Positions 1 to 64,000 of a DNA stretch of 64,000 nt are shown here, piece after piece. A program made the position numbers and the translations under genes. The number at the start of each line of letters is the position of its first letter. Position 1 is the stretch's first letter. Source of the stretch: an uncultured Rikenellaceae bacterium (GTDB lineage: Bacteria > Bacteroidota > Bacteroidia > Bacteroidales > VadinHA17); the NCBI GenBank assembly GCA_964435015.1, contig CAYSXP010000022.1:1734-65733 (forward strand), given 5' to 3'. The notes beneath the pieces are model-generated. The model was not told the origin of the DNA and did no database searches. It worked only from the letters and a program-made list of their open reading frames with translations.

Positions 1-357
1 GATCTTCTTTCCGTTTCCGGTTACGGCAACAATATTCCTTCTATTTCCGGTCTTTTTCCATAACTGGCCGGTTTGTGACGGCTCCCCTGCCAGCAATTCT
101 CCATTCCTGACAATAAATATCCTTTGCGGATCGCCGCCGATACCGGTAGTACCCGGAAGGAAATCCGCACTGTTCCACTTCAGGGTGAATCGTCCCTCCC
201 GCGGAGCGCCGTAACCTCCAAGGTGAAGTGACACAAGGGACCGGTCGGGTTCGATGCTGCGCCGGGAAACCCCTATCCTGTAACCGGTCTGGGCATTACC
301 GGAAGCAGAAAGCAGAAACCAGGCAGCAAGGACGGCACAATAGTTTTTTAGTTTCAT
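1..357 (-). CDS. exported hypothetical protein, N-terminal part only (gene runs off the left edge)
   Basis: Absent from the ORF track because there is no stop in the window. ATG at 357-355 on the minus strand; frame hand-checked open to base 1 (119 codons). The N-terminus MKLKNYCAVLAAWFLLSASGNAQ resembles a signal peptide. Confidence 0.5.
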   Translation of the reverse strand, partial: MKLKNYCAVLAAWFLLSASGNAQTGYRIGVSRRSIEPDRSLVSLHLGGYGAPREGRFTLKWNSADFLPGTTGIGGDPQRIFIVRNGELLAGEPSQTGQLWKKTGNRRNIVAVTGNGKKI

Positions 358-369
358 ACCAGGAAATAT

Positions 370-1167
370 CTAAAGGTCATTTTCACCTTTCACATATCCG
401 AAATTGGCAAGAATGCCGCCATCGACATAAAGGATATGGCCGTTAACAAAGTTGCTGGCTTTCGATGCCAGGAAGAGTGCAGCGTGTGCCACATCTTCCG
501 GTTCCCCCCACCTGCCGGCAGGGGTGCGGGTCATTACAAGATCGTTGAAGGGATGGCCGTTCTCGCGGATCGGGGCAGTTTGTGCAGTTGCAATATATCC
601 GGGTCCTATTCCGTTGACCTGGATATTGTATTTCGCCCACTCGCAGGTCATGGCGCGGGTGAGAAGCTTCAGGCCCCCTTTTGCCGACGCATAGGCAGAT
701 ACCGTATTGCGTCCGTACTCGCTCATCATCGAGCACATGTTAATGATCTTGCCTTCGCGGCGGGCGATCATTCCCGGGACAACCCTTTTGGTCACGATCA
801 GAGGGGCCACAAGGTCAACATCAAGTACCTGCCTGTAATCCCCTACCTCCATGTCAAGGATGGGTATCCTTTTGATGATGCCTGCATTGTTGACCAGGAT
901 GCTGACAGCGCCAACTTCCCTTTCGATGAGTGATAATCCCGAATCAACGTCATCCTGGGATGTAACATCGAATTTCAGGGTGAAAACGTCAAGTCCTTCC
1001 CTGCCGAAAGCTTCGCGGCAGGCTTTCAGCTTATCGTCCTGAATATCATTGACGCATACCCCGGCCCCGGCCCTGGCCAGGGCAATAGCAATGGCAAGGC
1101 CGATCCCGTGCGTCCCTCCGGTAACCAGGGCCGCTTTTCCCGTTAAATCGAAAAGATCTTTCATCAT
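370..1167 (-). CDS. kduD: SDR-family 2-dehydro-3-deoxy-D-gluconate 5-dehydrogenase / gluconate 5-dehydrogenase
   Basis: 265 aa with a classical SDR Rossmann motif (TGGTHGIGLAIA) and a YASAK catalytic motif. It lies immediately downstream of kduI on the same strand, the usual kduI-kduD pairing. Confidence 0.75.
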   Translation of the reverse strand: MMKDLFDLTGKAALVTGGTHGIGLAIAIALARAGAGVCVNDIQDDKLKACREAFGREGLDVFTLKFDVTSQDDVDSGLSLIEREVGAVSILVNNAGIIKRIPILDMEVGDYRQVLDVDLVAPLIVTKRVVPGMIARREGKIINMCSMMSEYGRNTVSAYASAKGGLKLLTRAMTCEWAKYNIQVNGIGPGYIATAQTAPIRENGHPFNDLVMTRTPAGRWGEPEDVAHAALFLASKASNFVNGHILYVDGGILANFGYVKGENDL

Positions 1168-1249
1168 CTTATATTTTCAGTTCATACTTATTGAATACAG
1201 GCGGGGAATCCCGGCTTCCGGAACTTTCACCGGGATCCGGCCGGGCAGG

Positions 1250-2086
1250 TCATTTGAGGGTGTCAGGATGTCTGACATCCATGTCACCGTAGTCAAGGTT
1301 CTCGCCGGCCATTCCCCAGATGAACGTATAATTCGAAGTACCGGCAGCGCTGTGAATGCTCCATGAAGGGGACAGGACGGCCTGTTCATTTTTCATCCAG
1401 ATGTGCCTTGTTTCATCAGGGTCGCCCATGAAGTGGCATACAGCCTGTTTTTCGGGAACCTCAAAATAGAAATACGCTTCCATTCTGCGGTTATGGGTGT
1501 GCACGGGCATGGTGTTCCACACGCTGCCGGGTTTCAGCTCCGTCATTCCCATCTGCAGCTGGCAGGTGGGGAGGATGCTGTTGACGAGCAGCTTGTTGAG
1601 AGTCCGGTGGTTTGAGGTTTCAGCCGAGCCCAGGATTGCCGTTTCGGCCTGCTTCAGTGTTATCAGGGCTGAGGGATACTTATGATGGGCAGGCGCTGAG
1701 TTGATATAGAGCTTTGCCGGCCGGCCGGCATCAACCGACCTGAAGGTCACGTCTGCAGTTTCCCTGCCGAGGTATAATGCTTCCCTGAATCCGAGCCTGT
1801 ATGAGGCGCCGGCAGTATCAACAACAGCTTCGCCTCCCACATTAATGATGCCCATTTCCCTGCGTTCAAGAAAATATGCCGCTTTCAGTTCGGTTGCCGA
1901 CTCGAGGCTCAATGAACGGGTCACTGGCATGGCTCCTCCCACAATGTACCGGTCATAAAGTGAATAAACCAGGATGATCTCATCAGGTTCGAAAATCTTT
2001 TCCACAAGAAACTCCTTCCTGATCCTGTCAGTGTCATATCCCTTGAAATCAACTGGATGCACTGCATACCGAAAATCAATTTTCAT
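1250..2086 (-). CDS. kduI: 5-dehydro-4-deoxy-D-glucuronate isomerase
   Basis: 278 aa. The N-terminus [32 protein letters not shown] and the cupin-like core are typical of KduI. Sits in a hexuronate context. Confidence 0.9.
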
Positions 2087-2302
2087 ATCCGGAATTATTT
2101 TAACTGGGTTAATTATTCCAAAAATACAATCATTTAGCGAATTACCATGGATAAAGCCGTTCTTCTTTCAACAGGGCACGTAAATAAACCCGGAAGGCAG
2201 CTTCAGATAAGCCGGAATTAACTTAATTTGTTATTTTTATTTCCGTAAATGATTAAGGCTACTTTTATTCCTTGTTCACCCAGTTTATAACACATCCATA
2301 AT

Positions 2303-3700
2303 ATGAGGCACTTTATAAACGATAATTTCCTTCTTGAGAATGAAACTTCAAGGCGGCTCTACCATGAGTTTTCCGCGCATCTGCCCATAATTGATTTTCA
2401 TTGTCATCTCCCGCCCCGGATGATCGCGGAAGACAGGCAGTTTGAGAATATCGGTGAAGCCTGGCTTGAAGGAGATCACTACAAATGGCGGGCAATGCGG
2501 ACAAACGGGGTGAGTGAAAGATATTGCACGGGTGATGCGGCCCCGGAGGAAAAGTTCAGCAAATGGGCGGAGACCGTTCCGTACACCATCGGAAACCCGC
2601 TTTACCACTGGACCCACCTGGAACTTGCAAGGTACTTTGGTATCTCCGGCCTGCTTTCTCCCTCCACCGCCTCCGGGATCTATGAAGAGAGCTCGCGTAT
2701 GCTGCGGCAGAAGGATTTCAGCACCAGGTCATTGATAAGAAAGATGAATGTTGAGGCGGTATGCACCACTGATGATCCTGCTGATTCGCTTGAATATCAC
2801 CGTAAACTGAAGGATTCCTTCGATGTCAGGGTATTGCCGACATTCAGGCCCGACAACATCATAAAAACCGACGATCCGGCAAAATTCATAACCTATGTTC
2901 TGAAACTCGGCGAATCATCGGGCATAAAAATAAAGGATCATGAATCCCTGATCAGCGCCCTCGACATCAGGCACCGCCATTTCCACGATACCGGATGCAG
3001 GATCTCCGACCACGGGCTCGACAGGTTTTACTACTCCGCCTTCACAGGCGCGGAGATTAACCGTTTTCTGCAGAAGCTTCTGAGCGGAGAAAGCCTGACT
3101 CCGGAAGAAGGCGAAAAATACAAAACGGCCGTAATGCTTGAGATATGCAGAATGAATCACTCCCGCGGATGGACCCAGCAGTTCCACGTCGGTGCCCTGA
3201 GGAACAACAACTCAAGGATGTTCATGAGCATGGGGCCGGATACAGGGTGGGACTCGATCGGGGGCGGGCAGGATCCGGTCAGGATGTCGCAGTTCCTGAA
3301 TGCACTTGATATGGACGGCCGGCTTGCCAAAACCATTCTTTACAACCTCAATCCGTCCGATAATGAAATGATGATCACAATGACCGGAAACTTCAACGAT
3401 GGTTCAATGGCTGCAAAGGTGCAGTACGGGGCCGCCTGGTGGTTCCTCGATCAGATGGAGGGAATGAAGAAACACCTGAAGGATCTTTCGTCATTCGGAC
3501 TGCTGCGAAAATTCGCCGGAATGGTTACCGATTCAAGGAGCTTCCTGTCATATCCCAGGCACGAATATTTCAGGCGGATAGCCTGCAATTTCATTGGCTG
3601 CGGGATAGAAAAAGGGCTTATCCCCGATGAAGATGATCTGATCCGACCCCTTGTGGAGGATATATCATACCGGAACGCAAAACAGTTTCTCGGAATATAA
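2303..3700 (+). CDS. uxaC: glucuronate isomerase (uronate isomerase)
   Basis: 465 aa. The FINDNFLLENETSRRLYHE...PIIDFHCHL N-terminus is diagnostic of UxaC. Divergent from kduI. Confidence 0.92.
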   Translation: MRHFINDNFLLENETSRRLYHEFSAHLPIIDFHCHLPPRMIAEDRQFENIGEAWLEGDHYKWRAMRTNGVSERYCTGDAAPEEKFSKWAETVPYTIGNPLYHWTHLELARYFGISGLLSPSTASGIYEESSRMLRQKDFSTRSLIRKMNVEAVCTTDDPADSLEYHRKLKDSFDVRVLPTFRPDNIIKTDDPAKFITYVLKLGESSGIKIKDHESLISALDIRHRHFHDTGCRISDHGLDRFYYSAFTGAEINRFLQKLLSGESLTPEEGEKYKTAVMLEICRMNHSRGWTQQFHVGALRNNNSRMFMSMGPDTGWDSIGGGQDPVRMSQFLNALDMDGRLAKTILYNLNPSDNEMMITMTGNFNDGSMAAKVQYGAAWWFLDQMEGMKKHLKDLSSFGLLRKFAGMVTDSRSFLSYPRHEYFRRIACNFIGCGIEKGLIPDEDDLIRPLVEDISYRNAKQFLGI

Positions 3701-3833
3701 TAAAAGGCACTGACCTGACCTGCAGCACAGGCAAAACCACTATATTTAAATCACCGGGCAAACGGCATGGGATCCCTTCAGGGCATCCCGTCAGAACTGA
3801 AAAAAACGAACAATCAATCAAAAAAACTAAAAT

Positions 3834-4670
3834 ATGAATGAACTGAACCTGAAGGACAAGACAGCGGTCATCACCGGCGGCGCGGGGGTTATCTGCTCGG
3901 AGATGGCCAGGGCCCTTGCATTGCAGGGAGTGAGGACGGCAATAGTGGATCTGAACAAGGAAGCTGCCCGGAAAGTCGCCGGTGAAATTGAAAAGGAATC
4001 CGGGACACCTTCCATCGGACTGGCAGCAAACGTTCTTGACAAATCATCCCTCAATGCCGCCAGGGAAGAGCTGATCAGCCGTTTCGGCCCTGCCGGCATA
4101 CTGGTAAACGGCGCTGGAGGAAATGCAGCTTCCGCAACCACTAAGGTCGAAATGATCGAAGGAAACGAGGAGCTTTCCGATACTTTCTTCGGCCTCGGGA
4201 CAGAAGGATTTGACCTGGTGTTCGATCTCAATTTCAAGGGTACGCTGCTTCCGACAATGGTCTTTGCTGCCGACATGATAAAAAGGAGATCAGGTACGAT
4301 CATCAACATCTCATCGATGAATTCCTACCGGCCCCTTACCAGGATAGCGGCATATTCGGCAGCAAAAGCTGCTGTTAACAATTTCACGCAATGGCTCTCA
4401 GTTCATTTTGCAAAAACCGGGGTGAGGGTCAATGCAATTGCACCCGGATTCCTGCTGACAAACCAGAACCGTTTTCTCCTGATCAATGAGAAAACCGGAG
4501 AGCTGACCGCAAGGGCAAGAAAAATTATCGGCAATACTCCGATGGACCGGTTTGGCACACCCGGGGAGCTTACCGGCACCGTGCTGTATCTGGCTTCCGA
4601 TCTGTCGAAGTTTGTGACCGGCATCGTGATACCGGTCGACGGCGGATTCAGCGCCTACAGCGGAGTGTGA
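3834..4670 (+). CDS. uxuB: SDR-family oxidoreductase, Bacteroidota-type D-mannonate (fructuronate) oxidoreductase
   Basis: 278 aa with the SDR motif TGGAGVICSEMA and a YSAAK catalytic motif. Its length and position after uxaC match the short-chain UxuB of Bacteroidota. Substrate assignment is by context. Confidence 0.65.
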   Translation: MNELNLKDKTAVITGGAGVICSEMARALALQGVRTAIVDLNKEAARKVAGEIEKESGTPSIGLAANVLDKSSLNAAREELISRFGPAGILVNGAGGNAASATTKVEMIEGNEELSDTFFGLGTEGFDLVFDLNFKGTLLPTMVFAADMIKRRSGTIINISSMNSYRPLTRIAAYSAAKAAVNNFTQWLSVHFAKTGVRVNAIAPGFLLTNQNRFLLINEKTGELTARARKIIGNTPMDRFGTPGELTGTVLYLASDLSKFVTGIVIPVDGGFSAYSGV

Positions 4671-4673
4671 GAA

Positions 4674-4740
<67 letters not shown>

Positions 4741-4752
4741 GAAAGGAAAGGC

Positions 4753-4871
4753 GGGTTATGGGTTGCGGGTTTCGGGTTGAGGGTTTCGGGTTTCGGGTTG
4801 AGGGTTTCGGGTTGCGGGTTGCGGGTTGCGGGTTGCGGGTTTCGGGTTGCGGGTTGAGGGTTGCGGGTTAT
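4753..4871 (+). repeat. heptanucleotide tandem array, 17 x GGGTTNN (NN = AT, GC, TC, GA); G-rich on the + strand
   Basis: Counted directly: 17 contiguous in-register 7-nt units. The first and last are GGGTTAT; the internal ones are GGGTTGC, GGGTTTC or GGGTTGA. This gives 17 G3 tracts with 4-nt spacers. Confidence 0.97.
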
Positions 4872-4938
4872 GGAAGTACTTCAGGGAGGCGCAAGGTATT
4901 TGAGTAGAATATAATAAGAATCAAAGAATGAATGGCTT

Positions 4939-6210
4939 ATGATTTATTATCAGCAGGGTTCGGAAACCACGGCAGTAAATGACAGGGAACTGAAGGAGGC
5001 AGTGACTGTGATTCTGGAAAAGATCGGTCCCAGGAAGAAGGTGCTCATCATACCCCCCGATTATACCAGGTTCCATTCAAGGGCGGGTGATATCACTTCA
5101 TTTATTTACGATTATTACGGGGGCAGCATCAGCGATATTCTTCCTGCACTGGGCACTCACATGCCCATGACCGCTGAAGAGATATCCATTATGTACAGGG
5201 GGGTTCCGCACAGTCTTTTCCGGGTGCACGACTGGCGCAATGATGTCGTCACTGCCGGTATGGTGCCGGGGGAATTTGTTTCGGAACTGACCGGATCGCG
5301 GCTTTCTTACCCCTGGCCGGCCCAGCTCAACAAGATGCTTGTTGAGGGAGGATATGACCTCATCCTTTCCGTCGGACAGGTGGTCCCCCATGAAGTTGCA
5401 GGGATGGCCAACTACAACAAGAATATTTTCATTGGAACCGGCGGTCATGAAGGAATAAACAAGAGCCATTTCATTGGGGCCGTTTACGGGATGGAGCGCA
5501 TGATGGGAAAAGCCGATACCCCGGTGAGAAGGCTGCTGAACTATGCATCGGAGAAATTCACCTCTCATCTGCCTGTAGTATACATTCACACGGTTATCGG
5601 GCGCGATGATGCAGGCAGCCTTGCCATAAGGGGATTATTTGCAGGCGATGATGAGGAGGTTTTCCTTAAAGCGGCGGAATTGTCGGTCAGGGTGAACTTC
5701 ACTGTGCTTGATAAGCCCCTTGACAAAGTGGTTGTATATCTTGATCCGGGAGAATACAAAAGTACCTGGCTGGGTAACAAGGCCATTTACCGGACAAGAA
5801 TGGCGATGGCTGACGGCGGGGAGCTGACAATCCTGGCACCCGGACTCAGGCAGTTCGGCGAGGATAGTGTAATAGACGGGCTCATACGCAAATACGGTTA
5901 CAGGGGAACAGATGCCGTTCTCCGGCAGCTTGAAGGAAATGCCGGGCTCGGAAACAACCTCAGTGCCACCGCGCATCTTATCCATGGAAGCACGGAAGGA
6001 AGGTTCAAAGTGACTTATTGCCCAGGCATCCTTTCAAGGGAAGAGATTGAATCGGTCAATTTTGGTTACGGAGATCTTGATAAAATGATGACAAAATATG
6101 ATACCGGGAAGCTCAGGGAGGGTTTCAACATCATGCCCGGCGGGCAGGAAATCTATTTCATCCCGAATCCGGCAACCGGGCTGTGGGCCTCTAAAGAACG
6201 ACTGACATGA
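4939..6210 (+). CDS. LarA-family (lactate racemase N-terminal domain, DUF2088) 2-hydroxyacid racemase/epimerase homolog
   Basis: 423 aa. Has IIPPDYTRFHSRAG and GQVVPHEVAGMANYNKNIFIGTGGHEGINKSH segments resembling the LarA cofactor-binding region (PH...K...H). Substrate unknown. Confidence 0.7.
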   Translation: MIYYQQGSETTAVNDRELKEAVTVILEKIGPRKKVLIIPPDYTRFHSRAGDITSFIYDYYGGSISDILPALGTHMPMTAEEISIMYRGVPHSLFRVHDWRNDVVTAGMVPGEFVSELTGSRLSYPWPAQLNKMLVEGGYDLILSVGQVVPHEVAGMANYNKNIFIGTGGHEGINKSHFIGAVYGMERMMGKADTPVRRLLNYASEKFTSHLPVVYIHTVIGRDDAGSLAIRGLFAGDDEEVFLKAAELSVRVNFTVLDKPLDKVVVYLDPGEYKSTWLGNKAIYRTRMAMADGGELTILAPGLRQFGEDSVIDGLIRKYGYRGTDAVLRQLEGNAGLGNNLSATAHLIHGSTEGRFKVTYCPGILSREEIESVNFGYGDLDKMMTKYDTGKLREGFNIMPGGQEIYFIPNPATGLWASKERLT

Positions 6211-7229
6211 TAAACTGGGGAATAATCGGATGCGGCAACGTGACTGAAGTTAAAAGCGGTCCGGCATTCAATAAGGTAAGGAATTCGGGGCTCCTGGCAG
6301 TAATGCGGCGGGATGCGGCCCTTGCGGAGGATTATGCAAAACGGCACAATGTACCCAGGTTCTACAGCAATGCCGATGATCTCATTAACGACAATGACGT
6401 GGATGCAGTATACATAGCAACTCCCCCGGCGAGTCATGCCCGGTACGCCGTCAGGGCTCTTCAGGCGGGCAAGCCGGTATACATTGAAAAGCCCATGGCG
6501 GCAAATTACCAGGAGTGCATCATGATAAACGAGGCAGCGGAGAAATACGGCCTGCCGGTTTTTGTTGCATATTACCGCAGGACACTTCCCGGGTTCCTGA
6601 AAATCAGGGAGCTCATCGGAGGCGGGCACATCGGTAAGGTAAGGTTTGTCCAGATTCAGATATTTAAGTATCTTTCCGCGGATGAAAAGGCGGGAAGATT
6701 ACCGTGGCGCGTGATTCCTGAGATTTCAGGCGCGGGTCATTTCTTTGATCTCGCTTCCCATCAGCTTGACTATCTCGATTTCCTGTTTGGCCCTGTTCAG
6801 AAGACCGCAGCCATTGCAGTGAACCAGGCGAATCTGTACAGCGCCGAAGATATGGTCTCAGCCAGCTTTGTGTTTCCCGGAAACATCATTGCTTCAGGAA
6901 CATGGAGTTTTTCTGCAGCCATGGAAAGCAAGAGGGATTCACTTGAAATATTCGGGGAAAGGGGAATGATAAAAACATCGACCTTTTCGTTCGAACCGAT
7001 AGTTGTGGTGAATGATAAGGGCAGGCAGGAGTATGAAAATGAAAGGCCCGAGAATGTTCAGTATTATCTTATCGAACAGATTGTTAAATCATTAACAGAA
7101 GGCGGACCGGTTGTCAGCACGGGAACTACCGCTGCAAGGACGAGCAGGGTGATGGACGAAGTTGTGCGGGAATATTATATGAAAGCGGATGACGGGTTAC
7201 CCGGCCGGCCGGCTGCCAACGGGGAATAA
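6207..7229 (+). CDS. Gfo/Idh/MocA-family NAD(P)-dependent oxidoreductase
   Basis: 340 aa. Has an N-terminal WGIIGCGNV Rossmann motif and a typical EKPMA motif. Its start overlaps the upstream stop as ATGA at 6207-6210. Confidence 0.85.
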   Translation: MINWGIIGCGNVTEVKSGPAFNKVRNSGLLAVMRRDAALAEDYAKRHNVPRFYSNADDLINDNDVDAVYIATPPASHARYAVRALQAGKPVYIEKPMAANYQECIMINEAAEKYGLPVFVAYYRRTLPGFLKIRELIGGGHIGKVRFVQIQIFKYLSADEKAGRLPWRVIPEISGAGHFFDLASHQLDYLDFLFGPVQKTAAIAVNQANLYSAEDMVSASFVFPGNIIASGTWSFSAAMESKRDSLEIFGERGMIKTSTFSFEPIVVVNDKGRQEYENERPENVQYYLIEQIVKSLTEGGPVVSTGTTAARTSRVMDEVVREYYMKADDGLPGRPAANGE

Positions 7230-7293
7230 GAAGCAGGTGAAGCGATAAAACTGAATTTCAACAAATAACAAACCATAAGTAAAAATAATTATC

Positions 7294-8748
7294 ATGGATG
7301 AATTGTCCGACATAGGATTAATAGGGCTGGCAGTTATGGGAGAAAACCTTGTGCTGAACATGGAAAGCAAAGGTTTCCGTGTAACTGTCTACAACAGAAC
7401 AGTACAGAAAGTCAATGACTTTATTGCCGGAAGGGCCAAAGGAAAGAATATCCGCGGCGCAATGACCCTGGAAGAGCTGACCGCTTCGCTGAAGAGGCCA
7501 CGGAAGGTAATGATAATGGTCAAGGCAGGCAAAGCCGTTGATGAAATGATAGATGCTCTCCTGCCCTTTCTGGAAAAAGGTGATATTATCATTGACGGCG
7601 GAAATACACATTTCCCTGACACCAACAGGCGCACGGCCTATGTTGAGGGCAAGGGGCTTCTGTACATCGGTACAGGTGTTTCGGGAGGCGAGGAAGGCGC
7701 TTTGCTGGGGCCTTCCATTATGCCCGGAGGGTCGCCGGCCGCATGGCCGGCGGTAAAGCCGGTCTTCCAGGCCATAGCGGCAAAGGTTGAAGACGGGTCG
7801 CCCTGCTGCGACTGGGTCGGCGAGAACGGTGCCGGTCATTTTGTCAAGATGGTTCATAACGGAATTGAGTACGGCGACATGCAGCTAATCTGCGAAGCGT
7901 ATCAGATCATGAGGGACATGCTTCACCTGAGTGCAGATGAGATGCATTCCATTTTCAGGGAATGGAACGAGGGTGAGCTCAACAGTTACCTGATCGAGAT
8001 CACCCGGGATATTCTTGCATACAAGGATGAAGACGGAGAGCCCCTGGTTGACAAGATCCTCGATACGGCGGGGCAGAAGGGAACGGGAAAATGGACCGGT
8101 GTGGCGGCCCTCGACCTGGGGATACCTCTCACACTGATAGGCGAAGCAGTTTTTTCCAGGTGTCTGTCTGCAATAAAGGAAGAGCGGGTTGTGGCTTCAA
8201 CCCTGCTATCCGGCCCGCGTCCGGGCTTTTCCGGCAACGTGGCAGGTTTCATTGAAAATCTTCGCGAAGCATTGTATGCCTCGAAAATAGTGTCGTACGC
8301 ACAGGGATATTCACTCATGAAGGCAGCGGCAGAAGAATACGGCTGGAAGCTGAATTACGGGGGTATTGCCCTGATGTGGAGGGGCGGCTGTATTATCCGC
8401 TCGGTTTTCCTGGGCAAGATCAGGGAAGCTTATGATAATGATCCGGGAATAACCAACCTGCTCCTTGACCCGTTCTTCAGGGATAAGATCGACAGGGCAC
8501 AGAATGGGTGGAGAACCGTTGTTGCTACTGCGGCTGAAAGCGGGATCCCTGTTCCGGCCATCGCTTCGGCTCTCTGTTACTTTGACGGATACAGGTGTGA
8601 AAGACTGCCTGCAAACCTGCTCCAGGCCCAGCGCGATTATTTCGGCGCACATACATATGAAAGGATCGACAGGCCCCGGGGCGAATTCTTTCACACAAAC
8701 TGGACCGGACGCGGAGGAACCACCGCTTCAACAACATACAATGTGTAA
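7294..8748 (+). CDS. gnd: 6-phosphogluconate dehydrogenase, decarboxylating
   Basis: 484 aa. Has IGLIGLAVMGENLVLN, the GAGHFVKMVHNGIEYGDMQLI signature and a C-terminal QRDYFGAHTYER motif. Confidence 0.93.
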   Translation: MDELSDIGLIGLAVMGENLVLNMESKGFRVTVYNRTVQKVNDFIAGRAKGKNIRGAMTLEELTASLKRPRKVMIMVKAGKAVDEMIDALLPFLEKGDIIIDGGNTHFPDTNRRTAYVEGKGLLYIGTGVSGGEEGALLGPSIMPGGSPAAWPAVKPVFQAIAAKVEDGSPCCDWVGENGAGHFVKMVHNGIEYGDMQLICEAYQIMRDMLHLSADEMHSIFREWNEGELNSYLIEITRDILAYKDEDGEPLVDKILDTAGQKGTGKWTGVAALDLGIPLTLIGEAVFSRCLSAIKEERVVASTLLSGPRPGFSGNVAGFIENLREALYASKIVSYAQGYSLMKAAAEEYGWKLNYGGIALMWRGGCIIRSVFLGKIREAYDNDPGITNLLLDPFFRDKIDRAQNGWRTVVATAAESGIPVPAIASALCYFDGYRCERLPANLLQAQRDYFGAHTYERIDRPRGEFFHTNWTGRGGTTASTTYNV

Positions 8749-8773
8749 TCCGCAAAACTCAAACTGAAAAGCA

Positions 8774-10072
8774 ATGTCGCAAACTGTTAAAACCGGGAAC
8801 TACAGGTGGACCGTATGTGCCCTCATCTTTTTCGCAACCACCGTCAATTATCTCGACAGGCAGGTTATAGGGATACTGAAACCACTGCTTGAGTCTGACC
8901 TTAATATCGGAGAGGCTGAATACGGATATATTGTCACTGCCTTCCAGATAGCCTATGCTCTGGGAATGGTTATTGCCGGTCGCCTGATCGACAGGTTCGG
9001 AACAAAGATAGGTTACGGGATATCGGTTCTTTTGTGGAGCCTTGCAGCCATGGGGCACGCCCTGGCCAAGGGCGGACTGGGCTTCGGATTCTGGAGGGCT
9101 TTCCTCGGAATCAGTGAGTCAGGTAATTTCCCTGCAGCCATTAAGACAGTGGCAGAATGGTTTCCCAGGAGAGAGAGGGCCCTTGCCACGGGGATATTCA
9201 ATTCCGGAACCAATGTAGGTGCAATAATTGCACCGCTGGCGGTCCCTGCGATTGCCACCGCCCTCGGCTGGCAGGCAGCGTTCATCATAACGGGAGCCAT
9301 AGGCTTCCTGTGGCTCATACTATGGTTCATCTACTATGAAATACCCGAGAAGCAAAGAAGGCTTTCGCAGGGAGAACTTGAGTTTATCCAGAGCGACATT
9401 GAGGAAAAGGCGGAACCGTCGAAAAGCATTCCCTGGGCCCGGCTTCTCAGATACAGGCAGACATGGATTTTCTTCATCGGAAAGGGACTTACCGACCCTA
9501 TCTGGTGGTTCTACCTTTTCTGGATACCGGGATGGCTCGCATCCGTAAGGGGCACGGGACTTGATGTCAAGGCCTTCGGCCTGCCGCTCGTGGTTATTTA
9601 CACCTCCACCACCGCCGGAAGCATCTTCGGGGGCTGGCTGTCTTCATTCATGATAAAAAAAGGAATGTCACCATTCAGGGCCAGGAAAATTGCCATGCTT
9701 ATTTTTGCCCTGCTGGTCACTCCGATAGTTTTTGCACAATCACCATCACTGAGCACCTGGGGAGCCGTCGGGCTCATCGCACTGGCTGCCTCATCGCACC
9801 AGGCATGGTCGGCAAACATCTTCACCACCGTATCCGACGCTTTTCCGAAAAGTGCAGTGAGCTCGGTAACGGGTATCGGAGGGATGGCCGGAGCCCTGGG
9901 CGGTGCATTCGTATCAATCCTGGCCGGCAATCTGCTCGAATACTACAAGAAGCTGGGACACGTGGAAACCGGGTATGTAATAATGTTTGCAATTGCCGGA
10001 AGCGCATACCTCGTGGCATGGATCCTTATGCAGGTCTTTGCACCCGTAAACAAGAAGGTAATCCTGGAGTGA
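8774..10072 (+). CDS. exuT: MFS transporter, hexuronate (ExuT-like) family
   Basis: 432 aa and about 12 predicted TM segments. The N-terminus YRWTVCALIFFATTVNYLDRQ is typical of the ACS/ExuT subfamily. Hexuronate context. Confidence 0.78.
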   Translation: MSQTVKTGNYRWTVCALIFFATTVNYLDRQVIGILKPLLESDLNIGEAEYGYIVTAFQIAYALGMVIAGRLIDRFGTKIGYGISVLLWSLAAMGHALAKGGLGFGFWRAFLGISESGNFPAAIKTVAEWFPRRERALATGIFNSGTNVGAIIAPLAVPAIATALGWQAAFIITGAIGFLWLILWFIYYEIPEKQRRLSQGELEFIQSDIEEKAEPSKSIPWARLLRYRQTWIFFIGKGLTDPIWWFYLFWIPGWLASVRGTGLDVKAFGLPLVVIYTSTTAGSIFGGWLSSFMIKKGMSPFRARKIAMLIFALLVTPIVFAQSPSLSTWGAVGLIALAASSHQAWSANIFTTVSDAFPKSAVSSVTGIGGMAGALGGAFVSILAGNLLEYYKKLGHVETGYVIMFAIAGSAYLVAWILMQVFAPVNKKVILE

Positions 10073-10121
10073 TTTCATGAAAATGATTAACCCCTTTTAT
10101 ATATAATTTAGAACCTTTCAG

Positions 10122-11375
10122 ATGAAAAAACTTGGAAAGTACTCCTTCGGGACAGGCGACAGATTCGGACGGCAGGGACAGGCTCAGCTGAGGGCAATAA
10201 TCGATGCTGAAAAGAAAGGCTGTGAAATCACGCCTGTCTGGAACAAGTCGAACAGGGAGCATGTAATTATCGGAACACAACCCGATGATGTAAGGAAGGA
10301 AGCTGACCGGACCACGAGGGCAACGGGTTTTCAAAGACCGTATTTCGTTGATGCCGACCACATAAATCTTGATAATGTAGAAAGATTCATTGAGAGTTCC
10401 GACTTTTTCACCATCGATGTAGCCGCCTGCATAGGCAAGCGGGCCGGAAACAGCGAGATTGACAGTTTCCTTGCCGGAGCAGCCGGGTACTCCAGGGGAC
10501 TGGAGATCCCGGGGATGCCCAGGATCCGCAGGTGTTCCGGGGAGATGCTTGTGGAAATCGCCGAGAAATACCTCTTTGCAGCGAAAAAGGCAGGCGAGGT
10601 GTACAGAAAGATCGAATCCGGCAAGGGTTCCGGCAATTTCATCACCGAAATATCGATGGATGAAGTGACCCACCCCCAGTCTCCCATTGAGATATTCTTC
10701 ATACTTAAAATGTTAAGTGACGAGAAGATACCTGTGCAGACCTTCGCGCCGAAATTTTCGGGACGGTTCAACAAAGGGGTCGATTACGAGGGCGACATTA
10801 AGAAATTTGCCATGGAATTTGAACAGGATCTGCTGGTTCTGAGCTATGCCGCCAGCAAATTCGACCTGCCGGAGAACATCAAGATAAGCGTTCATTCAGG
10901 GTCCGACAAGTTCTCACTCTACCCCGTAATAGGATCAATCATACGCAGGCACGACAAGGGCATTCATGTAAAGACTGCCGGAACAACCTGGCTTGAAGAG
11001 GTGATCGGCCTTGCTGAAGCAGGAAACGAGGGCCTTGATTTCGTCAGGGAGATCTATGCGGAGGCTGTTGAAAGGATTGATGAATTGTGCGGACCCTATG
11101 CCGACGTCATCGACATTGACAGATCAAAGCTTCCTTCAGCCGACAGTGTATCAGGATGGAACAGCAGGAAATTCGCGGCTTCACTAAGGCATGACCTTAA
11201 GAATCCTGAGTATAACCAGGGAATGAGGCAGCTGATCCATATAGGATACAAGCTTGCCGCTCAGAGATCGGACAGGTTTTACAGACTGCTTAAAGAAAAT
11301 GAACACATAGTGGAAAAAGGTGTCTATCAGAACATCTTTTCAAGGCATCTGTGCCCCCTGTTCAGTATTCAGTGA
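10122..11375 (+). CDS. uxaE: tagaturonate/fructuronate epimerase
   Basis: 417 aa. The N-terminus KYSFGTGDRFGRQGQAQL and the FVDADHI motif resemble the UxaE family described in Thermotoga. Hexuronate context. Confidence 0.72.
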   Translation: MKKLGKYSFGTGDRFGRQGQAQLRAIIDAEKKGCEITPVWNKSNREHVIIGTQPDDVRKEADRTTRATGFQRPYFVDADHINLDNVERFIESSDFFTIDVAACIGKRAGNSEIDSFLAGAAGYSRGLEIPGMPRIRRCSGEMLVEIAEKYLFAAKKAGEVYRKIESGKGSGNFITEISMDEVTHPQSPIEIFFILKMLSDEKIPVQTFAPKFSGRFNKGVDYEGDIKKFAMEFEQDLLVLSYAASKFDLPENIKISVHSGSDKFSLYPVIGSIIRRHDKGIHVKTAGTTWLEEVIGLAEAGNEGLDFVREIYAEAVERIDELCGPYADVIDIDRSKLPSADSVSGWNSRKFAASLRHDLKNPEYNQGMRQLIHIGYKLAAQRSDRFYRLLKENEHIVEKGVYQNIFSRHLCPLFSIQ

Positions 11376-11478
11376 TCCCGACACACGGGTAAAGGCGTTT
11401 TGTTCCGGTTGCTGATTACCGGCCCGTTCCGCCCAGAAGCCGGAATATGACCATGTATTTAAAGAAGATATATTTTTT

Positions 11479-11486
11479 TAACTTTG
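11479..11486 (+). promoter_or_regulatory. candidate Bacteroidota -7 promoter box (TAnnTTTG)
   Basis: TAACTTTG lies 44 nt upstream of the ATG at 11530. Confidence 0.4.
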
Positions 11487-11529
11487 ACTGATCAAACAAG
11501 AAATTAATAATTAACCAACTGGCACAACC

Positions 11530-12477
11530 ATGAAAAACTCACGCTCGAGGAGGGAATTCCTCAGATTATCAGCAGCCGGCGCTCTCGGGGCATTTGCCCT
11601 TTCACAGTATTCATGCAGGAACTCTCCGGGTACCGCGGGCAAGGCCAGTGCTGCCAAGTCAGATCCGAAGTCATTCGGCATAGGGCTTCAGCTCTACACA
11701 ATCCGCGACGCCATGGCAACCGACGTCCGCGGTTCGCTGAAGCAGGTTTCCGATGCCGGATACAAATACGTTGAACTGGCCAATTACGCCGACGGCAGGT
11801 TCTACGGCTATGAGCCTGCGGAATTCCTGAAAATTGTAAGTGACCTGGGAATGGAGATACTCAGCAGTCATACACAGGTTGAAGCCCGGGGTGTGACCCT
11901 TGACAATGCCAGAAAGATGGCGGAGGATCATGCCAGGCTGGGGGTAAAATACTGTATTCAGCCATGGGTTGTTGAGGAAGCCAGAAAAACCATCGACAGC
12001 TACAGGAAAATGGCAGCAGACTGGAACATTGTGGGTGGGATAATGAAGGAACACGGCATAATGTTCGGATATCACAATCACAACTTTGAGTTTGACACCG
12101 TCGAGGGCAGGATACCCTATTTCGATGTGATGCTTGCCGAACTTGACAAGGATCTTGTAACAATGGAAATTGATATTTTCTGGACAATCAAGGCGGGTCA
12201 GGATCCTGTGGAGATATTCCGGAAATATCCGGGAAGGTTTCAGTTGTTCCACATGAAAGATATGTTTACAAAGGAGGCGCCCTTCTATACAACTGACGGC
12301 GTGGATGATTTCGCACCGGTCGGGGCCGGAGTGATCGATTTCAGGTCCATCCTGGCTGCCAGGGAGGCTGCAGGCATGAAATACATGATCGTTGAAGAGG
12401 ACCGGAGCCGGGAAGGCAAGCCTTTTGACGATATCCGCACCAGCATTTCAAACCTCACGACAAAAATCCTTGTCTGA
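11530..12477 (+). CDS. TAT-exported sugar phosphate isomerase/epimerase (xylose isomerase-like TIM barrel)
   Basis: 315 aa. Has a twin-arginine signal, SRREFLRLSAAGALGAFA, followed by a TIM-barrel body (GIGLQLYTIRD..., FHMKD). Confidence 0.8.
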   Translation: MKNSRSRREFLRLSAAGALGAFALSQYSCRNSPGTAGKASAAKSDPKSFGIGLQLYTIRDAMATDVRGSLKQVSDAGYKYVELANYADGRFYGYEPAEFLKIVSDLGMEILSSHTQVEARGVTLDNARKMAEDHARLGVKYCIQPWVVEEARKTIDSYRKMAADWNIVGGIMKEHGIMFGYHNHNFEFDTVEGRIPYFDVMLAELDKDLVTMEIDIFWTIKAGQDPVEIFRKYPGRFQLFHMKDMFTKEAPFYTTDGVDDFAPVGAGVIDFRSILAAREAAGMKYMIVEEDRSREGKPFDDIRTSISNLTTKILV

Positions 12478-12616
12478 CGGGAAGAAGATGATTCATTTAT
12501 TCCCCCTTCACCATACTGGTGGTGAGTGACCGGGTGTGAAAGCTAATTAAGCCCTGAATCAGGGTATCGGAGTAACATTCACCGGCAGATTACCTTAGTG
12601 TCAACCGGGCCGGCCG

Positions 12617-14437
12617 TTATTCCATCGTTGTCTTGCCTGTTATGACCGGTGCTGTAAGCTGCAGCAGGTCGAAGACCACCATTTCATTTCCGCCCTTCCT
12701 GAGCCATATTCCAGGGCAGAAAAGTCTTTTCTGGGGGCCTATCTCCCAGTAACGGCCAAGATTGTGCCCGTTCACCCATACAATGCCTTTCCTGAGACTG
12801 GATACATCAAAGAAAGTGTCGCCGGCCTTGTCGATATAGAAATTTGCCTTGAAGAACACTCCCCTTTTTCCCGGATTTCTTGCCGACGACCGCAGGTTAT
12901 AAATGTAATCATCGTTCATGGGAAGGTTGTATACTTTCCAGTTCATCAGCGTCATCCCGTTAAGGGTTACCCTTTCTGTTATCCCCTTTCTGTCAATGAG
13001 GTGTTCTGCAAAATTTATTCTGCCCATCCCCTCAACGAGGATCTCAAGCACCGGATTTGCGCTTTTTCCCTCCGGTATTTCCAGTGAATTGATCCCCAGC
13101 CGCCTGTCGAGGGAACCGATGTACTCCCCGTCGACGAAGACTGTGGCATAATCATGCAGGTTGGTAACCGTAAGCCTGCCTTTTTTGTGGCCGATGAGTT
13201 CCGTTTTGTAGAGGATGAATCCGTAATCCTGGCTGTACGACTCGAATGGGCCCGGCTGAACGGAGTTAACGGGCTGGGGAAGGTTATCCCAGACAGATGT
13301 GAATATGTTAAGGGGTATCGGAAGTATTTCAACTGCTTCGACGGGAGCCGGAATATCCGGAAGCTTTTTACCCCTGGGCAGATATGAGCCGATAAGCTTC
13401 CTCAGTGCCGCGTATTTCGCGGTGGGTCGTCCCTGTTCATCAATTGGGGCATCGTAGTCATAGCTTGTTACATCAGGCTCATATCCTTTTCCTCCGGAAT
13501 TGGCCCCTGCCGTAAAGCCGAAATTGGTACCCCCGTGAATAACGTACAGATTGAATGACTTCCTGTTATCCATAAGATATCGGACATCCCTGAGCAATGC
13601 TGATGTATCCGGCCTGACCCAGTTCTCGCCCCAGTGTGTGAGCCATCCGGGATAGGTCTCGCTGCTGAAGACGGGGACGCCGGGGTTCATTTTCGCTGCA
13701 AGTTCAAAATCAGCCTGGCTGCTTCCCGGATCGAGGCCCACGGCACAACCGGGCAATGAACCGGCCTCAAGCATATGCGGGGTAGGTCCGTCGCCCGTGA
13801 AAAACGGCACATCGATGCCGTTCTGCTGCCAGATCTCCTTCAACCTCAAAAGGTAGTTCCTGTCATTTCCATAACTGCCGTATTCATTCTCAATCTGAAG
13901 CATAAGGACCGGACCTCCGTTCGTTATCAGCCATGGCCTGAGTTCTTCTGCCAGGCGTGTGATATATTTTTCAGCCGCAGCCATGTACCTCGGATCCATG
14001 CATCTCAGCTTAATATCGGGTATCCGGAGCAGGTAGGGCGGAATGCCTCCCAGTTCCCATTCGGCGCAAACATAAGGACCGGGACGTACAAGGAGCCACA
14101 TGCCCTCATCCTGAACAGTCCGGATGAATTGAGCCAGGTTGTGGCTGCCAGTCGTGAAATCATATTCGCCCTCCCTGGGTTCATGGAAATTCCAGAAGAT
14201 ATATATCCCTATGGTGTTGCATCCCATGGCTTTGGCCATCCGGATCCGGTGGCTCCAGTATTCGGCCGGTATGCGGGCCGGATGCATTTCGCCGCTTATG
14301 ATCTGGAACGGGCTCCCGTCAAGCAGGAACCCGGATGCCTCCATGGAAAATGTATGCCTGGCCCTGGTTTTCTGCGCACTCATGGCCTGACAAAGGAAAA
14401 AAACCACCAACAAGCTTAAACAGAATCGTTTGTACAT
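12617..14437 (-). CDS. glycoside hydrolase family 35 beta-galactosidase, secreted
   Basis: 606 aa. Has a signal peptide, a GH35 N-terminal signature (FLLDGSPFQIISGEMHPARIP..YW) and the catalytic QIENEYG motif. Confidence 0.88.
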   Translation of the reverse strand: MYKRFCLSLLVVFFLCQAMSAQKTRARHTFSMEASGFLLDGSPFQIISGEMHPARIPAEYWSHRIRMAKAMGCNTIGIYIFWNFHEPREGEYDFTTGSHNLAQFIRTVQDEGMWLLVRPGPYVCAEWELGGIPPYLLRIPDIKLRCMDPRYMAAAEKYITRLAEELRPWLITNGGPVLMLQIENEYGSYGNDRNYLLRLKEIWQQNGIDVPFFTGDGPTPHMLEAGSLPGCAVGLDPGSSQADFELAAKMNPGVPVFSSETYPGWLTHWGENWVRPDTSALLRDVRYLMDNRKSFNLYVIHGGTNFGFTAGANSGGKGYEPDVTSYDYDAPIDEQGRPTAKYAALRKLIGSYLPRGKKLPDIPAPVEAVEILPIPLNIFTSVWDNLPQPVNSVQPGPFESYSQDYGFILYKTELIGHKKGRLTVTNLHDYATVFVDGEYIGSLDRRLGINSLEIPEGKSANPVLEILVEGMGRINFAEHLIDRKGITERVTLNGMTLMNWKVYNLPMNDDYIYNLRSSARNPGKRGVFFKANFYIDKAGDTFFDVSSLRKGIVWVNGHNLGRYWEIGPQKRLFCPGIWLRKGGNEMVVFDLLQLTAPVITGKTTME

Positions 14438-14551
14438 ATAACAAGATATTAGCCGTTTACTTAAGAACTGTTACTGAAAAAGAATATTCAAGATTTCAAA
14501 TATACAATTAACAGGTCATTATTCAGAATCTGAACGGGCAGATCATATTCA

Positions 14552-14578
14552 AACCGGCCTTGCGGATGCGGGCCGGTT
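14552..14578 (-). terminator. possible terminator hairpin after the ABC transporter gene
   Basis: AACCGGCC (14552-14559) and GGCCGGTT (14571-14578) form an 8-bp GC-rich stem just downstream of the stop at 14582. The following U-tract is weak. Confidence 0.35.
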
Positions 14579-14581
14579 AAG

Positions 14582-16402
14582 CTAAACGGCCTGAAAGCAG
14601 TAAAGCTTGCTGTAATAGCCATCCTTTCTGCCAACAAGCTCATCGTGGGTACCCGTCTCGACAATCTTTCCGTCGTCGATAACAACGATGAGATCGGCAT
14701 GCCTGATTGTGGTAAGCCTGTGGGCAATAACAACTGATGTCCTGTTTTTCATCAGGTTCAATATTGCTTCCTGCACCAGCCTCTCAGATTCTGTATCAAG
14801 CGCAGAGGTTGCTTCATCAAGGATAAGGATGGGAGGGTTGGCCATGATCGCCCGGGCAATACTGATCCTCTGCCGCTGGCCTCCGCTTAGCTTGTTCCCC
14901 GATTCTCCCACCGTACTCTCGTAAGCATCCTCTGTCTCTGAAATAAACTCATGGGCATTTGCGATATGCGCAGAATATTCAACCTGTTCCTGTGAATGTG
15001 TTTCCACCCCGAAATCAATGTTCTCCCTGAAGGAAGTATTGAAAAGTATGGGCTGCTGGCTCACAATCCCCATGAGGCTTCTTAGATCCTTAATCTTCAG
15101 ATCCCTTACATCTTTTCCATCAATAAGTATCTCCCCCTTGTCCGCATCCATGAACCTTGGAAGAAGATCGGCGAGGGTTGATTTGCCGGCTCCCGATTTA
15201 CCCACAATTGCTATAGTCTGTCCTTTGAGTATTTTCAGGCTTATATCTTTAAGCACGGGTTCATTGTTGTAGGCGAACCATACTCCCCTGAACTCAATGG
15301 ATTCCCTGAAATCGCTTATGGGGAGGGCATTGGCCTTTTCTGCTATTTTTTCCTTTGCTTCCAGCACCTGATCAATCCTGTCAACCGATGCCATGCCTTT
15401 CTGGATGCTGAACCATGCGGTGGTGATGTTCTTTGCAGGCTGGATGATCTGGGAAAATATGACAAGAAAAGCAATGAGGCTTTCCTGGTCGAGGTTGCCA
15501 ACGCCTTTCATGGCCAGGGTGCTTCCGAAATACATGATTATCATGAGTACGATGGTTGCAAGGAACTCGCTTATGGGGCTGGCAAGATAGGCTTTACGGG
15601 TTATCCGTTTAAAGACCTTGGAGTAATGTATGTTTGTCTGGGAAAATTGTTTCTGCATTTTTTCCTCCGCATTGAATCCTTTTATTATCCTCAATCCGGT
15701 AAGCGTTTCTTCCACCACCGAAAGCAGCTTTCCCAGGTATTGCTGACCGGCAAATGATGAGGATCTGAGAGTGCGGCTCGCCCTGCCTATGAGCCACCCG
15801 CTCACCGGCAGGAGCAGCAGGGCAAAGACCGTCAGCCTGGTGCTGGTGACAAACAGGTATGCCATAAAGATCATGATGTAAAGAGGATCCCTGAACAGCA
15901 TTGTAAGCGATGACACAACGGATATTTCAATTTCCTGGACGTCGTTTGATATCCTGGTCATTATGTCTCCCTTCCTGGCATCGGTAAAATACGAAAGGGG
16001 AAGCCTCAGAACCTTATCATACATTTTTTTCCGAAGGTCCCTCACTGTGCATGATCTGATGTAGGCCATGCTGTTGTTGGCCAGAAAAATGAATCCGTTC
16101 TTGAACAGGCTGGCCACCACAACTACGAGGCAGACCATGAGAAGGGCGCCGGTTTCTCCGTAATTGCCGATCAGGGAAGTCATATAATATCTGGCTGCAG
16201 CAGAAAGATATTCAGCATTAAGCTGAAATCCGCCCGGATCGGGGGCGGGTTCCACCCTGTTGAACATTATTCTCAGGAACGGAATGACCATTGTGTATGA
16301 GAAAAGTGCAAACAGGGCGCTCAGGATATTGTAAAGAATATTCCGGAAAGCTGACCACTTATAGGGCTCAAGATATTTCAGCAGGAGTCTTAACTTATTC
16401 AT
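14582..16402 (-). CDS. ABC transporter, fused permease/ATPase (MsbA-like exporter)
   Basis: 606 aa. Six-TM N-terminal domain, Walker A GKSGAGKST, signature LSGGQRQR and Walker B ILILDEATSALD. Confidence 0.9.
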   Translation of the reverse strand: MNKLRLLLKYLEPYKWSAFRNILYNILSALFALFSYTMVIPFLRIMFNRVEPAPDPGGFQLNAEYLSAAARYYMTSLIGNYGETGALLMVCLVVVVASLFKNGFIFLANNSMAYIRSCTVRDLRKKMYDKVLRLPLSYFTDARKGDIMTRISNDVQEIEISVVSSLTMLFRDPLYIMIFMAYLFVTSTRLTVFALLLLPVSGWLIGRASRTLRSSSFAGQQYLGKLLSVVEETLTGLRIIKGFNAEEKMQKQFSQTNIHYSKVFKRITRKAYLASPISEFLATIVLMIIMYFGSTLAMKGVGNLDQESLIAFLVIFSQIIQPAKNITTAWFSIQKGMASVDRIDQVLEAKEKIAEKANALPISDFRESIEFRGVWFAYNNEPVLKDISLKILKGQTIAIVGKSGAGKSTLADLLPRFMDADKGEILIDGKDVRDLKIKDLRSLMGIVSQQPILFNTSFRENIDFGVETHSQEQVEYSAHIANAHEFISETEDAYESTVGESGNKLSGGQRQRISIARAIMANPPILILDEATSALDTESERLVQEAILNLMKNRTSVVIAHRLTTIRHADLIVVIDDGKIVETGTHDELVGRKDGYYSKLYCFQAV

Positions 16403-16418
16403 CCGTCATTCTGCAGGT

Positions 16419-17762
16419 TTAAAACCCGGTATAATTAAAAGGAGTTATCGCCTTCAGTTCGGTTTTTATATCATCGGAGATCTCAAGGCTGTCGATAAAA
16501 GAAACAAGGATTTCACGTGTAACCCTTTGGTTTGTCTTTGTAAGCTCAAGGAGTGCCTCATATGGTTTGTTAAAGCCCTCTCTTCTCAATATTGTCTGAA
16601 TGGCTTCCGTCACCACGGCCCAGTTGCTTTCCAGGTCGGAATGGATCTTTTCCGGGTTTATAATTATTTTATTGAATCCCTTCATAAGTGAGCTGAAGGC
16701 GATAATGGTATGGCCAATGGGCACGCCTGTGTTCCGCAGCACCGTGGAGTCGGTAAGATCGCGCTGAAGGCGCGACACCGGCAGTTTTTCGGCCATGTGG
16801 CTGAAGATGGCGTTTGCAAAGCCCAGGTTGCCTTCGCAATTCTCAAAGTCGACAGGATTGATCTTGTGCGGCATTGCAGAAGAGCCGATTTCACCTTTTT
16901 TCGTTTTCTGCCTGAAGTAATCCATCGATATGTATGTCCAGAAATCCCTTGAAAGATCAATAAGTATGACGTTGATCCTCCTGAGATTATCGAACAGGGC
17001 CGCCAGGTTGTCGTAATGTTCAATCTGTGTGGTGGGGCTTGAGCGGTGAAGGCCGAGGGTATCATTCACAAAGGTGTCGGCAAAGGATATCCAGTCTGTT
17101 TCAGGGAAAGCGGCCCTGTGTGCATTCAGGTTGCCGGTTGCCCCTCCGAACTTTGCAGAGTAAGGTATCTGGCTGAAATATTTTGATTGTTCGTCGAGCC
17201 TTGAAATAAACACAGCCAGTTCCTTTCCCAGGCGGGTTGGTGAAGCCGGCTGTCCGTGCGTCCTGGCCAGCATGGGCACATCCTTCCATTCGTCTGCCAG
17301 CTCAGTAAGGATCTCCCTCAGTTCAAAAAGAAGCGGGAAGTAAACGTCCGTCAGCGCGTCTTTCAGCGACAGCGGCAGCGCGGTATTGTTTATATCCTGC
17401 GAGGTGAGTCCGAAATGGATGAATTCCGACCATTTACCCATGCCCGACTGAAAGAACTTCTCCTTGAGAAAATATTCAACCGCCTTGACATCGTGGTTCG
17501 TTGTTTTCTCAATCTCCTTGATCTTCAGTGCATCATCAAAGGTAAACTCTTCATGGAAAGCTCTGAGAACAGTATAGTTCTCCTTTTTGAAATCAGCAAG
17601 CTGGGGAAGGGGAATGTCGCAAAGAGCAATGAAATACTCAACTTCAACAAGCAGCCTGTAGTATATAAGGGCATACTCGGAAAAATAAACATCCAGTTCG
17701 TCAACTTTTTGCCGGTAACGCCCGTCAAGCGGAGAGATTGCCGTGAGGCTGTTCAGTTCCAT
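16419..17762 (-). CDS. purB: adenylosuccinate lyase
   Basis: Conserved N-terminus MELNSLTAISPLDGRY plus the fumarate-lyase signature SSAMPHKINP. Start moved to the internal ATG at 17762, because the 17 residues upstream in the ORF track look non-native. Confidence 0.92.
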   Translation of the reverse strand: MELNSLTAISPLDGRYRQKVDELDVYFSEYALIYYRLLVEVEYFIALCDIPLPQLADFKKENYTVLRAFHEEFTFDDALKIKEIEKTTNHDVKAVEYFLKEKFFQSGMGKWSEFIHFGLTSQDINNTALPLSLKDALTDVYFPLLFELREILTELADEWKDVPMLARTHGQPASPTRLGKELAVFISRLDEQSKYFSQIPYSAKFGGATGNLNAHRAAFPETDWISFADTFVNDTLGLHRSSPTTQIEHYDNLAALFDNLRRINVILIDLSRDFWTYISMDYFRQKTKKGEIGSSAMPHKINPVDFENCEGNLGFANAIFSHMAEKLPVSRLQRDLTDSTVLRNTGVPIGHTIIAFSSLMKGFNKIIINPEKIHSDLESNWAVVTEAIQTILRREGFNKPYEALLELTKTNQRVTREILVSFIDSLEISDDIKTELKAITPFNYTGF

Positions 17763-17882
17763 AGTCAATCCTGTTAAGATTTGAATCACCACAGATAAAT
17801 ATCCTATGCACAAAAGTAGTATTTTAGCCGGTGTAAAAAAACGGAATCTTGCGATCTGAACAGTCCAAAACCAATCAAAGGC

Positions 17883-18644
17883 ATGCAGCGGGAAAAAATA
17901 AGAATTTCAGCAGTCAGTTTTGCAAATACCTATCCTTTCATTTATGGTCTTACTCAAAGCGGGTTTGATAAAAAAGTAATTCTTACAACTGATCATCCTG
18001 CAGAATGTGCGGCAAAACTGGCAAAGGGGGTGGCAGATATCGGGCTCATCCCGGTAGCAGCCCTTCCGATGCTCGCTGAATACCATCTGATTACCGACTA
18101 TTGCCTGGGAGCCTACGGCAGGGTGAGAACGGTAATGCTGTTAAGCAACAGCCCGCTCGACGAGATCAGGGTGATTAATCTCGATTACAGGTCGAGGTCA
18201 TCCGTAAGCCTGGCCAGAATCCTTGCAAGACACGTATGGAAAAAGGAGTTCACCTGGCAGGATACCAGTGAAGGCTTTGATTTCACCGGCATTCCCTCCG
18301 GTGAAGCTGTTGTACTTATCGGTGATCTGTGCTTCGAATACGAGAAGCTGTTCAGCTTCGGGATTGATCTTGCCGGAGAATGGTTCAGCCATACTGGACT
18401 GCCTTTTGCATTTGCCTGCTGGACATCGAACAGGAAACTCGACGAAGGTTTTCTGAAGGATTTCAACAATGCCCTGAGATCAGGGGTGGATAACATCCCT
18501 GCGGTGGTGGAAAAATTCGGCAACAATGGTTCCATACGCGGCAATGACCTGTATGTTTATCTGACCAGCAACATGAGTTACGACCTCAATGACGAGAAGA
18601 GGGAAGCTATCGATTTGTTCCTGAGGATGCTGAAGGACATCTGA
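17883..18644 (+). CDS. mqnA: chorismate dehydratase (futalosine-pathway menaquinone biosynthesis)
   Basis: 253 aa. IRISAVSFANTYPFIYGL...GVADIGLIPV resembles the MqnA / periplasmic-binding-like fold family. Confidence 0.75.
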   Translation: MQREKIRISAVSFANTYPFIYGLTQSGFDKKVILTTDHPAECAAKLAKGVADIGLIPVAALPMLAEYHLITDYCLGAYGRVRTVMLLSNSPLDEIRVINLDYRSRSSVSLARILARHVWKKEFTWQDTSEGFDFTGIPSGEAVVLIGDLCFEYEKLFSFGIDLAGEWFSHTGLPFAFACWTSNRKLDEGFLKDFNNALRSGVDNIPAVVEKFGNNGSIRGNDLYVYLTSNMSYDLNDEKREAIDLFLRMLKDI

Positions 18645-18709
18645 TATCGCATTCGGGAGACTTGTGCGCGAATGGAGCCTTTATATTTTTATGTTAATTA
18701 TATTATGAC

Positions 18710-18717
18710 TAACTTTG
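18710..18717 (+). promoter_or_regulatory. candidate Bacteroidota -7 promoter box (TAnnTTTG)
   Basis: TAACTTTG lies 46 nt upstream of the ATG at 18763, in an AT-rich spacer. Confidence 0.4.
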
Positions 18718-18762
18718 ATTAATTACTGAATACGATCATTTGTAAAACATAAATATAAGGAA

Positions 18763-19008
18763 ATGGCAAAGACAATGACATTCAATGAACTCCGGAAGAT
18801 TAAAGATCAGTTGCCCTCCGGTAGTATGAAAAAGATTGCAGAAAAGCTTCAGCTGAATGAAGAAACTGTAAGGAACTACTTCGGAGGGACAAATTTTGAA
18901 AAGGGACAAACTGTTGGTGTACATTTTGAACAGGGACCGGGAGGAGGAATCGTCAGTTTTGACGACACCACCATTCTCGACCTTGCACAGACAATGATAG
19001 AAAAGTGA
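18763..19008 (+). CDS. small hypothetical protein with a possible helix-turn-helix
   Basis: 81 aa. The segment MKKIAEKLQLNEETVRNYF resembles an HTH. The gene has its own promoter box and a strong terminator. No family recognised. Confidence 0.5.
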   Translation: MAKTMTFNELRKIKDQLPSGSMKKIAEKLQLNEETVRNYFGGTNFEKGQTVGVHFEQGPGGGIVSFDDTTILDLAQTMIEK

Positions 19009-19032
19009 TAATCATAACCCGATGCCTGTTCA

Positions 19033-19068
19033 AAAGCAAAAGGCATTGTCTTTTGCTTTTTTTATTTT
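19033..19068 (+). terminator. rho-independent terminator
   Basis: AAAGCAAAAG (19033-19042) pairs with CTTTTGCTTT (19050-19059), a 10-bp stem with a 7-nt loop. It is followed by TTTTTATTTT. Confidence 0.8.
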
Positions 19069-19318
19069 CTCCCTGAATACTGCTTCACTGCCCCTGCCAT
19101 AAGGGGAGCCGGTGAATATGCATTGAGGAAGTTCCCCAGCGATAGGTCCGATTGCGCATCGGGCAATATGTTTTTATACCTATTGTTTTCCCGTATTAGT
19201 ACGATCATCTGATTTCACTGCCTGGCGTATTTTTGATGAAGATCAAAAACGAATGTTCATGTTGGATGTTATTATCAATCATTCGTCAGAAGCTGACAGC
19301 CAGAAAGGGATCATCAGG

Positions 19319-19579
19319 ATGAGCGAAAGGGCCGACAAGCCCATCAAGAGTTTTATGAAGTCGGTCTCATGGCGCATAGTCGGCACCATTGACACAATGA
19401 TAATAAGTTATATAATAACAGGCAAGATATCACTTGCTGTTAGCATCGGCAGCATTGAGGTGCTCACCAAAACCATCCTGTATTACTTCCACGAACGCAT
19501 CTGGGCCCATATTCACAGAATAAGATTAAAGGTCGACCTAAAAAAGAGAAGAGGGTATGAATTTGAAGGAGCTGACTGA
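19319..19579 (+). CDS. DUF2061-like small membrane protein
   Basis: SFMKSVSWRIVGTIDTMIISYIITG...KTILYYFHERIW is typical of DUF2061. Start taken at the internal ATG 19319. The 3' end overlaps cysH by 23 nt. Confidence 0.6.
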   Translation: MSERADKPIKSFMKSVSWRIVGTIDTMIISYIITGKISLAVSIGSIEVLTKTILYYFHERIWAHIHRIRLKVDLKKRRGYEFEGAD

Positions 19580-20252
19580 ACTATTGGCTGAAGGATCTGT
19601 TGAGGACCGGCTCAAAAAAGCCGCGTCACTGTTTCCGGGGAAAATTATCTTTACAACCAGCTTCGGGATGGAGGACCAGGCAATAAGCCATATTATTTTC
19701 TCAAACTCCATCGACATTGAAGTTGCGACGCTTGACACCGGCAGGCTTTTCCCTGAAACATACAAGGTATTTAACGAGACCCGGAAGAGGTACGATAAAC
19801 CCGTAAGGGTCTTTTTCCCCGATCGCGAAGATGTTGAGGGGATGGTCACTGAGAAAGGCCCGTACAGCTTCTATTATTCAAAGGAGAACAGGCTCGGGTG
19901 CTGCCATATCAGGAAGGTCATTCCCCTGGGCAGGGCACTGGCCGGCAAATCATGCTGGATATCAGGCATCAGGGCCGATCAGTCGGATAGCCGCGGCAAA
20001 ATGCACCAGGTGGAGCATGACGAGGAACGGGATCTGTACAAGTTTTACCCGCTGTTCAACTGGTCGTACAATGAAGTCAGGGAATACGTGAAATCAAACG
20101 ATATTCCTTATAACAGCCTGCACGACAAGGGATTTGTCAGTATCGGCTGTGAGCCGTGTACCAGGGCGATCGGAGAAAACGACGACTTCCGCTCGGGAAG
20201 GTGGTGGTGGGAGAACAGCAACGAAAAGGAGTGCGGGCTGCATTTAAAATAA
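19557..20252 (+). CDS. cysH: adenylylsulfate (APS) reductase, thioredoxin-dependent, Fe-S type
   Basis: 231 aa in the PAPS/APS reductase family. Has the Cys pairs LGCCHIRKVIPL and SIGCEPCT plus a C-terminal ECGLH, the pattern of [4Fe-4S] APS-specific enzymes. Confidence 0.88.
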   Translation: MNLKELTELLAEGSVEDRLKKAASLFPGKIIFTTSFGMEDQAISHIIFSNSIDIEVATLDTGRLFPETYKVFNETRKRYDKPVRVFFPDREDVEGMVTEKGPYSFYYSKENRLGCCHIRKVIPLGRALAGKSCWISGIRADQSDSRGKMHQVEHDEERDLYKFYPLFNWSYNEVREYVKSNDIPYNSLHDKGFVSIGCEPCTRAIGENDDFRSGRWWWENSNEKECGLHLK

Positions 20253-20319
20253 AAGGCCGGGGGAAGGTAAAAGGGAAGACAGTGATATTTTAAATATCGG
20301 CAAATCGGGTGACAAAGCA

Positions 20320-21237
20320 ATGAAGGAGCAGAAATTGGGGATAAATGACAATCATCTCAGGGAGCTTGAGGATGAGGCAATTTTTGTGATGCGTGAAGTT
20401 GCATCGCAGTTTGAAAGGAAAGTAATACTGTTCTCGGGAGGTAAGGATTCGATTGTACTGGTGCATCTGGCAAGAAAGGCTTTCTGGCCGGCCAGGATGC
20501 CATTCAGTCTGTTGCATATTGATACGGGCCACAATTTCGAAGAAACCCTGAAGTTCAGGGATGACCTGGCAGGCGAGCTTGGTGTTGAGCTGATTGTCAG
20601 GCTTGTCCAGGATACGATCGATCAGGGCAGGGTTACCGAGGAAAAGGGAATTAATGCCAGCAGGAACAAGGCCCAGTCGGTCACGCTGCTTGATGCCATC
20701 GGGGAACTAAGGATAGATGTTGCGGTAGGCGGCGGCCGCCGCGATGAAGAAAAGGCCCGGGCCAAGGAGCGGTTCTTCTCGCATCGCAACGAATTCGGCC
20801 AATGGGATCCAAAAAACCAAAGACCGGAACTGTGGAACATATTCAACGGACACAAGAATTTCGGGGAGCATTTCAGGGTATTCCCCATCAGCAACTGGAC
20901 CGAGCTTGATGTATGGCAATATATAATGACGGAGAATATACAGCTTCCCATGCTGTACTATACCCACCGGCGCAAGGTTTTTCTCCGCAACGGGATCTGT
21001 CTCGCATGGGCCCCGTTCATGCAGCTGAAACCGTCTGAAGAGGTCTTTGAAGCCGACATCAGATGCCGGACCATTGGTGATATAACCTGTACCGGAGTCA
21101 CCATGTCGAAAGCCGGATCGCTTGAAGAGATCATTTCGGAAATCGCTGCAACAAGGGTAACGGAAAGGGGCGGAAGGTATGATGACATGCGATCAGAAGC
21201 AGCAATGGAAGACAGGAAAAAGGAAGGTTATTTTTAG
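20320..21237 (+). CDS. cysD: sulfate adenylyltransferase subunit 2
   Basis: 305 aa. LRELEDEAIFVMREV, the FSGGKDS PP-loop and RVTERGGR motifs. Confidence 0.93.
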   Translation: MKEQKLGINDNHLRELEDEAIFVMREVASQFERKVILFSGGKDSIVLVHLARKAFWPARMPFSLLHIDTGHNFEETLKFRDDLAGELGVELIVRLVQDTIDQGRVTEEKGINASRNKAQSVTLLDAIGELRIDVAVGGGRRDEEKARAKERFFSHRNEFGQWDPKNQRPELWNIFNGHKNFGEHFRVFPISNWTELDVWQYIMTENIQLPMLYYTHRRKVFLRNGICLAWAPFMQLKPSEEVFEADIRCRTIGDITCTGVTMSKAGSLEEIISEIAATRVTERGGRYDDMRSEAAMEDRKKEGYF

Positions 21238-21357
21238 CCGTATAATGTCATAACCGGCAGGTTCCGGATAATTCAGCCTGCAATGTTCAATTATCCCCGG
21301 GGTTAAACAGCTGACCGGAAGCATACGGAAATTTTTACTAATCATATCAGTATACAA

Positions 21358-22638
21358 ATGAAACTCAACGGTGAAAACCGGCCCGCCGGGCTGCTCCGAT
21401 TTACGACAGCCGGAAGTGTCGACGACGGGAAAAGCACACTCATCGGCCGTCTTCTTTACGACAGCAAATCCATCTTCGAGGATCAGATGGAACATATCGT
21501 TCAGTCGAGCAAACGGCTCGGCAAGGAGGAAACTGACCTGTCGCTCCTTACCGACGGGCTGAGGGCGGAGAGGGAACAGGGCATCACAATTGACGTTGCA
21601 TACAGGTATTTCGCAACACCGGCCCGGAAATTCATCATTGCCGACACACCCGGCCATATTCAGTACACCAGGAACATGGTGACGGGGGCAAGCACCGCCG
21701 ACCTAGCAGTGATCCTTATTGACTCGAGAAAAGGAGTTGTTGAACAGACAATACGGCACACCTATATCGCCAGCCTTCTCGATATCAGGCATATAATATT
21801 CTGTATCAACAAAATGGATCTTGCCGGATACTCCGGTGATGTATACTTCAGTCTGTGTGACGACCTGAAAAAACTGGGGTCAGGGCTCGGCATCGCGGAT
21901 CTGCACTTCATTCCGATAAGCGCCAAGTATGGCGACAATGTTGTAAGCCCGTCGGATAACATGAAATGGTACGGAGGAAAAACATTCCTCAAGCTGATTG
22001 AAACAATAGAGATCCGGAAAGAAAGGAATTCCGGGCCAGCAAGGTTCCCCGTTCAGACGGTGATCAGGCCCCTTTCATCGGAATATCACGATTACAGGGG
22101 CTATGCAGGCAGGATTGCCAGCGGAGCCTTCTCCCCGGGCGACAGGATCACCGTTCTCCCTTCCGGGATCGAATCGGAAATATCATCCATCATGGTTATG
22201 GGCAAATCCCTTGCAAGGGCCGGAGCAGGTGAATCGGTCACATTGAATCTGAGCGACCAGATAGACATAAGCAGAGGCGACATGATAGTGAAAAAAGGTG
22301 AAATGCCCTCTTCAGGTTCGGATATTAACCTGATGGTCTGCTGGTTCAACGAAAAACCCCTGAAACAGGGCCGGAAGTACCTTATAAGAAACAATATACA
22401 TGAAACCAGCTGCATCGTCAGCTCCATAAATTACCGGATGAACATAAGCAGTCTGGAGAAGGAAACCTCCTGTTCCGATATTTCAATGAATGATATTGCC
22501 AATATCAGCATCAGGACGCCAAAGCCTCTCTTTTACGACTGTTATAAAAATAACAACATAACCGGCAGCATGATCTTCATTGAAGAAGGCACCAATGAAA
22601 CTGTTGGAGCAGGAATGATTTGTGACCAATATAATTAA
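21358..22638 (+). CDS. cysN: sulfate adenylyltransferase subunit 1 (GTPase), no fused APS-kinase domain
   Basis: 426 aa. GTPase G1 motif GSVDDGKST and the DTPGH motif. The length excludes a C-terminal CysC fusion. Confidence 0.92.
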   Translation: MKLNGENRPAGLLRFTTAGSVDDGKSTLIGRLLYDSKSIFEDQMEHIVQSSKRLGKEETDLSLLTDGLRAEREQGITIDVAYRYFATPARKFIIADTPGHIQYTRNMVTGASTADLAVILIDSRKGVVEQTIRHTYIASLLDIRHIIFCINKMDLAGYSGDVYFSLCDDLKKLGSGLGIADLHFIPISAKYGDNVVSPSDNMKWYGGKTFLKLIETIEIRKERNSGPARFPVQTVIRPLSSEYHDYRGYAGRIASGAFSPGDRITVLPSGIESEISSIMVMGKSLARAGAGESVTLNLSDQIDISRGDMIVKKGEMPSSGSDINLMVCWFNEKPLKQGRKYLIRNNIHETSCIVSSINYRMNISSLEKETSCSDISMNDIANISIRTPKPLFYDCYKNNNITGSMIFIEEGTNETVGAGMICDQYN

Positions 22639-22643
22639 TTTTG
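22636..22643 (+). promoter_or_regulatory. candidate internal -7 promoter box (TAnnTTTG)
   Basis: TAATTTTG overlaps the cysN stop, 31 nt upstream of the ATG at 22674. Confidence 0.3.
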
Positions 22644-22673
22644 CACAAATCATATTTATTGCAGCACTGATCC

Positions 22674-23810
22674 ATGAAGTTTGAAACAAAAGCCATCTGG
22701 GCCGGACAGGAAGCCGACCCCGCCACAGGTGCAACCATCCTTCCTATCTATCAGACCTCCACTTTCGCCCGGGAAGAGGCAGACAAGCCCGGCGGGTATG
22801 AGTATTCACGGGCAGGCAATCCGACACGGACGGCCCTTGACAAATGCCTGGCATCGCTTGAGGAGGGCAGTCATGCCCTGTCATTTTCTTCAGGGATGGC
22901 TGCGGAGCATGCTGTATTTTCCCTTCTGCGCCCTGGTGATCATGTAATTGTTCCTGAAGACATGTACGGCGGAACATACCGCCTGATAAAGGAGATCCTC
23001 GAACCGTCGGGTATCGCTTTCACCTTCGCCGTCTACGAAACCGCTGATTCATTGTTGAGCTCCTTTCAGCCGGCTACCAGGATGGTCTGGATCGAGACGC
23101 CCACAAACCCCCTGCTTAAAATATTTGACATCGGAGCAATTGCTAAAACAGCAAGGGATCGGGGCGCGCTGACGGTGGTCGATAACACCTTTGCTTCTCC
23201 GTTTTTTCAGAAGCCTCTCCTGCCGGGTGCTGATATTGTCGTTCACAGCACCACCAAATACATCAACGGGCACTCTGATGTGATAGGCGGGGCGGTGATA
23301 CTGAATGATACGGCTGTATATGAAAGGATACGGCTCGTACAGAAATCTGTGGGGGCCGTTCCCTCTCCCTTCGATTCATGGCTCACATTGCGGGGGCTGA
23401 AGACCCTTGCCGTAAGAATGAGGCAGCATGAGCTGAATGCATTTGCAGTGGCCCGTTTCCTGAAAAACAGACCCGGGGTCACAGAAGTGTTTTATCCCGG
23501 ACTGGAAGATCATCCCGGTCATGCCATTGCAAAAAAGCAGATGTCGGGATTTGGCGGGGTGGTATCGTTCAGGATGGAAGGCAGCCTGAACGAAGCAAAC
23601 GCATTCTTCAGGAAACTGAAAATATTTCAGCTGGCCGACAGCCTGGGAGGTGTTGAATCGCTGGCAAATTATCCTGCAATTATGACCCACGGGGCCTTTC
23701 CTCCTGCTCTCAGAAAGAAGATCGGGGTTACAGACAACCTGATCCGCCTGTCGGTCGGGATCGAACATATTGATGATCTTATTGTTGATCTTGATAATGC
23801 ACTCAAATAA
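22674..23810 (+). CDS. Cys/Met-metabolism PLP-dependent enzyme (cystathionine gamma-lyase / gamma-synthase / beta-lyase family)
   Basis: 378 aa. YEYSRAGNPTR and the PLP-lysine region STTKYINGHSD. The exact reaction cannot be told from sequence alone. Confidence 0.88.
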   Translation: MKFETKAIWAGQEADPATGATILPIYQTSTFAREEADKPGGYEYSRAGNPTRTALDKCLASLEEGSHALSFSSGMAAEHAVFSLLRPGDHVIVPEDMYGGTYRLIKEILEPSGIAFTFAVYETADSLLSSFQPATRMVWIETPTNPLLKIFDIGAIAKTARDRGALTVVDNTFASPFFQKPLLPGADIVVHSTTKYINGHSDVIGGAVILNDTAVYERIRLVQKSVGAVPSPFDSWLTLRGLKTLAVRMRQHELNAFAVARFLKNRPGVTEVFYPGLEDHPGHAIAKKQMSGFGGVVSFRMEGSLNEANAFFRKLKIFQLADSLGGVESLANYPAIMTHGAFPPALRKKIGVTDNLIRLSVGIEHIDDLIVDLDNALK

Positions 23811-23816
23811 CAATTC

Positions 23817-24584
23817 ATGTTGATCATTCCGAATAAAAAAAGTGTTGAAATATCCGTAAAAAAAGTATTCAGGACTTTATTTCCATTCACGGAGGCTCTT
23901 ACGGAGCCATTTGTTGATACCGGCTGTAAAACGGTAAGGGATCTGCTTGCGCTGATCTTCAAAGGGCTGACCCCGGATACCGTTGATTTGACTGATCAGT
24001 TCATGGGTAAAATGCCTGACATAAAGACAATCCTGCTAAGGGATGCATCCTTTATGTTTGAGTCCGACCCGGCTGCAAGGAGGCTCGAGGAGGTTATTGC
24101 CATCTATCCGGGTTTTTTTGCGATATATTGTTACCGGATCGCCCATGAGCTTGACATGTTGTCGGTTCCGCTGCTGCCCAGGATGATCACTGAGTATGCC
24201 CATAAGATTACGGGCATTGACATTCATCCGGGTGCAGTGATAGGCACGCCTTTTTCGATTGATCACGGAACAGGGATAGTTATCGGTGAAACGACCATCA
24301 TAGGGAACCATGTAAAAATATACCAGGGAGTAACCCTTGGCGCGCTGAGTGTCGACAAAAGCAAGGCTTCCAGGAAGAGGCATCCGACAATTGAGGACAA
24401 TGTGATACTGTATGCCGGCTGCACCATTCTGGGAGGCAATACCGTTGTGGGCCATCACAGCATCATTGGCGGCAATGTATGGCTCACCGAGAGCATTTCC
24501 CCGTTTTCCGTAGTATATCACAAGAGTGAAATAATAGTAAAAGGGAAGAATGATTCCCCCGAAGGCTACAATTTCATAATTTAA
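23817..24584 (+). CDS. cysE: serine O-acetyltransferase
   Basis: 255 aa. Has an SATase N-terminal region (DPAARRLEEVIAIYPGFFAIYCYRIAHEL) followed by hexapeptide repeats (GIDIHPGAVIG..IDHGTGIVIGET). Confidence 0.85.
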   Translation: MLIIPNKKSVEISVKKVFRTLFPFTEALTEPFVDTGCKTVRDLLALIFKGLTPDTVDLTDQFMGKMPDIKTILLRDASFMFESDPAARRLEEVIAIYPGFFAIYCYRIAHELDMLSVPLLPRMITEYAHKITGIDIHPGAVIGTPFSIDHGTGIVIGETTIIGNHVKIYQGVTLGALSVDKSKASRKRHPTIEDNVILYAGCTILGGNTVVGHHSIIGGNVWLTESISPFSVVYHKSEIIVKGKNDSPEGYNFII

Positions 24585-24604
24585 TCCGTTATTAGCTGAA
24601 TTCC

Positions 24605-25516
24605 ATGAAAGCAAATTCAATTCTTGAACTGATAGGAAATACCCCGCATGTCAGAATAAACCGCCTGTTCGGTGAAGGATCCGAAGTATGGCTCAAGCTT
24701 GAAAGATCAAATCCGGGCGGAAGCATCAAGGACCGCATTGCGCTGGCCATGATTGAGGATGCCGAGGCGAAAGGGCTGCTCATGCCGGGAAGTGTCATTA
24801 TTGAACCCACCTCAGGCAATACCGGGATCGGGCTGGCCATGGTGGCAGCCGTGAAAGGCTACAGTATCATCCTGGTCATGCCCGAGTCAATGTCGCCCGA
24901 AAGGCGAAAGATAATGAGCGCCTATGGTGCACAGTTCATTCTTACTCCCCGGGAAAAGGGGATGAAGGGTGCCATTGAGCGGTCGAGGCAGCTGAGGGAT
25001 GAAATTCCCGGGTCGTGGATACCGATGCAGTTTGACAATCCGGCAAACTCCGGGATCCACCAGACCGCCACGGCCATGGAGATCCTCCGCGATTTTCCCG
25101 AAGGCATCGATTACATGTTTGCCGGCGTTGGAACCGGAGGGCATCTTACGGGATGCGCCCGGCAGCTGAAAAAGGAGTTCCCCGGCCTGAAAGTTTTTGC
25201 CGTTGAGCCGGAATTGTCGCCCATACTCAGCGGCGGCACACCCGGTCCCCACCCCATTCAGGGTATAGGGGCAGGATTCGTGCCATCCATTCTCGACACT
25301 TCTCTGATAGATGAAATAATCAAGGTGGGAAAGGAGGAATCGTACAGGTTTGCCAGGAGGGCAGCCAGGGATGAAGGATTGTTTGCCGGAATCTCAACCG
25401 GTGCGGTTCTTGCTGCCGTCAGCCAGGTCTTCGATGATCTGAAGCCGGGATCCAGAATACTGGTTTTCTGCTACGATACGGGTGAAAGATATTTATCCGT
25501 AGATGAATTGTATTGA
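24605..25516 (+). CDS. cysK: cysteine synthase A (O-acetylserine sulfhydrylase)
   Basis: 303 aa. [13 protein letters not shown] and the [17 protein letters not shown]-lysine motif, plus [10 protein letters not shown]. Confidence 0.93.
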
Positions 25517-25595
25517 AATTATTTTCATTTTTCTCCGTTAGCCTGATGATACCTTCCGGAAAAGCAGGTAAAAGAATAAATGAAAGAGTTCTGAA

Positions 25596-25736
25596 ATGAG
25601 ATTACGAATTAACCGGCTTCGCATCGCGCTTGTAGTGATTACAGTGCTGCTGGCGGTGAGCAGTTGCGCCACCCGGAGCAGGCACACGAAGATCCGCGCG
25701 GTCCCGTGCCCGTGTGAAACCCGGAACCGGAGATGA
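25596..25736 (+). CDS. possible 46-aa lipoprotein, below the ORF-track size cutoff
   Basis: Hand translation: MRLRINRLRIALVVITVLLAVSSCATRSRHTKIRAVPCPCETRNRR, with a stop at 25734-25736. It has a basic n-region, a hydrophobic core and a lipobox-like AVSSC. No homology evidence. Confidence 0.25.
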   Translation: MRLRINRLRIALVVITVLLAVSSCATRSRHTKIRAVPCPCETRNRR

Positions 25737-25775
25737 ACCGCGGCCCCTCAGCCTGCTGCATCCGGCACAGCCGGT

Positions 25776-26852
25776 TCAGATGATGATGTTTTCATCAAAC
25801 AGCAGCAGCTGGCGGTCATTGCGGTCGTCGCTTTCAAGATTCGAGACAGTGACCCCGAGGAGCCTTATCCTGCATCCCTCCAGCTCCATCGATTTCCTTA
25901 TGGCGGTCACCTCTTTGTGAAGGGTGTCAAAATCACGGATAAACCCCGGCAATGTCCTGCTCCGTGTTATCTGCCTGAAATCTGAGAACTTCACCTTCAC
26001 CGTTACGGTTCTTCCGGTGGTGCCGGCATTTTTCAGGCGCTCCATAAGTTCCTTTTCCACCCTGTACAGCTCAGCTATGATCCCGAACCGGCTCGTCAGG
26101 TCCTTTTCGTAGGTAACCTCCGTCCCAACCGATTTGCGTTCAGCAGAGGCTTCAACCGGACGGTCATCAATTCCCCTGGCAATATCATGGTAAAACCTGC
26201 CTGCCTTGCCGAAATTCCTGATAAGGAAGAGAAGGTCCAGTTTCCTGAGATCGGCTCCTTTGTGAATGCCGAGCCTGTGCATTTTCTCTGCTGTCACCCT
26301 GCCGATCCCGAAAAATTTCCCGACAGGGAGTTCGTCAATGAAGCCGGCGGCATCATCGGGTGAAATAAGGAAGATGCCGTCAGGTTTGCGGATGTCGGAT
26401 GCCATCTTGGCAAGGAATTTATTGTATGAAATGCCGGCCGAAGCTGTAAGGCCGGTCCTGTTTCTTATCTCATCCTTCACGGCACGTGCTGTCAGCGTGG
26501 CCGAGCCTATTCCCTTTTTATCCTCAGTTACGTCGAGGAAGGCTTCATCTATTGAAAGCGGCTCCACCCTGTCGGTATATTCCCTGAAGATGCCGAAGAT
26601 GATCCCGGAAATCTCCTCGTATCTTTCAAACCGGTGGGGGACAAAAATAAGACCGGGGCACAGGCGCCGGGCCGTAAGTGACGGCATTGCCGAGCGTACT
26701 CCGAATTTCCGTGCCTCATAGCTGGCAGCGGCAACAACATGGCGCTGGCCGCTTCCCCCGACAGCCACGGGCTTTCCTCTCAGTTCCGGATTATCGAGCT
26801 GCTCAATTGATGCAAAAAAAGCATCCATGTCGATATGGATGATCTTCCTCAC
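25776..26852 (-). CDS. dinB: DNA polymerase IV (Y-family translesion polymerase)
   Basis: The RKIIHIDMDAFFASIEQ N-terminus is diagnostic. The ORF-track start at 26870 is a TTG. The GTG at 26852 would give the canonical MRKIIHIDMD N-terminus, so the start is uncertain by 18 nt. Confidence 0.9.
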   Translation of the reverse strand: MRKIIHIDMDAFFASIEQLDNPELRGKPVAVGGSGQRHVVAAASYEARKFGVRSAMPSLTARRLCPGLIFVPHRFERYEEISGIIFGIFREYTDRVEPLSIDEAFLDVTEDKKGIGSATLTARAVKDEIRNRTGLTASAGISYNKFLAKMASDIRKPDGIFLISPDDAAGFIDELPVGKFFGIGRVTAEKMHRLGIHKGADLRKLDLLFLIRNFGKAGRFYHDIARGIDDRPVEASAERKSVGTEVTYEKDLTSRFGIIAELYRVEKELMERLKNAGTTGRTVTVKVKFSDFRQITRSRTLPGFIRDFDTLHKEVTAIRKSMELEGCRIRLLGVTVSNLESDDRNDRQLLLFDENIII

Positions 26853-26924
26853 TTGTTCTCGGTATAGCAATAAAGAAAATCAGCAGAAAAATGTCCTGGT
26901 CAGGTCTCTCCTCCGCGTGAGGGT

Positions 26925-27881
26925 TCAGGAATCCGGCCCGTCCATCCAGGCGACTTTCTGTTCCGGAACATGGTCTTTTCCGAGAATGCTGCGGTACAGT
27001 TCGGGCCGGCGGGCCCTCGTATACCTGTAACCGCCGGCCAGGGTGAGCTTGTCGGAAGTAACTGTTGCGGAAACGAGATCATCGCCGAGGGTCCTGCATT
27101 CCGCCATGATGTTTCCGAACGGATCAATTATCATTGCACAACCATTCTTCAACTGGTCATCATCCATACCTACCGGGTTGGAAAAGACAACATATATACC
27201 GTTATCATGAGCCCTTGAAGGAAGCCATTTCATGAGCCATTCCCTCCCCTTGGGACCGTCAAATTCAGCTCTGAGCGCTTCCGGGTTCCCGGCCCTGTTC
27301 TTCCAGAGTTCAGGATCAACAAACCCCGAACCGGGCCTGGGCGACGGGGTGCACATGGTAACATGCGGCATGAAAATAATCTCTGCGCCAAGCAGGGCCG
27401 TGGCCCTCACATTTTCAACCACATTGTTGTCGTAGCATATCAGGATCCCGCATTTCCATCCCGCAATATCAAAAACAGTATACCTGTCGCCCGGGGTGAT
27501 ATATGGATTGATAAATGGATGGATCTTCCTGTGGCAGGCAATAAGGCCATTGCCGTCGACACACACATAGGCCTTGTAGATCCTGCCGGCCTCATCTTTT
27601 TCAAACAGTCCGGCGAGCACCGTGATTCTTAACCTTGATGCAATACCGGCTAGTTTCGAAACGCTCTCCCCGGCAGGAACGGGTTCGGCCAGGTCGAGCA
27701 TCTGCTCCCTGCTGAGATTCCTGGCAAAGGTATAGCCCGTGACGGAGCATTCATGAAAGGCAATGACGCCGGAGCCGGCCGCCGCCGCTTTTGCAGCCAG
27801 TGTTTCAATAACTGAAAGATTGTACTTCTTGTCGCCGCTTCTGTTCTCAAACTGGGCTGTGGAAATCATTAAGGGGTCCAT
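26925..27881 (-). CDS. carbon-nitrogen hydrolase (nitrilase superfamily)
   Basis: 318 aa. Has the candidate Glu-Lys-Cys triad contexts AFHECSVTGY, HRKIHPF and ILICYDNN. Confidence 0.82.
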   Translation of the reverse strand: MDPLMISTAQFENRSGDKKYNLSVIETLAAKAAAAGSGVIAFHECSVTGYTFARNLSREQMLDLAEPVPAGESVSKLAGIASRLRITVLAGLFEKDEAGRIYKAYVCVDGNGLIACHRKIHPFINPYITPGDRYTVFDIAGWKCGILICYDNNVVENVRATALLGAEIIFMPHVTMCTPSPRPGSGFVDPELWKNRAGNPEALRAEFDGPKGREWLMKWLPSRAHDNGIYVVFSNPVGMDDDQLKNGCAMIIDPFGNIMAECRTLGDDLVSATVTSDKLTLAGGYRYTRARRPELYRSILGKDHVPEQKVAWMDGPDS

Positions 27882-28155
27882 CTGATCCGGTATTATTCAG
27901 GCAATTTCAATATAAGCAATCATCTGGCGCAAAGCACATCAGCAGGAAACTGATCCCGGGCCTGCAGCCATACGTAATTAAGATGCAAAGATGTACGGCC
28001 GGGATCTGCCGGGGGCAGGCAGAAGCAGCCGCAGGCAAACCCGGCTGAACCGTGTCCGCATATTATCCGGCTGCCTCCGGCCCTGATTTCCCGGAGCCGG
28101 TCAGGCAGGGCCGGCCATCAATCTTATAAGCAGTCGCAGCTGATATTCAGAAAAC

Positions 28156-29937
28156 CTAATAACTCTCCCTTTCCACGTAGTGTGTATGCAGAAGCTCATG
28201 CGACTTATGGCTGTTGGGTTTGCCGAGGAACTCGCCGTAGATTGCTATCACGTCGGGGTTTTCATGCGATTTTCTCAGAACCATGTGTTCATCTTCCGAA
28301 TAGATGGCTTTCATACGGTTTTTCCTTATCTCCATGCTTGTGGGAATTGGCTGTCCGCCGCCCCCTATGCAACCACCCGGGCAGGCCATGATCTCAACGA
28401 AGTGGTAAGGAGCTGTTCCCTGCCTCACCTGCCGCATTATTTCATTTGCATTTGTCAGTCCGTGGGCAATGGCCACCCTCAGTTCAACACCCTCGAGGAA
28501 TTTCCATTCCTCCAGGCACCCTTCAATCTTTATTGAAGCTTCCTTCACGCCGTCCATGCCGCGAACAGGGACAATATTAAGATTCTGGAAAGGCACTTCC
28601 CTGCCGGTAACAATCTCATAGGCGGTTCTCAGGGCCGCCTCCATCACCCCGCCGGTTGCGCCGAATATCACGCCTGCTCCGGTCGATTCACCCATGATTG
28701 AATTGTAATGACCGGGTTCGAGGTTCCTGAAATCTATTCCTGCCTGCTTGATCATTATTGCCAGTTCCCTTGTGGTCAACACATAATCGATGTCTTTAAA
28801 GCCGCTGGCCCTCATTTCAGGGCGGTCGGCCTCGAATTTCTTGGCAGTGCACGGCATGATCGACACCGATACTATTTTGGCGGGATCGAGCTTCTTCTTC
28901 TGTGCATAGAAGGTTTTGGCCAGGGCCCCGAACATTTGCTGGGGCGACTTGCATGTCGACAGGTTTGGAAGGAATTCGGGATACTTGTGTTCAATGAATT
29001 TTACCCATCCGGGTGAACAGGATGTAAACATCGGAAATTTAATGCCCGCATCACCGTCAACAAGGGCCTTTTTCAGGCGGACCAGAAGTTCGGTTCCTTC
29101 TTCCATGATTGTAAGGTCGGCGCTGAAATCGGTATCCAGTACGGAATCAAAGCCCAGCTGTTTCAGTGCGGTCACCATTTTGCCGGTTACCCTTTCGCCC
29201 GGATCATATCCGAGATCCTCTCCGAGGGCAACCCTCACAGCCGGTGCAGTCTGGACCACCACATGCTTTTCAGGGTCATAAATTGCATCCCACACATAGT
29301 CAATGTATGTTTTTTCAACCAGGGCCCCTGTCGGGCAGCGGTTCACGCACTGTCCGCAGTTAGTGCATATGACATTGCTCATGGGCCTGTCGTGGAATGA
29401 CGAGATCTTCTGATGGGCGCCCTTGTTCGCCACTGCAATGGCAGATATGTACTGCAGCTCCGTACATGTTCTGACGCACCTCTGGCACCTGATGCATTTG
29501 CTGTCATCCTTGATGAATGACGGTGATGATCTGTCAATGGTATAGGGATGATCTTCGACAAGGTCGAGAAAAATTGTGTCGCCGAAGGCAAATTCATTGG
29601 CCAGCGCCTGCAGTTCGCACTTCTGGTTCTTGTAGCATTTGGTGCAGTCGGACCTGTGTTCCGACAGCAGCAGTTCCACAACATGCTTCCTTGCGTTCCT
29701 CACTTTCAGGGTGTTGGTATGAATATCCATTCCTTCCGATACCGGCATGGCGCAGGCGGCAACAAGTGTCCTTGCGCCCTTCTGTTCAACAAGGCACACA
29801 CGGCAGTTTCCGGCCACACACAGGTCGGAATGATTGCACAGTGTCGGGATGTTGATGTTAAGTTTCTTTGCTGCATCCAGAACGGTTGTACCTGCGGGCA
29901 CGCGGATCTTCTGGTCGTTTATTGTTAGATTTACCAT
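28156..29937 (-). CDS. hydA: [FeFe]-hydrogenase catalytic subunit (M3-type, CpI-like domain order)
   Basis: 593 aa. N-terminal 2Fe-2S domain (CNHSDLCVAGNCRVC), a His-ligated cluster region (HRSDCTKC), and two 4Fe-4S motifs (CIRCQRCVRTC, CTNCGQCVNRCP). H-cluster motifs are FTSCSPGW, MPCTAKKFE and EIMACPGGCIGGGGQP. Confidence 0.92.
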   Translation of the reverse strand: MVNLTINDQKIRVPAGTTVLDAAKKLNINIPTLCNHSDLCVAGNCRVCLVEQKGARTLVAACAMPVSEGMDIHTNTLKVRNARKHVVELLLSEHRSDCTKCYKNQKCELQALANEFAFGDTIFLDLVEDHPYTIDRSSPSFIKDDSKCIRCQRCVRTCTELQYISAIAVANKGAHQKISSFHDRPMSNVICTNCGQCVNRCPTGALVEKTYIDYVWDAIYDPEKHVVVQTAPAVRVALGEDLGYDPGERVTGKMVTALKQLGFDSVLDTDFSADLTIMEEGTELLVRLKKALVDGDAGIKFPMFTSCSPGWVKFIEHKYPEFLPNLSTCKSPQQMFGALAKTFYAQKKKLDPAKIVSVSIMPCTAKKFEADRPEMRASGFKDIDYVLTTRELAIMIKQAGIDFRNLEPGHYNSIMGESTGAGVIFGATGGVMEAALRTAYEIVTGREVPFQNLNIVPVRGMDGVKEASIKIEGCLEEWKFLEGVELRVAIAHGLTNANEIMRQVRQGTAPYHFVEIMACPGGCIGGGGQPIPTSMEIRKNRMKAIYSEDEHMVLRKSHENPDVIAIYGEFLGKPNSHKSHELLHTHYVERESY

Positions 29938-29961
29938 ATATTTCAGATTTTCAGTTTGTTA

Positions 29962-31128
29962 TTAGTAAATAATCTCTTCCTTGAAGTTCTCAACAATGGT
30001 CCTGAAGGCATTTCCAACGGACTGGCCCAGTCCGCATTTGGATGCGATCTTCATCGTTTCGGCCAGCTTGACAAGCTCATTGAGATATGATGATTTCATT
30101 TCTCCCTTCTTGACCTTCTCAACACCCTTGAGAAGCTGCTGGCAGCCTACCCGGCAGGGTGTGCATTGCCCGCATGACTCTTCCGCAAAAAAATCGAGAT
30201 AGTTGTGCAGCACATTGTACATCGACCTTGAGCTGTTGAACAGTTTCATGGAACCGCCCGTAGGCACTCCCTCAAAGCCAATTATTGTGTCGGTGAATCT
30301 TTTCCTTGGCACACAGAAACCGGAAGCACCCCCGACCTGAACGGCCTTCGTATCGCCGTCGCCGAACTCATTCACGAACTCCTGGACAGTCATTCCAAGC
30401 TCGAGTTCAAATATTCCCGGAGTCGGGGTGTCGCCCGACACGGAAAACACCTTCGATCCCCTGGAATCCTTCGTTCCAAGCTGATTGTACACCCCTGCGC
30501 CTTCCTTGACGATCATCAGCACTGTAACGAGCGTTTCAACATTGTTTATGGATGTTGGCTTGCCGTAAACACCGGAAGTGGTGGGATAAGGCGGCTTATT
30601 CCGGGGTTCTCCCCTGAATCCCTCAACCGATTCGAAAAGGGCGCTCTCCTCACCGCAAATATATGCACCGCTTCCAAGTGCATAATTGATATGAAAGTCA
30701 TACCCTATTTCCGCTATCATTGCATGAAAAGATTCGAGCTCCCGCATCAGCTGCGGAAGAAGGAACCTGTATTCTCCCCTCAGGTAAACAATGCCTTTCC
30801 TGGCACCTATCGCATGGCCTGCAATAGCCATTCCCCCGTACATCTTACCGGCTGCCTTGTCGAGTATCTCCCTGTCCTTGAATGTTCCCGGTTCGCCTTC
30901 ATCAGCATTGCAAACCACATATTTTTCGGGGTCCTTCTCAGCAGCAGTATATTTCCATTTCAACCCTGTGGGGAACCCGGCGCCGCCACGGCCTTTGAGC
31001 CCTGATTCAAGAAGCTCCTGAATTATCTCTTCACTGCTCATCCTGAAGGCTTTGGTCAGAACCTCCCTTAGATCTACCTTTTCAAAGATGAGATCAACTT
31101 TATTCAATCCTGTATTTCTCATTGCCAT
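29962..31128 (-). CDS. hydB: NuoF-like flavoprotein subunit of the hydrogenase (FMN/NADH-binding, one 4Fe-4S)
   Basis: 388 aa. GRGGAGFPTGLKW, CNADEGEPGTFKDR and ESCGQCTPCRVG...KCGLG. The protein ends right after the N3-type cluster and has no extra ferredoxin-like domains. Confidence 0.9.
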   Translation of the reverse strand: MAMRNTGLNKVDLIFEKVDLREVLTKAFRMSSEEIIQELLESGLKGRGGAGFPTGLKWKYTAAEKDPEKYVVCNADEGEPGTFKDREILDKAAGKMYGGMAIAGHAIGARKGIVYLRGEYRFLLPQLMRELESFHAMIAEIGYDFHINYALGSGAYICGEESALFESVEGFRGEPRNKPPYPTTSGVYGKPTSINNVETLVTVLMIVKEGAGVYNQLGTKDSRGSKVFSVSGDTPTPGIFELELGMTVQEFVNEFGDGDTKAVQVGGASGFCVPRKRFTDTIIGFEGVPTGGSMKLFNSSRSMYNVLHNYLDFFAEESCGQCTPCRVGCQQLLKGVEKVKKGEMKSSYLNELVKLAETMKIASKCGLGQSVGNAFRTIVENFKEEIIY

Positions 31129-31137
31129 TACGGGTAT

Positions 31138-31602
31138 TTATTTCTTCATATAACTTTTAATGATCTCTACAACTCTTTCCGGAGTGAGCTCAGTGAAAGG
31201 CATTTCATTGATAAGCATTGCCGGAGCCTTGTGGCACCATCCTATGCAATTCGTTTCCATCAGGGTGAAAAGCTTGTCGGAAGTGGTTTCTCCAACCTTT
31301 ACTTTCAGCATGTCTTCCAGAACCTGGAGTATCTCTATTTTACCCTTCATTGCACAGGTAATTGTTTTGCAGACTCTTATCACGTACCTGCCACGTTCCT
31401 TCGTGTCGAGAAAAGTGTAAAAAGAGGCTGTCCCATACACCTCTGCAGCCGAGATGTCCAGTTCCTTCGCCACCTCCACCATTGCCTCATCGGTAAGGTA
31501 ACTGTGTTTAGCCACAATACCCTGAAGTACGGGCATCAGACTGTCCCTTGCCCGTCCGTGCTTCTCAGTCAGTTCCTTTACAAGATTTCCTACTTGATAC
31601 AT
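31138..31602 (-). CDS. hydC: NuoE-like thioredoxin-fold [2Fe-2S] subunit of the hydrogenase
   Basis: 154 aa. Cys pattern VCKTITCAM...NCIGWCHKAP is typical of NuoE/HydC. It is the first gene of the hydCBA run. Confidence 0.9.
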   Translation of the reverse strand: MYQVGNLVKELTEKHGRARDSLMPVLQGIVAKHSYLTDEAMVEVAKELDISAAEVYGTASFYTFLDTKERGRYVIRVCKTITCAMKGKIEILQVLEDMLKVKVGETTSDKLFTLMETNCIGWCHKAPAMLINEMPFTELTPERVVEIIKSYMKK

Positions 31603-32035
31603 TTCTTATTGATTTTTAGGTAATTAATAAATTTTCCCTGAAAAAAATATGATATTACAGGTGCTGTTAAAATAATAACAATACTTTTTTAAAAAAATTA
31701 TATTTGTCATAAAAGTATATTTGGCATGAAAATAAATCAGGCCGTTCCTCAATATCTTCATGTTACAGGTGTATTTCCGCACGTATTCTACAGGGAACAT
31801 TTTCAATGGCTGCCGGGGTGTTCCCCGCAATCGGGCAGCGGGATATCAGGCGGCTGCCTGTACATCACGGCATAAGCCAGACGGTATATGTGATGCTTTC
31901 AGCCGGTATGGGATATAACTTTCAATACTCACAATATTCCACCCACACAATTCGCTGATTTTTCAGGAAGGAGATATTTATTAAAGGAATTCAGCCGGGA
32001 AAAATTGAATTTGGTGAAAAAATCTCGTATATTGT

Positions 32036-32060
32036 CAGTCAGTCTGCGACAGACTGACTG
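32036..32060. promoter_or_regulatory. perfect 11-bp inverted repeat with a 3-nt spacer (operator or RNA hairpin)
   Basis: CAGTCAGTCTG-CGA-CAGACTGACTG verified base by base. It ends 39 nt upstream of the ATG at 32099. Confidence 0.4.
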
Positions 32061-32098
32061 GTATGATCAAAAGAAACAAATAAAAAGGAGGCTACCAT

Positions 32099-32509
32099 AT
32101 GGCACAATACCTATGCAAGGCATGCAGGGGGGTTTTGAACGTAAAAACTTCGATAATCCTTTCCGCCACAAAGCTCAACAGTTCCAATAAGGGATTGCTG
32201 TACCTCAATCCGGAGCTTGGAAACTACACGGTGGATACACATCCTACCTTTAAAATCGAAGAAGGTGAGGAATACCTTATAAACTGTCCCATCTGTCATG
32301 CCCACCTGAACAGTCTGAAATACGACCATCTTGTCAGGATAAAGATGATTGATGACAAGGGTGAGGAGTTTGATATATATTTTTCAGACATTGTCGGTGA
32401 AAAATGCACATTCAAGATCAGCGGTTCCATGGTTGAGAAAATGGGTCCGGATGCCGTTAAATACGACAAGTATTTCGACATTCCCGAAGAAGATAAAAAG
32501 TATCTGTGA
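32099..32509 (+). CDS. hypothetical protein with two CxxC pairs (zinc-ribbon-like)
   Basis: 136 aa with CKAC near the N-terminus and CPIC at about residue 63. Preceded by a canonical AAGGAGG 10 nt upstream of the ATG. No family recognised. Confidence 0.55.
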   Translation: MAQYLCKACRGVLNVKTSIILSATKLNSSNKGLLYLNPELGNYTVDTHPTFKIEEGEEYLINCPICHAHLNSLKYDHLVRIKMIDDKGEEFDIYFSDIVGEKCTFKISGSMVEKMGPDAVKYDKYFDIPEEDKKYL

Positions 32510-32564
32510 TCCTTCCCGGGCAACCAGCCAGATCAGTTTTCATTGCACCTTCAACAATATATTT

Positions 32565-32572
32565 TAATTTTG
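32565..32572 (+). promoter_or_regulatory. candidate Bacteroidota -7 promoter box (TAnnTTTG)
   Basis: TAATTTTG lies 50 nt upstream of the tkt ATG at 32622. Confidence 0.4.
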
Positions 32573-32621
32573 CGTCCGTTCTGACCAGTAACGGCAGATA
32601 TTCTGTTATTCAAGAAACACT

Positions 32622-34655
32622 ATGCTAAACCAAAAAGCTGCAGACAACATTCGCATTCTGGCGATGTCGATGGTTGAAAAGGCAAGATCGGGGCATCCCG
32701 GGGGCGCCATGGGCGGAGCCGATTTCATCCACATTCTTTTTTCAGAATTCCTGAATTTTGATCCCGGGGATCCATTCTGGATAAACCGCGACAGGTTCTT
32801 TCTTGATCCCGGGCACATGTCGCCCATGCTTTATGGGGTACTGACCCTTACGGGCCATTTCACCGTTGGCGACATAAAAAGCTTTCGGCAATGGGGCAGC
32901 CCGGCGCCGGGCCACCCCGAGCTGGATGTAGCGCGGGGAGTGGAGAACACATCCGGCCCCCTGGGACAGGGGCATACCATGGCTGTCGGTGCGGCAATTG
33001 CCGAAAGGTTTCTTGCAGCACGGTTCGGGGAGCTGTTTTCCCATAAAACCTATGCATTTATTTCCGACGGGGGGATCCAGGAGGAGATATCCCAGGGTGC
33101 GGGCCGCCTGGCCGGTTTCCTGGGGCTGAACAATCTCATATTGTTCTACGACTCGAATGATATCCAGCTCTCGACTGAGACCAGCGCCGTCACTGCCGAA
33201 GACACTTCTTCGAAATACAGGTCGTGGGGATGGAACGTGATCACCATCGACGGCAACAACCACGATCAGATCAGGGAAGCCCTGACCAATGCCTGCAGGG
33301 AGAAAGAAAGACCGACAATCATCATCGGCCGGACAATTATGGGAAAGGGGCTGCTCGACAATGAGGGAAAGAGTTTTGAAAGAAAAACCTCAACCCATGG
33401 AATGCCGGTGAGCGAAGCCGGCGGCTCGTTCGAAAAGTCGGTTGGGAACCTGGGCGGCAATCCTGACGACCCTTTCATGATCTTTGATGAAGTAAAGGAA
33501 CTGTATAAAGGGATCCTGAATAAAAAGAGAAAGCTGGCTGAAGAATGGAAGGAAAAGAAGAAGAAATGGGCGGAGGAGAACAGTGAATCAGCTCAGAGGC
33601 TCGACCTGTACTATTCGGGCAGGATACCTGAAACAGATTTCAGTGCGGTTATCCAGAAAGAAGGCTCCGCCACGAGGGCGGCCTCTTCTGCTGTCCTGGC
33701 CATGCTGGCACAGAAACTGGGAAACATGATAGTGGCATCGGCTGACCTTTCCAATTCCGATAAAACCGACGGTTTCCTGAAGCATACGAAAGCGTTCACC
33801 AGGGGCGACTTCTCCGGAGCATTTCTCCAGGCCGGTGTTGCAGAACTGACAATGGCCGCGGTAATGAACGGCATGGCACTCCACGGGGGCGTCATTCCTG
33901 CCTGCGGGACCTTTTTTGTTTTTTCCGATTACATGAAGCCCGCCGTCAGGCTGGCATGCCTGATGGAACTTCCTGTCAGGTATATCTGGACACACGATGC
34001 CTTCCGTGTCGGTGAGGACGGCCCGACCCACCAGCCTGTTGAACAGGAAGCACAGATCCGCCTTATGGAACAGCTCAGGAACCACAGCGGGATCAACAGC
34101 ATGCTTGTCCTCAGGCCGGCTGATGCAAATGAGACCACGGCAGCATGGAAAATGGCACTGGAAAATACGCGCACCCCGACTGCCCTGATACTTAGCCGGC
34201 AAAACATAAAGGATCTGCCTTCGCCGACGAATGACCGCTATACGGATGCACTGCAGCTGGAAAAAGGTGCATACATAGTGAGCGACTGCGACGGCAAACC
34301 GGATATAATCCTGATCGCGAACGGTTCGGAAGTCTCTACCCTGTTTGATGGAGCCGAACTTCTTAAGAAACACAGGCTCAGGATCAGGATAGTCTCAGCT
34401 CCTTCCGAAGGGCTGTTCAGGAATCAAAGCGAGGAGTACCGGAAATCAGTTATTCCCGGCAATGTTCCGGTATTCGGGCTCACGGCAGGCCTGCCCGTCA
34501 CACTTGCAGGGCTCGCCGGGCCCCGCGGCAGGGTATGGGGGGTCAGCAGCTTCGGCTATTCCGCACCATACAAGGTACTGGATGAAAAACTGGGATTCAC
34601 TGCTGATAATGTTTACCATCAGGTAATGGACCTGCTGGCATCAGCCGCTGAATGA
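32622..34655 (+). CDS. tkt: transketolase
   Basis: 677 aa. SGHPGGAMGGADF, the GPLGQG ThDP motif, and pyrimidine-binding and C-terminal domains throughout. Confidence 0.95.
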   Translation: MLNQKAADNIRILAMSMVEKARSGHPGGAMGGADFIHILFSEFLNFDPGDPFWINRDRFFLDPGHMSPMLYGVLTLTGHFTVGDIKSFRQWGSPAPGHPELDVARGVENTSGPLGQGHTMAVGAAIAERFLAARFGELFSHKTYAFISDGGIQEEISQGAGRLAGFLGLNNLILFYDSNDIQLSTETSAVTAEDTSSKYRSWGWNVITIDGNNHDQIREALTNACREKERPTIIIGRTIMGKGLLDNEGKSFERKTSTHGMPVSEAGGSFEKSVGNLGGNPDDPFMIFDEVKELYKGILNKKRKLAEEWKEKKKKWAEENSESAQRLDLYYSGRIPETDFSAVIQKEGSATRAASSAVLAMLAQKLGNMIVASADLSNSDKTDGFLKHTKAFTRGDFSGAFLQAGVAELTMAAVMNGMALHGGVIPACGTFFVFSDYMKPAVRLACLMELPVRYIWTHDAFRVGEDGPTHQPVEQEAQIRLMEQLRNHSGINSMLVLRPADANETTAAWKMALENTRTPTALILSRQNIKDLPSPTNDRYTDALQLEKGAYIVSDCDGKPDIILIANGSEVSTLFDGAELLKKHRLRIRIVSAPSEGLFRNQSEEYRKSVIPGNVPVFGLTAGLPVTLAGLAGPRGRVWGVSSFGYSAPYKVLDEKLGFTADNVYHQVMDLLASAAE

Positions 34656-34804
34656 GCCCTCCCCGGCCCGTACCGGCCGCACCATAATTGTTGAATAATT
34701 CGGCCTGATGTTAAAAACCTGCTGCCGGGATTTTCATGTTTTGTTTATCTTGGGTTGAAATTCCCGGTCTTTTTTTTAAAAGTCCGGCAAATACCCAGGC
34801 CTGT

Positions 34805-35872
34805 ATGAAAAAGCTAATCATTGCTCTTCTTTTTCCTTCCGTTTTTCTCGTCCCGTCCCTCCTCGGCCAGGGCGGGTCCACTGTGTTCCCGGCGGCCATC
34901 AGCGACACTCAGGATGTCAGTATCAGGCTTTTCGATTCGGAAGAGCCTCTTGATATTTCGCTCAGGTTCGATATAAGCCATTATAAAAGGAAAAAGTCGG
35001 ACACAACATATCTTGACGCCATTCTGACCTATTATACCGGCGGAAATGATTCGGTAAGCAAAAAAATAAAGATCAGGGCCCGGGGGGAGATCCGCAGGCA
35101 AATTTGTGATTTCCCGCCGCTGTTCCTGAATTTCAGGATGAAAGGCTCAAAGGACGACGAATTCACCGGTATCAACAAGCTGAAGCTCGTACCTTACTGT
35201 AAAATCGGTTATGAGGATTATGTCCTCAGGGAATACCTCATATACAGGCTTTACAATGTTCTTACCGGGAACAGTCTCAGGGTGCGGCTTTTCAGGATCA
35301 CTCTCTGCAATACCGCAAAACCCGGCAAGCCCCTGGAACAGTTCGGGTTTGCAATTGAACCGACCAGTGTGTTTGAAAAAAGGACCGGTTCCGTTGAACT
35401 TGAGAATGTAAAACTGTCGAGGAGTTTTATCAAGCCGGAGATGCTCGACAGATGTGCGATATTTAATTTTATGATAGGGAACACCGACTGGTCGGTCCCG
35501 AATATGCACAATGTCCTCCTGTTTCAGCAGCCATTCTCTGAACAGCCTGAACTGGCAATGATCGTTCCATACGATTTTGATTACTCGGGGCTGGTAAACG
35601 CCGAATACGCCGTTCCCTTTGAAACCCTTCCCATCAAATCGGTAAAGGACAGGTTGTACATGGGCTCCTGCAGGAGCAGGGAAGAATTCAGGAAGGCGCT
35701 TGTTGAGTTTACCGCCAGAAAGGAAGAGTTTTACCGGACAGTAAACGATTTTCAGTATCTGAGCGACAGGTCAAAAAGGGAAATAATCAGGTATCTTGAC
35801 GGATTCTACAAGCTTTTCGACAAGCGGGAAACAATAATTGCAACCCTGCTTCTTGAGTGCAGGGAACCCTGA
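34805..35872 (+). CDS. secreted hypothetical protein
   Basis: Start moved to the ATG at 34805, giving the signal-peptide-like MKKLIIALLFPSVFLVPSLLGQ. No family recognised from sequence. Confidence 0.55.
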   Translation: MKKLIIALLFPSVFLVPSLLGQGGSTVFPAAISDTQDVSIRLFDSEEPLDISLRFDISHYKRKKSDTTYLDAILTYYTGGNDSVSKKIKIRARGEIRRQICDFPPLFLNFRMKGSKDDEFTGINKLKLVPYCKIGYEDYVLREYLIYRLYNVLTGNSLRVRLFRITLCNTAKPGKPLEQFGFAIEPTSVFEKRTGSVELENVKLSRSFIKPEMLDRCAIFNFMIGNTDWSVPNMHNVLLFQQPFSEQPELAMIVPYDFDYSGLVNAEYAVPFETLPIKSVKDRLYMGSCRSREEFRKALVEFTARKEEFYRTVNDFQYLSDRSKREIIRYLDGFYKLFDKRETIIATLLLECREP

Positions 35873-35890
35873 TCATGTTATTTTTTTCAC

Positions 35891-35898
35891 TATCTTTG
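35891..35898 (+). promoter_or_regulatory. candidate Bacteroidota -7 promoter box (TAnnTTTG)
   Basis: TATCTTTG lies 24 nt upstream of the internal ATG at 35922. This supports the shorter HAD gene model. Confidence 0.4.
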
Positions 35899-35921
35899 CA
35901 CCCTCATTTTCAAACTGCTTC

Positions 35922-36521
35922 ATGAAGTACGATATCAAACCGGGTGTGAAAGGATTGATCTTTGATCTCGACGGGACCCTTGCCGACACCATGCCTTACC
36001 ACTTCAGGGCCTGGCAGAAGGCCTGCGCCAGGTTCGGGGCCCATATTGACAGTAATTTCCTGAGGAGGCACACAGGCAGCCCCGGCTGGATAATTGCAGA
36101 AGAAGTGATAAAAAGCTGCGGGCTCAACGGCAATGTTTCCATCGACAGCATTATGAATGAAAAGATGAAGGAATTCTTCCGGCTCCAGCATCTCATTAAA
36201 CCCATTGAACCTGTTACGGATATCGTAAGGAAATATCACGGCATCCTGCCCATGGCTGTGGGAACCGGGGGGCACAGGGAGGCCGTGGATAAAACGCTTG
36301 AAATAGCCGGTCTGACGCATTTTTTCGACATAGTGATCACTGCAAACGATGTCAGTTCATTCAAGCCCCACCCTGAGACCTTCCTCAGGTGTGCGGAGCT
36401 GATGAAGGTTGACCCTCCCTTCATCGAGGTCTTCGAAGATGCCGAACTTGGCATTGAAGCTGCACACAATGCAGGTATGATTGTAACTGATGTAAGAACA
36501 TGGTATGATTCAGGCTGGTAA
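35922..36521 (+). CDS. HAD-superfamily hydrolase (beta-phosphoglucomutase-like subfamily IA)
   Basis: Motif I is LIFDLDGTLADT. The downstream part is HAD-like (AVGTGG...; FEDAELGIEAAHNAGM). Confidence 0.85.
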   Translation: MKYDIKPGVKGLIFDLDGTLADTMPYHFRAWQKACARFGAHIDSNFLRRHTGSPGWIIAEEVIKSCGLNGNVSIDSIMNEKMKEFFRLQHLIKPIEPVTDIVRKYHGILPMAVGTGGHREAVDKTLEIAGLTHFFDIVITANDVSSFKPHPETFLRCAELMKVDPPFIEVFEDAELGIEAAHNAGMIVTDVRTWYDSGW

Positions 36522-36620
36522 GGGAACACCGAACGGGTAACGCGCAAGGGGTGCCGCGGCTTTACCTTTGGCCCTGCCGGCAGCCTGCCCGCATCAATAT
36601 TTATTAAGGCCGACCAGATT

Positions 36621-37280
36621 ATGCAATATGTCATTGCAAAAACCGCCGACGGGTCACATACCCTTTATGTACCTGAAATTGACGAATATTATCATTCCGT
36701 TCACGGCGCCATACAGGAATCGGTTCATGTCTTCATAAAAAACGGGCTGGAATATTCTTCAGCAAATCCTGCAAGGATCTTCGAGGCCGGATTCGGCACG
36801 GGCCTGAATGCCCTTCTTGCGTGCATCAGTGCAGCAGCCGGCAGAAGAAAGGTATTTTACACATCCATTGAGAAGCATCCTCTTCCCGAAACTATCGCAG
36901 CGTCGCTCAACTATGCCGGTATTCTTGGCAAGGAAGCCGGGCACCTGTTTGAACTGATTCATTCCTGTGAATGGGACCGGCCGGTTGAAATAGGCGGGAA
37001 TTTCACACTTCATAAAATCCGCGGTGATCTGGTTTCGGAAGAAGTTGAAGGCGTTTATGACCTTATTTTCTTTGATGCCTTCGGTCCCGGCAAACAGCCG
37101 GAAATATGGGCGCCGGAAGTTTTCACGAAGATTTCCGGCATAACGGGGCCCGGAGGGATTTTTATGACATACTCTGTTAAGGGTGAGGTAAAGCGGGCCC
37201 TCAGGGCAAACGGATTTGCTGTTTCCCTGCTGCCCGGTCCGCCAGGTAAGCGCCATATTTTAAGAGCAGTTAAAACCTGA
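36621..37280 (+). CDS. mnmD: tRNA 5-methylaminomethyl-2-thiouridine methyltransferase (MnmC methyltransferase-domain homolog, MnmD-like)
   Basis: 219 aa. FEAGFGTGLNALL and DLIFFDAFGPGKQPEIWAPEVF match the MnmC methyltransferase / DUF752 signatures. Confidence 0.72.
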   Translation: MQYVIAKTADGSHTLYVPEIDEYYHSVHGAIQESVHVFIKNGLEYSSANPARIFEAGFGTGLNALLACISAAAGRRKVFYTSIEKHPLPETIAASLNYAGILGKEAGHLFELIHSCEWDRPVEIGGNFTLHKIRGDLVSEEVEGVYDLIFFDAFGPGKQPEIWAPEVFTKISGITGPGGIFMTYSVKGEVKRALRANGFAVSLLPGPPGKRHILRAVKT

Positions 37281-37319
37281 AAAAAAAATCCTTTTACTTT
37301 GTTCATGCAGTCAAAGTAT

Positions 37320-37327
37320 TATCTTTG
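37320..37327 (+). promoter_or_regulatory. candidate Bacteroidota -7 promoter box (TAnnTTTG)
   Basis: TATCTTTG lies 29 nt upstream of the ATG at 37356. Confidence 0.45.
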
Positions 37328-37355
37328 CCAAAATTTTAACTAATAACTACATCAA

Positions 37356-38069
37356 ATGAAATTCAATGGATTGATCGTCGCGGCCCTCATGGTTGCATTG
37401 GTGTCCGGCTCATGTGCAAAGAATGCCATATCGAACGCAAAGATGAGAAACAGGACTGACTCGCTTTCATATGCTTTCGGCATTGTCAACTACAATGCCC
37501 TGAAAAGCGACAGCCTGATTCTGGAGCCGAGGCTTGTTGCCAAAGCAATGCTCGACGGGGAAAAGGGAAAGCCGGTTATGAGTGACGATGCCGCAAGGAG
37601 TTTTATCATGTCATTCATCAACGATCGTGAAAATGAAAAGGCTGAAAAGCAGGCTGAAGCCAACAAAGTTTTATACAAGGATCATATTGACAAGAATGTA
37701 GCTTTTCTTGAGAACAACAAGACCAGGCAGGGGATAATTGTGACCCCTTCGGGCCTCCAGTATGAGGTCATCAGGATGGGTACCGGCGAGAAGCCCACAA
37801 AAGACAGCCAGGTCAGGGTTCATTATGTCGGAACGCTTATTGACGGGGAAGAATTTGACTCATCCGTCAAGAGGAATGAGCCGGCTCAGTTTCCCGTCAC
37901 GGGCGTGATTCCGGGATGGACCGAAGCGTTGCAGCTCATGCCGGTCGGCTCAAAATTCAGGCTTTTCATTCCCGAGAGCCTTGCCTATGGGGCCCGCGGT
38001 GCCGGTGACATAATTAAGCCGTATTCAACCCTTGTTTTCGAAGTGGAACTTCTCGATATCGTTCATTAG
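37356..38069 (+). CDS. FKBP-type peptidyl-prolyl cis-trans isomerase lipoprotein (FkpA/Mip-like)
   Basis: 237 aa. Lipobox LVSGSC and a C-terminal FKBP domain ([18 protein letters not shown]...LVFEVELL). Confidence 0.9.
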
Positions 38070-38070
38070 T

Positions 38071-38529
38071 ATGAAAACTGCTGAGATACACACTGCCAGG
38101 GGTGTAATGCATGTTGATTTCTTTGAGGATGATGCACCCGGCACGGTCGGCAATTTTGTAAAGCTCGCCATGGAAGGGTTTTATGACGGGCTCGCTTTCC
38201 ACAGGGTCATACCCGGATTCGTTATCCAGGGAGGCTGTCCGTTTTCGAAGGACCCGGGCGATCCAAGGACCGGCACAGGCGGTCCGGGATACAAGATCAG
38301 GTGCGAACTCAGGGGCGCCAACCAGTATCACGACAGGGGCGTATTGTCTATGGCGCATGCTGGCAGGGATACGGGAGGATCGCAATTCTTCATCTGTCAC
38401 AACAGGGAAAACACCAAACATCTCGACCGGCAGCATACCTGCTTCGGGAAAGTAACAGGGGGCCTTGACGTTATCGACCAGATACGGCAGGGCGACAGAA
38501 TTGACAAAATAGTAATACACGGTGAGTGA
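38071..38529 (+). CDS. ppiB: cyclophilin-type peptidyl-prolyl cis-trans isomerase
   Basis: Start at the ATG 38071, just after the FKBP stop. Has FHRVIPGFVIQGG and the SMAHAGRDTGGSQFFI cyclophilin signatures. Confidence 0.92.
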   Translation: MKTAEIHTARGVMHVDFFEDDAPGTVGNFVKLAMEGFYDGLAFHRVIPGFVIQGGCPFSKDPGDPRTGTGGPGYKIRCELRGANQYHDRGVLSMAHAGRDTGGSQFFICHNRENTKHLDRQHTCFGKVTGGLDVIDQIRQGDRIDKIVIHGE

Positions 38530-38530
38530 T

Positions 38531-38908
38531 ATGGCATTTGAAATTTCCGGTAAGGTCGTTGATATCGCTCCGGTAAACCAGGTGAGCGATAAATTCAGGA
38601 AACGCGAGTTTGTCATTGAAAAAAAGGAGGCAGGGGGCGCCGGCCTGTTTATCGATTATATCAAATTCCAGCTGATTCAGGATAAATGCGACCTTATCAA
38701 TGAGTCCTTTTTGAATACCGAAGTTAAAGTAACCTTTAACCTGAAGGGAAACAGGTGGGAACGCGACGGAAAGGTCAGCTACTTCACAAACCTCGATGCA
38801 TGGAAGATTGAAAGGGTCCAGGCTGAGGCTGCTGGTCAGGCTTTTCCCCCGCACATAGCTGACGAATCACTTCCCGGCGACGACCAGCTCGATGATCTTC
38901 CGTTCTGA
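38531..38908 (+). CDS. DUF3127-like protein
   Basis: The ORF-track start at 38522 is a GTG; the ATG at 38531 gives MAFEISGKVVDI. The pattern ...FNLKGNRWERDGKVSYFTNLDAWKI resembles DUF3127. Confidence 0.65.
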   Translation: MAFEISGKVVDIAPVNQVSDKFRKREFVIEKKEAGGAGLFIDYIKFQLIQDKCDLINESFLNTEVKVTFNLKGNRWERDGKVSYFTNLDAWKIERVQAEAAGQAFPPHIADESLPGDDQLDDLPF

Positions 38909-38941
38909 GCTGATTTTTTTCCTGTTAACATTCTGAATTCA

Positions 38942-38949
38942 TATATTTG
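38942..38949 (+). promoter_or_regulatory. candidate Bacteroidota -7 promoter box (TAnnTTTG)
   Basis: TATATTTG sits only 6 nt before the ORF-track start at 38955. This argues for the downstream ATG at 39060 as the real start. Confidence 0.35.
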
Positions 38950-39059
38950 CAGGGATGTCATATAAACATCCCTGTTTTGCGTTTATGCAGTTTACGCGGC
39001 AGCCCGGCTGTCAGCAGCATGTCCTGAACCGGGATTCAACCCATTTAACTATTTCAATC

Positions 39060-41738
39060 ATGAGATGCATATCATTGATTTTAATGGCGGCAGCGTTCAC
39101 TGTCAGTTCCCTGGAGGCCCAGGTCAGGCATGAAACAGTTGGTGAAGGCACCAGGGAGAGGATCCGGCATTCATACAACCGCTTCATACAGCCTGCAGGG
39201 CTGCAGGTTATTTTCGGAAATGAAGCGCTCGAGAACCATGCCCTTGACGTTGTCCTTTCACCCGATGCCAGGTATGTTGCGGTAATGGAACGCTACAGCA
39301 TAGTGTTCATAGGCACCGACGACAATAAGGTCAGGTACAGCCTTGTCAACAACGATCATCCCCTCCTGAGGGGCGGCATGAACACCTACTCCGGCCTGAA
39401 GTGGGATGCCGATGCCTCCGGTTTGCATGTTTACTGGAGTGTGGCTGGTGCAGATAACAGGTCGTTCGTGGCCTCCGCAACCTGGAACGGTGAAAAGGCG
39501 GAATTCTCGCGCCTGCTGGAATACAGTACCGTTCCGCCGGCGGGCCTGGCACTGCCCAACGAGATCCTTATCACAAAGGAGGACGGCAACAAATACCTGT
39601 ATGTTGTTCTGAACGGCAACAACACCCTTGTCAAGCAGGATTTCATTACGGGCGATACGATATGGTACGCTTTTCCCGGGGTTGCTCCCTACGGCCTCGC
39701 AATGGCAGCCGGCAAGATATATGTAACGAACTGGGCAGGGCGTTATCCAAACGCCAGGGACAAGGAGGTTGCCGGAGTTCCGTGGGGTCTTGCCAGGGTC
39801 GACAACAAGGCCGGGGGCTCCACGCGCGAAGGAAGCGTTGCTGTATTTGACGCTGCAACCGGAGCCTTCCTGAAAGATATAGTTGTAGGGCTCCACCCCA
39901 ACGGAATAATCAGCGGCAAGAAGGGCAGGCACGTATTTGTAACCAACTCCAACAGCGATAATGTATCGGTGATAAATACCTCAGGGGATGTGGTTACTGA
40001 AACAATAAGCGTCAGGCTTCAGCCCGGCATCAATCCGTATTTCGGCGATTCTCCCAACGGCATATGCCTTTCTCCGGATGAACAGACGCTCTATGTTGCG
40101 AACGGCATGGACAATGCCCTGGCCGTGATATCGCTTGGCAAAAAGGCCGGAAACAGGCACGGAGGCAGGGAAAGTGCGGTAACCGGATTTATCCCCACGG
40201 GTGCTTATCCGTCGGGGATCTGCATCACCCCCGCCGGTTCGGTTTACGTGGCCAATCTTGAATCTGACGGGGCCCACGTGGGCCTCAGGAATCCCTCCGG
40301 TGAGAACCTTATATACAATTCGCACCATTTGCTTGCATCGGTATCCGTTGTTCCGGTGCCCGGAAGCAGGGATCTTGCTGCCTATACCGATACCGTGATT
40401 GCAGTAAACAACCTGGCCCGCGCCACAACGGCCAGGGAGGAGCCGAGAAGCGGTGCCGTCCCAGGGCCCGTGCCCGAAAGGATCGGGGAACCCTCGGTAT
40501 TCAGGCACGTGCTTTACATCATCAGGGAAAACCGCACTTACGATCAGATCCTGGGCGACATGGAGGAAGGACGGGGAGATCCGGGCCTCTGCACTTACGG
40601 GGAACTGATTACCCCCAATACCCACAGGCTTGCCAGGGAATTCCTGCTTCTCGACAATTTCAACGTTTCGGGAAAATGCTCGGCAGAAGGACATCAGTGG
40701 ACCGATGCAGCAATTGTGACCGATTACATAGAGAAGAATATGCGTGCGTGGTTCAGAAGCTATCCGCATGTCCAGGATGATGCATTGGTGTATTCCCCCA
40801 GCGGCTTCCTGTGGGATAACGGAGTCAGCCGCGGTAAAAAGGTGAGGATCTACGGCGAAGCGTCGTATCCTGTATTTGAAAACAATTCCGGTCCCGGATG
40901 GACAGAGATATACAATAAGTTCCTCAGGGGAGAAAAGGTGGAATTCACAAATCATACCACTATCGAGCCTGTTAAAAGCCTCCTCAGTCCCACATATCCG
41001 TCGTACGGGAACCACGAGTTTCCCGATGTGATGAGAGCTGCTGATTTTATCAGGGAACTGGGGGAGTATGAAGCCATGGAAGGCGACCAGCTGCCCGAAC
41101 TGATGATAATGGCCCTTCCCAATGACCATACTGCCGGACTGCGGCCCGGGCATCCCAGCCCAAGGGCCATGATTGCCGACAACGACCTTGCCCTCGGACA
41201 GATAGTTGAAGCTGTCACCAGAAGCAGGTTCTGGGAAAGCACTGTTATTTTTGTAACAGAAGATGATTCCCAGGGAGGCTGGGATCATATTTCAGCATAC
41301 CGTACCGTGGGACTGGTGATCAGTCCCTACTCACGACTCAGGACCACCATCCCCACATATTACAGCCAGCCGTCGATGATACGGACAATTGAGCAGATCC
41401 TCGGGCTTCCGCCGATGAATATTCAGGATGCCATTGCCTATCCCATGACCGATTGTTTTGGCAGCGAACCCGACCTTACGCCCTATACCGCCCTTCCGAA
41501 CAACATTCCGCTCGATGAGATGAACAAGCCGCTGTCATCACTTTCAGGCAGGGCGCTCCATTTCGCAAAAAAAAGCATGCTGCCCGAATTTGCCGGCGTC
41601 GATTCGGGAAATGACGACCTGCTGAACAGGATACTCTGGTACGCTGCCAGGGGGAACACTCCCTATCCGCACCGGTATGCGGGGGCAAGCGGTTATGAAG
41701 ACGACGACCACGACGACCATGGCGGTGACGGATATTGA
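39060..41738 (+). CDS. secreted fusion protein: YncE/YVTN-type beta-propeller repeats plus a phosphoesterase (PlcN/AcpA-like) domain
   Basis: Start at the ATG 39060 gives the signal peptide MRCISLILMAAAFTVSSLEAQ. The N-terminal half has repeated LYVANxxxNxxxVI-type propeller motifs. The C-terminal half has VLYIIRENRTYDQILGD and FVTEDDSQGGWDHISAYRT phosphoesterase motifs. Confidence 0.7.
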   Translation: MRCISLILMAAAFTVSSLEAQVRHETVGEGTRERIRHSYNRFIQPAGLQVIFGNEALENHALDVVLSPDARYVAVMERYSIVFIGTDDNKVRYSLVNNDHPLLRGGMNTYSGLKWDADASGLHVYWSVAGADNRSFVASATWNGEKAEFSRLLEYSTVPPAGLALPNEILITKEDGNKYLYVVLNGNNTLVKQDFITGDTIWYAFPGVAPYGLAMAAGKIYVTNWAGRYPNARDKEVAGVPWGLARVDNKAGGSTREGSVAVFDAATGAFLKDIVVGLHPNGIISGKKGRHVFVTNSNSDNVSVINTSGDVVTETISVRLQPGINPYFGDSPNGICLSPDEQTLYVANGMDNALAVISLGKKAGNRHGGRESAVTGFIPTGAYPSGICITPAGSVYVANLESDGAHVGLRNPSGENLIYNSHHLLASVSVVPVPGSRDLAAYTDTVIAVNNLARATTAREEPRSGAVPGPVPERIGEPSVFRHVLYIIRENRTYDQILGDMEEGRGDPGLCTYGELITPNTHRLAREFLLLDNFNVSGKCSAEGHQWTDAAIVTDYIEKNMRAWFRSYPHVQDDALVYSPSGFLWDNGVSRGKKVRIYGEASYPVFENNSGPGWTEIYNKFLRGEKVEFTNHTTIEPVKSLLSPTYPSYGNHEFPDVMRAADFIRELGEYEAMEGDQLPELMIMALPNDHTAGLRPGHPSPRAMIADNDLALGQIVEAVTRSRFWESTVIFVTEDDSQGGWDHISAYRTVGLVISPYSRLRTTIPTYYSQPSMIRTIEQILGLPPMNIQDAIAYPMTDCFGSEPDLTPYTALPNNIPLDEMNKPLSSLSGRALHFAKKSMLPEFAGVDSGNDDLLNRILWYAARGNTPYPHRYAGASGYEDDDHDDHGGDGY

Positions 41739-41760
41739 TAGTGTTTTTAATTCAACGCTT

Positions 41761-43794
41761 ATGAAAAATCCGCTTCTGGATACATGGTCCACCCCATTTG
41801 AGACCCCTCCCTTCCACCTTATTAAAGTCAGTCATTTCAAGCCTGCTGCCGAAGAGGCTATAAAGGCCGCACTGACCAGGGCGGACTCCATAGCGGATAA
41901 TCCCGCAAAGCCTTCGTTTGAAAATACTGTGGAAGCCCTTGAGAGGACGGGGGAAAAGCTTGCAAGGATATCTTCCATTCTGTTCAGCCTTAACAGTGCC
42001 GAGACGTCAGAAGAACTTCAGAATGCCGCCCAGGAGATATCTCCGCTGCTGGTACGGTACTCAAATGATATTACAATGAACGGAAGGCTCTTTGCAAGGA
42101 TTGATGCATTGTATTCATCGGGGGCGGAGCCTGGGCTTGATGCCGGGCAGGCGATGCTTCTCGAAAAAGTGCACCGTAACTTTATTCTCGGCGGAGCCGG
42201 CCTCGACCCCGGGCACCGGAAGCGGTTCAGGGAGATCTCTGAAGAGCTCTCGGAGCTGACTCTCAGGTTCGAAGCAAATGTGCTTCACCAGACAAACTCA
42301 TTCCGGCTCCATATCACGGATGAACGGGATCTTGCAGGCCTGCCGCCGGATGTTGTCGCCATGGCATCGGCAGAAGCTGAAAAAAGAGAAAAGGCAGGAT
42401 GGGTCTTCACCCTGAACCAGCCAAGCTACATACCCTTCATGCAATTTGCCGATAACAGGGTTCTGAGGGAGGAAATGTTCAGGGCCTACGGGTCAAGGTG
42501 CTTCCACGGAGATGAGAAAGACAACAGCGCCCTGGTTCTGAGAATTGTGAACCTCAGGCTGGAAAAAGCAAGATTACTTGGTTTTCAGAGCTATGCACAC
42601 ATGGTCCTCACCGACCGGATGGCCGACAGTCCAGAAAAGGTAACCGGTTTTCTTGACAGGCTCAACAAGGCGTCGCACGATGCCGCCCTCCGTGATTATG
42701 ACAACCTTGAATCATTTGCCCTTGAACAGGGGTTGAAATATCCGCTGGAGCGCTGGGACTGGGCATACTATTCCGAGAAGCTGAAAAAGGCGAGGTACGA
42801 TATTGACGACGAGGTCCTCAAACCGTATTTCAGCCTTGAACCGGTCAGGGATGCAATCTTCAGCCTGGCATCCGTCCTGTTCGGGCTGCAGTTTGTGCAG
42901 AACACTGACATCCCGGTTTATCACGGTGAAGTCAGCGCCTGGGAGGTACATGACAGCGACGGGAGAATACTGGCGATCCTCTATCTCGATCATCATCCCA
43001 GGAAGGGCAAGCACGGCGGAGCCTGGATGACATCATTCAGGAGCCAGAGGACGGAAAGGCAGAAAAGGATCATTCCTCATGTCTCCATTGTAATGAATTT
43101 CACAAGGCCGGGGCCGGCAAAGCCTTCCCTGCTGACATTCAATGAACTGACAACCTATCTTCATGAGTTTGGCCATGCCCTCCATGGAATTCTGTCCGAT
43201 TGCAGATATGAAAGCCTGGCCGGTACAAACGTTGCCCATGATTTTGTCGAATTGCCGTCGCAGTTCATGGAGAACTGGGCATATGAAAAAGAATGGCTCG
43301 ACATGTGGGCAGTTCATTATGAAACGGGCGAAAAACTCCCGGCGGAACTGATGGAAAAGATACGGGAAACCGCGGTATTCAATGAAGGGTATGCGTGCAA
43401 CAGGCAGCTTGGATTCGGCTTCCTCGATATGGCATGGCACACTATAACCGAACCCGCCGGCAGGCCGGTGGATGAGTTTGAAAAGGCTGCGATGTCGGCT
43501 GCCGAAATACTCCGTCCGGTGGCGGGGACCAATATGAGCTGCGCCTTCACCCATCTTTTCGGAGGTGATTATGCAGCCGGCTATTACGGCTATAAATGGG
43601 CCGAGGTACTTGATGCAGATGCGTTTTATTACTTCCGCGAATCGGGCCTGTTCAACAGTGCCCCTGCCTGCTCATTCCGGAAAAACATCCTTGAAAGGGG
43701 AGGCAGCGACAAACCGATGAATCTTTATATCAGGTTCAGGGGAAAGGAACCTTCAATCGAACCTTTTCTTGACCGCAGCGGCCTGAAAAAATAA
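41761..43794 (+). CDS. dcp: M3-family zinc metallopeptidase (peptidyl-dipeptidase Dcp-like)
   Basis: Start at the ATG 41761 (MKNPLLDTWSTPFETPPF). Zinc motif HEFGHALHG. The upstream extension in the ORF track overlaps the previous gene. Confidence 0.9.
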   Translation: MKNPLLDTWSTPFETPPFHLIKVSHFKPAAEEAIKAALTRADSIADNPAKPSFENTVEALERTGEKLARISSILFSLNSAETSEELQNAAQEISPLLVRYSNDITMNGRLFARIDALYSSGAEPGLDAGQAMLLEKVHRNFILGGAGLDPGHRKRFREISEELSELTLRFEANVLHQTNSFRLHITDERDLAGLPPDVVAMASAEAEKREKAGWVFTLNQPSYIPFMQFADNRVLREEMFRAYGSRCFHGDEKDNSALVLRIVNLRLEKARLLGFQSYAHMVLTDRMADSPEKVTGFLDRLNKASHDAALRDYDNLESFALEQGLKYPLERWDWAYYSEKLKKARYDIDDEVLKPYFSLEPVRDAIFSLASVLFGLQFVQNTDIPVYHGEVSAWEVHDSDGRILAILYLDHHPRKGKHGGAWMTSFRSQRTERQKRIIPHVSIVMNFTRPGPAKPSLLTFNELTTYLHEFGHALHGILSDCRYESLAGTNVAHDFVELPSQFMENWAYEKEWLDMWAVHYETGEKLPAELMEKIRETAVFNEGYACNRQLGFGFLDMAWHTITEPAGRPVDEFEKAAMSAAEILRPVAGTNMSCAFTHLFGGDYAAGYYGYKWAEVLDADAFYYFRESGLFNSAPACSFRKNILERGGSDKPMNLYIRFRGKEPSIEPFLDRSGLKK

Positions 43795-43797
43795 TAT

Positions 43798-43805
43798 TAT
43801 ATTTG
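43798..43805 (+). promoter_or_regulatory. candidate Bacteroidota -7 promoter box (TAnnTTTG)
   Basis: TATATTTG lies 53 nt upstream of the purL ATG at 43858. Confidence 0.4.
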
Positions 43806-43857
43806 CCAGTTCAATTTTCAATCGTCCTTTGATCCCTTAACTTTTAATAACCATCCC

Positions 43858-46800
43858 ATGATCCGTTTTTTCAGAAAAAATACAGGAGCCATTATTGCCG
43901 TGCAGAGTGATGCCGGGTTAACCGGCGCTGACAGCGAAAAGCTGGCCTGGCTGTTTGGCAATGCGACAATGATTAGTGACGACAGGATTGAAGGCCTGTT
44001 TATAGGGCCCAGGAGGGAAATGATCACTCCGTGGAGCACCACTGCAGTTGAGATAACGCAGAACATGGGGATAACCGGCATAAAAAGGATGGAGGAGTTC
44101 ATTTTCTCGCCGGGGAGGAAACCCGAATATGATCCAATGCTTCAGGCCTTGTACAGGAATCCCGGCCAGGATGTTTTCACGGTAGCCCGGGATCCGGAAA
44201 AAATCATGCCGGTTGATAACATAAGACGCTACAATGAAAAGGAAGGGCTTGCCCTCAGCGATGAAGAAATTGCATACCTTGAGAAGCTGGCTGCCAAACT
44301 GTCCAGACCGCTTACCGACAGTGAGGTTTTCGGTTTTTCTCAGATAAATTCCGAACACTGCAGGCATAAAATCTTCAATGGTATTTTCATTATCGACGGT
44401 GAAGAGAAGGACTCGACCCTTTTCCAGCTCATAAAGAATACAACTCATTTCAACCGGAACAGGGTTGTATCGGCCTACAAGGACAATTGTGCATTTCTGA
44501 AGGGTCCGGTGGTGGAACAGTTTGCTCCCGCCACCCACGACAAGCCTGATTACTACACTGTAAGGAAATATGAATCGGTTCTTTCGCTCAAGGCCGAAAC
44601 CCACAATTTCCCCACTACGGTTGAGCCCTTCTACGGTGCATCCACCGGGTCGGGAGGAGAGATCCGCGACCGCATGGCCGGAGGCAGGGGGGCTTTCCCC
44701 GAAGCCGGTATCGCCGTCTACATGACCTCATACCCCCGGATCGAGGGAGGTCATCCGTGGGAGAAGGCAATTAAGGAAAGACCCTGGCTCTATCATTCTC
44801 CCGCCGGCATTCTGACCAAGGCCTCAAACGGGGCAAGCGATTTCGGGAACAAGTTCGGCCAGCCCCTTATCTGCGGATCCCTCTTTACTTTCGAACATTC
44901 CGGGAACATGCAGGTATATGGATATGACAAGGTCATCATGCTTGCCGGGGGAATCGGAAACGGAAAAAGCAGCCAGAGTGAAAAGGGGATCCCTGAAAAG
45001 GGCGACCTTATCGTCCTTATGGGCGGAGACAATTACAGGATAGGGATGGGAGGAGGAGCCGTATCGTCGGTCGATACGGGCAAATTCGACAGTTCCATAG
45101 AGCTTAATGCAGTGCAGAGGGCAAATCCGGAAATGCAAAAAAGGGTTTACAATGCAATCAGGGCCCTGTGCGAATCGGACAACAATCCCGTCATTTCCAT
45201 TCATGACCATGGGGCAGGCGGTCATCTCAACAGCCTGGCCGAACTGGTTGAAGCAAGCGGCGGAAGAATAGACATAAGCAGGCTCCCCGTCGGCGATCCC
45301 ACCCTGTCGGCAAGGGAGATAATAGGGAATGAGTCGCAGGAAAGAATGGGCTTGATAATCAGTCCTGCCGATGCTGATACAGTTATCAGTATAGCGGCCC
45401 GTGAGAAAGCGCCGCTGTATTTCATCGGCGAAATAACAGGGGACCACCGGCTGGTATTTGAGGACGGCAGGACAGGCGAAAAGCCCATTGATCTTTCCGT
45501 AGAAGCAATGTTCGGTGATCCTCCAAGGACGATCATCAGGGGCAGCAGTCCTGCAGCAGAAGCCTTTGAGAAGCCTGATTACGATCAAAGCCGGATACAT
45601 GAATACGTGGAGCAGGTGTTGCAGATTGAAGAGGTTGCATGCAAAGACTGGCTCACAAACAAGGTCGACAGGTCGGTAACGGGCCGCATTGCAAAGCAGC
45701 AGTGCGCCGGTCCGCTGCAGCTGCCCCTCAACAATCTCGGAGCCATAGCCTTGGATTACAGGGGCCGTTCAGGCTTTGCCACATCGCTGGGGCATGCCCC
45801 GGCAGCAGGGCTCATCGATCCGGCCGCCGGATCGGTGCTCTCTATAGCAGAGGCCCTTACCAACATTATATGGGCCCCGCTCACCGACGGTTTGAAGAGT
45901 GTGTCCCTTTCGGCCAACTGGATGTGGCCCTGTAAAAACCCGGGTGAAGACTCAAGGCTCTACACAGCGGTTCAGGCTGCCAGCCAGTTTGCCATTGAAC
46001 TCGGAATAAACATTCCCACCGGCAAGGACAGCCTTTCAATGACCCAGAAATACAGTGACAAGGTGGTGATGGCACCCGGGACCGTAATAATAACCGCCGC
46101 CGGCGAGGTTAATGACGTCCGGGGAATTGTCGAGCCCGTTCTGGTCAACGATCCATATACCAGCCTGCTGTACATCGATATGAGCAGGGATGATTTCAGG
46201 ACCGGCGGAAGCAGCTTTGCACAGGTGCTGAACCGGGTCGGGGATGAAGCACCCACAGTAAGGGATGCCGGCTACTTTGCCGGGGTTTTCAATGCCATCC
46301 AGGGACTTATCAAAAAAGGAAGGATCCTCGCAGGTCATGATATCTCCGCTGGGGGAATGATCACGACCCTCCTGGAGATGTGCTTTTCAAACGAGTCAGG
46401 AGGCATTGCGGCAAACCTGAGTGCCCTTAATGAAGCTGACACCGTAAAGCTGCTGCTGAGCCAGAATCCGGGTATAATAATCCAGGTAGCCGATGAAAAC
46501 GAGGTTTCCGAATTTCTTCTCGAACATGGAATATCGTATTTCACCATAGGCCATCCTGTCAGTGAAAGAACGATCAGGATCGTTAACCATGGTGAGACGC
46601 TCACCTTTGAGATTGATCCCCTCAGGAACAAATGGTTCCGCACCTCGTATCTGTTTGACAGGATGCAGTGCGGTCCTGCGGCGGCGCTGGAAAGGTTCAT
46701 CAGTTACAGGAACCACAGCCTCCGGTATAACTTTGGCAGCTTCAGCGGTACATTCAGCTCGCTGGGGATCACCCCCGACAGGCAGAGAAAATCAGGAACA

Positions 46801-47556
46801 AAGGCTGCCATCATACGCGAAAAGGGAGTTAACGGCGACAGGGAGATGGCTTACGCCCTCTGGCTTGCGGGCTTTGATGTAAGGGATGTGCATATGACAG
46901 ACCTGATGACCGGCCGCGAGACGCTCAGCGATCTGAGCATGATTGTTTTTGCAGGAGGATTTTCAAATTCAGATGTTCTGGGTTCAGCAAAAGGCTGGGC
47001 GGGCGCATTCAGATACAATGAAGCCGCCGGCAAGGCGCTTTCCGCTTTCTTCAGCCGTCCCGATACCCTTTCCCTGGGCGTCTGCAACGGCTGTCAGCTC
47101 ATGACCGGACTCGGTCTTATTTATCCTGAACATAAAGAAATGCCGGAGCTTCTTCCCAACAGTTCGGGCAAATTCGAATCGGGATTTATCGGAGTGACGA
47201 TACCGGAAAACAGATCGGTAATGCTTGGAAACATGTCGGGCATGGAACTCGGCGTCTGGGTCGCCCACGGGGAGGGAAGGTTCAGTCTGCCCTATCCCGA
47301 AGAAAAGTATCATATTGCACTCAGGTACAGCTGCGGTTCCTATCCAGCCAACCCGAACGGGTCGGGTTACGAGGTGGCCGGGCTGTGTTCGGATGACGGG
47401 AGGCACCTTGTAATGATGCCCCACCCTGAGAGGTCGTTCTTCCCGTGGCAATGCGCATATTATCCGCCTGAAAGGAAGCAGGATGAAGTAACGCCATGGA
47501 TAAAGGCATTCATCAACGCCAGGAAGTGGATCGAAAAAAAGGTCAGCGGGTCATAG
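43858..47556 (+). CDS. purL: phosphoribosylformylglycinamidine synthase, single-chain large form
   Basis: 1232 aa. Has the N-terminal domain, AIR-synthase-like repeats (SHCRHKIFN, ETHNFPT) and a C-terminal glutaminase domain (GVCNGCQ...HPE). Confidence 0.95.
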   Translation: MIRFFRKNTGAIIAVQSDAGLTGADSEKLAWLFGNATMISDDRIEGLFIGPRREMITPWSTTAVEITQNMGITGIKRMEEFIFSPGRKPEYDPMLQALYRNPGQDVFTVARDPEKIMPVDNIRRYNEKEGLALSDEEIAYLEKLAAKLSRPLTDSEVFGFSQINSEHCRHKIFNGIFIIDGEEKDSTLFQLIKNTTHFNRNRVVSAYKDNCAFLKGPVVEQFAPATHDKPDYYTVRKYESVLSLKAETHNFPTTVEPFYGASTGSGGEIRDRMAGGRGAFPEAGIAVYMTSYPRIEGGHPWEKAIKERPWLYHSPAGILTKASNGASDFGNKFGQPLICGSLFTFEHSGNMQVYGYDKVIMLAGGIGNGKSSQSEKGIPEKGDLIVLMGGDNYRIGMGGGAVSSVDTGKFDSSIELNAVQRANPEMQKRVYNAIRALCESDNNPVISIHDHGAGGHLNSLAELVEASGGRIDISRLPVGDPTLSAREIIGNESQERMGLIISPADADTVISIAAREKAPLYFIGEITGDHRLVFEDGRTGEKPIDLSVEAMFGDPPRTIIRGSSPAAEAFEKPDYDQSRIHEYVEQVLQIEEVACKDWLTNKVDRSVTGRIAKQQCAGPLQLPLNNLGAIALDYRGRSGFATSLGHAPAAGLIDPAAGSVLSIAEALTNIIWAPLTDGLKSVSLSANWMWPCKNPGEDSRLYTAVQAASQFAIELGINIPTGKDSLSMTQKYSDKVVMAPGTVIITAAGEVNDVRGIVEPVLVNDPYTSLLYIDMSRDDFRTGGSSFAQVLNRVGDEAPTVRDAGYFAGVFNAIQGLIKKGRILAGHDISAGGMITTLLEMCFSNESGGIAANLSALNEADTVKLLLSQNPGIIIQVADENEVSEFLLEHGISYFTIGHPVSERTIRIVNHGETLTFEIDPLRNKWFRTSYLFDRMQCGPAAALERFISYRNHSLRYNFGSFSGTFSSLGITPDRQRKSGTKAAIIREKGVNGDREMAYALWLAGFDVRDVHMTDLMTGRETLSDLSMIVFAGGFSNSDVLGSAKGWAGAFRYNEAAGKALSAFFSRPDTLSLGVCNGCQLMTGLGLIYPEHKEMPELLPNSSGKFESGFIGVTIPENRSVMLGNMSGMELGVWVAHGEGRFSLPYPEEKYHIALRYSCGSYPANPNGSGYEVAGLCSDDGRHLVMMPHPERSFFPWQCAYYPPERKQDEVTPWIKAFINARKWIEKKVSGS

Positions 47557-48085
47557 GTGTAAGAAGCAGCGACATCAGCCGGGTATCGTCGGTTAATCCC
47601 GTAAGCTGGTTCATGGCTTCACGGGGAAGAATTTTCTCGCTGATCACCTGTACATTGTAAACGCCCGCTTCTGAAACATAAAATGATCCCATATAGGAAT
47701 CAGCCCTGAAATAGGGATATGATATGTCGTCTGAATTCCTTACCACCTTATCACAAACAGGATCAACCTCAAGGAAACTGTCAAGAAGAGTCACCTTGAC
47801 CGCATTCACATAGCTGAGATCGGTTGTATCCCTGGTGGCACTTGTGAGCCAGACCTTGAAACGCCCGGGTTTTGCAATAACAACTTTCCATTCGGCAGTG
47901 TTGCTTGCAGGATTCGATGCGTCATTATAGCAGGCTGCCCTGTCAATGTTGAGGACCAGTGAGCCATCTTCCTGCTGGCTGACGGCATTTCCATCATTGG
48001 CTGATTCATTTGACGCCGGGTTATTTCCACACGACCAAAGAAACATAAAAACAATAGCGACAGAAGCAATGATTCTGCTTTTCAT
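47543..48085 (-). CDS. hypothetical lipoprotein
   Basis: Start at the internal ATG 48085 gives MKSRIIASVAIVFMFLWSCGNN, a signal peptide plus lipobox. Mostly beta-rich sequence; no family recognised. The 3' end overlaps the purL 3' end by 14 nt, convergently. Confidence 0.55.
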   Translation of the reverse strand: MKSRIIASVAIVFMFLWSCGNNPASNESANDGNAVSQQEDGSLVLNIDRAACYNDASNPASNTAEWKVVIAKPGRFKVWLTSATRDTTDLSYVNAVKVTLLDSFLEVDPVCDKVVRNSDDISYPYFRADSYMGSFYVSEAGVYNVQVISEKILPREAMNQLTGLTDDTRLMSLLLTPMTR

Positions 48086-48253
48086 ATTTTCCCTTATTAC
48101 AATTTTAACTAATACTGTTTCGGTCAGATTCCAACGTGGCAAATTATATAAAAAAAGAAAACGAATAATATGAAATGCATTTAGTTTTGATTAAATGCCC
48201 GATTTTTTTTATCAACAGAGTTCAGTGATTTTTGTTCAAAAACCGTGCTAAAA

Positions 48254-50146
48254 TCAGGCAAGCTCGCCAATTTTAACATAGCCGGGTGCTGATTTTTTAT
48301 CAACAGTCTTGCTAACCAGCGCCATCTCAGCCAGTTCGGCAATGTCAACAACTTTGGTTGCAGTTGCGTTTGCCAGTGTTTTTTTGCATAAGGGACAGGA
48401 AGTGACAAGAAAATCAGGATCGCATGTCGTGAGTATTTTCGCAGCATCACCGGCAATCTTTCTCCTGTTATCCTGGCTGAGCATTATATTTCCGAGGCTT
48501 CCTCCGCAGCAAAGTGCATTCTCATCATCATAATGAGTTTTTTCGAGCCTGGCCAGATGCATCAGCACCTGCCTGGGCTCTTCATACACTCCCGAATTCC
48601 TGCCAAGGTCGCAGGGTGTATGGTATGTTACCCGGTTATGAAGGAAGTTCATTCTTACCAGGCCTTCGTCAATAATTTTACTGATGAACTGGGAATGATG
48701 CATTACTTCCACATCGAGGTAGTAGCTTTCCCTGAAAACCTTATAGCATATCGGGCACGATGTTACAAGAATGTCAGCTCCCGATTTCAGGATTATCTGT
48801 GAATTGTAATTAATAAGCTCCCTGGCCTCCCTGTCCTGGCCGGCAAGCATCAGGGGCCGGCCGCAGCAGGCTCCTGCATTTTCATCCATGAACGACCAGT
48901 TTAACCCGGTGGCATCAAGGATCTTCGTCATTGCTTTCTTTATTGAAGGGGCAAGATGGGTCATGCAGCCGGCAAAATACAATACTTCGGTTTTTTCCTG
49001 GCTGGCTGCCGGAAGGTAGTCAAATGAGGGCAAGGAGGCAGATCGGGGTTTTGAATTTTTCTTCCGGCCGGGGAAATAGGTTTTCAGAATGGTCCGCTTT
49101 TCCCATACCGGCTCCCCTGCCCTTCTCTGTATCATTCTGACCGGCGACAATTCGATGCCCACGGGGCATTTAACGTCGCAGCGCCCGCATAACAGGCAAT
49201 TGAAGGCCATGTAGCCTGTTTTATCATTGTTCCTGACGGCCTTCATCAGATATACTGACTGCATATCGTTTATTCCGGCAGAGAAGCTCATCTGGCAGGC
49301 ATCGATGCATATGCCGCAGGAGGAGCATGAATGCACCTCCACGTCAGAGTATGTTCCGGCCCTGTCGCCAGTTCTTATACCCGAATTTCTCATGAATATA
49401 AGGAAGAGCTCCGTGGGAATATGCATGTACCGTGTAAGCGGGAGCAGGATGAAGAATGTTCCGAGCGACAATGAATAGAGCCACCAGAAGGGATATGCCA
49501 GTTCACTGGCAGGAAGGAAGGATGCAAGCTGCGCCCCGAGGGTGCCTGTCAGGAAGCTTCCCGTTCCGTATGCACCGCTTGTAAGGCTTTCGGCAATAAG
49601 GCGGCTGGGAAAAATGAGCCACAACGAAACAAGCGCAATCCTGTCGGGCAGGCGGTGCCTTGTGGTTTTCTTCATTCCGACCGTACCCGGCCAGAGCCGC
49701 TTGAAAATGGCCAGGAGCAGGCCCGACAGTACAAAGGCGAGAATTAGGTCCATCAGGAATGCGTAGAACGATTCAAAGGGTGTTTTTCCGTGATCGGGAT
49801 TGAAGAACCTGAAAAAGATCGCCTTGTAGGGCGGGTTAAGATGCTTTTCACCGAAAATGTCGGCCTCAATGGTGCCGAAGAGGATAAGCAGGAACCAGCC
49901 GAAAGCAAGGCTCATGTGCATATATCCGAGCCTGAGATTCGTTTTAAGGATCTTTCTGTGAATGAGGCTTTCCATGAATATCTCCCTCAGGCTCTGTCCG
50001 AAGGCCCTTCCGAAGAATCCCCTCTGCAGCCTCAGCTTGTCGGGGCGTGACAGATCCCTGAACCAGATCACGCTTCGTGCAACAGCGTACAGAAGGATGA
50101 AGTACAATCCTATATTAAAGGGTATTATGAATGGTTCAAATTTCAT
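48254..50146 (-). CDS. membrane-anchored Fe-S oxidoreductase: NarI/HdrE/DsrM-like multi-TM domain fused to an HdrD/DsrK/GlpC-like module (2x[4Fe-4S] plus two CCG domains)
   Basis: Start taken at the ATG 50146 (MKFEPF...). The N-terminal roughly 270 aa are hydrophobic, with His in TM contexts (GYMHMSLAFGWF, LTRYMHIP). Then come CSSCGICIDAC and CLLCGRCDVKCP. Two complete CCG domains follow (FAGCM..CCGRP..SCPIC; HTPCD..CCGGS..SCPLC). Confidence 0.8.
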   Translation of the reverse strand: MKFEPFIIPFNIGLYFILLYAVARSVIWFRDLSRPDKLRLQRGFFGRAFGQSLREIFMESLIHRKILKTNLRLGYMHMSLAFGWFLLILFGTIEADIFGEKHLNPPYKAIFFRFFNPDHGKTPFESFYAFLMDLILAFVLSGLLLAIFKRLWPGTVGMKKTTRHRLPDRIALVSLWLIFPSRLIAESLTSGAYGTGSFLTGTLGAQLASFLPASELAYPFWWLYSLSLGTFFILLPLTRYMHIPTELFLIFMRNSGIRTGDRAGTYSDVEVHSCSSCGICIDACQMSFSAGINDMQSVYLMKAVRNNDKTGYMAFNCLLCGRCDVKCPVGIELSPVRMIQRRAGEPVWEKRTILKTYFPGRKKNSKPRSASLPSFDYLPAASQEKTEVLYFAGCMTHLAPSIKKAMTKILDATGLNWSFMDENAGACCGRPLMLAGQDREARELINYNSQIILKSGADILVTSCPICYKVFRESYYLDVEVMHHSQFISKIIDEGLVRMNFLHNRVTYHTPCDLGRNSGVYEEPRQVLMHLARLEKTHYDDENALCCGGSLGNIMLSQDNRRKIAGDAAKILTTCDPDFLVTSCPLCKKTLANATATKVVDIAELAEMALVSKTVDKKSAPGYVKIGELA

Positions 50147-50480
50147 TTCCTTCAATGATGCCGAAAGCCTTCCGTGCAAGGAACAGGACATTCCTGGTAT
50201 TGACCCCGCGCGGGCAGGCAAGAATGCATTTGCCGCAAAGCATGCATCTTTTCAGCCCTGCCCTTACCCTGTCATTCTCACCGCGTTTAATAAGTACATT
50301 GAATTCCCTGAGACTGAATTCGGTAAAACTGCCGGCCGTGCATGTGGCCGCACATGCACCGCATTCAATGCAAAGGCTGAAGCTCGGTTCATGTTCAAGT
50401 ATATATTCGGCGATCCTCCTGTCGTTTTTATCGTAATCGATAACCCTTGCCTTCGATAATGAAAAACCGAACTTATCCAT
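50136..50480 (-). CDS. small 2x[4Fe-4S] ferredoxin-like protein (HdrC-like fold)
   Basis: CIECGACAATC and CMLCGKCILACP motifs. Start at the ATG 50480 overlaps the upstream stop by 8 nt, and the 3' end overlaps the next gene by 11 nt. Confidence 0.7.
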   Translation of the reverse strand: MDKFGFSLSKARVIDYDKNDRRIAEYILEHEPSFSLCIECGACAATCTAGSFTEFSLREFNVLIKRGENDRVRAGLKRCMLCGKCILACPRGVNTRNVLFLARKAFGIIEGNEI

Positions 50481-51519
50481 TCCGTTTGCCGTTATCCCTG
50501 AGGTAATCAATTATTTCAGCAGCAGCCCCCCTTGCGTGCGAGATCGTTTCCGTCACATTCATGGGTGCTGTGCAGGTGCCTGCATAGAAAATTCCGCTGA
50601 TGTGGCTCCTGTTGTTTCCAAAATGGTTATCGGCAGGGGAAAAGAACCTGTTCTCCCCGGTTTTCAATCCTGAAGCCAGGGCCAGCTTCCTGCCTCCGTC
50701 CGACATCTCCATGCCGGCCATGAGCACCAGCATGTCGACTTCCATCTTCAGCGGTCTTCCGGCAAGCGTGTCTTCAGCCTTAACAATAAGCCTGTTTTCT
50801 ATATTGGCGCCCACCTCCGACACCTTTCCCCTGATGAAATTTATTCCGTATTTTTCCTGTGCCTCACGGTAGAGCTCTTCGTACATGGCCCCTCCCATCC
50901 TCATATCCATGTAGAAGCAGAACACCCTGGCATCCTTTATATGTTCCTTTATTTCCATCGCCTGCTTCACGGCTGTGACGCAGCACAGCTTTGAGCAATA
51001 CAGGTTCCCGACTTTTTCGTCGCGTGAGCCCACGCAATGGATCATTCCTACTGTTGAAGGGATCTGCCCGCCGGTCATCTTTATCTCCCCGTTCCTGAAC
51101 ATGACTTCAAGCTCCGCGGAGGTTATCACATTGTCGTAGATCCCGTATCCATACTCCTCTTTTCTTTCGCTGCGGAACATGTCGAATCCGGTGGCAATCA
51201 GAACAGCATCAGCGGTGACTGACTCCCTCCTGCTGGTTGTCACGATGAAAGATGAACCTTTCCTGTCTACCCTTGCAACGGTTTCTCCGGGAATGAAATC
51301 GATGTTCCCATTATTGATGATGCGGCTGAGATAACTGATTACTTCCCTGCTGTCGCGGCGGTCAGGGAACAGGTGGTACCATTCTTTCAGATGGCCGCCG
51401 GGATCGTCTTCCTTCTCAATAAGCGTAACCCGGATCCCCGATCTTGCAAGCATTCCCGCCGCCTCCATCCCTGCCGCCCCGCCGCCTGCAACAACAACAT
51501 GCGCACTCATCTCAGGCAT
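50473..51519 (-). CDS. hdrA: short HdrA-like FAD-dependent oxidoreductase
   Basis: About 348 aa. The dinucleotide motif is VVVAGGGAAGMEAAGMLA. The HdrA-type Cys motif is CVGSRDEKVGNLYCSKLCC. It is far shorter than methanogen-type HdrA. Start at ATG 51519, or alternatively 51510. Confidence 0.8.
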   Translation of the reverse strand: MPEMSAHVVVAGGGAAGMEAAGMLARSGIRVTLIEKEDDPGGHLKEWYHLFPDRRDSREVISYLSRIINNGNIDFIPGETVARVDRKGSSFIVTTSRRESVTADAVLIATGFDMFRSERKEEYGYGIYDNVITSAELEVMFRNGEIKMTGGQIPSTVGMIHCVGSRDEKVGNLYCSKLCCVTAVKQAMEIKEHIKDARVFCFYMDMRMGGAMYEELYREAQEKYGINFIRGKVSEVGANIENRLIVKAEDTLAGRPLKMEVDMLVLMAGMEMSDGGRKLALASGLKTGENRFFSPADNHFGNNRSHISGIFYAGTCTAPMNVTETISHARGAAAEIIDYLRDNGKRNG

Positions 51520-52573
51520 TGATAAGGTTTTCGGGAACGGGCATCTGTTTTCCGTCCCTGGTGGCAAATTTGTCGCGGATATCGTACTCTATTCCCATCT
51601 TCCTCAGCAGGGGTTCCGACTGCACCATGTGATACTGAAGGCCCAGGTCCCAGGGGTTGTACCCCAGCACGAGCCCGGCAAGCTCTTCGTAAGTAAGGAC
51701 GGGGATCGATTCACCGTTGACGCCGAAAGTGGTGCCTTCCATCTCCTTAATGGTGTATTGCCACTTGTCCATGAACATGGTGCATCCCGGACAGTTCGTC
51801 AGTACCAGGTCGGGTTTGAAGGGCTTCATCGATGAGAATTTTTTCGCAGTGTTGGAAAGAGAATAACCCCGGTTGGCCTGCACAAGGTATTGCCTGAACC
51901 CGAATCCGCAGCAATGGCGCCGTTCCGGATAGTCAACAACCTCTCCGCCCCATGATTCAATCATGCCGCTGAGAACTTTCGGGAACTCAGCGCCTCCCAC
52001 CCCGTATTTGGGGAATATCTTTGCATAATGGCAGCCGATATGTTCAACGACCTTCAGGGGTTCGCCCGTCTGCCTGTTCACAAGCAGGTTTTTTGCGTTT
52101 GCCGCGATCTCATTCCTGAACCTGTAAATGATGTCGCTCGTATGGGCTATGTTCTCAGGCAGGTCAAACTCCCTGCCCGTGGCTTTGTACAGGTATTCCC
52201 TGGTCTTTTCAAGCTGTTCGGGAAAATGTTTCCAGGTTTCCAGTATCTCGGCATAGATACCGAAGGATGTCACGCATGATATGGCAATATTTTTGTATCC
52301 TGCCTCCTTCATGAGTGCATAGTGCCGCGCTATGACGGTCATTATCGTCTGAAAAGGCACTATGTCGGCATGATATCCGATTCCGGTGCATGTAGTGTGG
52401 GATGGATTTTCAAAAACATCCTTTCCGAGCTTGTCGCGAAGGAAGTCGAGAAAAAATTTCTCCGATCCCGGGAAAAAACTCTGCCTTATGCATGACCTGA
52501 CATAAAAAAAGTGGTCATCCGCTATTTCTTTCTGGTAGTCCGACCAGATCCTGTCATTGCCCTCGCTCTCCAT
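51512..52573 (-). CDS. hdrB: HdrB-like protein with CCG domains
   Basis: 353 aa. The C-terminal CCG domain is complete (GCHY...HCCGFG...NCPGC). The N-terminal copy is degenerate (SCIRQ...TTCTGIG...SCVTS). Confidence 0.8.
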   Translation of the reverse strand: MESEGNDRIWSDYQKEIADDHFFYVRSCIRQSFFPGSEKFFLDFLRDKLGKDVFENPSHTTCTGIGYHADIVPFQTIMTVIARHYALMKEAGYKNIAISCVTSFGIYAEILETWKHFPEQLEKTREYLYKATGREFDLPENIAHTSDIIYRFRNEIAANAKNLLVNRQTGEPLKVVEHIGCHYAKIFPKYGVGGAEFPKVLSGMIESWGGEVVDYPERRHCCGFGFRQYLVQANRGYSLSNTAKKFSSMKPFKPDLVLTNCPGCTMFMDKWQYTIKEMEGTTFGVNGESIPVLTYEELAGLVLGYNPWDLGLQYHMVQSEPLLRKMGIEYDIRDKFATRDGKQMPVPENLINA

Positions 52574-52584
52574 GAGTGAAAGAT

Positions 52585-53361
52585 TTATGTGGTTGTGTGG
52601 TTTTTATTGCGGGCCGTATAAACCTCGATGAAATACTCATTATCAATGCCTTCATCATCGAACTGCAATCCCATCTCGGCGGCTTTTTTCCTTGAATGTT
52701 CCTCGATGGTGCTGAATAATTCGGTACCTCCGGTAACTTCAAAGATCTTCCTGAGCTCCTCCTTTGCATCGTCCGGAATTTTTCTCAGGGGTCCGGCTCC
52801 CAGCTCATTGATCTGTCCGCCAAGCCGTTCATAGATGTCGTGGGTGTTTTCAAGGATGTACTTCCATATCGGACCCTGCTCGGCATGCATTTCAGGGCTG
52901 ACAGCGTAGGTTGCCACACAGTATCCGTATTTGAAAATATTCTCGCCGACACTTCTCTTGATTGCGAACTGCTGGCGCCCTTTTTCCGACTCGGTGAAGA
53001 AGCCGAGCTGTTGCGACAGGGTACGGAGCGACATCACCACCAGGGCAGGCGTGTTGCCTCTCGGGCAGCGTGTCTTGCACGACATGCATTCACCGCAGTA
53101 CCATATGGTCTCGGATCTGAGAAGATCCTCAATTTCACGATTGTCGCCCGACTGAACAGTATCGACAATCTGCCTGGGATCGTAGTCGTAGAACTCGGCG
53201 GCAGGGCATATAGCAGTGCAGACACCGCAGTTCATGCAGGCATTCAGGCCTTCAATAAACCTGATGTCCTGCCTGAGAAGATCATAATAGTTTTTCATCC
53301 CCGTGACGATGAAAGATTTAACCTCTGTTAATTTATTAACAAATGTATCTTTTAATAACAT
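52585..53361 (-). CDS. hdrC: HdrC-like 2x[4Fe-4S] protein
   Basis: 258 aa. CMNCGVCTAICP and CGECMSCKTRCP motifs with an HdrC-like extended C-terminus. The alternative start MKNYYDLL is at 53298. Confidence 0.8.
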   Translation of the reverse strand: MLLKDTFVNKLTEVKSFIVTGMKNYYDLLRQDIRFIEGLNACMNCGVCTAICPAAEFYDYDPRQIVDTVQSGDNREIEDLLRSETIWYCGECMSCKTRCPRGNTPALVVMSLRTLSQQLGFFTESEKGRQQFAIKRSVGENIFKYGYCVATYAVSPEMHAEQGPIWKYILENTHDIYERLGGQINELGAGPLRKIPDDAKEELRKIFEVTGGTELFSTIEEHSRKKAAEMGLQFDDEGIDNEYFIEVYTARNKNHTTT

Positions 53362-53492
53362 TCATGTAATAGGCTTAAAGCCTGTTTTTGAATGGGTATA
53401 AATGCTTACGGAAAACGGATGCCATACCTGTCCTTCCCGCGGCCATTCATTAACCCTGACAGGCGACAAAGGAAAAACCTAAAAAGGTAATA

Positions 53493-54374
53493 TTAAATGC
53501 CGGTCCGCCGCTTCCCGGCCGTTCCATCCAACATAGCCGCGACACTGCCGTAGCGCCAGGTTCTGAGAAAGAACCTGAGAAGCAGAACAAGCTGAGAGGT
53601 CAGCAGTACAAGTGAGACACCGTTTCCTGACACCGGCCGCCAGGCCGGCATCACGCAAAATGCAAGGGCAGCCGGCACAAGCTGGAACAACAGGAGGATG
53701 AGCATCATCGGATATGCTGAACGAAATTGTGAAACTGCCTGGCTGAGTCCAAACCCGATGGCGCCAATGGCTGTCATTTCCCGGCTGGCGGTTTTTCCGG
53801 CTCTGGCAAAATCGGCAGCAATGATGAAAACAGGTACAAGCAGCAGGATCACGGCCAGTGATATTATCCTGATCATGAATGAGCTTCTTTCCGGCATGGT
53901 TTCCGAACCCGCAATAATTCCGGCTCCTGTTCCAGCAACGACAACCGAAATAATAATCAGGACAAACGGAATTGCCAGGGTCACAAGCAGGAACGGCCAG
54001 AAATTTCCGGCCCCGGCCGCGAAGAAACCCGCTGCCGAAAATTTCGCTTTCTCATTTCTGAGAGCATCGAATAATCCGGCAGTAATAAATGCATTAAGCG
54101 TCACCGAGACGGACAGTACAAGCACGAAGCCCGAAGCCATGGACGACAGAAGGGGTTTCAGAACAGGTCCCAGGTCAAGGAAAGCGTCAAGGTCAAATCC
54201 GCCGGCGAATTTTCCGGCTAACATGCTGTTCTCAAATCCTGTCCTGAATACGCTTCTGAGAGGTATCATAAACAGGGTTGCAGGAACGAAAGAAACAAGC
54301 CACATTATCAAAACCCCTTTCCAGGCCTTCAGGGCTCTCTTAAAACCGGAAATCAGCGACCTTCGTATTTTCAT
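53493..54374 (-). CDS. hypothetical polytopic membrane protein
   Basis: 293 aa with about 6 hydrophobic segments. No family recognised. Same strand as the hdr-like operon, 131 nt upstream of it. Confidence 0.55.
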   Translation of the reverse strand: MKIRRSLISGFKRALKAWKGVLIMWLVSFVPATLFMIPLRSVFRTGFENSMLAGKFAGGFDLDAFLDLGPVLKPLLSSMASGFVLVLSVSVTLNAFITAGLFDALRNEKAKFSAAGFFAAGAGNFWPFLLVTLAIPFVLIIISVVVAGTGAGIIAGSETMPERSSFMIRIISLAVILLLVPVFIIAADFARAGKTASREMTAIGAIGFGLSQAVSQFRSAYPMMLILLLFQLVPAALAFCVMPAWRPVSGNGVSLVLLTSQLVLLLRFFLRTWRYGSVAAMLDGTAGKRRTGI

Positions 54375-54537
54375 TTTCAGTTAATCATGCATTTTTGACA
54401 TGTTAAATATCCTTTTCTCATAAACACCCGGCCCGGAAACCAGGGATCATTCAGCACATGTTCCTTTTCCTGCGGCTGCCCTGCGGGTCTGCGTGCCTTC
54501 ACTGCGGCTGTCTGCATAAGTTACTCAACACAAACGC

Positions 54538-56505
54538 CTACAGGAGCAAAAAGCTGAAAAAGAACTGGATAAACGCCATGAACCCTCCTGTCAGGCGCCG
54601 CAGAGGGGCGCGATCGGGTTTTGTTGTCATGGAATTATTTATATAATTGACATCCATGGTGATCCTGAACTCAGGATCAATCTTCACCCATTCTATTTTC
54701 CTGTATCCGGTATAGCTGTAATCCCTGTACCTGTCTTTGCCGTCCCATTTTTCCATTATCTCATCCCCGTTGTCAAAATGGATGAGCACGTCGACGGGAA
54801 GCATTACCTCCCCAAGCCGCTCAAGGCTTGCCACCGAAGTATGGAGGGAATCAGTTCCGGGCCGGATGGAGGGAACGGTATCTTCACTTACTGTCATCCC
54901 TGCGGGTTTCCGGTATTTCCGGCTGCGTATTCCCGAAACCCTGTAGTCACATATTCCGGTGCCGTAAAGGGTCTGATCAAAAAACCAGTTCATGTCAGTA
55001 CCGAACTGGTCGCCATGATTCTGTTTTACCACATCATTCACAACATCAATAAAGTCTTTTCCCGAAGGGTGAAGGAAGGCCCATCTCCTGTAATATTCCC
55101 TGAAAACATCATTCATTGTTTCCTCACCAACCAGCCCCATGAGCGTAAACAGCCATGATGCGGCCTTCTGATACGACATCATGCCGTATGTTCCATGTGG
55201 ATAGCTCCATGAATTCATCACGTTGCTTGTAACCTGCCTCGATGCCGACCGGGCGTAGAGCTGACGCATATAGGTCCGGTCGGCAATTTTGAGAAAAGGA
55301 AGATCGGCAAACCCCGATCCTGTTCCGTAATAATGATCGATGATCCGTCCCTCCCAGAAGGAATTGACGCCCTCGTCGAGCCAGGGCTCCTCGAACTCAT
55401 TGCTGGCCAGGATGCCCATGAAATACGCGTGTCCGAACTCATGAACGGTAACAACTTCCGGCAATCTCACGCATTGCGGCATAGAAAACGCCGACGCGGT
55501 GGTGAACAGGGTGGTGTATTCCATACCTCCTGCTCCGGATCCTTTGGCCGGCGGATCAACAATTGTCAGATGCGGCCAGGGATAGGGACCCACATTTTCC
55601 GTAAGGTACTCAAGTGCGTTTTTCACTGCGGCGAACTGTCTTTTTGCCTGCCATACCCGGTCCTTTGGCAGCAGCAGCGTAATGTTCACATGATTCCATG
55701 AATCGTTGCATACTGCATATCCGGGCCATGCCGTCCAGGCAAAATCAACAATATCCTCCGCCCGGTATTTGAGGTGCCTGCGTTCTCCCGATATTGTTTC
55801 CGACATGAGCATACCTCCCGAACCTGCAACAAATGCCGCAGGAACGGTTATATCCACATCGTATACACTGTGGTTGGAATAGAACTCCGAGTCGGCATGA
55901 AACTGGTGGCAATTCCATCCCCCTTTAACTGCATACCGCATTCCCGGAGTCTCATATACCCCGAATTTCGGGAACCACTGTGCAACAAAAAAGAAATCAT
56001 CCCTGAATCCGGTTCTTGTAATTACAGATGGCAGCTTTGTTGTGAATGCGGCTCTGACGAAGGCAGTATCGCCCGGCCTTACCGGTTTGGGGAGCGGCAC
56101 CCTCATAACTGTCCTGTCTTCCGGATTGCCGTCGTCGGGACTGATATATTCCATTAAGGATAGCAGGTCATTGCCAACCCTGTCGGTCAGCGAACCGATC
56201 TCAATCCATCCGGGGTCCGTATCCCTGCTGCCGGGCGATCCTCCCGCCTCACGGTAGAAGGTTGTCCTGTTGCTTCTGAATGCGTTCATGTACAGATGCA
56301 TCTGAATATCGGGGACAGGATCCGCGGACTTGTTTACCCAGAAAGCTTCCATGGTACAGCTGACGGTCTTTGCATCAGTATCAAGCATCGCCCTGATGGA
56401 GTAACCTGTTACCCGGCCGCTCAGCGGAGTTTTATTTATAACCTGACCCTGAAGAAGGGGTGCAACCGAAATCAACCCTGCCAGTAAACCTGATTTAAAA
56501 TTCAT
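54538..56505 (-). CDS. M1-family zinc metallopeptidase, secreted
   Basis: HEFGHAYF followed 18 residues later by a Glu (WLDEG), the gluzincin motif. Start at the ATG 56505 gives the signal peptide MNFKSGLLAGLISVAPLLQGQ. Confidence 0.85.
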   Translation of the reverse strand: MNFKSGLLAGLISVAPLLQGQVINKTPLSGRVTGYSIRAMLDTDAKTVSCTMEAFWVNKSADPVPDIQMHLYMNAFRSNRTTFYREAGGSPGSRDTDPGWIEIGSLTDRVGNDLLSLMEYISPDDGNPEDRTVMRVPLPKPVRPGDTAFVRAAFTTKLPSVITRTGFRDDFFFVAQWFPKFGVYETPGMRYAVKGGWNCHQFHADSEFYSNHSVYDVDITVPAAFVAGSGGMLMSETISGERRHLKYRAEDIVDFAWTAWPGYAVCNDSWNHVNITLLLPKDRVWQAKRQFAAVKNALEYLTENVGPYPWPHLTIVDPPAKGSGAGGMEYTTLFTTASAFSMPQCVRLPEVVTVHEFGHAYFMGILASNEFEEPWLDEGVNSFWEGRIIDHYYGTGSGFADLPFLKIADRTYMRQLYARSASRQVTSNVMNSWSYPHGTYGMMSYQKAASWLFTLMGLVGEETMNDVFREYYRRWAFLHPSGKDFIDVVNDVVKQNHGDQFGTDMNWFFDQTLYGTGICDYRVSGIRSRKYRKPAGMTVSEDTVPSIRPGTDSLHTSVASLERLGEVMLPVDVLIHFDNGDEIMEKWDGKDRYRDYSYTGYRKIEWVKIDPEFRITMDVNYINNSMTTKPDRAPLRRLTGGFMAFIQFFFSFLLL

Positions 56506-56642
56506 AGGGTTCACATACTTCTTAAAAACATAAAACTGCATATCTCCTCCCGCAAAGCAATAACCTCCGGGATCAGCGGGAGGAGATGTGCCTCCCGCCG
56601 GTCGCGCCGGCTGATGCAGTAAACCGGGATGCTGCGGTCAGA

Positions 56643-57056
56643 CTATTTGTCCTGTTTGATCCTCGTAAGAGTCAGCGGTATTGATCCTCCTGAATAACCG
56701 GCTGTACCGGTCATCTTATTTTTATCCTCTGCTTTCAGGCTGACCCTCACATATTCACCCTCAACATAAACAGAACAGGTGAGCAGTTCATTTTCCACCT
56801 TAACCTCTTCGCCGGTGATCTTATAGCTGCTTCCATCGGGCAGCACCGTAAGCGAATACTTTTTTTCCGCCAGGCTGACAGCTATTGTTCCGGAATTATA
56901 TCCCGGAGGTGCAGCGGGGGCATCAAACTTCCAGCTGCCGGCAGGATTATGCTTGTTGCCGGCTTTGTCCTGTCCTGATACATGGATGAAAAGAAATAAA
57001 CATACCGTGAAAAAACTGATGTACCGTGTTTTCATTGTGATAAATAATTGGTTCAT
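56643..57056 (-). CDS. small secreted hypothetical protein (lipocalin-like beta-rich)
   Basis: The ORF-track model overlaps mobA. The internal ATG at 57056 (or 57035, giving MKTRYISFFTVCLFLFIHVSGQ) abuts the mobA stop. No family recognised. Confidence 0.5.
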   Translation of the reverse strand: MNQLFITMKTRYISFFTVCLFLFIHVSGQDKAGNKHNPAGSWKFDAPAAPPGYNSGTIAVSLAEKKYSLTVLPDGSSYKITGEEVKVENELLTCSVYVEGEYVRVSLKAEDKNKMTGTAGYSGGSIPLTLTRIKQDK

Positions 57057-57057
57057 C

Positions 57058-57657
57058 TCAAAGATAAAGATCTGCCCTGATCTTTTGAATATCGGAAGGG
57101 GAATTAATGTTTGTAAAGGCCCGTTTTGTTGCCGGTGTGTCTTCCAGCTCAAGATAGCCGGTATTCCTGCGGGCAATAAAATCCCTTACGGACCTGTCAT
57201 GGCGTTCAGCCAGGTATTTTTCAAGATCGGGCAGGATCGAAACCCTGAATACAGAGTGCAAAGGCTCTGCAAGACCTCCCCTTTTTGGCATGAATATCTC
57301 ATATCCGGATTCACTAAAGGCTTCAATCTGCTGCCTGACAATTTCTCTGTCAATCAGGGGCATGTCGCCGGCAAAAATAAAAACCGCGTTGCAGGAAGAT
57401 GCTCTGATGGCGGCATGGATCCCGGCAAGCGGACCGGCATTCAGGAAATGATCACCTGTTACAATGCAGCCCTGATGGCCCTGAAATCGTTCCGGGGTAT
57501 TTGTGACAATGATTATTTCAGGGAAGAGTTCCCCTATTGTACCAATGATCCTGGAGATGATTGTTTTCCCGTCAATCAGCAGGTTTGCCTTTGGCAATCC
57601 CCCGAAGCGCCTGCTGGCGCCTCCGGCAAGGATCGCGCCCGAGACACTGTTTTTCAT
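57058..57657 (-). CDS. mobA: molybdenum cofactor guanylyltransferase
   Basis: 199 aa. AILAGGASRRFGG..K and the GPLAGIHAA and FIFAGDMP motifs of MobA. Confidence 0.85.
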   Translation of the reverse strand: MKNSVSGAILAGGASRRFGGLPKANLLIDGKTIISRIIGTIGELFPEIIIVTNTPERFQGHQGCIVTGDHFLNAGPLAGIHAAIRASSCNAVFIFAGDMPLIDREIVRQQIEAFSESGYEIFMPKRGGLAEPLHSVFRVSILPDLEKYLAERHDRSVRDFIARRNTGYLELEDTPATKRAFTNINSPSDIQKIRADLYL

Positions 57658-57696
57658 CCGTATCGGATTACAGGGGAGTTAAGCGGGGCGGCGGTA

Positions 57697-58323
57697 TCAG
57701 CAGCCTCCGGCGGCTCTTTTTTTCTTTGCAGCCGGCTTTATGACCGGCTTAACCGTTAATGCGTTCTGGTCAGCTGCCGGCTGAACGGCATCGCCTCCGC
57801 CGCCAAGGGCTTGTCCGAGGCTTTTGCGGAAGTCGTACTTTGCAAACTCTTCATCCGAGCTGGTGGAAGCAGGTTTTTGAGGATTAAGTATAGCCTCAAA
57901 CCAGTAGTTCAATCCTCCCTCAAGGACATAATTGTTTTCATATCCAAGCTGCCGGGTTATCAGCCAGGCCTGGTTAGCCGCCAGGGTACCGTTTGAATAG
58001 AACACGTTCATTTTAACATCCTGATGAAGGATATCTGTATATTCATCCGACAGCAGGTCGGAAAAAGGTATGTTAATGGCGCCGGGCAGGCTGTATTTTT
58101 CAAATTCATCCTGGCTCCTCACGTCAATGAGCCGCAGGGAAGGGTCTTTCCGAAGTATCATGTCGGCAACAACATCAGGTGCAATGAACTGTGTGCGCGA
58201 GTTTGCCTCGGTAAGCAGCTGGTCAGCCGTCAGTTTGTATGGGTTGGTCTTATTCTGCGGGACGGCAGCTATGATCAGTCCCATCGGTATCAGGAAAAGG
58301 GCAAGCAGGTTGCGTGGTTTCAT
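57697..58323 (-). CDS. membrane-anchored rhodanese-homology-domain protein (non-canonical active-site loop)
   Basis: 208 aa. N-terminal hydrophobic anchor, then a rhodanese fold (LIDVRSQDEFEKYSLPGAINIP...VLEGGLNYW). The active-site position reads FYSNGTLA, with Ser where the Cys is expected. The only Cys is the last residue (...KKKRAAGGC). Confidence 0.75.
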   Translation of the reverse strand: MKPRNLLALFLIPMGLIIAAVPQNKTNPYKLTADQLLTEANSRTQFIAPDVVADMILRKDPSLRLIDVRSQDEFEKYSLPGAINIPFSDLLSDEYTDILHQDVKMNVFYSNGTLAANQAWLITRQLGYENNYVLEGGLNYWFEAILNPQKPASTSSDEEFAKYDFRKSLGQALGGGGDAVQPAADQNALTVKPVIKPAAKKKRAAGGC

Positions 58324-58356
58324 ATTTTTATAAAATTAGTTTTAATGTCATAAAGA

Positions 58357-58947
58357 TCAATAAGTTTCGCGCGGGAATTTCTTTTCGGCCCACTCCGCTG
58401 CCGCAAACATTGCGAGTGCCGTCAATATCAGCAGCAACCCGAACACGCCGTCTGAAAGGCCGAGCGACTCACTTACCTTCGGTTCGCCGAGGTATTTTGC
58501 AAGATACAACTTTTCCCACCATCCGTAGGTAAAGGCAAAACCGTAAACACCAATAAAAAGGCCCCCGATGAACACCATGGCATCAATTTTGCCGATTGCG
58601 GCGCCGCAGAAGCTTGTGCCCGGGCAGAATCCGCCCATGATGAATCCTGCACCCATCACCACCCCCCCGACAATGGCAGAAGTGAGATAGGTGGGATTAA
58701 TATATACGAGGTTAAGGTCGATCCATCCGAAAAGGCCCATGAAAAGCAGGCCCAGCATGGCAGTTATGGCCGCAGTGAAGAAAACTTTCAGAACAACGGC
58801 GTCGTAACCGTAAAAAACGCCGGCCAGCTTCCGGCTCGATGAGAACCCGCTGCTTTCAAGCACCCATCCGAAAGCGATGCCGATGAAGAATGCCAGCAGG
58901 AAATTTGTGTTCTCAGAAATTAATTCATTTGGTGCCAGTGGTCCCAT
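58357..58947 (-). CDS. YeeE/YedE-family sulfur-compound transporter, half-size protein
   Basis: 196 aa, multi-TM, with a GGFCPGTS motif typical of the sulphur-transport (YeeE/YedE) family. Confidence 0.85.
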   Translation of the reverse strand: MGPLAPNELISENTNFLLAFFIGIAFGWVLESSGFSSSRKLAGVFYGYDAVVLKVFFTAAITAMLGLLFMGLFGWIDLNLVYINPTYLTSAIVGGVVMGAGFIMGGFCPGTSFCGAAIGKIDAMVFIGGLFIGVYGFAFTYGWWEKLYLAKYLGEPKVSESLGLSDGVFGLLLILTALAMFAAAEWAEKKFPRETY

Positions 58948-59126
58948 ATCCTGTGTAATTTAATTGATTTTCATCCGTAAATTGATTGACATACCGTATC
59001 TCCATGGTCTTCCTGAACCCGTCCGTTCAATGCTGTCCATCCCGGTGAGATCTCCGGGAATGTCACCCGCGGGTGCAATGTTCTCCGATGTTTCGCGGAA
59101 GATCTTTTTCGTTGCCGATATCATTC

Positions 59127-59660
59127 TCATATCCAGTTTTTTCTGAAGAAATACGCCAGTATGAATGCAGTGCCGAATATTGCCATCATGGTAATAAAGC
59201 CACCCAGCGAAAGGACGGCCATGCCGCTGAGCGCCGATCCGCTGGTGCATCCTCTTCCCAGCTGCGATCCGAAACCGAAAAGGATGCCGCCGGCAAGGGC
59301 AAAGACCAGTCGCCTGCGCGGGGTGATCGTGGGTGAATGTTCCACCTTCAGCTTAAGCCTCCCGGCAAGGGCCCCGGAAATGAATCCGCCCACAATCACT
59401 CCCAGCATCTGAAAAACCAGCCAGGTCTTCAGCGGATTTCCCGAATGCGATTCGGCGTATTCATTCAGGAATGGCATCTTTTCCGCCGCATTCCTGTCGG
59501 CCTTTTCGATGGTAAAGGCGATCACGCTCTTCACGGCACCGCTTGCTCCAAGCCCTCTCCCTGCAATGAAATTAGCCGATAACAGCACCAGGCCAAGCAA
59601 AACACCCCCCAGATACGGATTCAGGTATTTATTTGCCCTTGTTTCTTTTGTAGTAGTCAT
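59127..59660 (-). CDS. YeeE/YedE-family sulfur-compound transporter, half-size protein
   Basis: 177 aa, multi-TM, with GRGLGASG and GRGCTSGS motifs typical of YeeE/YedE. Confidence 0.85.
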   Translation of the reverse strand: MTTTKETRANKYLNPYLGGVLLGLVLLSANFIAGRGLGASGAVKSVIAFTIEKADRNAAEKMPFLNEYAESHSGNPLKTWLVFQMLGVIVGGFISGALAGRLKLKVEHSPTITPRRRLVFALAGGILFGFGSQLGRGCTSGSALSGMAVLSLGGFITMMAIFGTAFILAYFFRKNWI

Positions 59661-59693
59661 TTGAAGTTATTTATTAAAGTATTCGCATATTCA

Positions 59694-60635
59694 TCAGTAC
59701 AGATACCTGCTCGCCTGCCCCGCATAAACAATTATGAACCGCAGCATAAAGCTTCCGAAAATGACCAGGAGCGGTGACACAAAGGCAGGTATGTGAAATT
59801 TCCCCAATTCGAGTATCTCAAGCAGGGCCGGCACTATCAGTCCGAGAATCACCACAAAGATCCAGAATGAGGCGGTGTATTCACCGCCCAGGAACATTCC
59901 TGCGGCCTCTATCTGAACCTGGGTGCTTGCAAGGTATCCCATGAACATATGGACGATAAGAAAAAGCTCAATTCCGATTATTGCAAGGTCGATCTTTGCA
60001 AACTGCTTTCTTTCGGCGGGGTCATTTGACAGGAAGATGATTGTTGCCGCCCCTGCCGACAATCCCGAAGCAAGGAACAGGGGCCCGAGTATGGAGGTGT
60101 TCCACAGCGGCCTTGCATTGAACGCCGACAGCAGGATCCCGGTATAGATGCCCAGGATGAGCCCGAAGATCAGCATGATCCATGCAAGGGCCGGTTTATG
60201 CCTGTTAAAGAAGGCTTCAAGGTTAAAGAGCCATTTGTACCGCCAGTTCCATTGCGGAAATATATCTTTTATATGGAGGGCGCACCAGATAAAGGAAACC
60301 GGTGTGACAACCATGAGGGTCCATGCTCCCCACGACATTGGCGACTGCATCCTTATGTTCGTGTAGAGCTGCCAGAAGTAGAGTTTGTGCCGCAGGTCGG
60401 CGAACAGCGCCAGCAGTCCGATCACCAGGAGGATCGGTGCAAGGAAGGGGGCCACCCTTACGGCCGTATAGTATTGCTTTTCCTTTCCCCTGATATAATA
60501 AAGAGCCGAGAAGCACAGTATTCCGGCCGCCATTCCGCCAAGGAAAAGATAGAGTGGTATCTGCCAGTGCCATATATGAAGGGTGGGATCGATCATGCTG
60601 TTCATCCTTCCGCTGACAATTATTTCTTCTTTCAT
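59694..60635 (-). CDS. psrC: NrfD/PsrC-type integral membrane quinol-interacting subunit
   Basis: 313 aa with about 8 TM segments. WQIPLYLFLGGMAAG is the typical NrfD-family start. It follows the Fe-S and molybdopterin subunits. Confidence 0.85.
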   Translation of the reverse strand: MKEEIIVSGRMNSMIDPTLHIWHWQIPLYLFLGGMAAGILCFSALYYIRGKEKQYYTAVRVAPFLAPILLVIGLLALFADLRHKLYFWQLYTNIRMQSPMSWGAWTLMVVTPVSFIWCALHIKDIFPQWNWRYKWLFNLEAFFNRHKPALAWIMLIFGLILGIYTGILLSAFNARPLWNTSILGPLFLASGLSAGAATIIFLSNDPAERKQFAKIDLAIIGIELFLIVHMFMGYLASTQVQIEAAGMFLGGEYTASFWIFVVILGLIVPALLEILELGKFHIPAFVSPLLVIFGSFMLRFIIVYAGQASRYLY

Positions 60636-60679
60636 TTTATGCAGTTTTGATATTAAGGACCGGTCAGTCTTTCAAAGCC

Positions 60680-61213
60680 TCAGATCAGGAAATAGAGCTG
60701 CGGGTCGGTTCCGGCTTCGGGAACAAGGGTTTTATGCTTCCTTTTCCGGAGGATCTGCGACACATCGCTGTTGGGATCATGAAGGTCGCCGAAGTAAAGG
60801 CATTTGGTGGGGCACACGGCAACGCAGGCCGGGTCCATTCCCTTTTTGATCCGGTGGGCGCAGAAGGTGCATTTGTCAACATATCCTGCCGGATGCGGGT
60901 ACCTGGCATCATACGGGCATGAGACAATGCAGGCCCCGCACCCTATGCATTCGCCCGGCACAACCACAACGATCCCTCCTTCGGTGTAGCGGCTCGCCCC
61001 TGTCGGGCAGCAGCGGACACACGGAGCATTGACGCAATGATTGCATCGTTCCGACCTGATCTCCATTTCAAGCCGCGGATAGGTGCCATCAGTGACCTCA
61101 ACGATCCAGTCGCGGCAGTATCCGACGGGTACATTGTTCTCAGCCTGGCACGCAACGACACAATCGCTGCATCCGACGCACTTCCGCGTATCTGCGGCCA
61201 TCGCGTATCTCAT
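60680..61213 (-). CDS. psrB: 4x[4Fe-4S] ferredoxin subunit of a molybdopterin oxidoreductase (PsrB/DmsB-like)
   Basis: 177 aa. CVGCSDCVVAC, CNHCVNAPCVRCCP, CIGCGACIVSCP and CTFCAHR motifs. ATGA overlap with the upstream gene at 61210-61213. Confidence 0.9.
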   Translation of the reverse strand: MRYAMAADTRKCVGCSDCVVACQAENNVPVGYCRDWIVEVTDGTYPRLEMEIRSERCNHCVNAPCVRCCPTGASRYTEGGIVVVVPGECIGCGACIVSCPYDARYPHPAGYVDKCTFCAHRIKKGMDPACVAVCPTKCLYFGDLHDPNSDVSQILRKRKHKTLVPEAGTDPQLYFLI

Positions 61214-63447
61214 GATTCCGCCTCCTTTCCTGCTTTTTCCGTTACAAACGTCACAAAATTCCCCCTCATACCCGTGCCTCCCATTATGGGGTCAGTCATA
61301 ACCCTGGTTATCAGCTGGGTGTCACTGGCGCCCTTGCCGTAGCAACGCTTCATCTGCTTCTGCGCATGGCCGAATCCATGGACCATGTACACCGAATCCC
61401 ACCGTATCCGCTCAGTGACCCTGACCTTTACAGGAAATTCCGACACAACGTCATCCTGGTTTTTCAGCCGTATATACTGGTCATTGACTATCCCCCACTC
61501 CCCTGCCACCTTTGGATTCACCCACACGCTGTTCTCATCCATCAGATCCGTCAGGTTGGGATTGTTCGAGGTACGGCTGAAGGTGTGCATGGGCGCCCTG
61601 CCGTAAATAAGGCGGTAATACCCTTCGGGGGGCTCCCCGTGAGGAGTGTACCTGGGCAGCGGATCGAATCCCATCTGCTCAAGATATGAAGAATAAAGTT
61701 CTATTTTTCCAGAATCGGTCGAAAATCCGGCCGGCTCATCTTCACCTATGTAAATATCATCGTTTTCGCGTTCGAAGTTTTTCACCCCGGTTTTTTTCAG
61801 TTCATCGAGCGACAATCCTGCCTGCTTCAGCTGCCAGTCAATGAGATCTTCCTGCCGTTCGAAGGGAAACCATGGGCCCAGATCGAGTTTGAGGGCAAGT
61901 TCCCTTGCTATCCGGTACCCCGGCCTGGTGTCGTACATGGGCTCGGCAGCAGGCATCCTGAGGGCTATTGCCGGCTTGCGGTGAGGGCTCGTCCGGATGA
62001 CATCATACCTTTCCAGGTAGGTGCATTCCGGGAGCACCACGTCGGCCCACCCGGTGATCTCCATGGGCATGGTGTCGACGGCAACGACAAGATCAAGGTT
62101 CTGTACCGCCCTTATTGTTTTTGCCTGATCGGGAACGGTAAGCATGAGATTGCATGCGTTGACGAACCATCCCTTGATGGGATAGGCGGGATTGTTCTCA
62201 GGGATCGACCCGTCAATAAGGGCGTTGGTGACCACCAGGCCCGCACCGGGGTATTTCCCGGGGAAAAGATCGGCCCATGTCCGTGAGGGCTCGGGATAGG
62301 CTGGCAAGACGGGTGAAGGCAGCTCATACCTTGCCGGGCGGTAAAACCCGCCTCTCCTGCCCCATGACCCCAGGAGGGCGTTCAGTATTGCAATGGCACG
62401 GCTCCGCTGGGTGTCATCACCGTACCATGTCACATGACGGCCCGGGTGAACCAGAACAGCCGGTGAGGCATTTGCCATCTCCCGGGCGGTCTTGCGGATG
62501 ATATCGGGTGCGATGGTGGTGATGCCGTGGGCCCATTCGGGAGTGAAATCCCTGACATGCGCCTTCAGCTGATCAAATCCCAGGCAATATTTTTCAACAT
62601 ATTTCCTGTCGAAATATTCATTGTAGATGATCTCATGCATCCAGGCAAGCAGCAGGGCAATATCCGTGGCGGGCTTAACGGGAAGCCAGTACTTCGATTT
62701 CCCGGCGGCAGTCGAAAAGCGGGGATCAACTGTTATTATCACCGCTCCCTTGTCGATCGCATCCGACATTTCCTGTACCTGGCTGTTATGCATGTTCTCC
62801 CCTATATGCGATCCTATCAGCACAAGGCACCTGGTGTCGCGGATATCGGTGATCTCCGGCGAATAAACTTCTTCCCCGAAAGTTGCAATGAATGCTTCAT
62901 CCCTGGGTCCGCGGCATTGCGCGTACGATGGTTCCGCGATGTTTGGCGATCCGTAAGCCCTGAACAGGTTGTTGAAATTGCTGCTGCCCGATCCATGGGT
63001 GAACAAAGCCATGCTTTCAGGCCCGTAATCGGAGGAGATCTTTTTCATCCTCACGGCAATGTATGCGAGAGCTTCATCCCAGTCTGCTTCCCTGAAAACC
63101 TGCTTTCCCCTCTGCGAGGTCCTGATAAGCGGCCTCTTCAGCCTGTCCCCGTCATGGTACATGCCAACCCCGCCGGTGCCACGCGGACAGAGCCGCCCGT
63201 TGCAGTGCTGGTCGTCGTCGTTCCCCACTATCTTCCAGATGTCTCCTCCGGGTGTTTTATAAACCCAGCCCGCACACTTCCAGAAACACAATTCGCAATA
63301 CGTTGGCACCCGGCTCGCACCGGTTCCGGTATCCGCAAGCCCGTCTGACGAAGGATCCGTGCCGAAAAACCTGCAGCCGCCCGTGCCAAGGGCCAGAGCA
63401 CCTGCCCCTAAAAATGAGATCCTTATGAATTCTCTCCTGCTGGCCAT
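61210..63447 (-). CDS. psrA: TAT-exported bis-MGD molybdopterin oxidoreductase catalytic subunit (polysulfide/thiosulfate reductase-like)
   Basis: 745 aa. Twin-arginine signal SRREFIRISFLGAGALA and an N-terminal 4Fe-4S motif, CELCFWKC...C..RLCPRG. The size and PsrABC gene order fit the Psr/Phs clade. Substrate is not determinable by eye. Confidence 0.85.
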   Translation of the reverse strand: MASRREFIRISFLGAGALALGTGGCRFFGTDPSSDGLADTGTGASRVPTYCELCFWKCAGWVYKTPGGDIWKIVGNDDDQHCNGRLCPRGTGGVGMYHDGDRLKRPLIRTSQRGKQVFREADWDEALAYIAVRMKKISSDYGPESMALFTHGSGSSNFNNLFRAYGSPNIAEPSYAQCRGPRDEAFIATFGEEVYSPEITDIRDTRCLVLIGSHIGENMHNSQVQEMSDAIDKGAVIITVDPRFSTAAGKSKYWLPVKPATDIALLLAWMHEIIYNEYFDRKYVEKYCLGFDQLKAHVRDFTPEWAHGITTIAPDIIRKTAREMANASPAVLVHPGRHVTWYGDDTQRSRAIAILNALLGSWGRRGGFYRPARYELPSPVLPAYPEPSRTWADLFPGKYPGAGLVVTNALIDGSIPENNPAYPIKGWFVNACNLMLTVPDQAKTIRAVQNLDLVVAVDTMPMEITGWADVVLPECTYLERYDVIRTSPHRKPAIALRMPAAEPMYDTRPGYRIARELALKLDLGPWFPFERQEDLIDWQLKQAGLSLDELKKTGVKNFERENDDIYIGEDEPAGFSTDSGKIELYSSYLEQMGFDPLPRYTPHGEPPEGYYRLIYGRAPMHTFSRTSNNPNLTDLMDENSVWVNPKVAGEWGIVNDQYIRLKNQDDVVSEFPVKVRVTERIRWDSVYMVHGFGHAQKQMKRCYGKGASDTQLITRVMTDPIMGGTGMRGNFVTFVTEKAGKEAES

Positions 63448-63604
63448 ATAAAGTCCTGTGTATTAAGATACAAGAAATATCCTGCATTCATCTTATGATG
63501 TTATCTGCATGACTGGATATTTGAATCCACGAAACTACAAAAAGTACTGTTATTTCAATAACAATATGATAAATATTAGCGGAAAAACCTGCAAATAACA
63601 TCTG

Positions 63605-64000
63605 TCAGTCAGGCTGCATCTTCAGCAGCTCTGAAAGGCTCTTTCCCGGCCTGAACATCCTGAATGCCGGCGGCCACACCTTTGACAGGAGCCTGTCTTG
63701 TTCATGCCTGACAATTATTGCCAGCTCATCGAGGGCAGGAGGGTTTTTGCCGGGAACATATTTATATCCGAGCTCCCTGAGCAAAACGGCCAGATCGTTA
63801 TACTTTCCCAGGTTGTCTGTCAGTGTTTCGAGCCTTTTTTCCAGGCTTCTTACAACACCCGGTTTCATCGGGCGGAAGAACCAGAGCTGGTAAAGAAGAT
63901 CCTTGCATCTTTTCCTGAGCTCATGAAGCCTGACCGGCCCGGGATTGTTCCTGGCTGCAATGTAGAGGTCCGCCACCTGCCGGAACGATGAATCAAGCTG
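63605..64000 (-). CDS. CHAD-domain protein, C-terminal part only (gene runs off the right edge)
   Basis: The ORF-track start at 63976 is a GTG and the frame stays open to base 64000. LHELRKRCKDLLYQLWFF resembles the CHAD repeat motif. Confidence 0.6.
   Translation of the reverse strand, partial: QLDSSFRQVADLYIAARNNPGPVRLHELRKRCKDLLYQLWFFRPMKPGVVRSLEKRLETLTDNLGKYNDLAVLLRELGYKYVPGKNPPALDELAIIVRHEQDRLLSKVWPPAFRMFRPGKSLSELLKMQPD

Follow-up and report, generated by a model that had tools for sequence, protein, structure and literature searches.

A conserved five-gene heterodisulfide reductase-like cassette of Bacteroidota that may couple a thiol/persulfide site to menaquinone

We analyzed a 64,000-nucleotide stretch of DNA from an uncultured Rikenellaceae bacterium (the window). 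A five-gene cassette spans positions 53361-48254, with all genes on the minus strand; it is listed below in order of transcription, together with a gene that lies downstream.

52585..53361, minus strand: hdrC-like gene, 258 aa in the ORF listing
51512..52573, minus strand: hdrB-like gene, 353 aa, after an 11-nt gap behind the hdrC-like gene
50473..51519, minus strand: short hdrA-like gene, 348 aa; ATG in ATGCCTGA, 8-nt overlap with the hdrB stop
50136..50483, minus strand: gene for a small HdrC-type 2x[4Fe-4S] ferredoxin, 115 aa; ATG in ATGGATAA, 8-nt overlap
48254..50146, minus strand: gene for a membrane/HdrD fusion, here called MemD, 630 aa; ATG in ATGAAATTTGA, 11-nt overlap
47543..48085, minus strand: gene for a predicted lipoprotein, the membership of which in the system is uncertain

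The five genes form a single translationally coupled unit, and no minus-strand terminator-like sites were found within 48254-53361. A preliminary description of this DNA had already argued for such a unit, and the overlaps and the recurring gene order support it; the gap and overlap sizes and the motifs that it gave agree with the ORF listing and the sequence, and its five domain assignments agree with Pfam and NCBIfam, which are concordant for all five proteins. Gene-neighborhood mining in Bacteroidota, which it had proposed, recovered the same order from at least 590 genomes at species level, one of them that of an isolate (Thermophagus sp.). Identical order and overlapping junctions were seen in 73 of 80 related loci, the other seven ending at contig edges; thus, the order is not due to chance. 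The architecture is therefore conserved in relatives, including more distant Bacteroidota and Altiarchaeales. The carriers are hundreds of uncultured anaerobic Bacteroidota and one archaeal lineage, and outside Bacteroidota the full cassette was seen only in Altiarchaeales. Lineages with 37-50% identity share every predicted cluster and heme ligand without exception. In divergent loci, conservation does not extend to the genes on either side, and the cassette thus behaves autonomously. Within the close Bacteroidales clade, most loci encode the downstream lipoprotein (signal peptide and lipobox, MKSRIIASVAIVFMFLWSC; no Pfam match) 3' of the cassette; it is absent from the divergent Bacteroidota and Altiarchaeales loci.

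The HdrC-like protein has two CxxCxxCxxxC motifs and a C-terminal extension (Pfam Fer4_8/Fer4_17), and all eight cysteines are invariant in Bacteroidota and Altiarchaeales. Its top NCBIfam match is HdrC (96 bits versus a cut-off of 350); it aligns with Hyphomicrobium sHdrC1 at 29% identity and 99 bits, compared to 42 bits for sHdrC2. The HdrB-like protein (Pfam CCG; NCBIfam HdrB, 144 bits versus a cut-off of 450) aligns over its entire length with structures of methanogen HdrB and is probably the catalytic subunit. Its C-terminal CCG domain is complete; the N-terminal one, in a refinement of the preliminary description, retains three of the five canonical cysteines (CC to TC, CxxC to CxxS). 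The invariant residues are C28, C62 and C100 (with H68), and C181, C221, C222, C261 and C264. In a neighbor-joining tree of HdrB, the window protein falls in a clade with 100% support, the sister group of which (98%) is the sHdrB1 clade; canonical HdrB and sHdrB2 lie outside this grouping.

The short HdrA (GGGAAG and CVGSRD...YCSKLCC motifs) consists of the FAD-binding fold and one [4Fe-4S] site with the invariant C162, C175, C179 and C180; the ferredoxin domains that canonical HdrA carries at its N-terminus, as an insertion and at its C-terminus are missing. There is no NAD(P)H-binding motif; a [4Fe-4S] motif occupies that position. The protein aligns with the sHdrA structure 6TJR over its full length (residues 8-337 versus 4-337, E = 3e-52), and its core also aligns with methanogen HdrA. 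The core clusters with canonical long HdrA (100% bootstrap) and sHdrA stands apart; by sequence, this subunit is not of the sHdrA type. Therefore, of the sHdr-style hdrC-hdrB-short hdrA set that had been proposed for this locus, the HdrB kinship stands and the HdrA kinship does not: the cassette is a mosaic. The ferredoxin, the gene of which always lies between hdrA and the membrane gene in the loci compared, has two CxxCxxCxxxC motifs with eight of eight cysteines invariant (Pfam Fer4_9/Fer4_7/Fer4_8; top NCBIfam match, HdrC).

MemD combines five transmembrane helices of the NarI/HdrE/EMO type and an HdrD-like module in one chain, with two cubane motifs and two complete CCG (non-cubane) motifs (Pfam Fer4_8 and 2x CCG). 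The hydropathy profile places the N-terminus outside and the C-terminus inside, with the Fe-S domain in the cytoplasm. A profile search matched MemD to Mycobacterium smegmatis EtfD (9OJN; E = 4e-22), with low similarity (81 bits by profile, soluble part only). The invariant H77 and H242 correspond to the heme-bP ligand positions (H78/H241 in EtfD, H87/H251 in SaEMO). At the position of the distal-heme histidine, MemD has the invariant Tyr224. EMO-like membrane domains conserve this histidine, and in the redox-loop enzyme SaEMO it is a ligand of the distal heme. MemD probably carries one heme b. The AF2 model of MemD alone is poor (pLDDT 54). Judged from its sequence, MemD is a member of the EMO/EtfD/HdrDE family. 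The earlier assignment as a membrane HdrE/HdrD fusion was thus right as to domains; specifically, the protein falls in the EMO/EtfD family, characterized as a non-sulfur ETF:menaquinone oxidoreductase.

It should be noted that in characterized EMO/EtfD the non-cubane clusters transfer electrons and are not catalytic; hence, MemD may add no second thiol site. This observation bears on a non-sulfur role, in which HdrA and the ferredoxin would be ETF-like and feed an EMO-type quinone reductase from another reductant, whereas HdrBC would be an electron-transfer or regulatory module, or would serve organic-acid oxidation like the LutA/GlcF/GlpC-type CCG proteins. In addition to the family of MemD, it is consistent with two MAGs in which hdrA-fd-memD occurs without hdrC or hdrB in the available upstream contig (7.5 kb in L214 and 1.6 kb in L223), and with CCG domains in lactate, glycolate and glycerol-3-phosphate enzymes, the matches to which are weak. 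However, the top matches of HdrB and HdrC are Hdr families and not Lut/Glc/Glp (LdhH scores 34 bits, compared to 144 bits for HdrB), no dehydrogenase partner (GlcD/GlpA/LutBC-type) or EtfAB is linked, and HdrA lacks the NAD(P)H-binding motif; we consider such a role improbable.

The genomic context may point to sulfur. A psrABC/YeeE/rhodanese locus lies at 57697-63447 on the same strand as the cassette, as the preliminary description had it, and at least nine other Bacteroidales loci resemble the window in having YeeE/rhodanese genes upstream and on the same strand. The rhodanese-like protein and orf177 beside YeeE both have signal peptides, and are thus probably not cytoplasmic partners. In other phyla, too, relatives of the hdrCBA module are linked to membrane modules of the quinone type; those of Acidobacteriota are combined with a QmoC-like Fd+NarI protein and with a PsrB::NrfD fusion beside a Psr-like molybdoenzyme. 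A tblastn search of the window found no homologs of GcvH/LbpA, DsrE or sHdrH, bearing out the reported absence of lbpA and dsrE nearby, and none were found within about 8-10 kb at roughly 150 Bacteroidota loci. In one genome, Altiarchaeales WOR_SM1_86-2, a gene for an LbpA-type lipoate-binding protein (ETGKWVG motif) is directly 3' of the cassette. From this archaeal LbpA-like neighbor and from the YeeE/rhodanese/Psr-type linkage, which is recurrent but not universal, we infer a sulfur role for the cassette.

One form of such a role is a streamlined sHdr-type oxidation of sulfane sulfur, in which LbpA-bound persulfide would be converted to sulfite and LbpA and sulfur transferases would be encoded elsewhere in the Bacteroidota genomes. 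The position of HdrB next to sHdrB1, the proximity of HdrC to sHdrC1 rather than sHdrC2, the archaeal LbpA-type gene and the use of EMO by type II sHdr too are in line with this possibility. Conversely, sHdrH, C2B2/B3 and EtfAB are absent, LbpA/DsrE homologs were not found around the Bacteroidota loci, HdrA is outside the sHdrA clade, the published survey of sHdr does not mention Bacteroidota in its main text, and the hosts appear to be strictly fermentative, with an [FeFe] hydrogenase of the bifurcating type. This pathway is, in our opinion, very doubtful.

We judge it somewhat probable, and more so than the alternatives, that the cassette encodes a menaquinone-coupled thiol/persulfide oxidoreductase, assembled as one membrane-bound Hdr-like complex. 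The complex would wire a cytoplasmic thiol/disulfide (or persulfide) site to the menaquinone pool, with the following steps: (i) electrons would start at HdrB, with one complete non-cubane [4Fe-4S] site and a reduced second site, and pass to the two cubanes of HdrC; (ii) HdrC would donate to the FAD and single [4Fe-4S] cluster of the short HdrA, which, like sHdrA and HdrA, is probably dimeric; (iii) from there, electrons would move through the two cubanes of the ferredoxin to MemD; (iv) MemD, with two non-cubane and two cubane clusters and one proximal heme b, would reduce menaquinone bound close to the cytoplasmic side of the membrane. If the sHdrAA'C1B1C2B2 model is taken as a guide, the C2B2 arm may be replaced by the ferredoxin and MemD. 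This was the core idea of the preliminary description, and it holds; its precedent in type II sHdr, which already ties sHdr to an EMO-type membrane protein, had not been considered. In the favored direction, the complex would oxidize a thiol in its reduced form or a carrier of sulfane sulfur, and the menaquinol formed would supply respiration with fumarate or polysulfide/thiosulfate. The single-heme pattern shared with mycobacterial EtfD favors electroneutral, downhill flow. Given the resemblance of the HdrA core to bifurcating HdrA, simple linear transfer may be wrong.

In weighing this oxidoreductase, we counted on its side the translational coupling, the conserved order, the invariant ligands, the MemD/EtfD match and the HdrB/sHdrB1 kinship, as well as the quinone-linked hdrCBA relatives, the YeeE/rhodanese neighbors and the archaeal LbpA-type gene. 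Counted against it were the cluster role in EMO/EtfD, the kinship of the HdrA core, the poor AF2 model of MemD and the two MAGs without hdrC/hdrB, as well as the signal peptides on the YeeE neighbors and the lack of a linked sulfur-carrier or lipoate-protein gene in Bacteroidota.

The same wire could run in reverse, as a menaquinol-dependent disulfide, persulfide or polysulfide reductase. During respiration with thiosulfate or polysulfide, it would serve as an electron sink in the cytoplasm, and another donor of low potential might be confurcated at the flavin of HdrA. Such an enzyme would be comparable in function to HdrDE or DsrMK, for which this direction is established. MemD has ten of ten CCG cysteines, as does catalytic HdrD; psrABC, YeeE and a rhodanese-like gene are nearby, Psr-like molybdoenzyme genes adjoin sister hdrCBA modules, and the HdrA core is nearest to bifurcating HdrA. 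However, without coupling, menaquinol (about -74 mV) could reduce most thiol/disulfide couples only poorly, MemD lacks the distal-heme histidine, and a module for a low-potential donor (hydrogenase, Fdh, NADH module or HdrA ferredoxin domains) is not encoded in the cassette; thus, the reverse direction appears unlikely, although it deserves consideration.

The preliminary description did not recognize this architecture, and we found no description of the five-gene system in the searchable literature. The cassette fails the definitions of both sHdr types. Type I (shdrC1B1AHC2B2 with lbpA, dsrE and tusA; Hyphomicrobium denitrificans, Aquifex, Acidithiobacillus) shares the C-B-A order, an HdrA of ~350 aa with FAD and one [4Fe-4S], HdrC and HdrB nearer to C1/B1 than to C2/B2, and the modified N-terminal HdrB motif (xC...YH...CxTSFG); however, identity is only 25-31%, sHdrH, soluble C2B2, LbpA and DsrE are missing, and the cassette HdrB is without the N-terminal extension. 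Type II (shdrC1B1AHB3-etfAB-emo, PMC11094781; Sulfobacillus, Chloroflexota, Actinobacteriota), compared by description only, has the same hdrC-hdrB-short hdrA core in the same order, an sHdrB1 to which the window HdrB lineage is sister, and an EMO-type protein proposed to reduce menaquinone. It differs in having sHdrH, a separate sHdrB3 and EtfAB, whereas the cassette has the 115-aa HdrC-type ferredoxin between hdrA and the EMO-like gene, an HdrA core outside the sHdrA clade and, in Bacteroidota, no linked lbpA or sulfur-transferase genes.

Methanogen HdrABC/HdrDE share the cofactor set and the folds of HdrB, HdrC and the HdrA core, and MemD equals HdrE plus HdrD. In contrast, the cassette HdrA is without the MvhD-binding and ferredoxin-type cluster domains, the cluster cysteines of HdrB number 8 instead of 10, all NCBIfam scores are far under the cut-offs, and the hosts are not methanogens and offer no CoM/CoB context. 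QmoABC and DsrMK of sulfate reducers similarly combine an HdrA-like flavoprotein or an HdrD-like protein with a NarI-type menaquinone-linked cytochrome b; however, Qmo has two HdrA-like subunits and no HdrB, the scores are low (DsrK, 60 bits versus a cut-off of 400; QmoC, 41 versus 300), and the cassette has no aprAB or dsrC context. ETF:(methyl)menaquinone oxidoreductase (EMO of S. aciditrophicus; EtfD of M. smegmatis, PDB 9OJN) is likewise one polypeptide with five transmembrane helices, the proximal heme-b histidine pair, and two cubane and two CCG-domain clusters, and the MemD pattern is that expected of a one-heme protein such as EtfD. Unlike these enzymes, MemD is encoded beside HdrA, HdrB, HdrC and ferredoxin genes instead of EtfAB, has tyrosine in place of the distal histidine that even EtfD keeps, and retains all five cysteines in both CCG motifs, as HdrD does.

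The cassette comprises five minus-strand genes. The open reading frames (ORFs), with the most plausible start taken for each, are as follows:

53361-52585, minus strand: hdrC-like gene, 258 aa
52573-51512, minus strand: hdrB-like gene, 353 aa
51519-50473, minus strand: hdrA-like gene, 348 aa
50483-50136, minus strand: ferredoxin gene, 115 aa
50146-48254, minus strand: MemD, the membrane/Fe-S fusion, 630 aa

These coordinates agree exactly with the junctions of the preliminary description, i.e., a gap of 11 nt followed by overlaps of 8, 8 and 11 nt. The domain content that it had assigned was likewise borne out by Pfam and NCBIfam: the first and fourth products have dicluster domains (HdrC-type in the first), the second product a CCG domain, the third a FAD/pyridine-nucleotide-disulfide-oxidoreductase fold with HdrA families as the top NCBIfam matches, and the C-terminal half of MemD a dicluster domain and two CCG domains. 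No minus-strand terminator-like sites were found inside the operon; it should be noted that the scan for sigma-70 promoters and terminators performed no better than on shuffled sequence.

Invariance of the cofactor sites was judged across the Bacteroidota and Altiarchaeales sequences. All eight cysteines of HdrC and all eight of the ferredoxin are invariant, as are C162, C175, C179 and C180 of HdrA, which form the CxGSRD...CSxxCC motif for a [4Fe-4S] cluster. The C-terminal CCG domain of HdrB has a full invariant set (C181, C221, C222, C261 and C264); in its N-terminal domain the invariant cysteines are only C28, C62 and C100, together with H68. This reduced N-terminal motif (xC...YH...CxTSFG) is also present in Hyphomicrobium sHdrB1. 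The invariant residues of MemD are eight cubane cysteines, ten CCG cysteines, H63, H77 and H242.

A scan of the genome collection with MemD detected a close relative in at least 577 species-representative genomes. The identical five-gene order with overlapping junctions was present in 73 of the 80 best loci, all from uncultured Bacteroidales, and the other seven were cut by contig ends. A second scan, ranked by similarity to the archaeal homologue, produced a more divergent Bacteroidota set (MemD 43-49% identical). Among its members are one MAG each of Paludibacter and Prolixibacteraceae and the isolate Thermophagus sp. OGC60D27; here the five genes are contiguous again. The neighbourhood check in Bacteroidota thus found the gene order conserved, both in the 73 loci and in the divergent set. 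Altogether, at least 590 species-level genomes carry the cassette; they belong to uncultured Bacteroidales living in digesters, fens, sediments and groundwater. The flanking genes vary from locus to locus in the divergent set, and the conserved unit is thus the cassette itself. Conservation of the upstream M1 peptidase gene and the downstream lipoprotein gene is confined to the close clade; the latter was considered as a sixth component and rejected because it is missing from the divergent loci. This gene (47543-48085, minus strand), located directly downstream of the cassette, encodes a signal peptide and has no Pfam match. Two Bacteroidales loci, L214:5877-10782 and L223 (EPI_MAG_00065 and EPI_MAG_00084), have hdrA, the ferredoxin gene and memD, with no hdrC or hdrB upstream of hdrA in the available contig (7.5 kb and 1.6 kb, respectively). 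This suggests that HdrA, the ferredoxin and MemD may form a functional sub-module, or that hdrCB has been relocated elsewhere in those genomes. A glutamate dehydrogenase gene precedes hdrA in L214.

An exhaustive HdrB search among 1.84 billion cluster representatives found only 815 relatives at E <= 1e-3, and the usable neighbourhoods of these relatives were loci from the metagenome and genome scans. The nearest full-length relatives outside Bacteroidota are two proteins, P0130 and P0126, with 45-46% identity. P0130 originates from Candidatus Altiarchaeales WOR_SM1, whose contigs repeat the five-gene order of the window; identity to the window is 43% for HdrC, 43% for HdrB, 47% for HdrA, 43-47% for the ferredoxin and 37-39% for MemD. 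Presence of the cassette in both Bacteroidota and Altiarchaeales implies lateral transfer. Another Altiarchaeales genome (L168/L174/L175) has a cluster with duplicated hdrC-hdrB pairs, a small gene with a Nitro_FeMo-Co domain and a small Cys-rich ORF, and is without the lipoate-binding-protein-like gene described next.

In Candidatus Altiarchaeales WOR_SM1_86-2 a GcvH-family gene directly follows MemD on the same strand (L172:12666-13082 and L173:12398-12811). Its product is 33% identical to the Hyphomicrobium lipoate-binding protein LbpA, and its lipoyl-lysine context is ETGKWVG, compared to ESGKWVG in that LbpA. This was the sole LbpA-type match among the loci searched: both the 64-kb window and some 150 Bacteroidota loci were without a tblastn match to Hyphomicrobium LbpA, DsrE3 or the Altiarchaeal LbpA-like protein, in agreement with the earlier remark that no lbpA or dsrE is visible near the cassette. 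The Bacteroidota neighbourhoods searched for LbpA/GcvH, DsrE and sHdrH, all without a homologue, extended about 8-10 kb around the cassette. One rival explanation is that the complex would oxidise sulfane sulfur as a true sHdr-like enzyme, its accessory genes lying elsewhere in the genome; the Altiarchaeal LbpA-like gene and the position of HdrB next to sHdrB1 in the tree described below speak for it, and the empty searches around the Bacteroidota cassettes and the HdrA tree speak against it.

For the comparison with type I sHdr we used the Hyphomicrobium locus (L081). HdrC scores higher against sHdrC1 than against sHdrC2 (99 versus 42 bits), and HdrB against sHdrB1 than against sHdrB2 (107 versus 55 bits). 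Over the full length, HdrA shares 31% identity with sHdrA, and it also aligns from end to end with 6TJR. Bootstrapped neighbor-joining trees were built for HdrB and for the HdrA core from sets without type II sequences. In the HdrB tree, the Bacteroidota, Altiarchaeales and P0126 clade sequences group together (100%) as a sister (98%) to the sHdrB1 clade and not within it, and the HdrBs found beside long HdrA, methanogen HdrB and sHdrB2 fall outside these groups. In the HdrA core tree, the Bacteroidota and Altiarchaeales proteins group with canonical long HdrA (100%); both sHdrA and the short HdrA found in Syntrophaceae and Acidobacteriota are placed away from them. The two trees are thus incongruent (window positions 50473-52573), as a result of either module shuffling or more than one origin of short HdrA. 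Judged from this disagreement between the trees, the cassette is a mosaic in which HdrCB is of the B1 type, HdrA is a truncated form of the canonical type, the ferredoxin is HdrC-type and the anchor is EMO-type.

The anchor assignment comes from the comparison of MemD with EMO and EtfD, the ETF:(methyl)menaquinone oxidoreductase membrane proteins. A profile search with MemD finds M. smegmatis EtfD (PDB 9OJN) as a match to its soluble half (E = 4e-22). EtfD has a five-helix domain with one heme b bound via His78 and His241 (PMC13083937). In S. aciditrophicus EMO, heme bP is bound via H87 and H251 and a distal twin heme via H233, a position at which histidine is conserved across EMO-like domains (bioRxiv 10.64898/2026.08.18.745454). 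The invariant H77 and H242 of MemD are located at positions equivalent to the heme-bP ligands, and an invariant Tyr224, 18 residues before H242, occupies the position of the distal histidine. Hydropathy and DSSP give five transmembrane helices, and hydropathy with the charge distribution indicates a cytoplasmic Fe-S domain and an N-terminus on the outer side. From the EtfD profile match, the heme-bP histidines and the five-helix topology, MemD is classified as a member of the EMO/EtfD/HdrDE family that probably binds a single proximal heme. No sequence search with the membrane domain reached significance, and its homology to EMO/EtfD is inferred from motif, position and topology. An AF2 model of MemD (alignment of 40 homologues, 70-89% identical) had a pLDDT of 54, with the membrane domain below 50, and a fold search from it was dropped as the model was too poor. 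The likeness to EtfD also raises a second rival explanation, namely a non-sulfur, ETF-like role of the complex; against it, no ETF domain was found in the Pfam-scanned ORFs at window positions 20320-63976.

The host is apparently an anaerobic fermenter. In addition to peptidase genes, the following features are present in the window:

20320-25516, plus strand: sulfate-activation/assimilation and cysteine/methionine synthesis cluster (CysD-like PAPS_reduct protein, CysN-like GTPase, Cys/Met PLP enzyme, CysE-like hexapeptide transferase, CysK-like PALP enzyme)
28156-31602, minus strand: three-gene HydABC-type cluster, NuoE/NuoF-like proteins and [FeFe] hydrogenase
56643-57176, minus strand: orf177, with a signal peptide and no Pfam match; it adjoins the rhodanese-like gene and is kept in many loci
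57697-58323, minus strand: rhodanese-like gene with an N-terminal signal or anchor sequence
58357-58947 and 59127-59660, minus strand: YeeE/Sulf_transp sulfur transporter in two ORFs (profile positions 9-156 and 167-309) with a gap of 179 nt

HydABC-type clusters are typical of electron-bifurcating or confurcating hydrogenases, and this one points to a host that ferments and produces H2. The strand of the cassette carries, upstream of it, genes for a membrane protein, an M1 peptidase, a MobA-like protein and the rhodanese-like protein, the YeeE halves and psrCBA, which ends at 63447; the Pfam-scanned ORFs thus place the psr/YeeE/rhodanese locus where the preliminary description had reported it. 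The two-part YeeE is also found in two other loci (L201 and L204) and is therefore probably genuine rather than a frameshift. At least nine other Bacteroidales loci have the YeeE genes, the rhodanese-like gene and orf177 on the upstream side of the cassette; the divergent set does not. Signal or anchor sequences suggest that the rhodanese-like and orf177 proteins are exported. The rhodanese-like protein has a YSNGT stretch at the expected active-site cysteine, and the usual cysteine is apparently missing (by eye, unaligned); it ends in ...AAGGC, with a terminal cysteine. We rejected the locus as a direct partner of the cassette, since the linkage is recurrent but not universal and two of the products are apparently exported.

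The P0126 clade, the sister clade of the window HdrB, has members in Acidimicrobiales, Planctomycetota, Acidobacteriota, Myxococcota, Syntrophaceae (including Syntrophus buswellii), Smithella, Desulfomonilia and Dehalococcoidales; hdrC, hdrB and short hdrA are kept throughout, and the partner modules differ from that of the cassette. In an Acidobacteriota locus (L277:7698-16540) the order is a QmoC-like protein, hdrC, hdrB, short hdrA, a PsrB::NrfD fusion and a 950-aa Psr-like molybdopterin oxidoreductase. The QmoC-like protein, encoded upstream of hdrC, consists of an HdrC-type ferredoxin and a NarI-like membrane domain. PsrB-/PsrA-like tblastn matches lie directly downstream of hdrA in about 18 loci (L251-L283) of Acidimicrobiales, Planctomycetota and Acidobacteriota. 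The Acidobacteriota-type operon looks like another undescribed Hdr-molybdoenzyme membrane complex. In Syntrophaceae, Smithella and Desulfomonilia (L287-L302), hdrC with an N-terminal extension, hdrB and short hdrA are accompanied by a soluble 422-aa HdrD-like protein that has two cubane motifs and two CCG domains without a membrane domain. Sugar-modification genes adjoin the hdr genes of Syntrophus buswellii DM-2 (L289:8896-13388). In this wider family, hdrCBA is paired with NarI-type, NrfD-type or soluble HdrD-type partners in at least seven phyla, which shows that the short-HdrA Hdr modules have recombined repeatedly with different quinone modules.

We propose that the five proteins would form a single membrane-bound complex, in which electrons would pass from a thiol/disulfide-type site in HdrB via HdrC, the HdrA flavin, the ferredoxin and MemD to menaquinone. 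A sulfur or lipoyl-thiol compound is a moderately supported substrate, because linkage to Psr-type or YeeE genes recurs for this HdrB lineage in two independent clades and an LbpA-type gene adjoins the cassette in an archaeon. If thiol/sulfane-sulfur carriers do exchange electrons with menaquinone, this would be an unrecognised input or output of the respiratory chains of Bacteroidales that are usually regarded as plain fermenters, and may contribute to a cryptic sulfur cycle in methanogenic habitats. The direction of flow is the subject of a further rival explanation, in which the complex is a quinol-driven or confurcating reductase; the truncated canonical-type HdrA fits such a role, whereas the one-heme, EtfD-like pattern favours simple electron delivery into the quinone pool. 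A bolder reading, which we consider improbable, is that the cassette represents an unrecognised and widespread class of membrane-bound flavin-based bifurcating or confurcating enzymes, in which the flavin of the truncated, canonical-type HdrA would split or merge electrons among two distinct non-cubane thiol/sulfur sites, those of HdrB and of the HdrD-like domain in MemD, and menaquinone. Such an enzyme would be a new energy coupling of thiol/sulfane-sulfur (or lipoyl-protein) redox chemistry to anaerobic respiration, to the benefit of fermentative Bacteroidota and, by lateral transfer, Altiarchaeales.

The cassette is a natural minimal system in which a short HdrA flavin, non-cubane clusters and an NarI-type anchor with one heme come together, and its presence in a cultured Thermophagus strain makes their cooperation testable. 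Anaerobic energy metabolism depends centrally on Hdr-like complexes and EMO-type quinone reductases, both of which are only partly understood, and the cassette joins them directly and compactly, without ETF.

Several known systems were weighed and rejected. In methanogen-type HdrABC, HdrA is about 650 aa long, compared to 348 aa here, and carries ferredoxin domains at both termini and as an insertion, and HdrB has 2x5 cluster cysteines, compared to three in the N-terminal domain of the cassette HdrB; the NCBIfam scores are far below the cut-offs (HdrA 248/1100, HdrB 144/450, HdrC 96/350). QmoABC and DsrMKJOP were dismissed on scores (QmoC 41 bits versus a cut-off of 300, DsrK 60 versus 400) and on the single HdrA-like gene; the ORFs scanned at 20-64 kb included neither apr nor dsr genes. 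The possibility that the subunits belong to lactate, glycolate or glycerol-3-phosphate enzymes did not hold: matches to the LutA/GlcF/GlpC/LdhH CCG enzymes are weak and below cut-off (GlpC 79/278, GlcF 53/333, LdhH 92/800), and no LutBC, GlcDE, GlpAB or FAD-linked oxidase partner genes were found in or near the cassette. HdrDE and TfrB memberships are also below cut-off, without the right partners.

The closest systems are sHdr and EMO/EtfD. By the published definitions, type I sHdr is C1B1AHC2B2 and type II is C1B1AHB3 plus etfAB (PMC11094781); the main text of this survey does not mention Bacteroidota. Type I shares with the cassette the hdrC1-hdrB1-hdrA order and a short HdrA (about 350 aa) with FAD and one [4Fe-4S] cluster, but after hdrA the cassette has a 115-aa ferredoxin and the membrane fusion instead of sHdrH-C2-B2, and no homologue of sHdrH (282 aa in Hyphomicrobium) was found in the window or any related locus. 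Type II also encodes an EMO-type membrane Fe-S protein in the cluster; however, etfAB and sHdrB3 are not in the cassette cluster, the five genes abut, and the flanks are unrelated. With the defining genes missing, the cassette is outside both types. MemD resembles EMO/EtfD in combining a five-helix NarI-like domain, the heme-bP histidine pair, two cubane and two CCG-domain clusters in one chain. Conversely, the third conserved histidine, for the distal heme, is replaced by Tyr224, the partner etfAB, usually adjacent to EMO genes, is near no cassette locus examined, and the CCG motifs are complete and HdrD-like, unlike those of characterised EMOs. In keeping with the earlier view that the architecture is not a described system, no published description of the cassette was found in the literature searched on Hdr in Bacteroidales/Bacteroidota, DMER64, Altiarchaeales and Thermophagus. 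What is known already is the family of each part and the coupling of an sHdr core to EMO in type II sHdr, whereas the novelty lies in the combination of C-B-A with a ferredoxin and an EMO fusion in the absence of ETF, in the mosaic origin of this combination and in how widely it occurs among Bacteroidota and Altiarchaeales.
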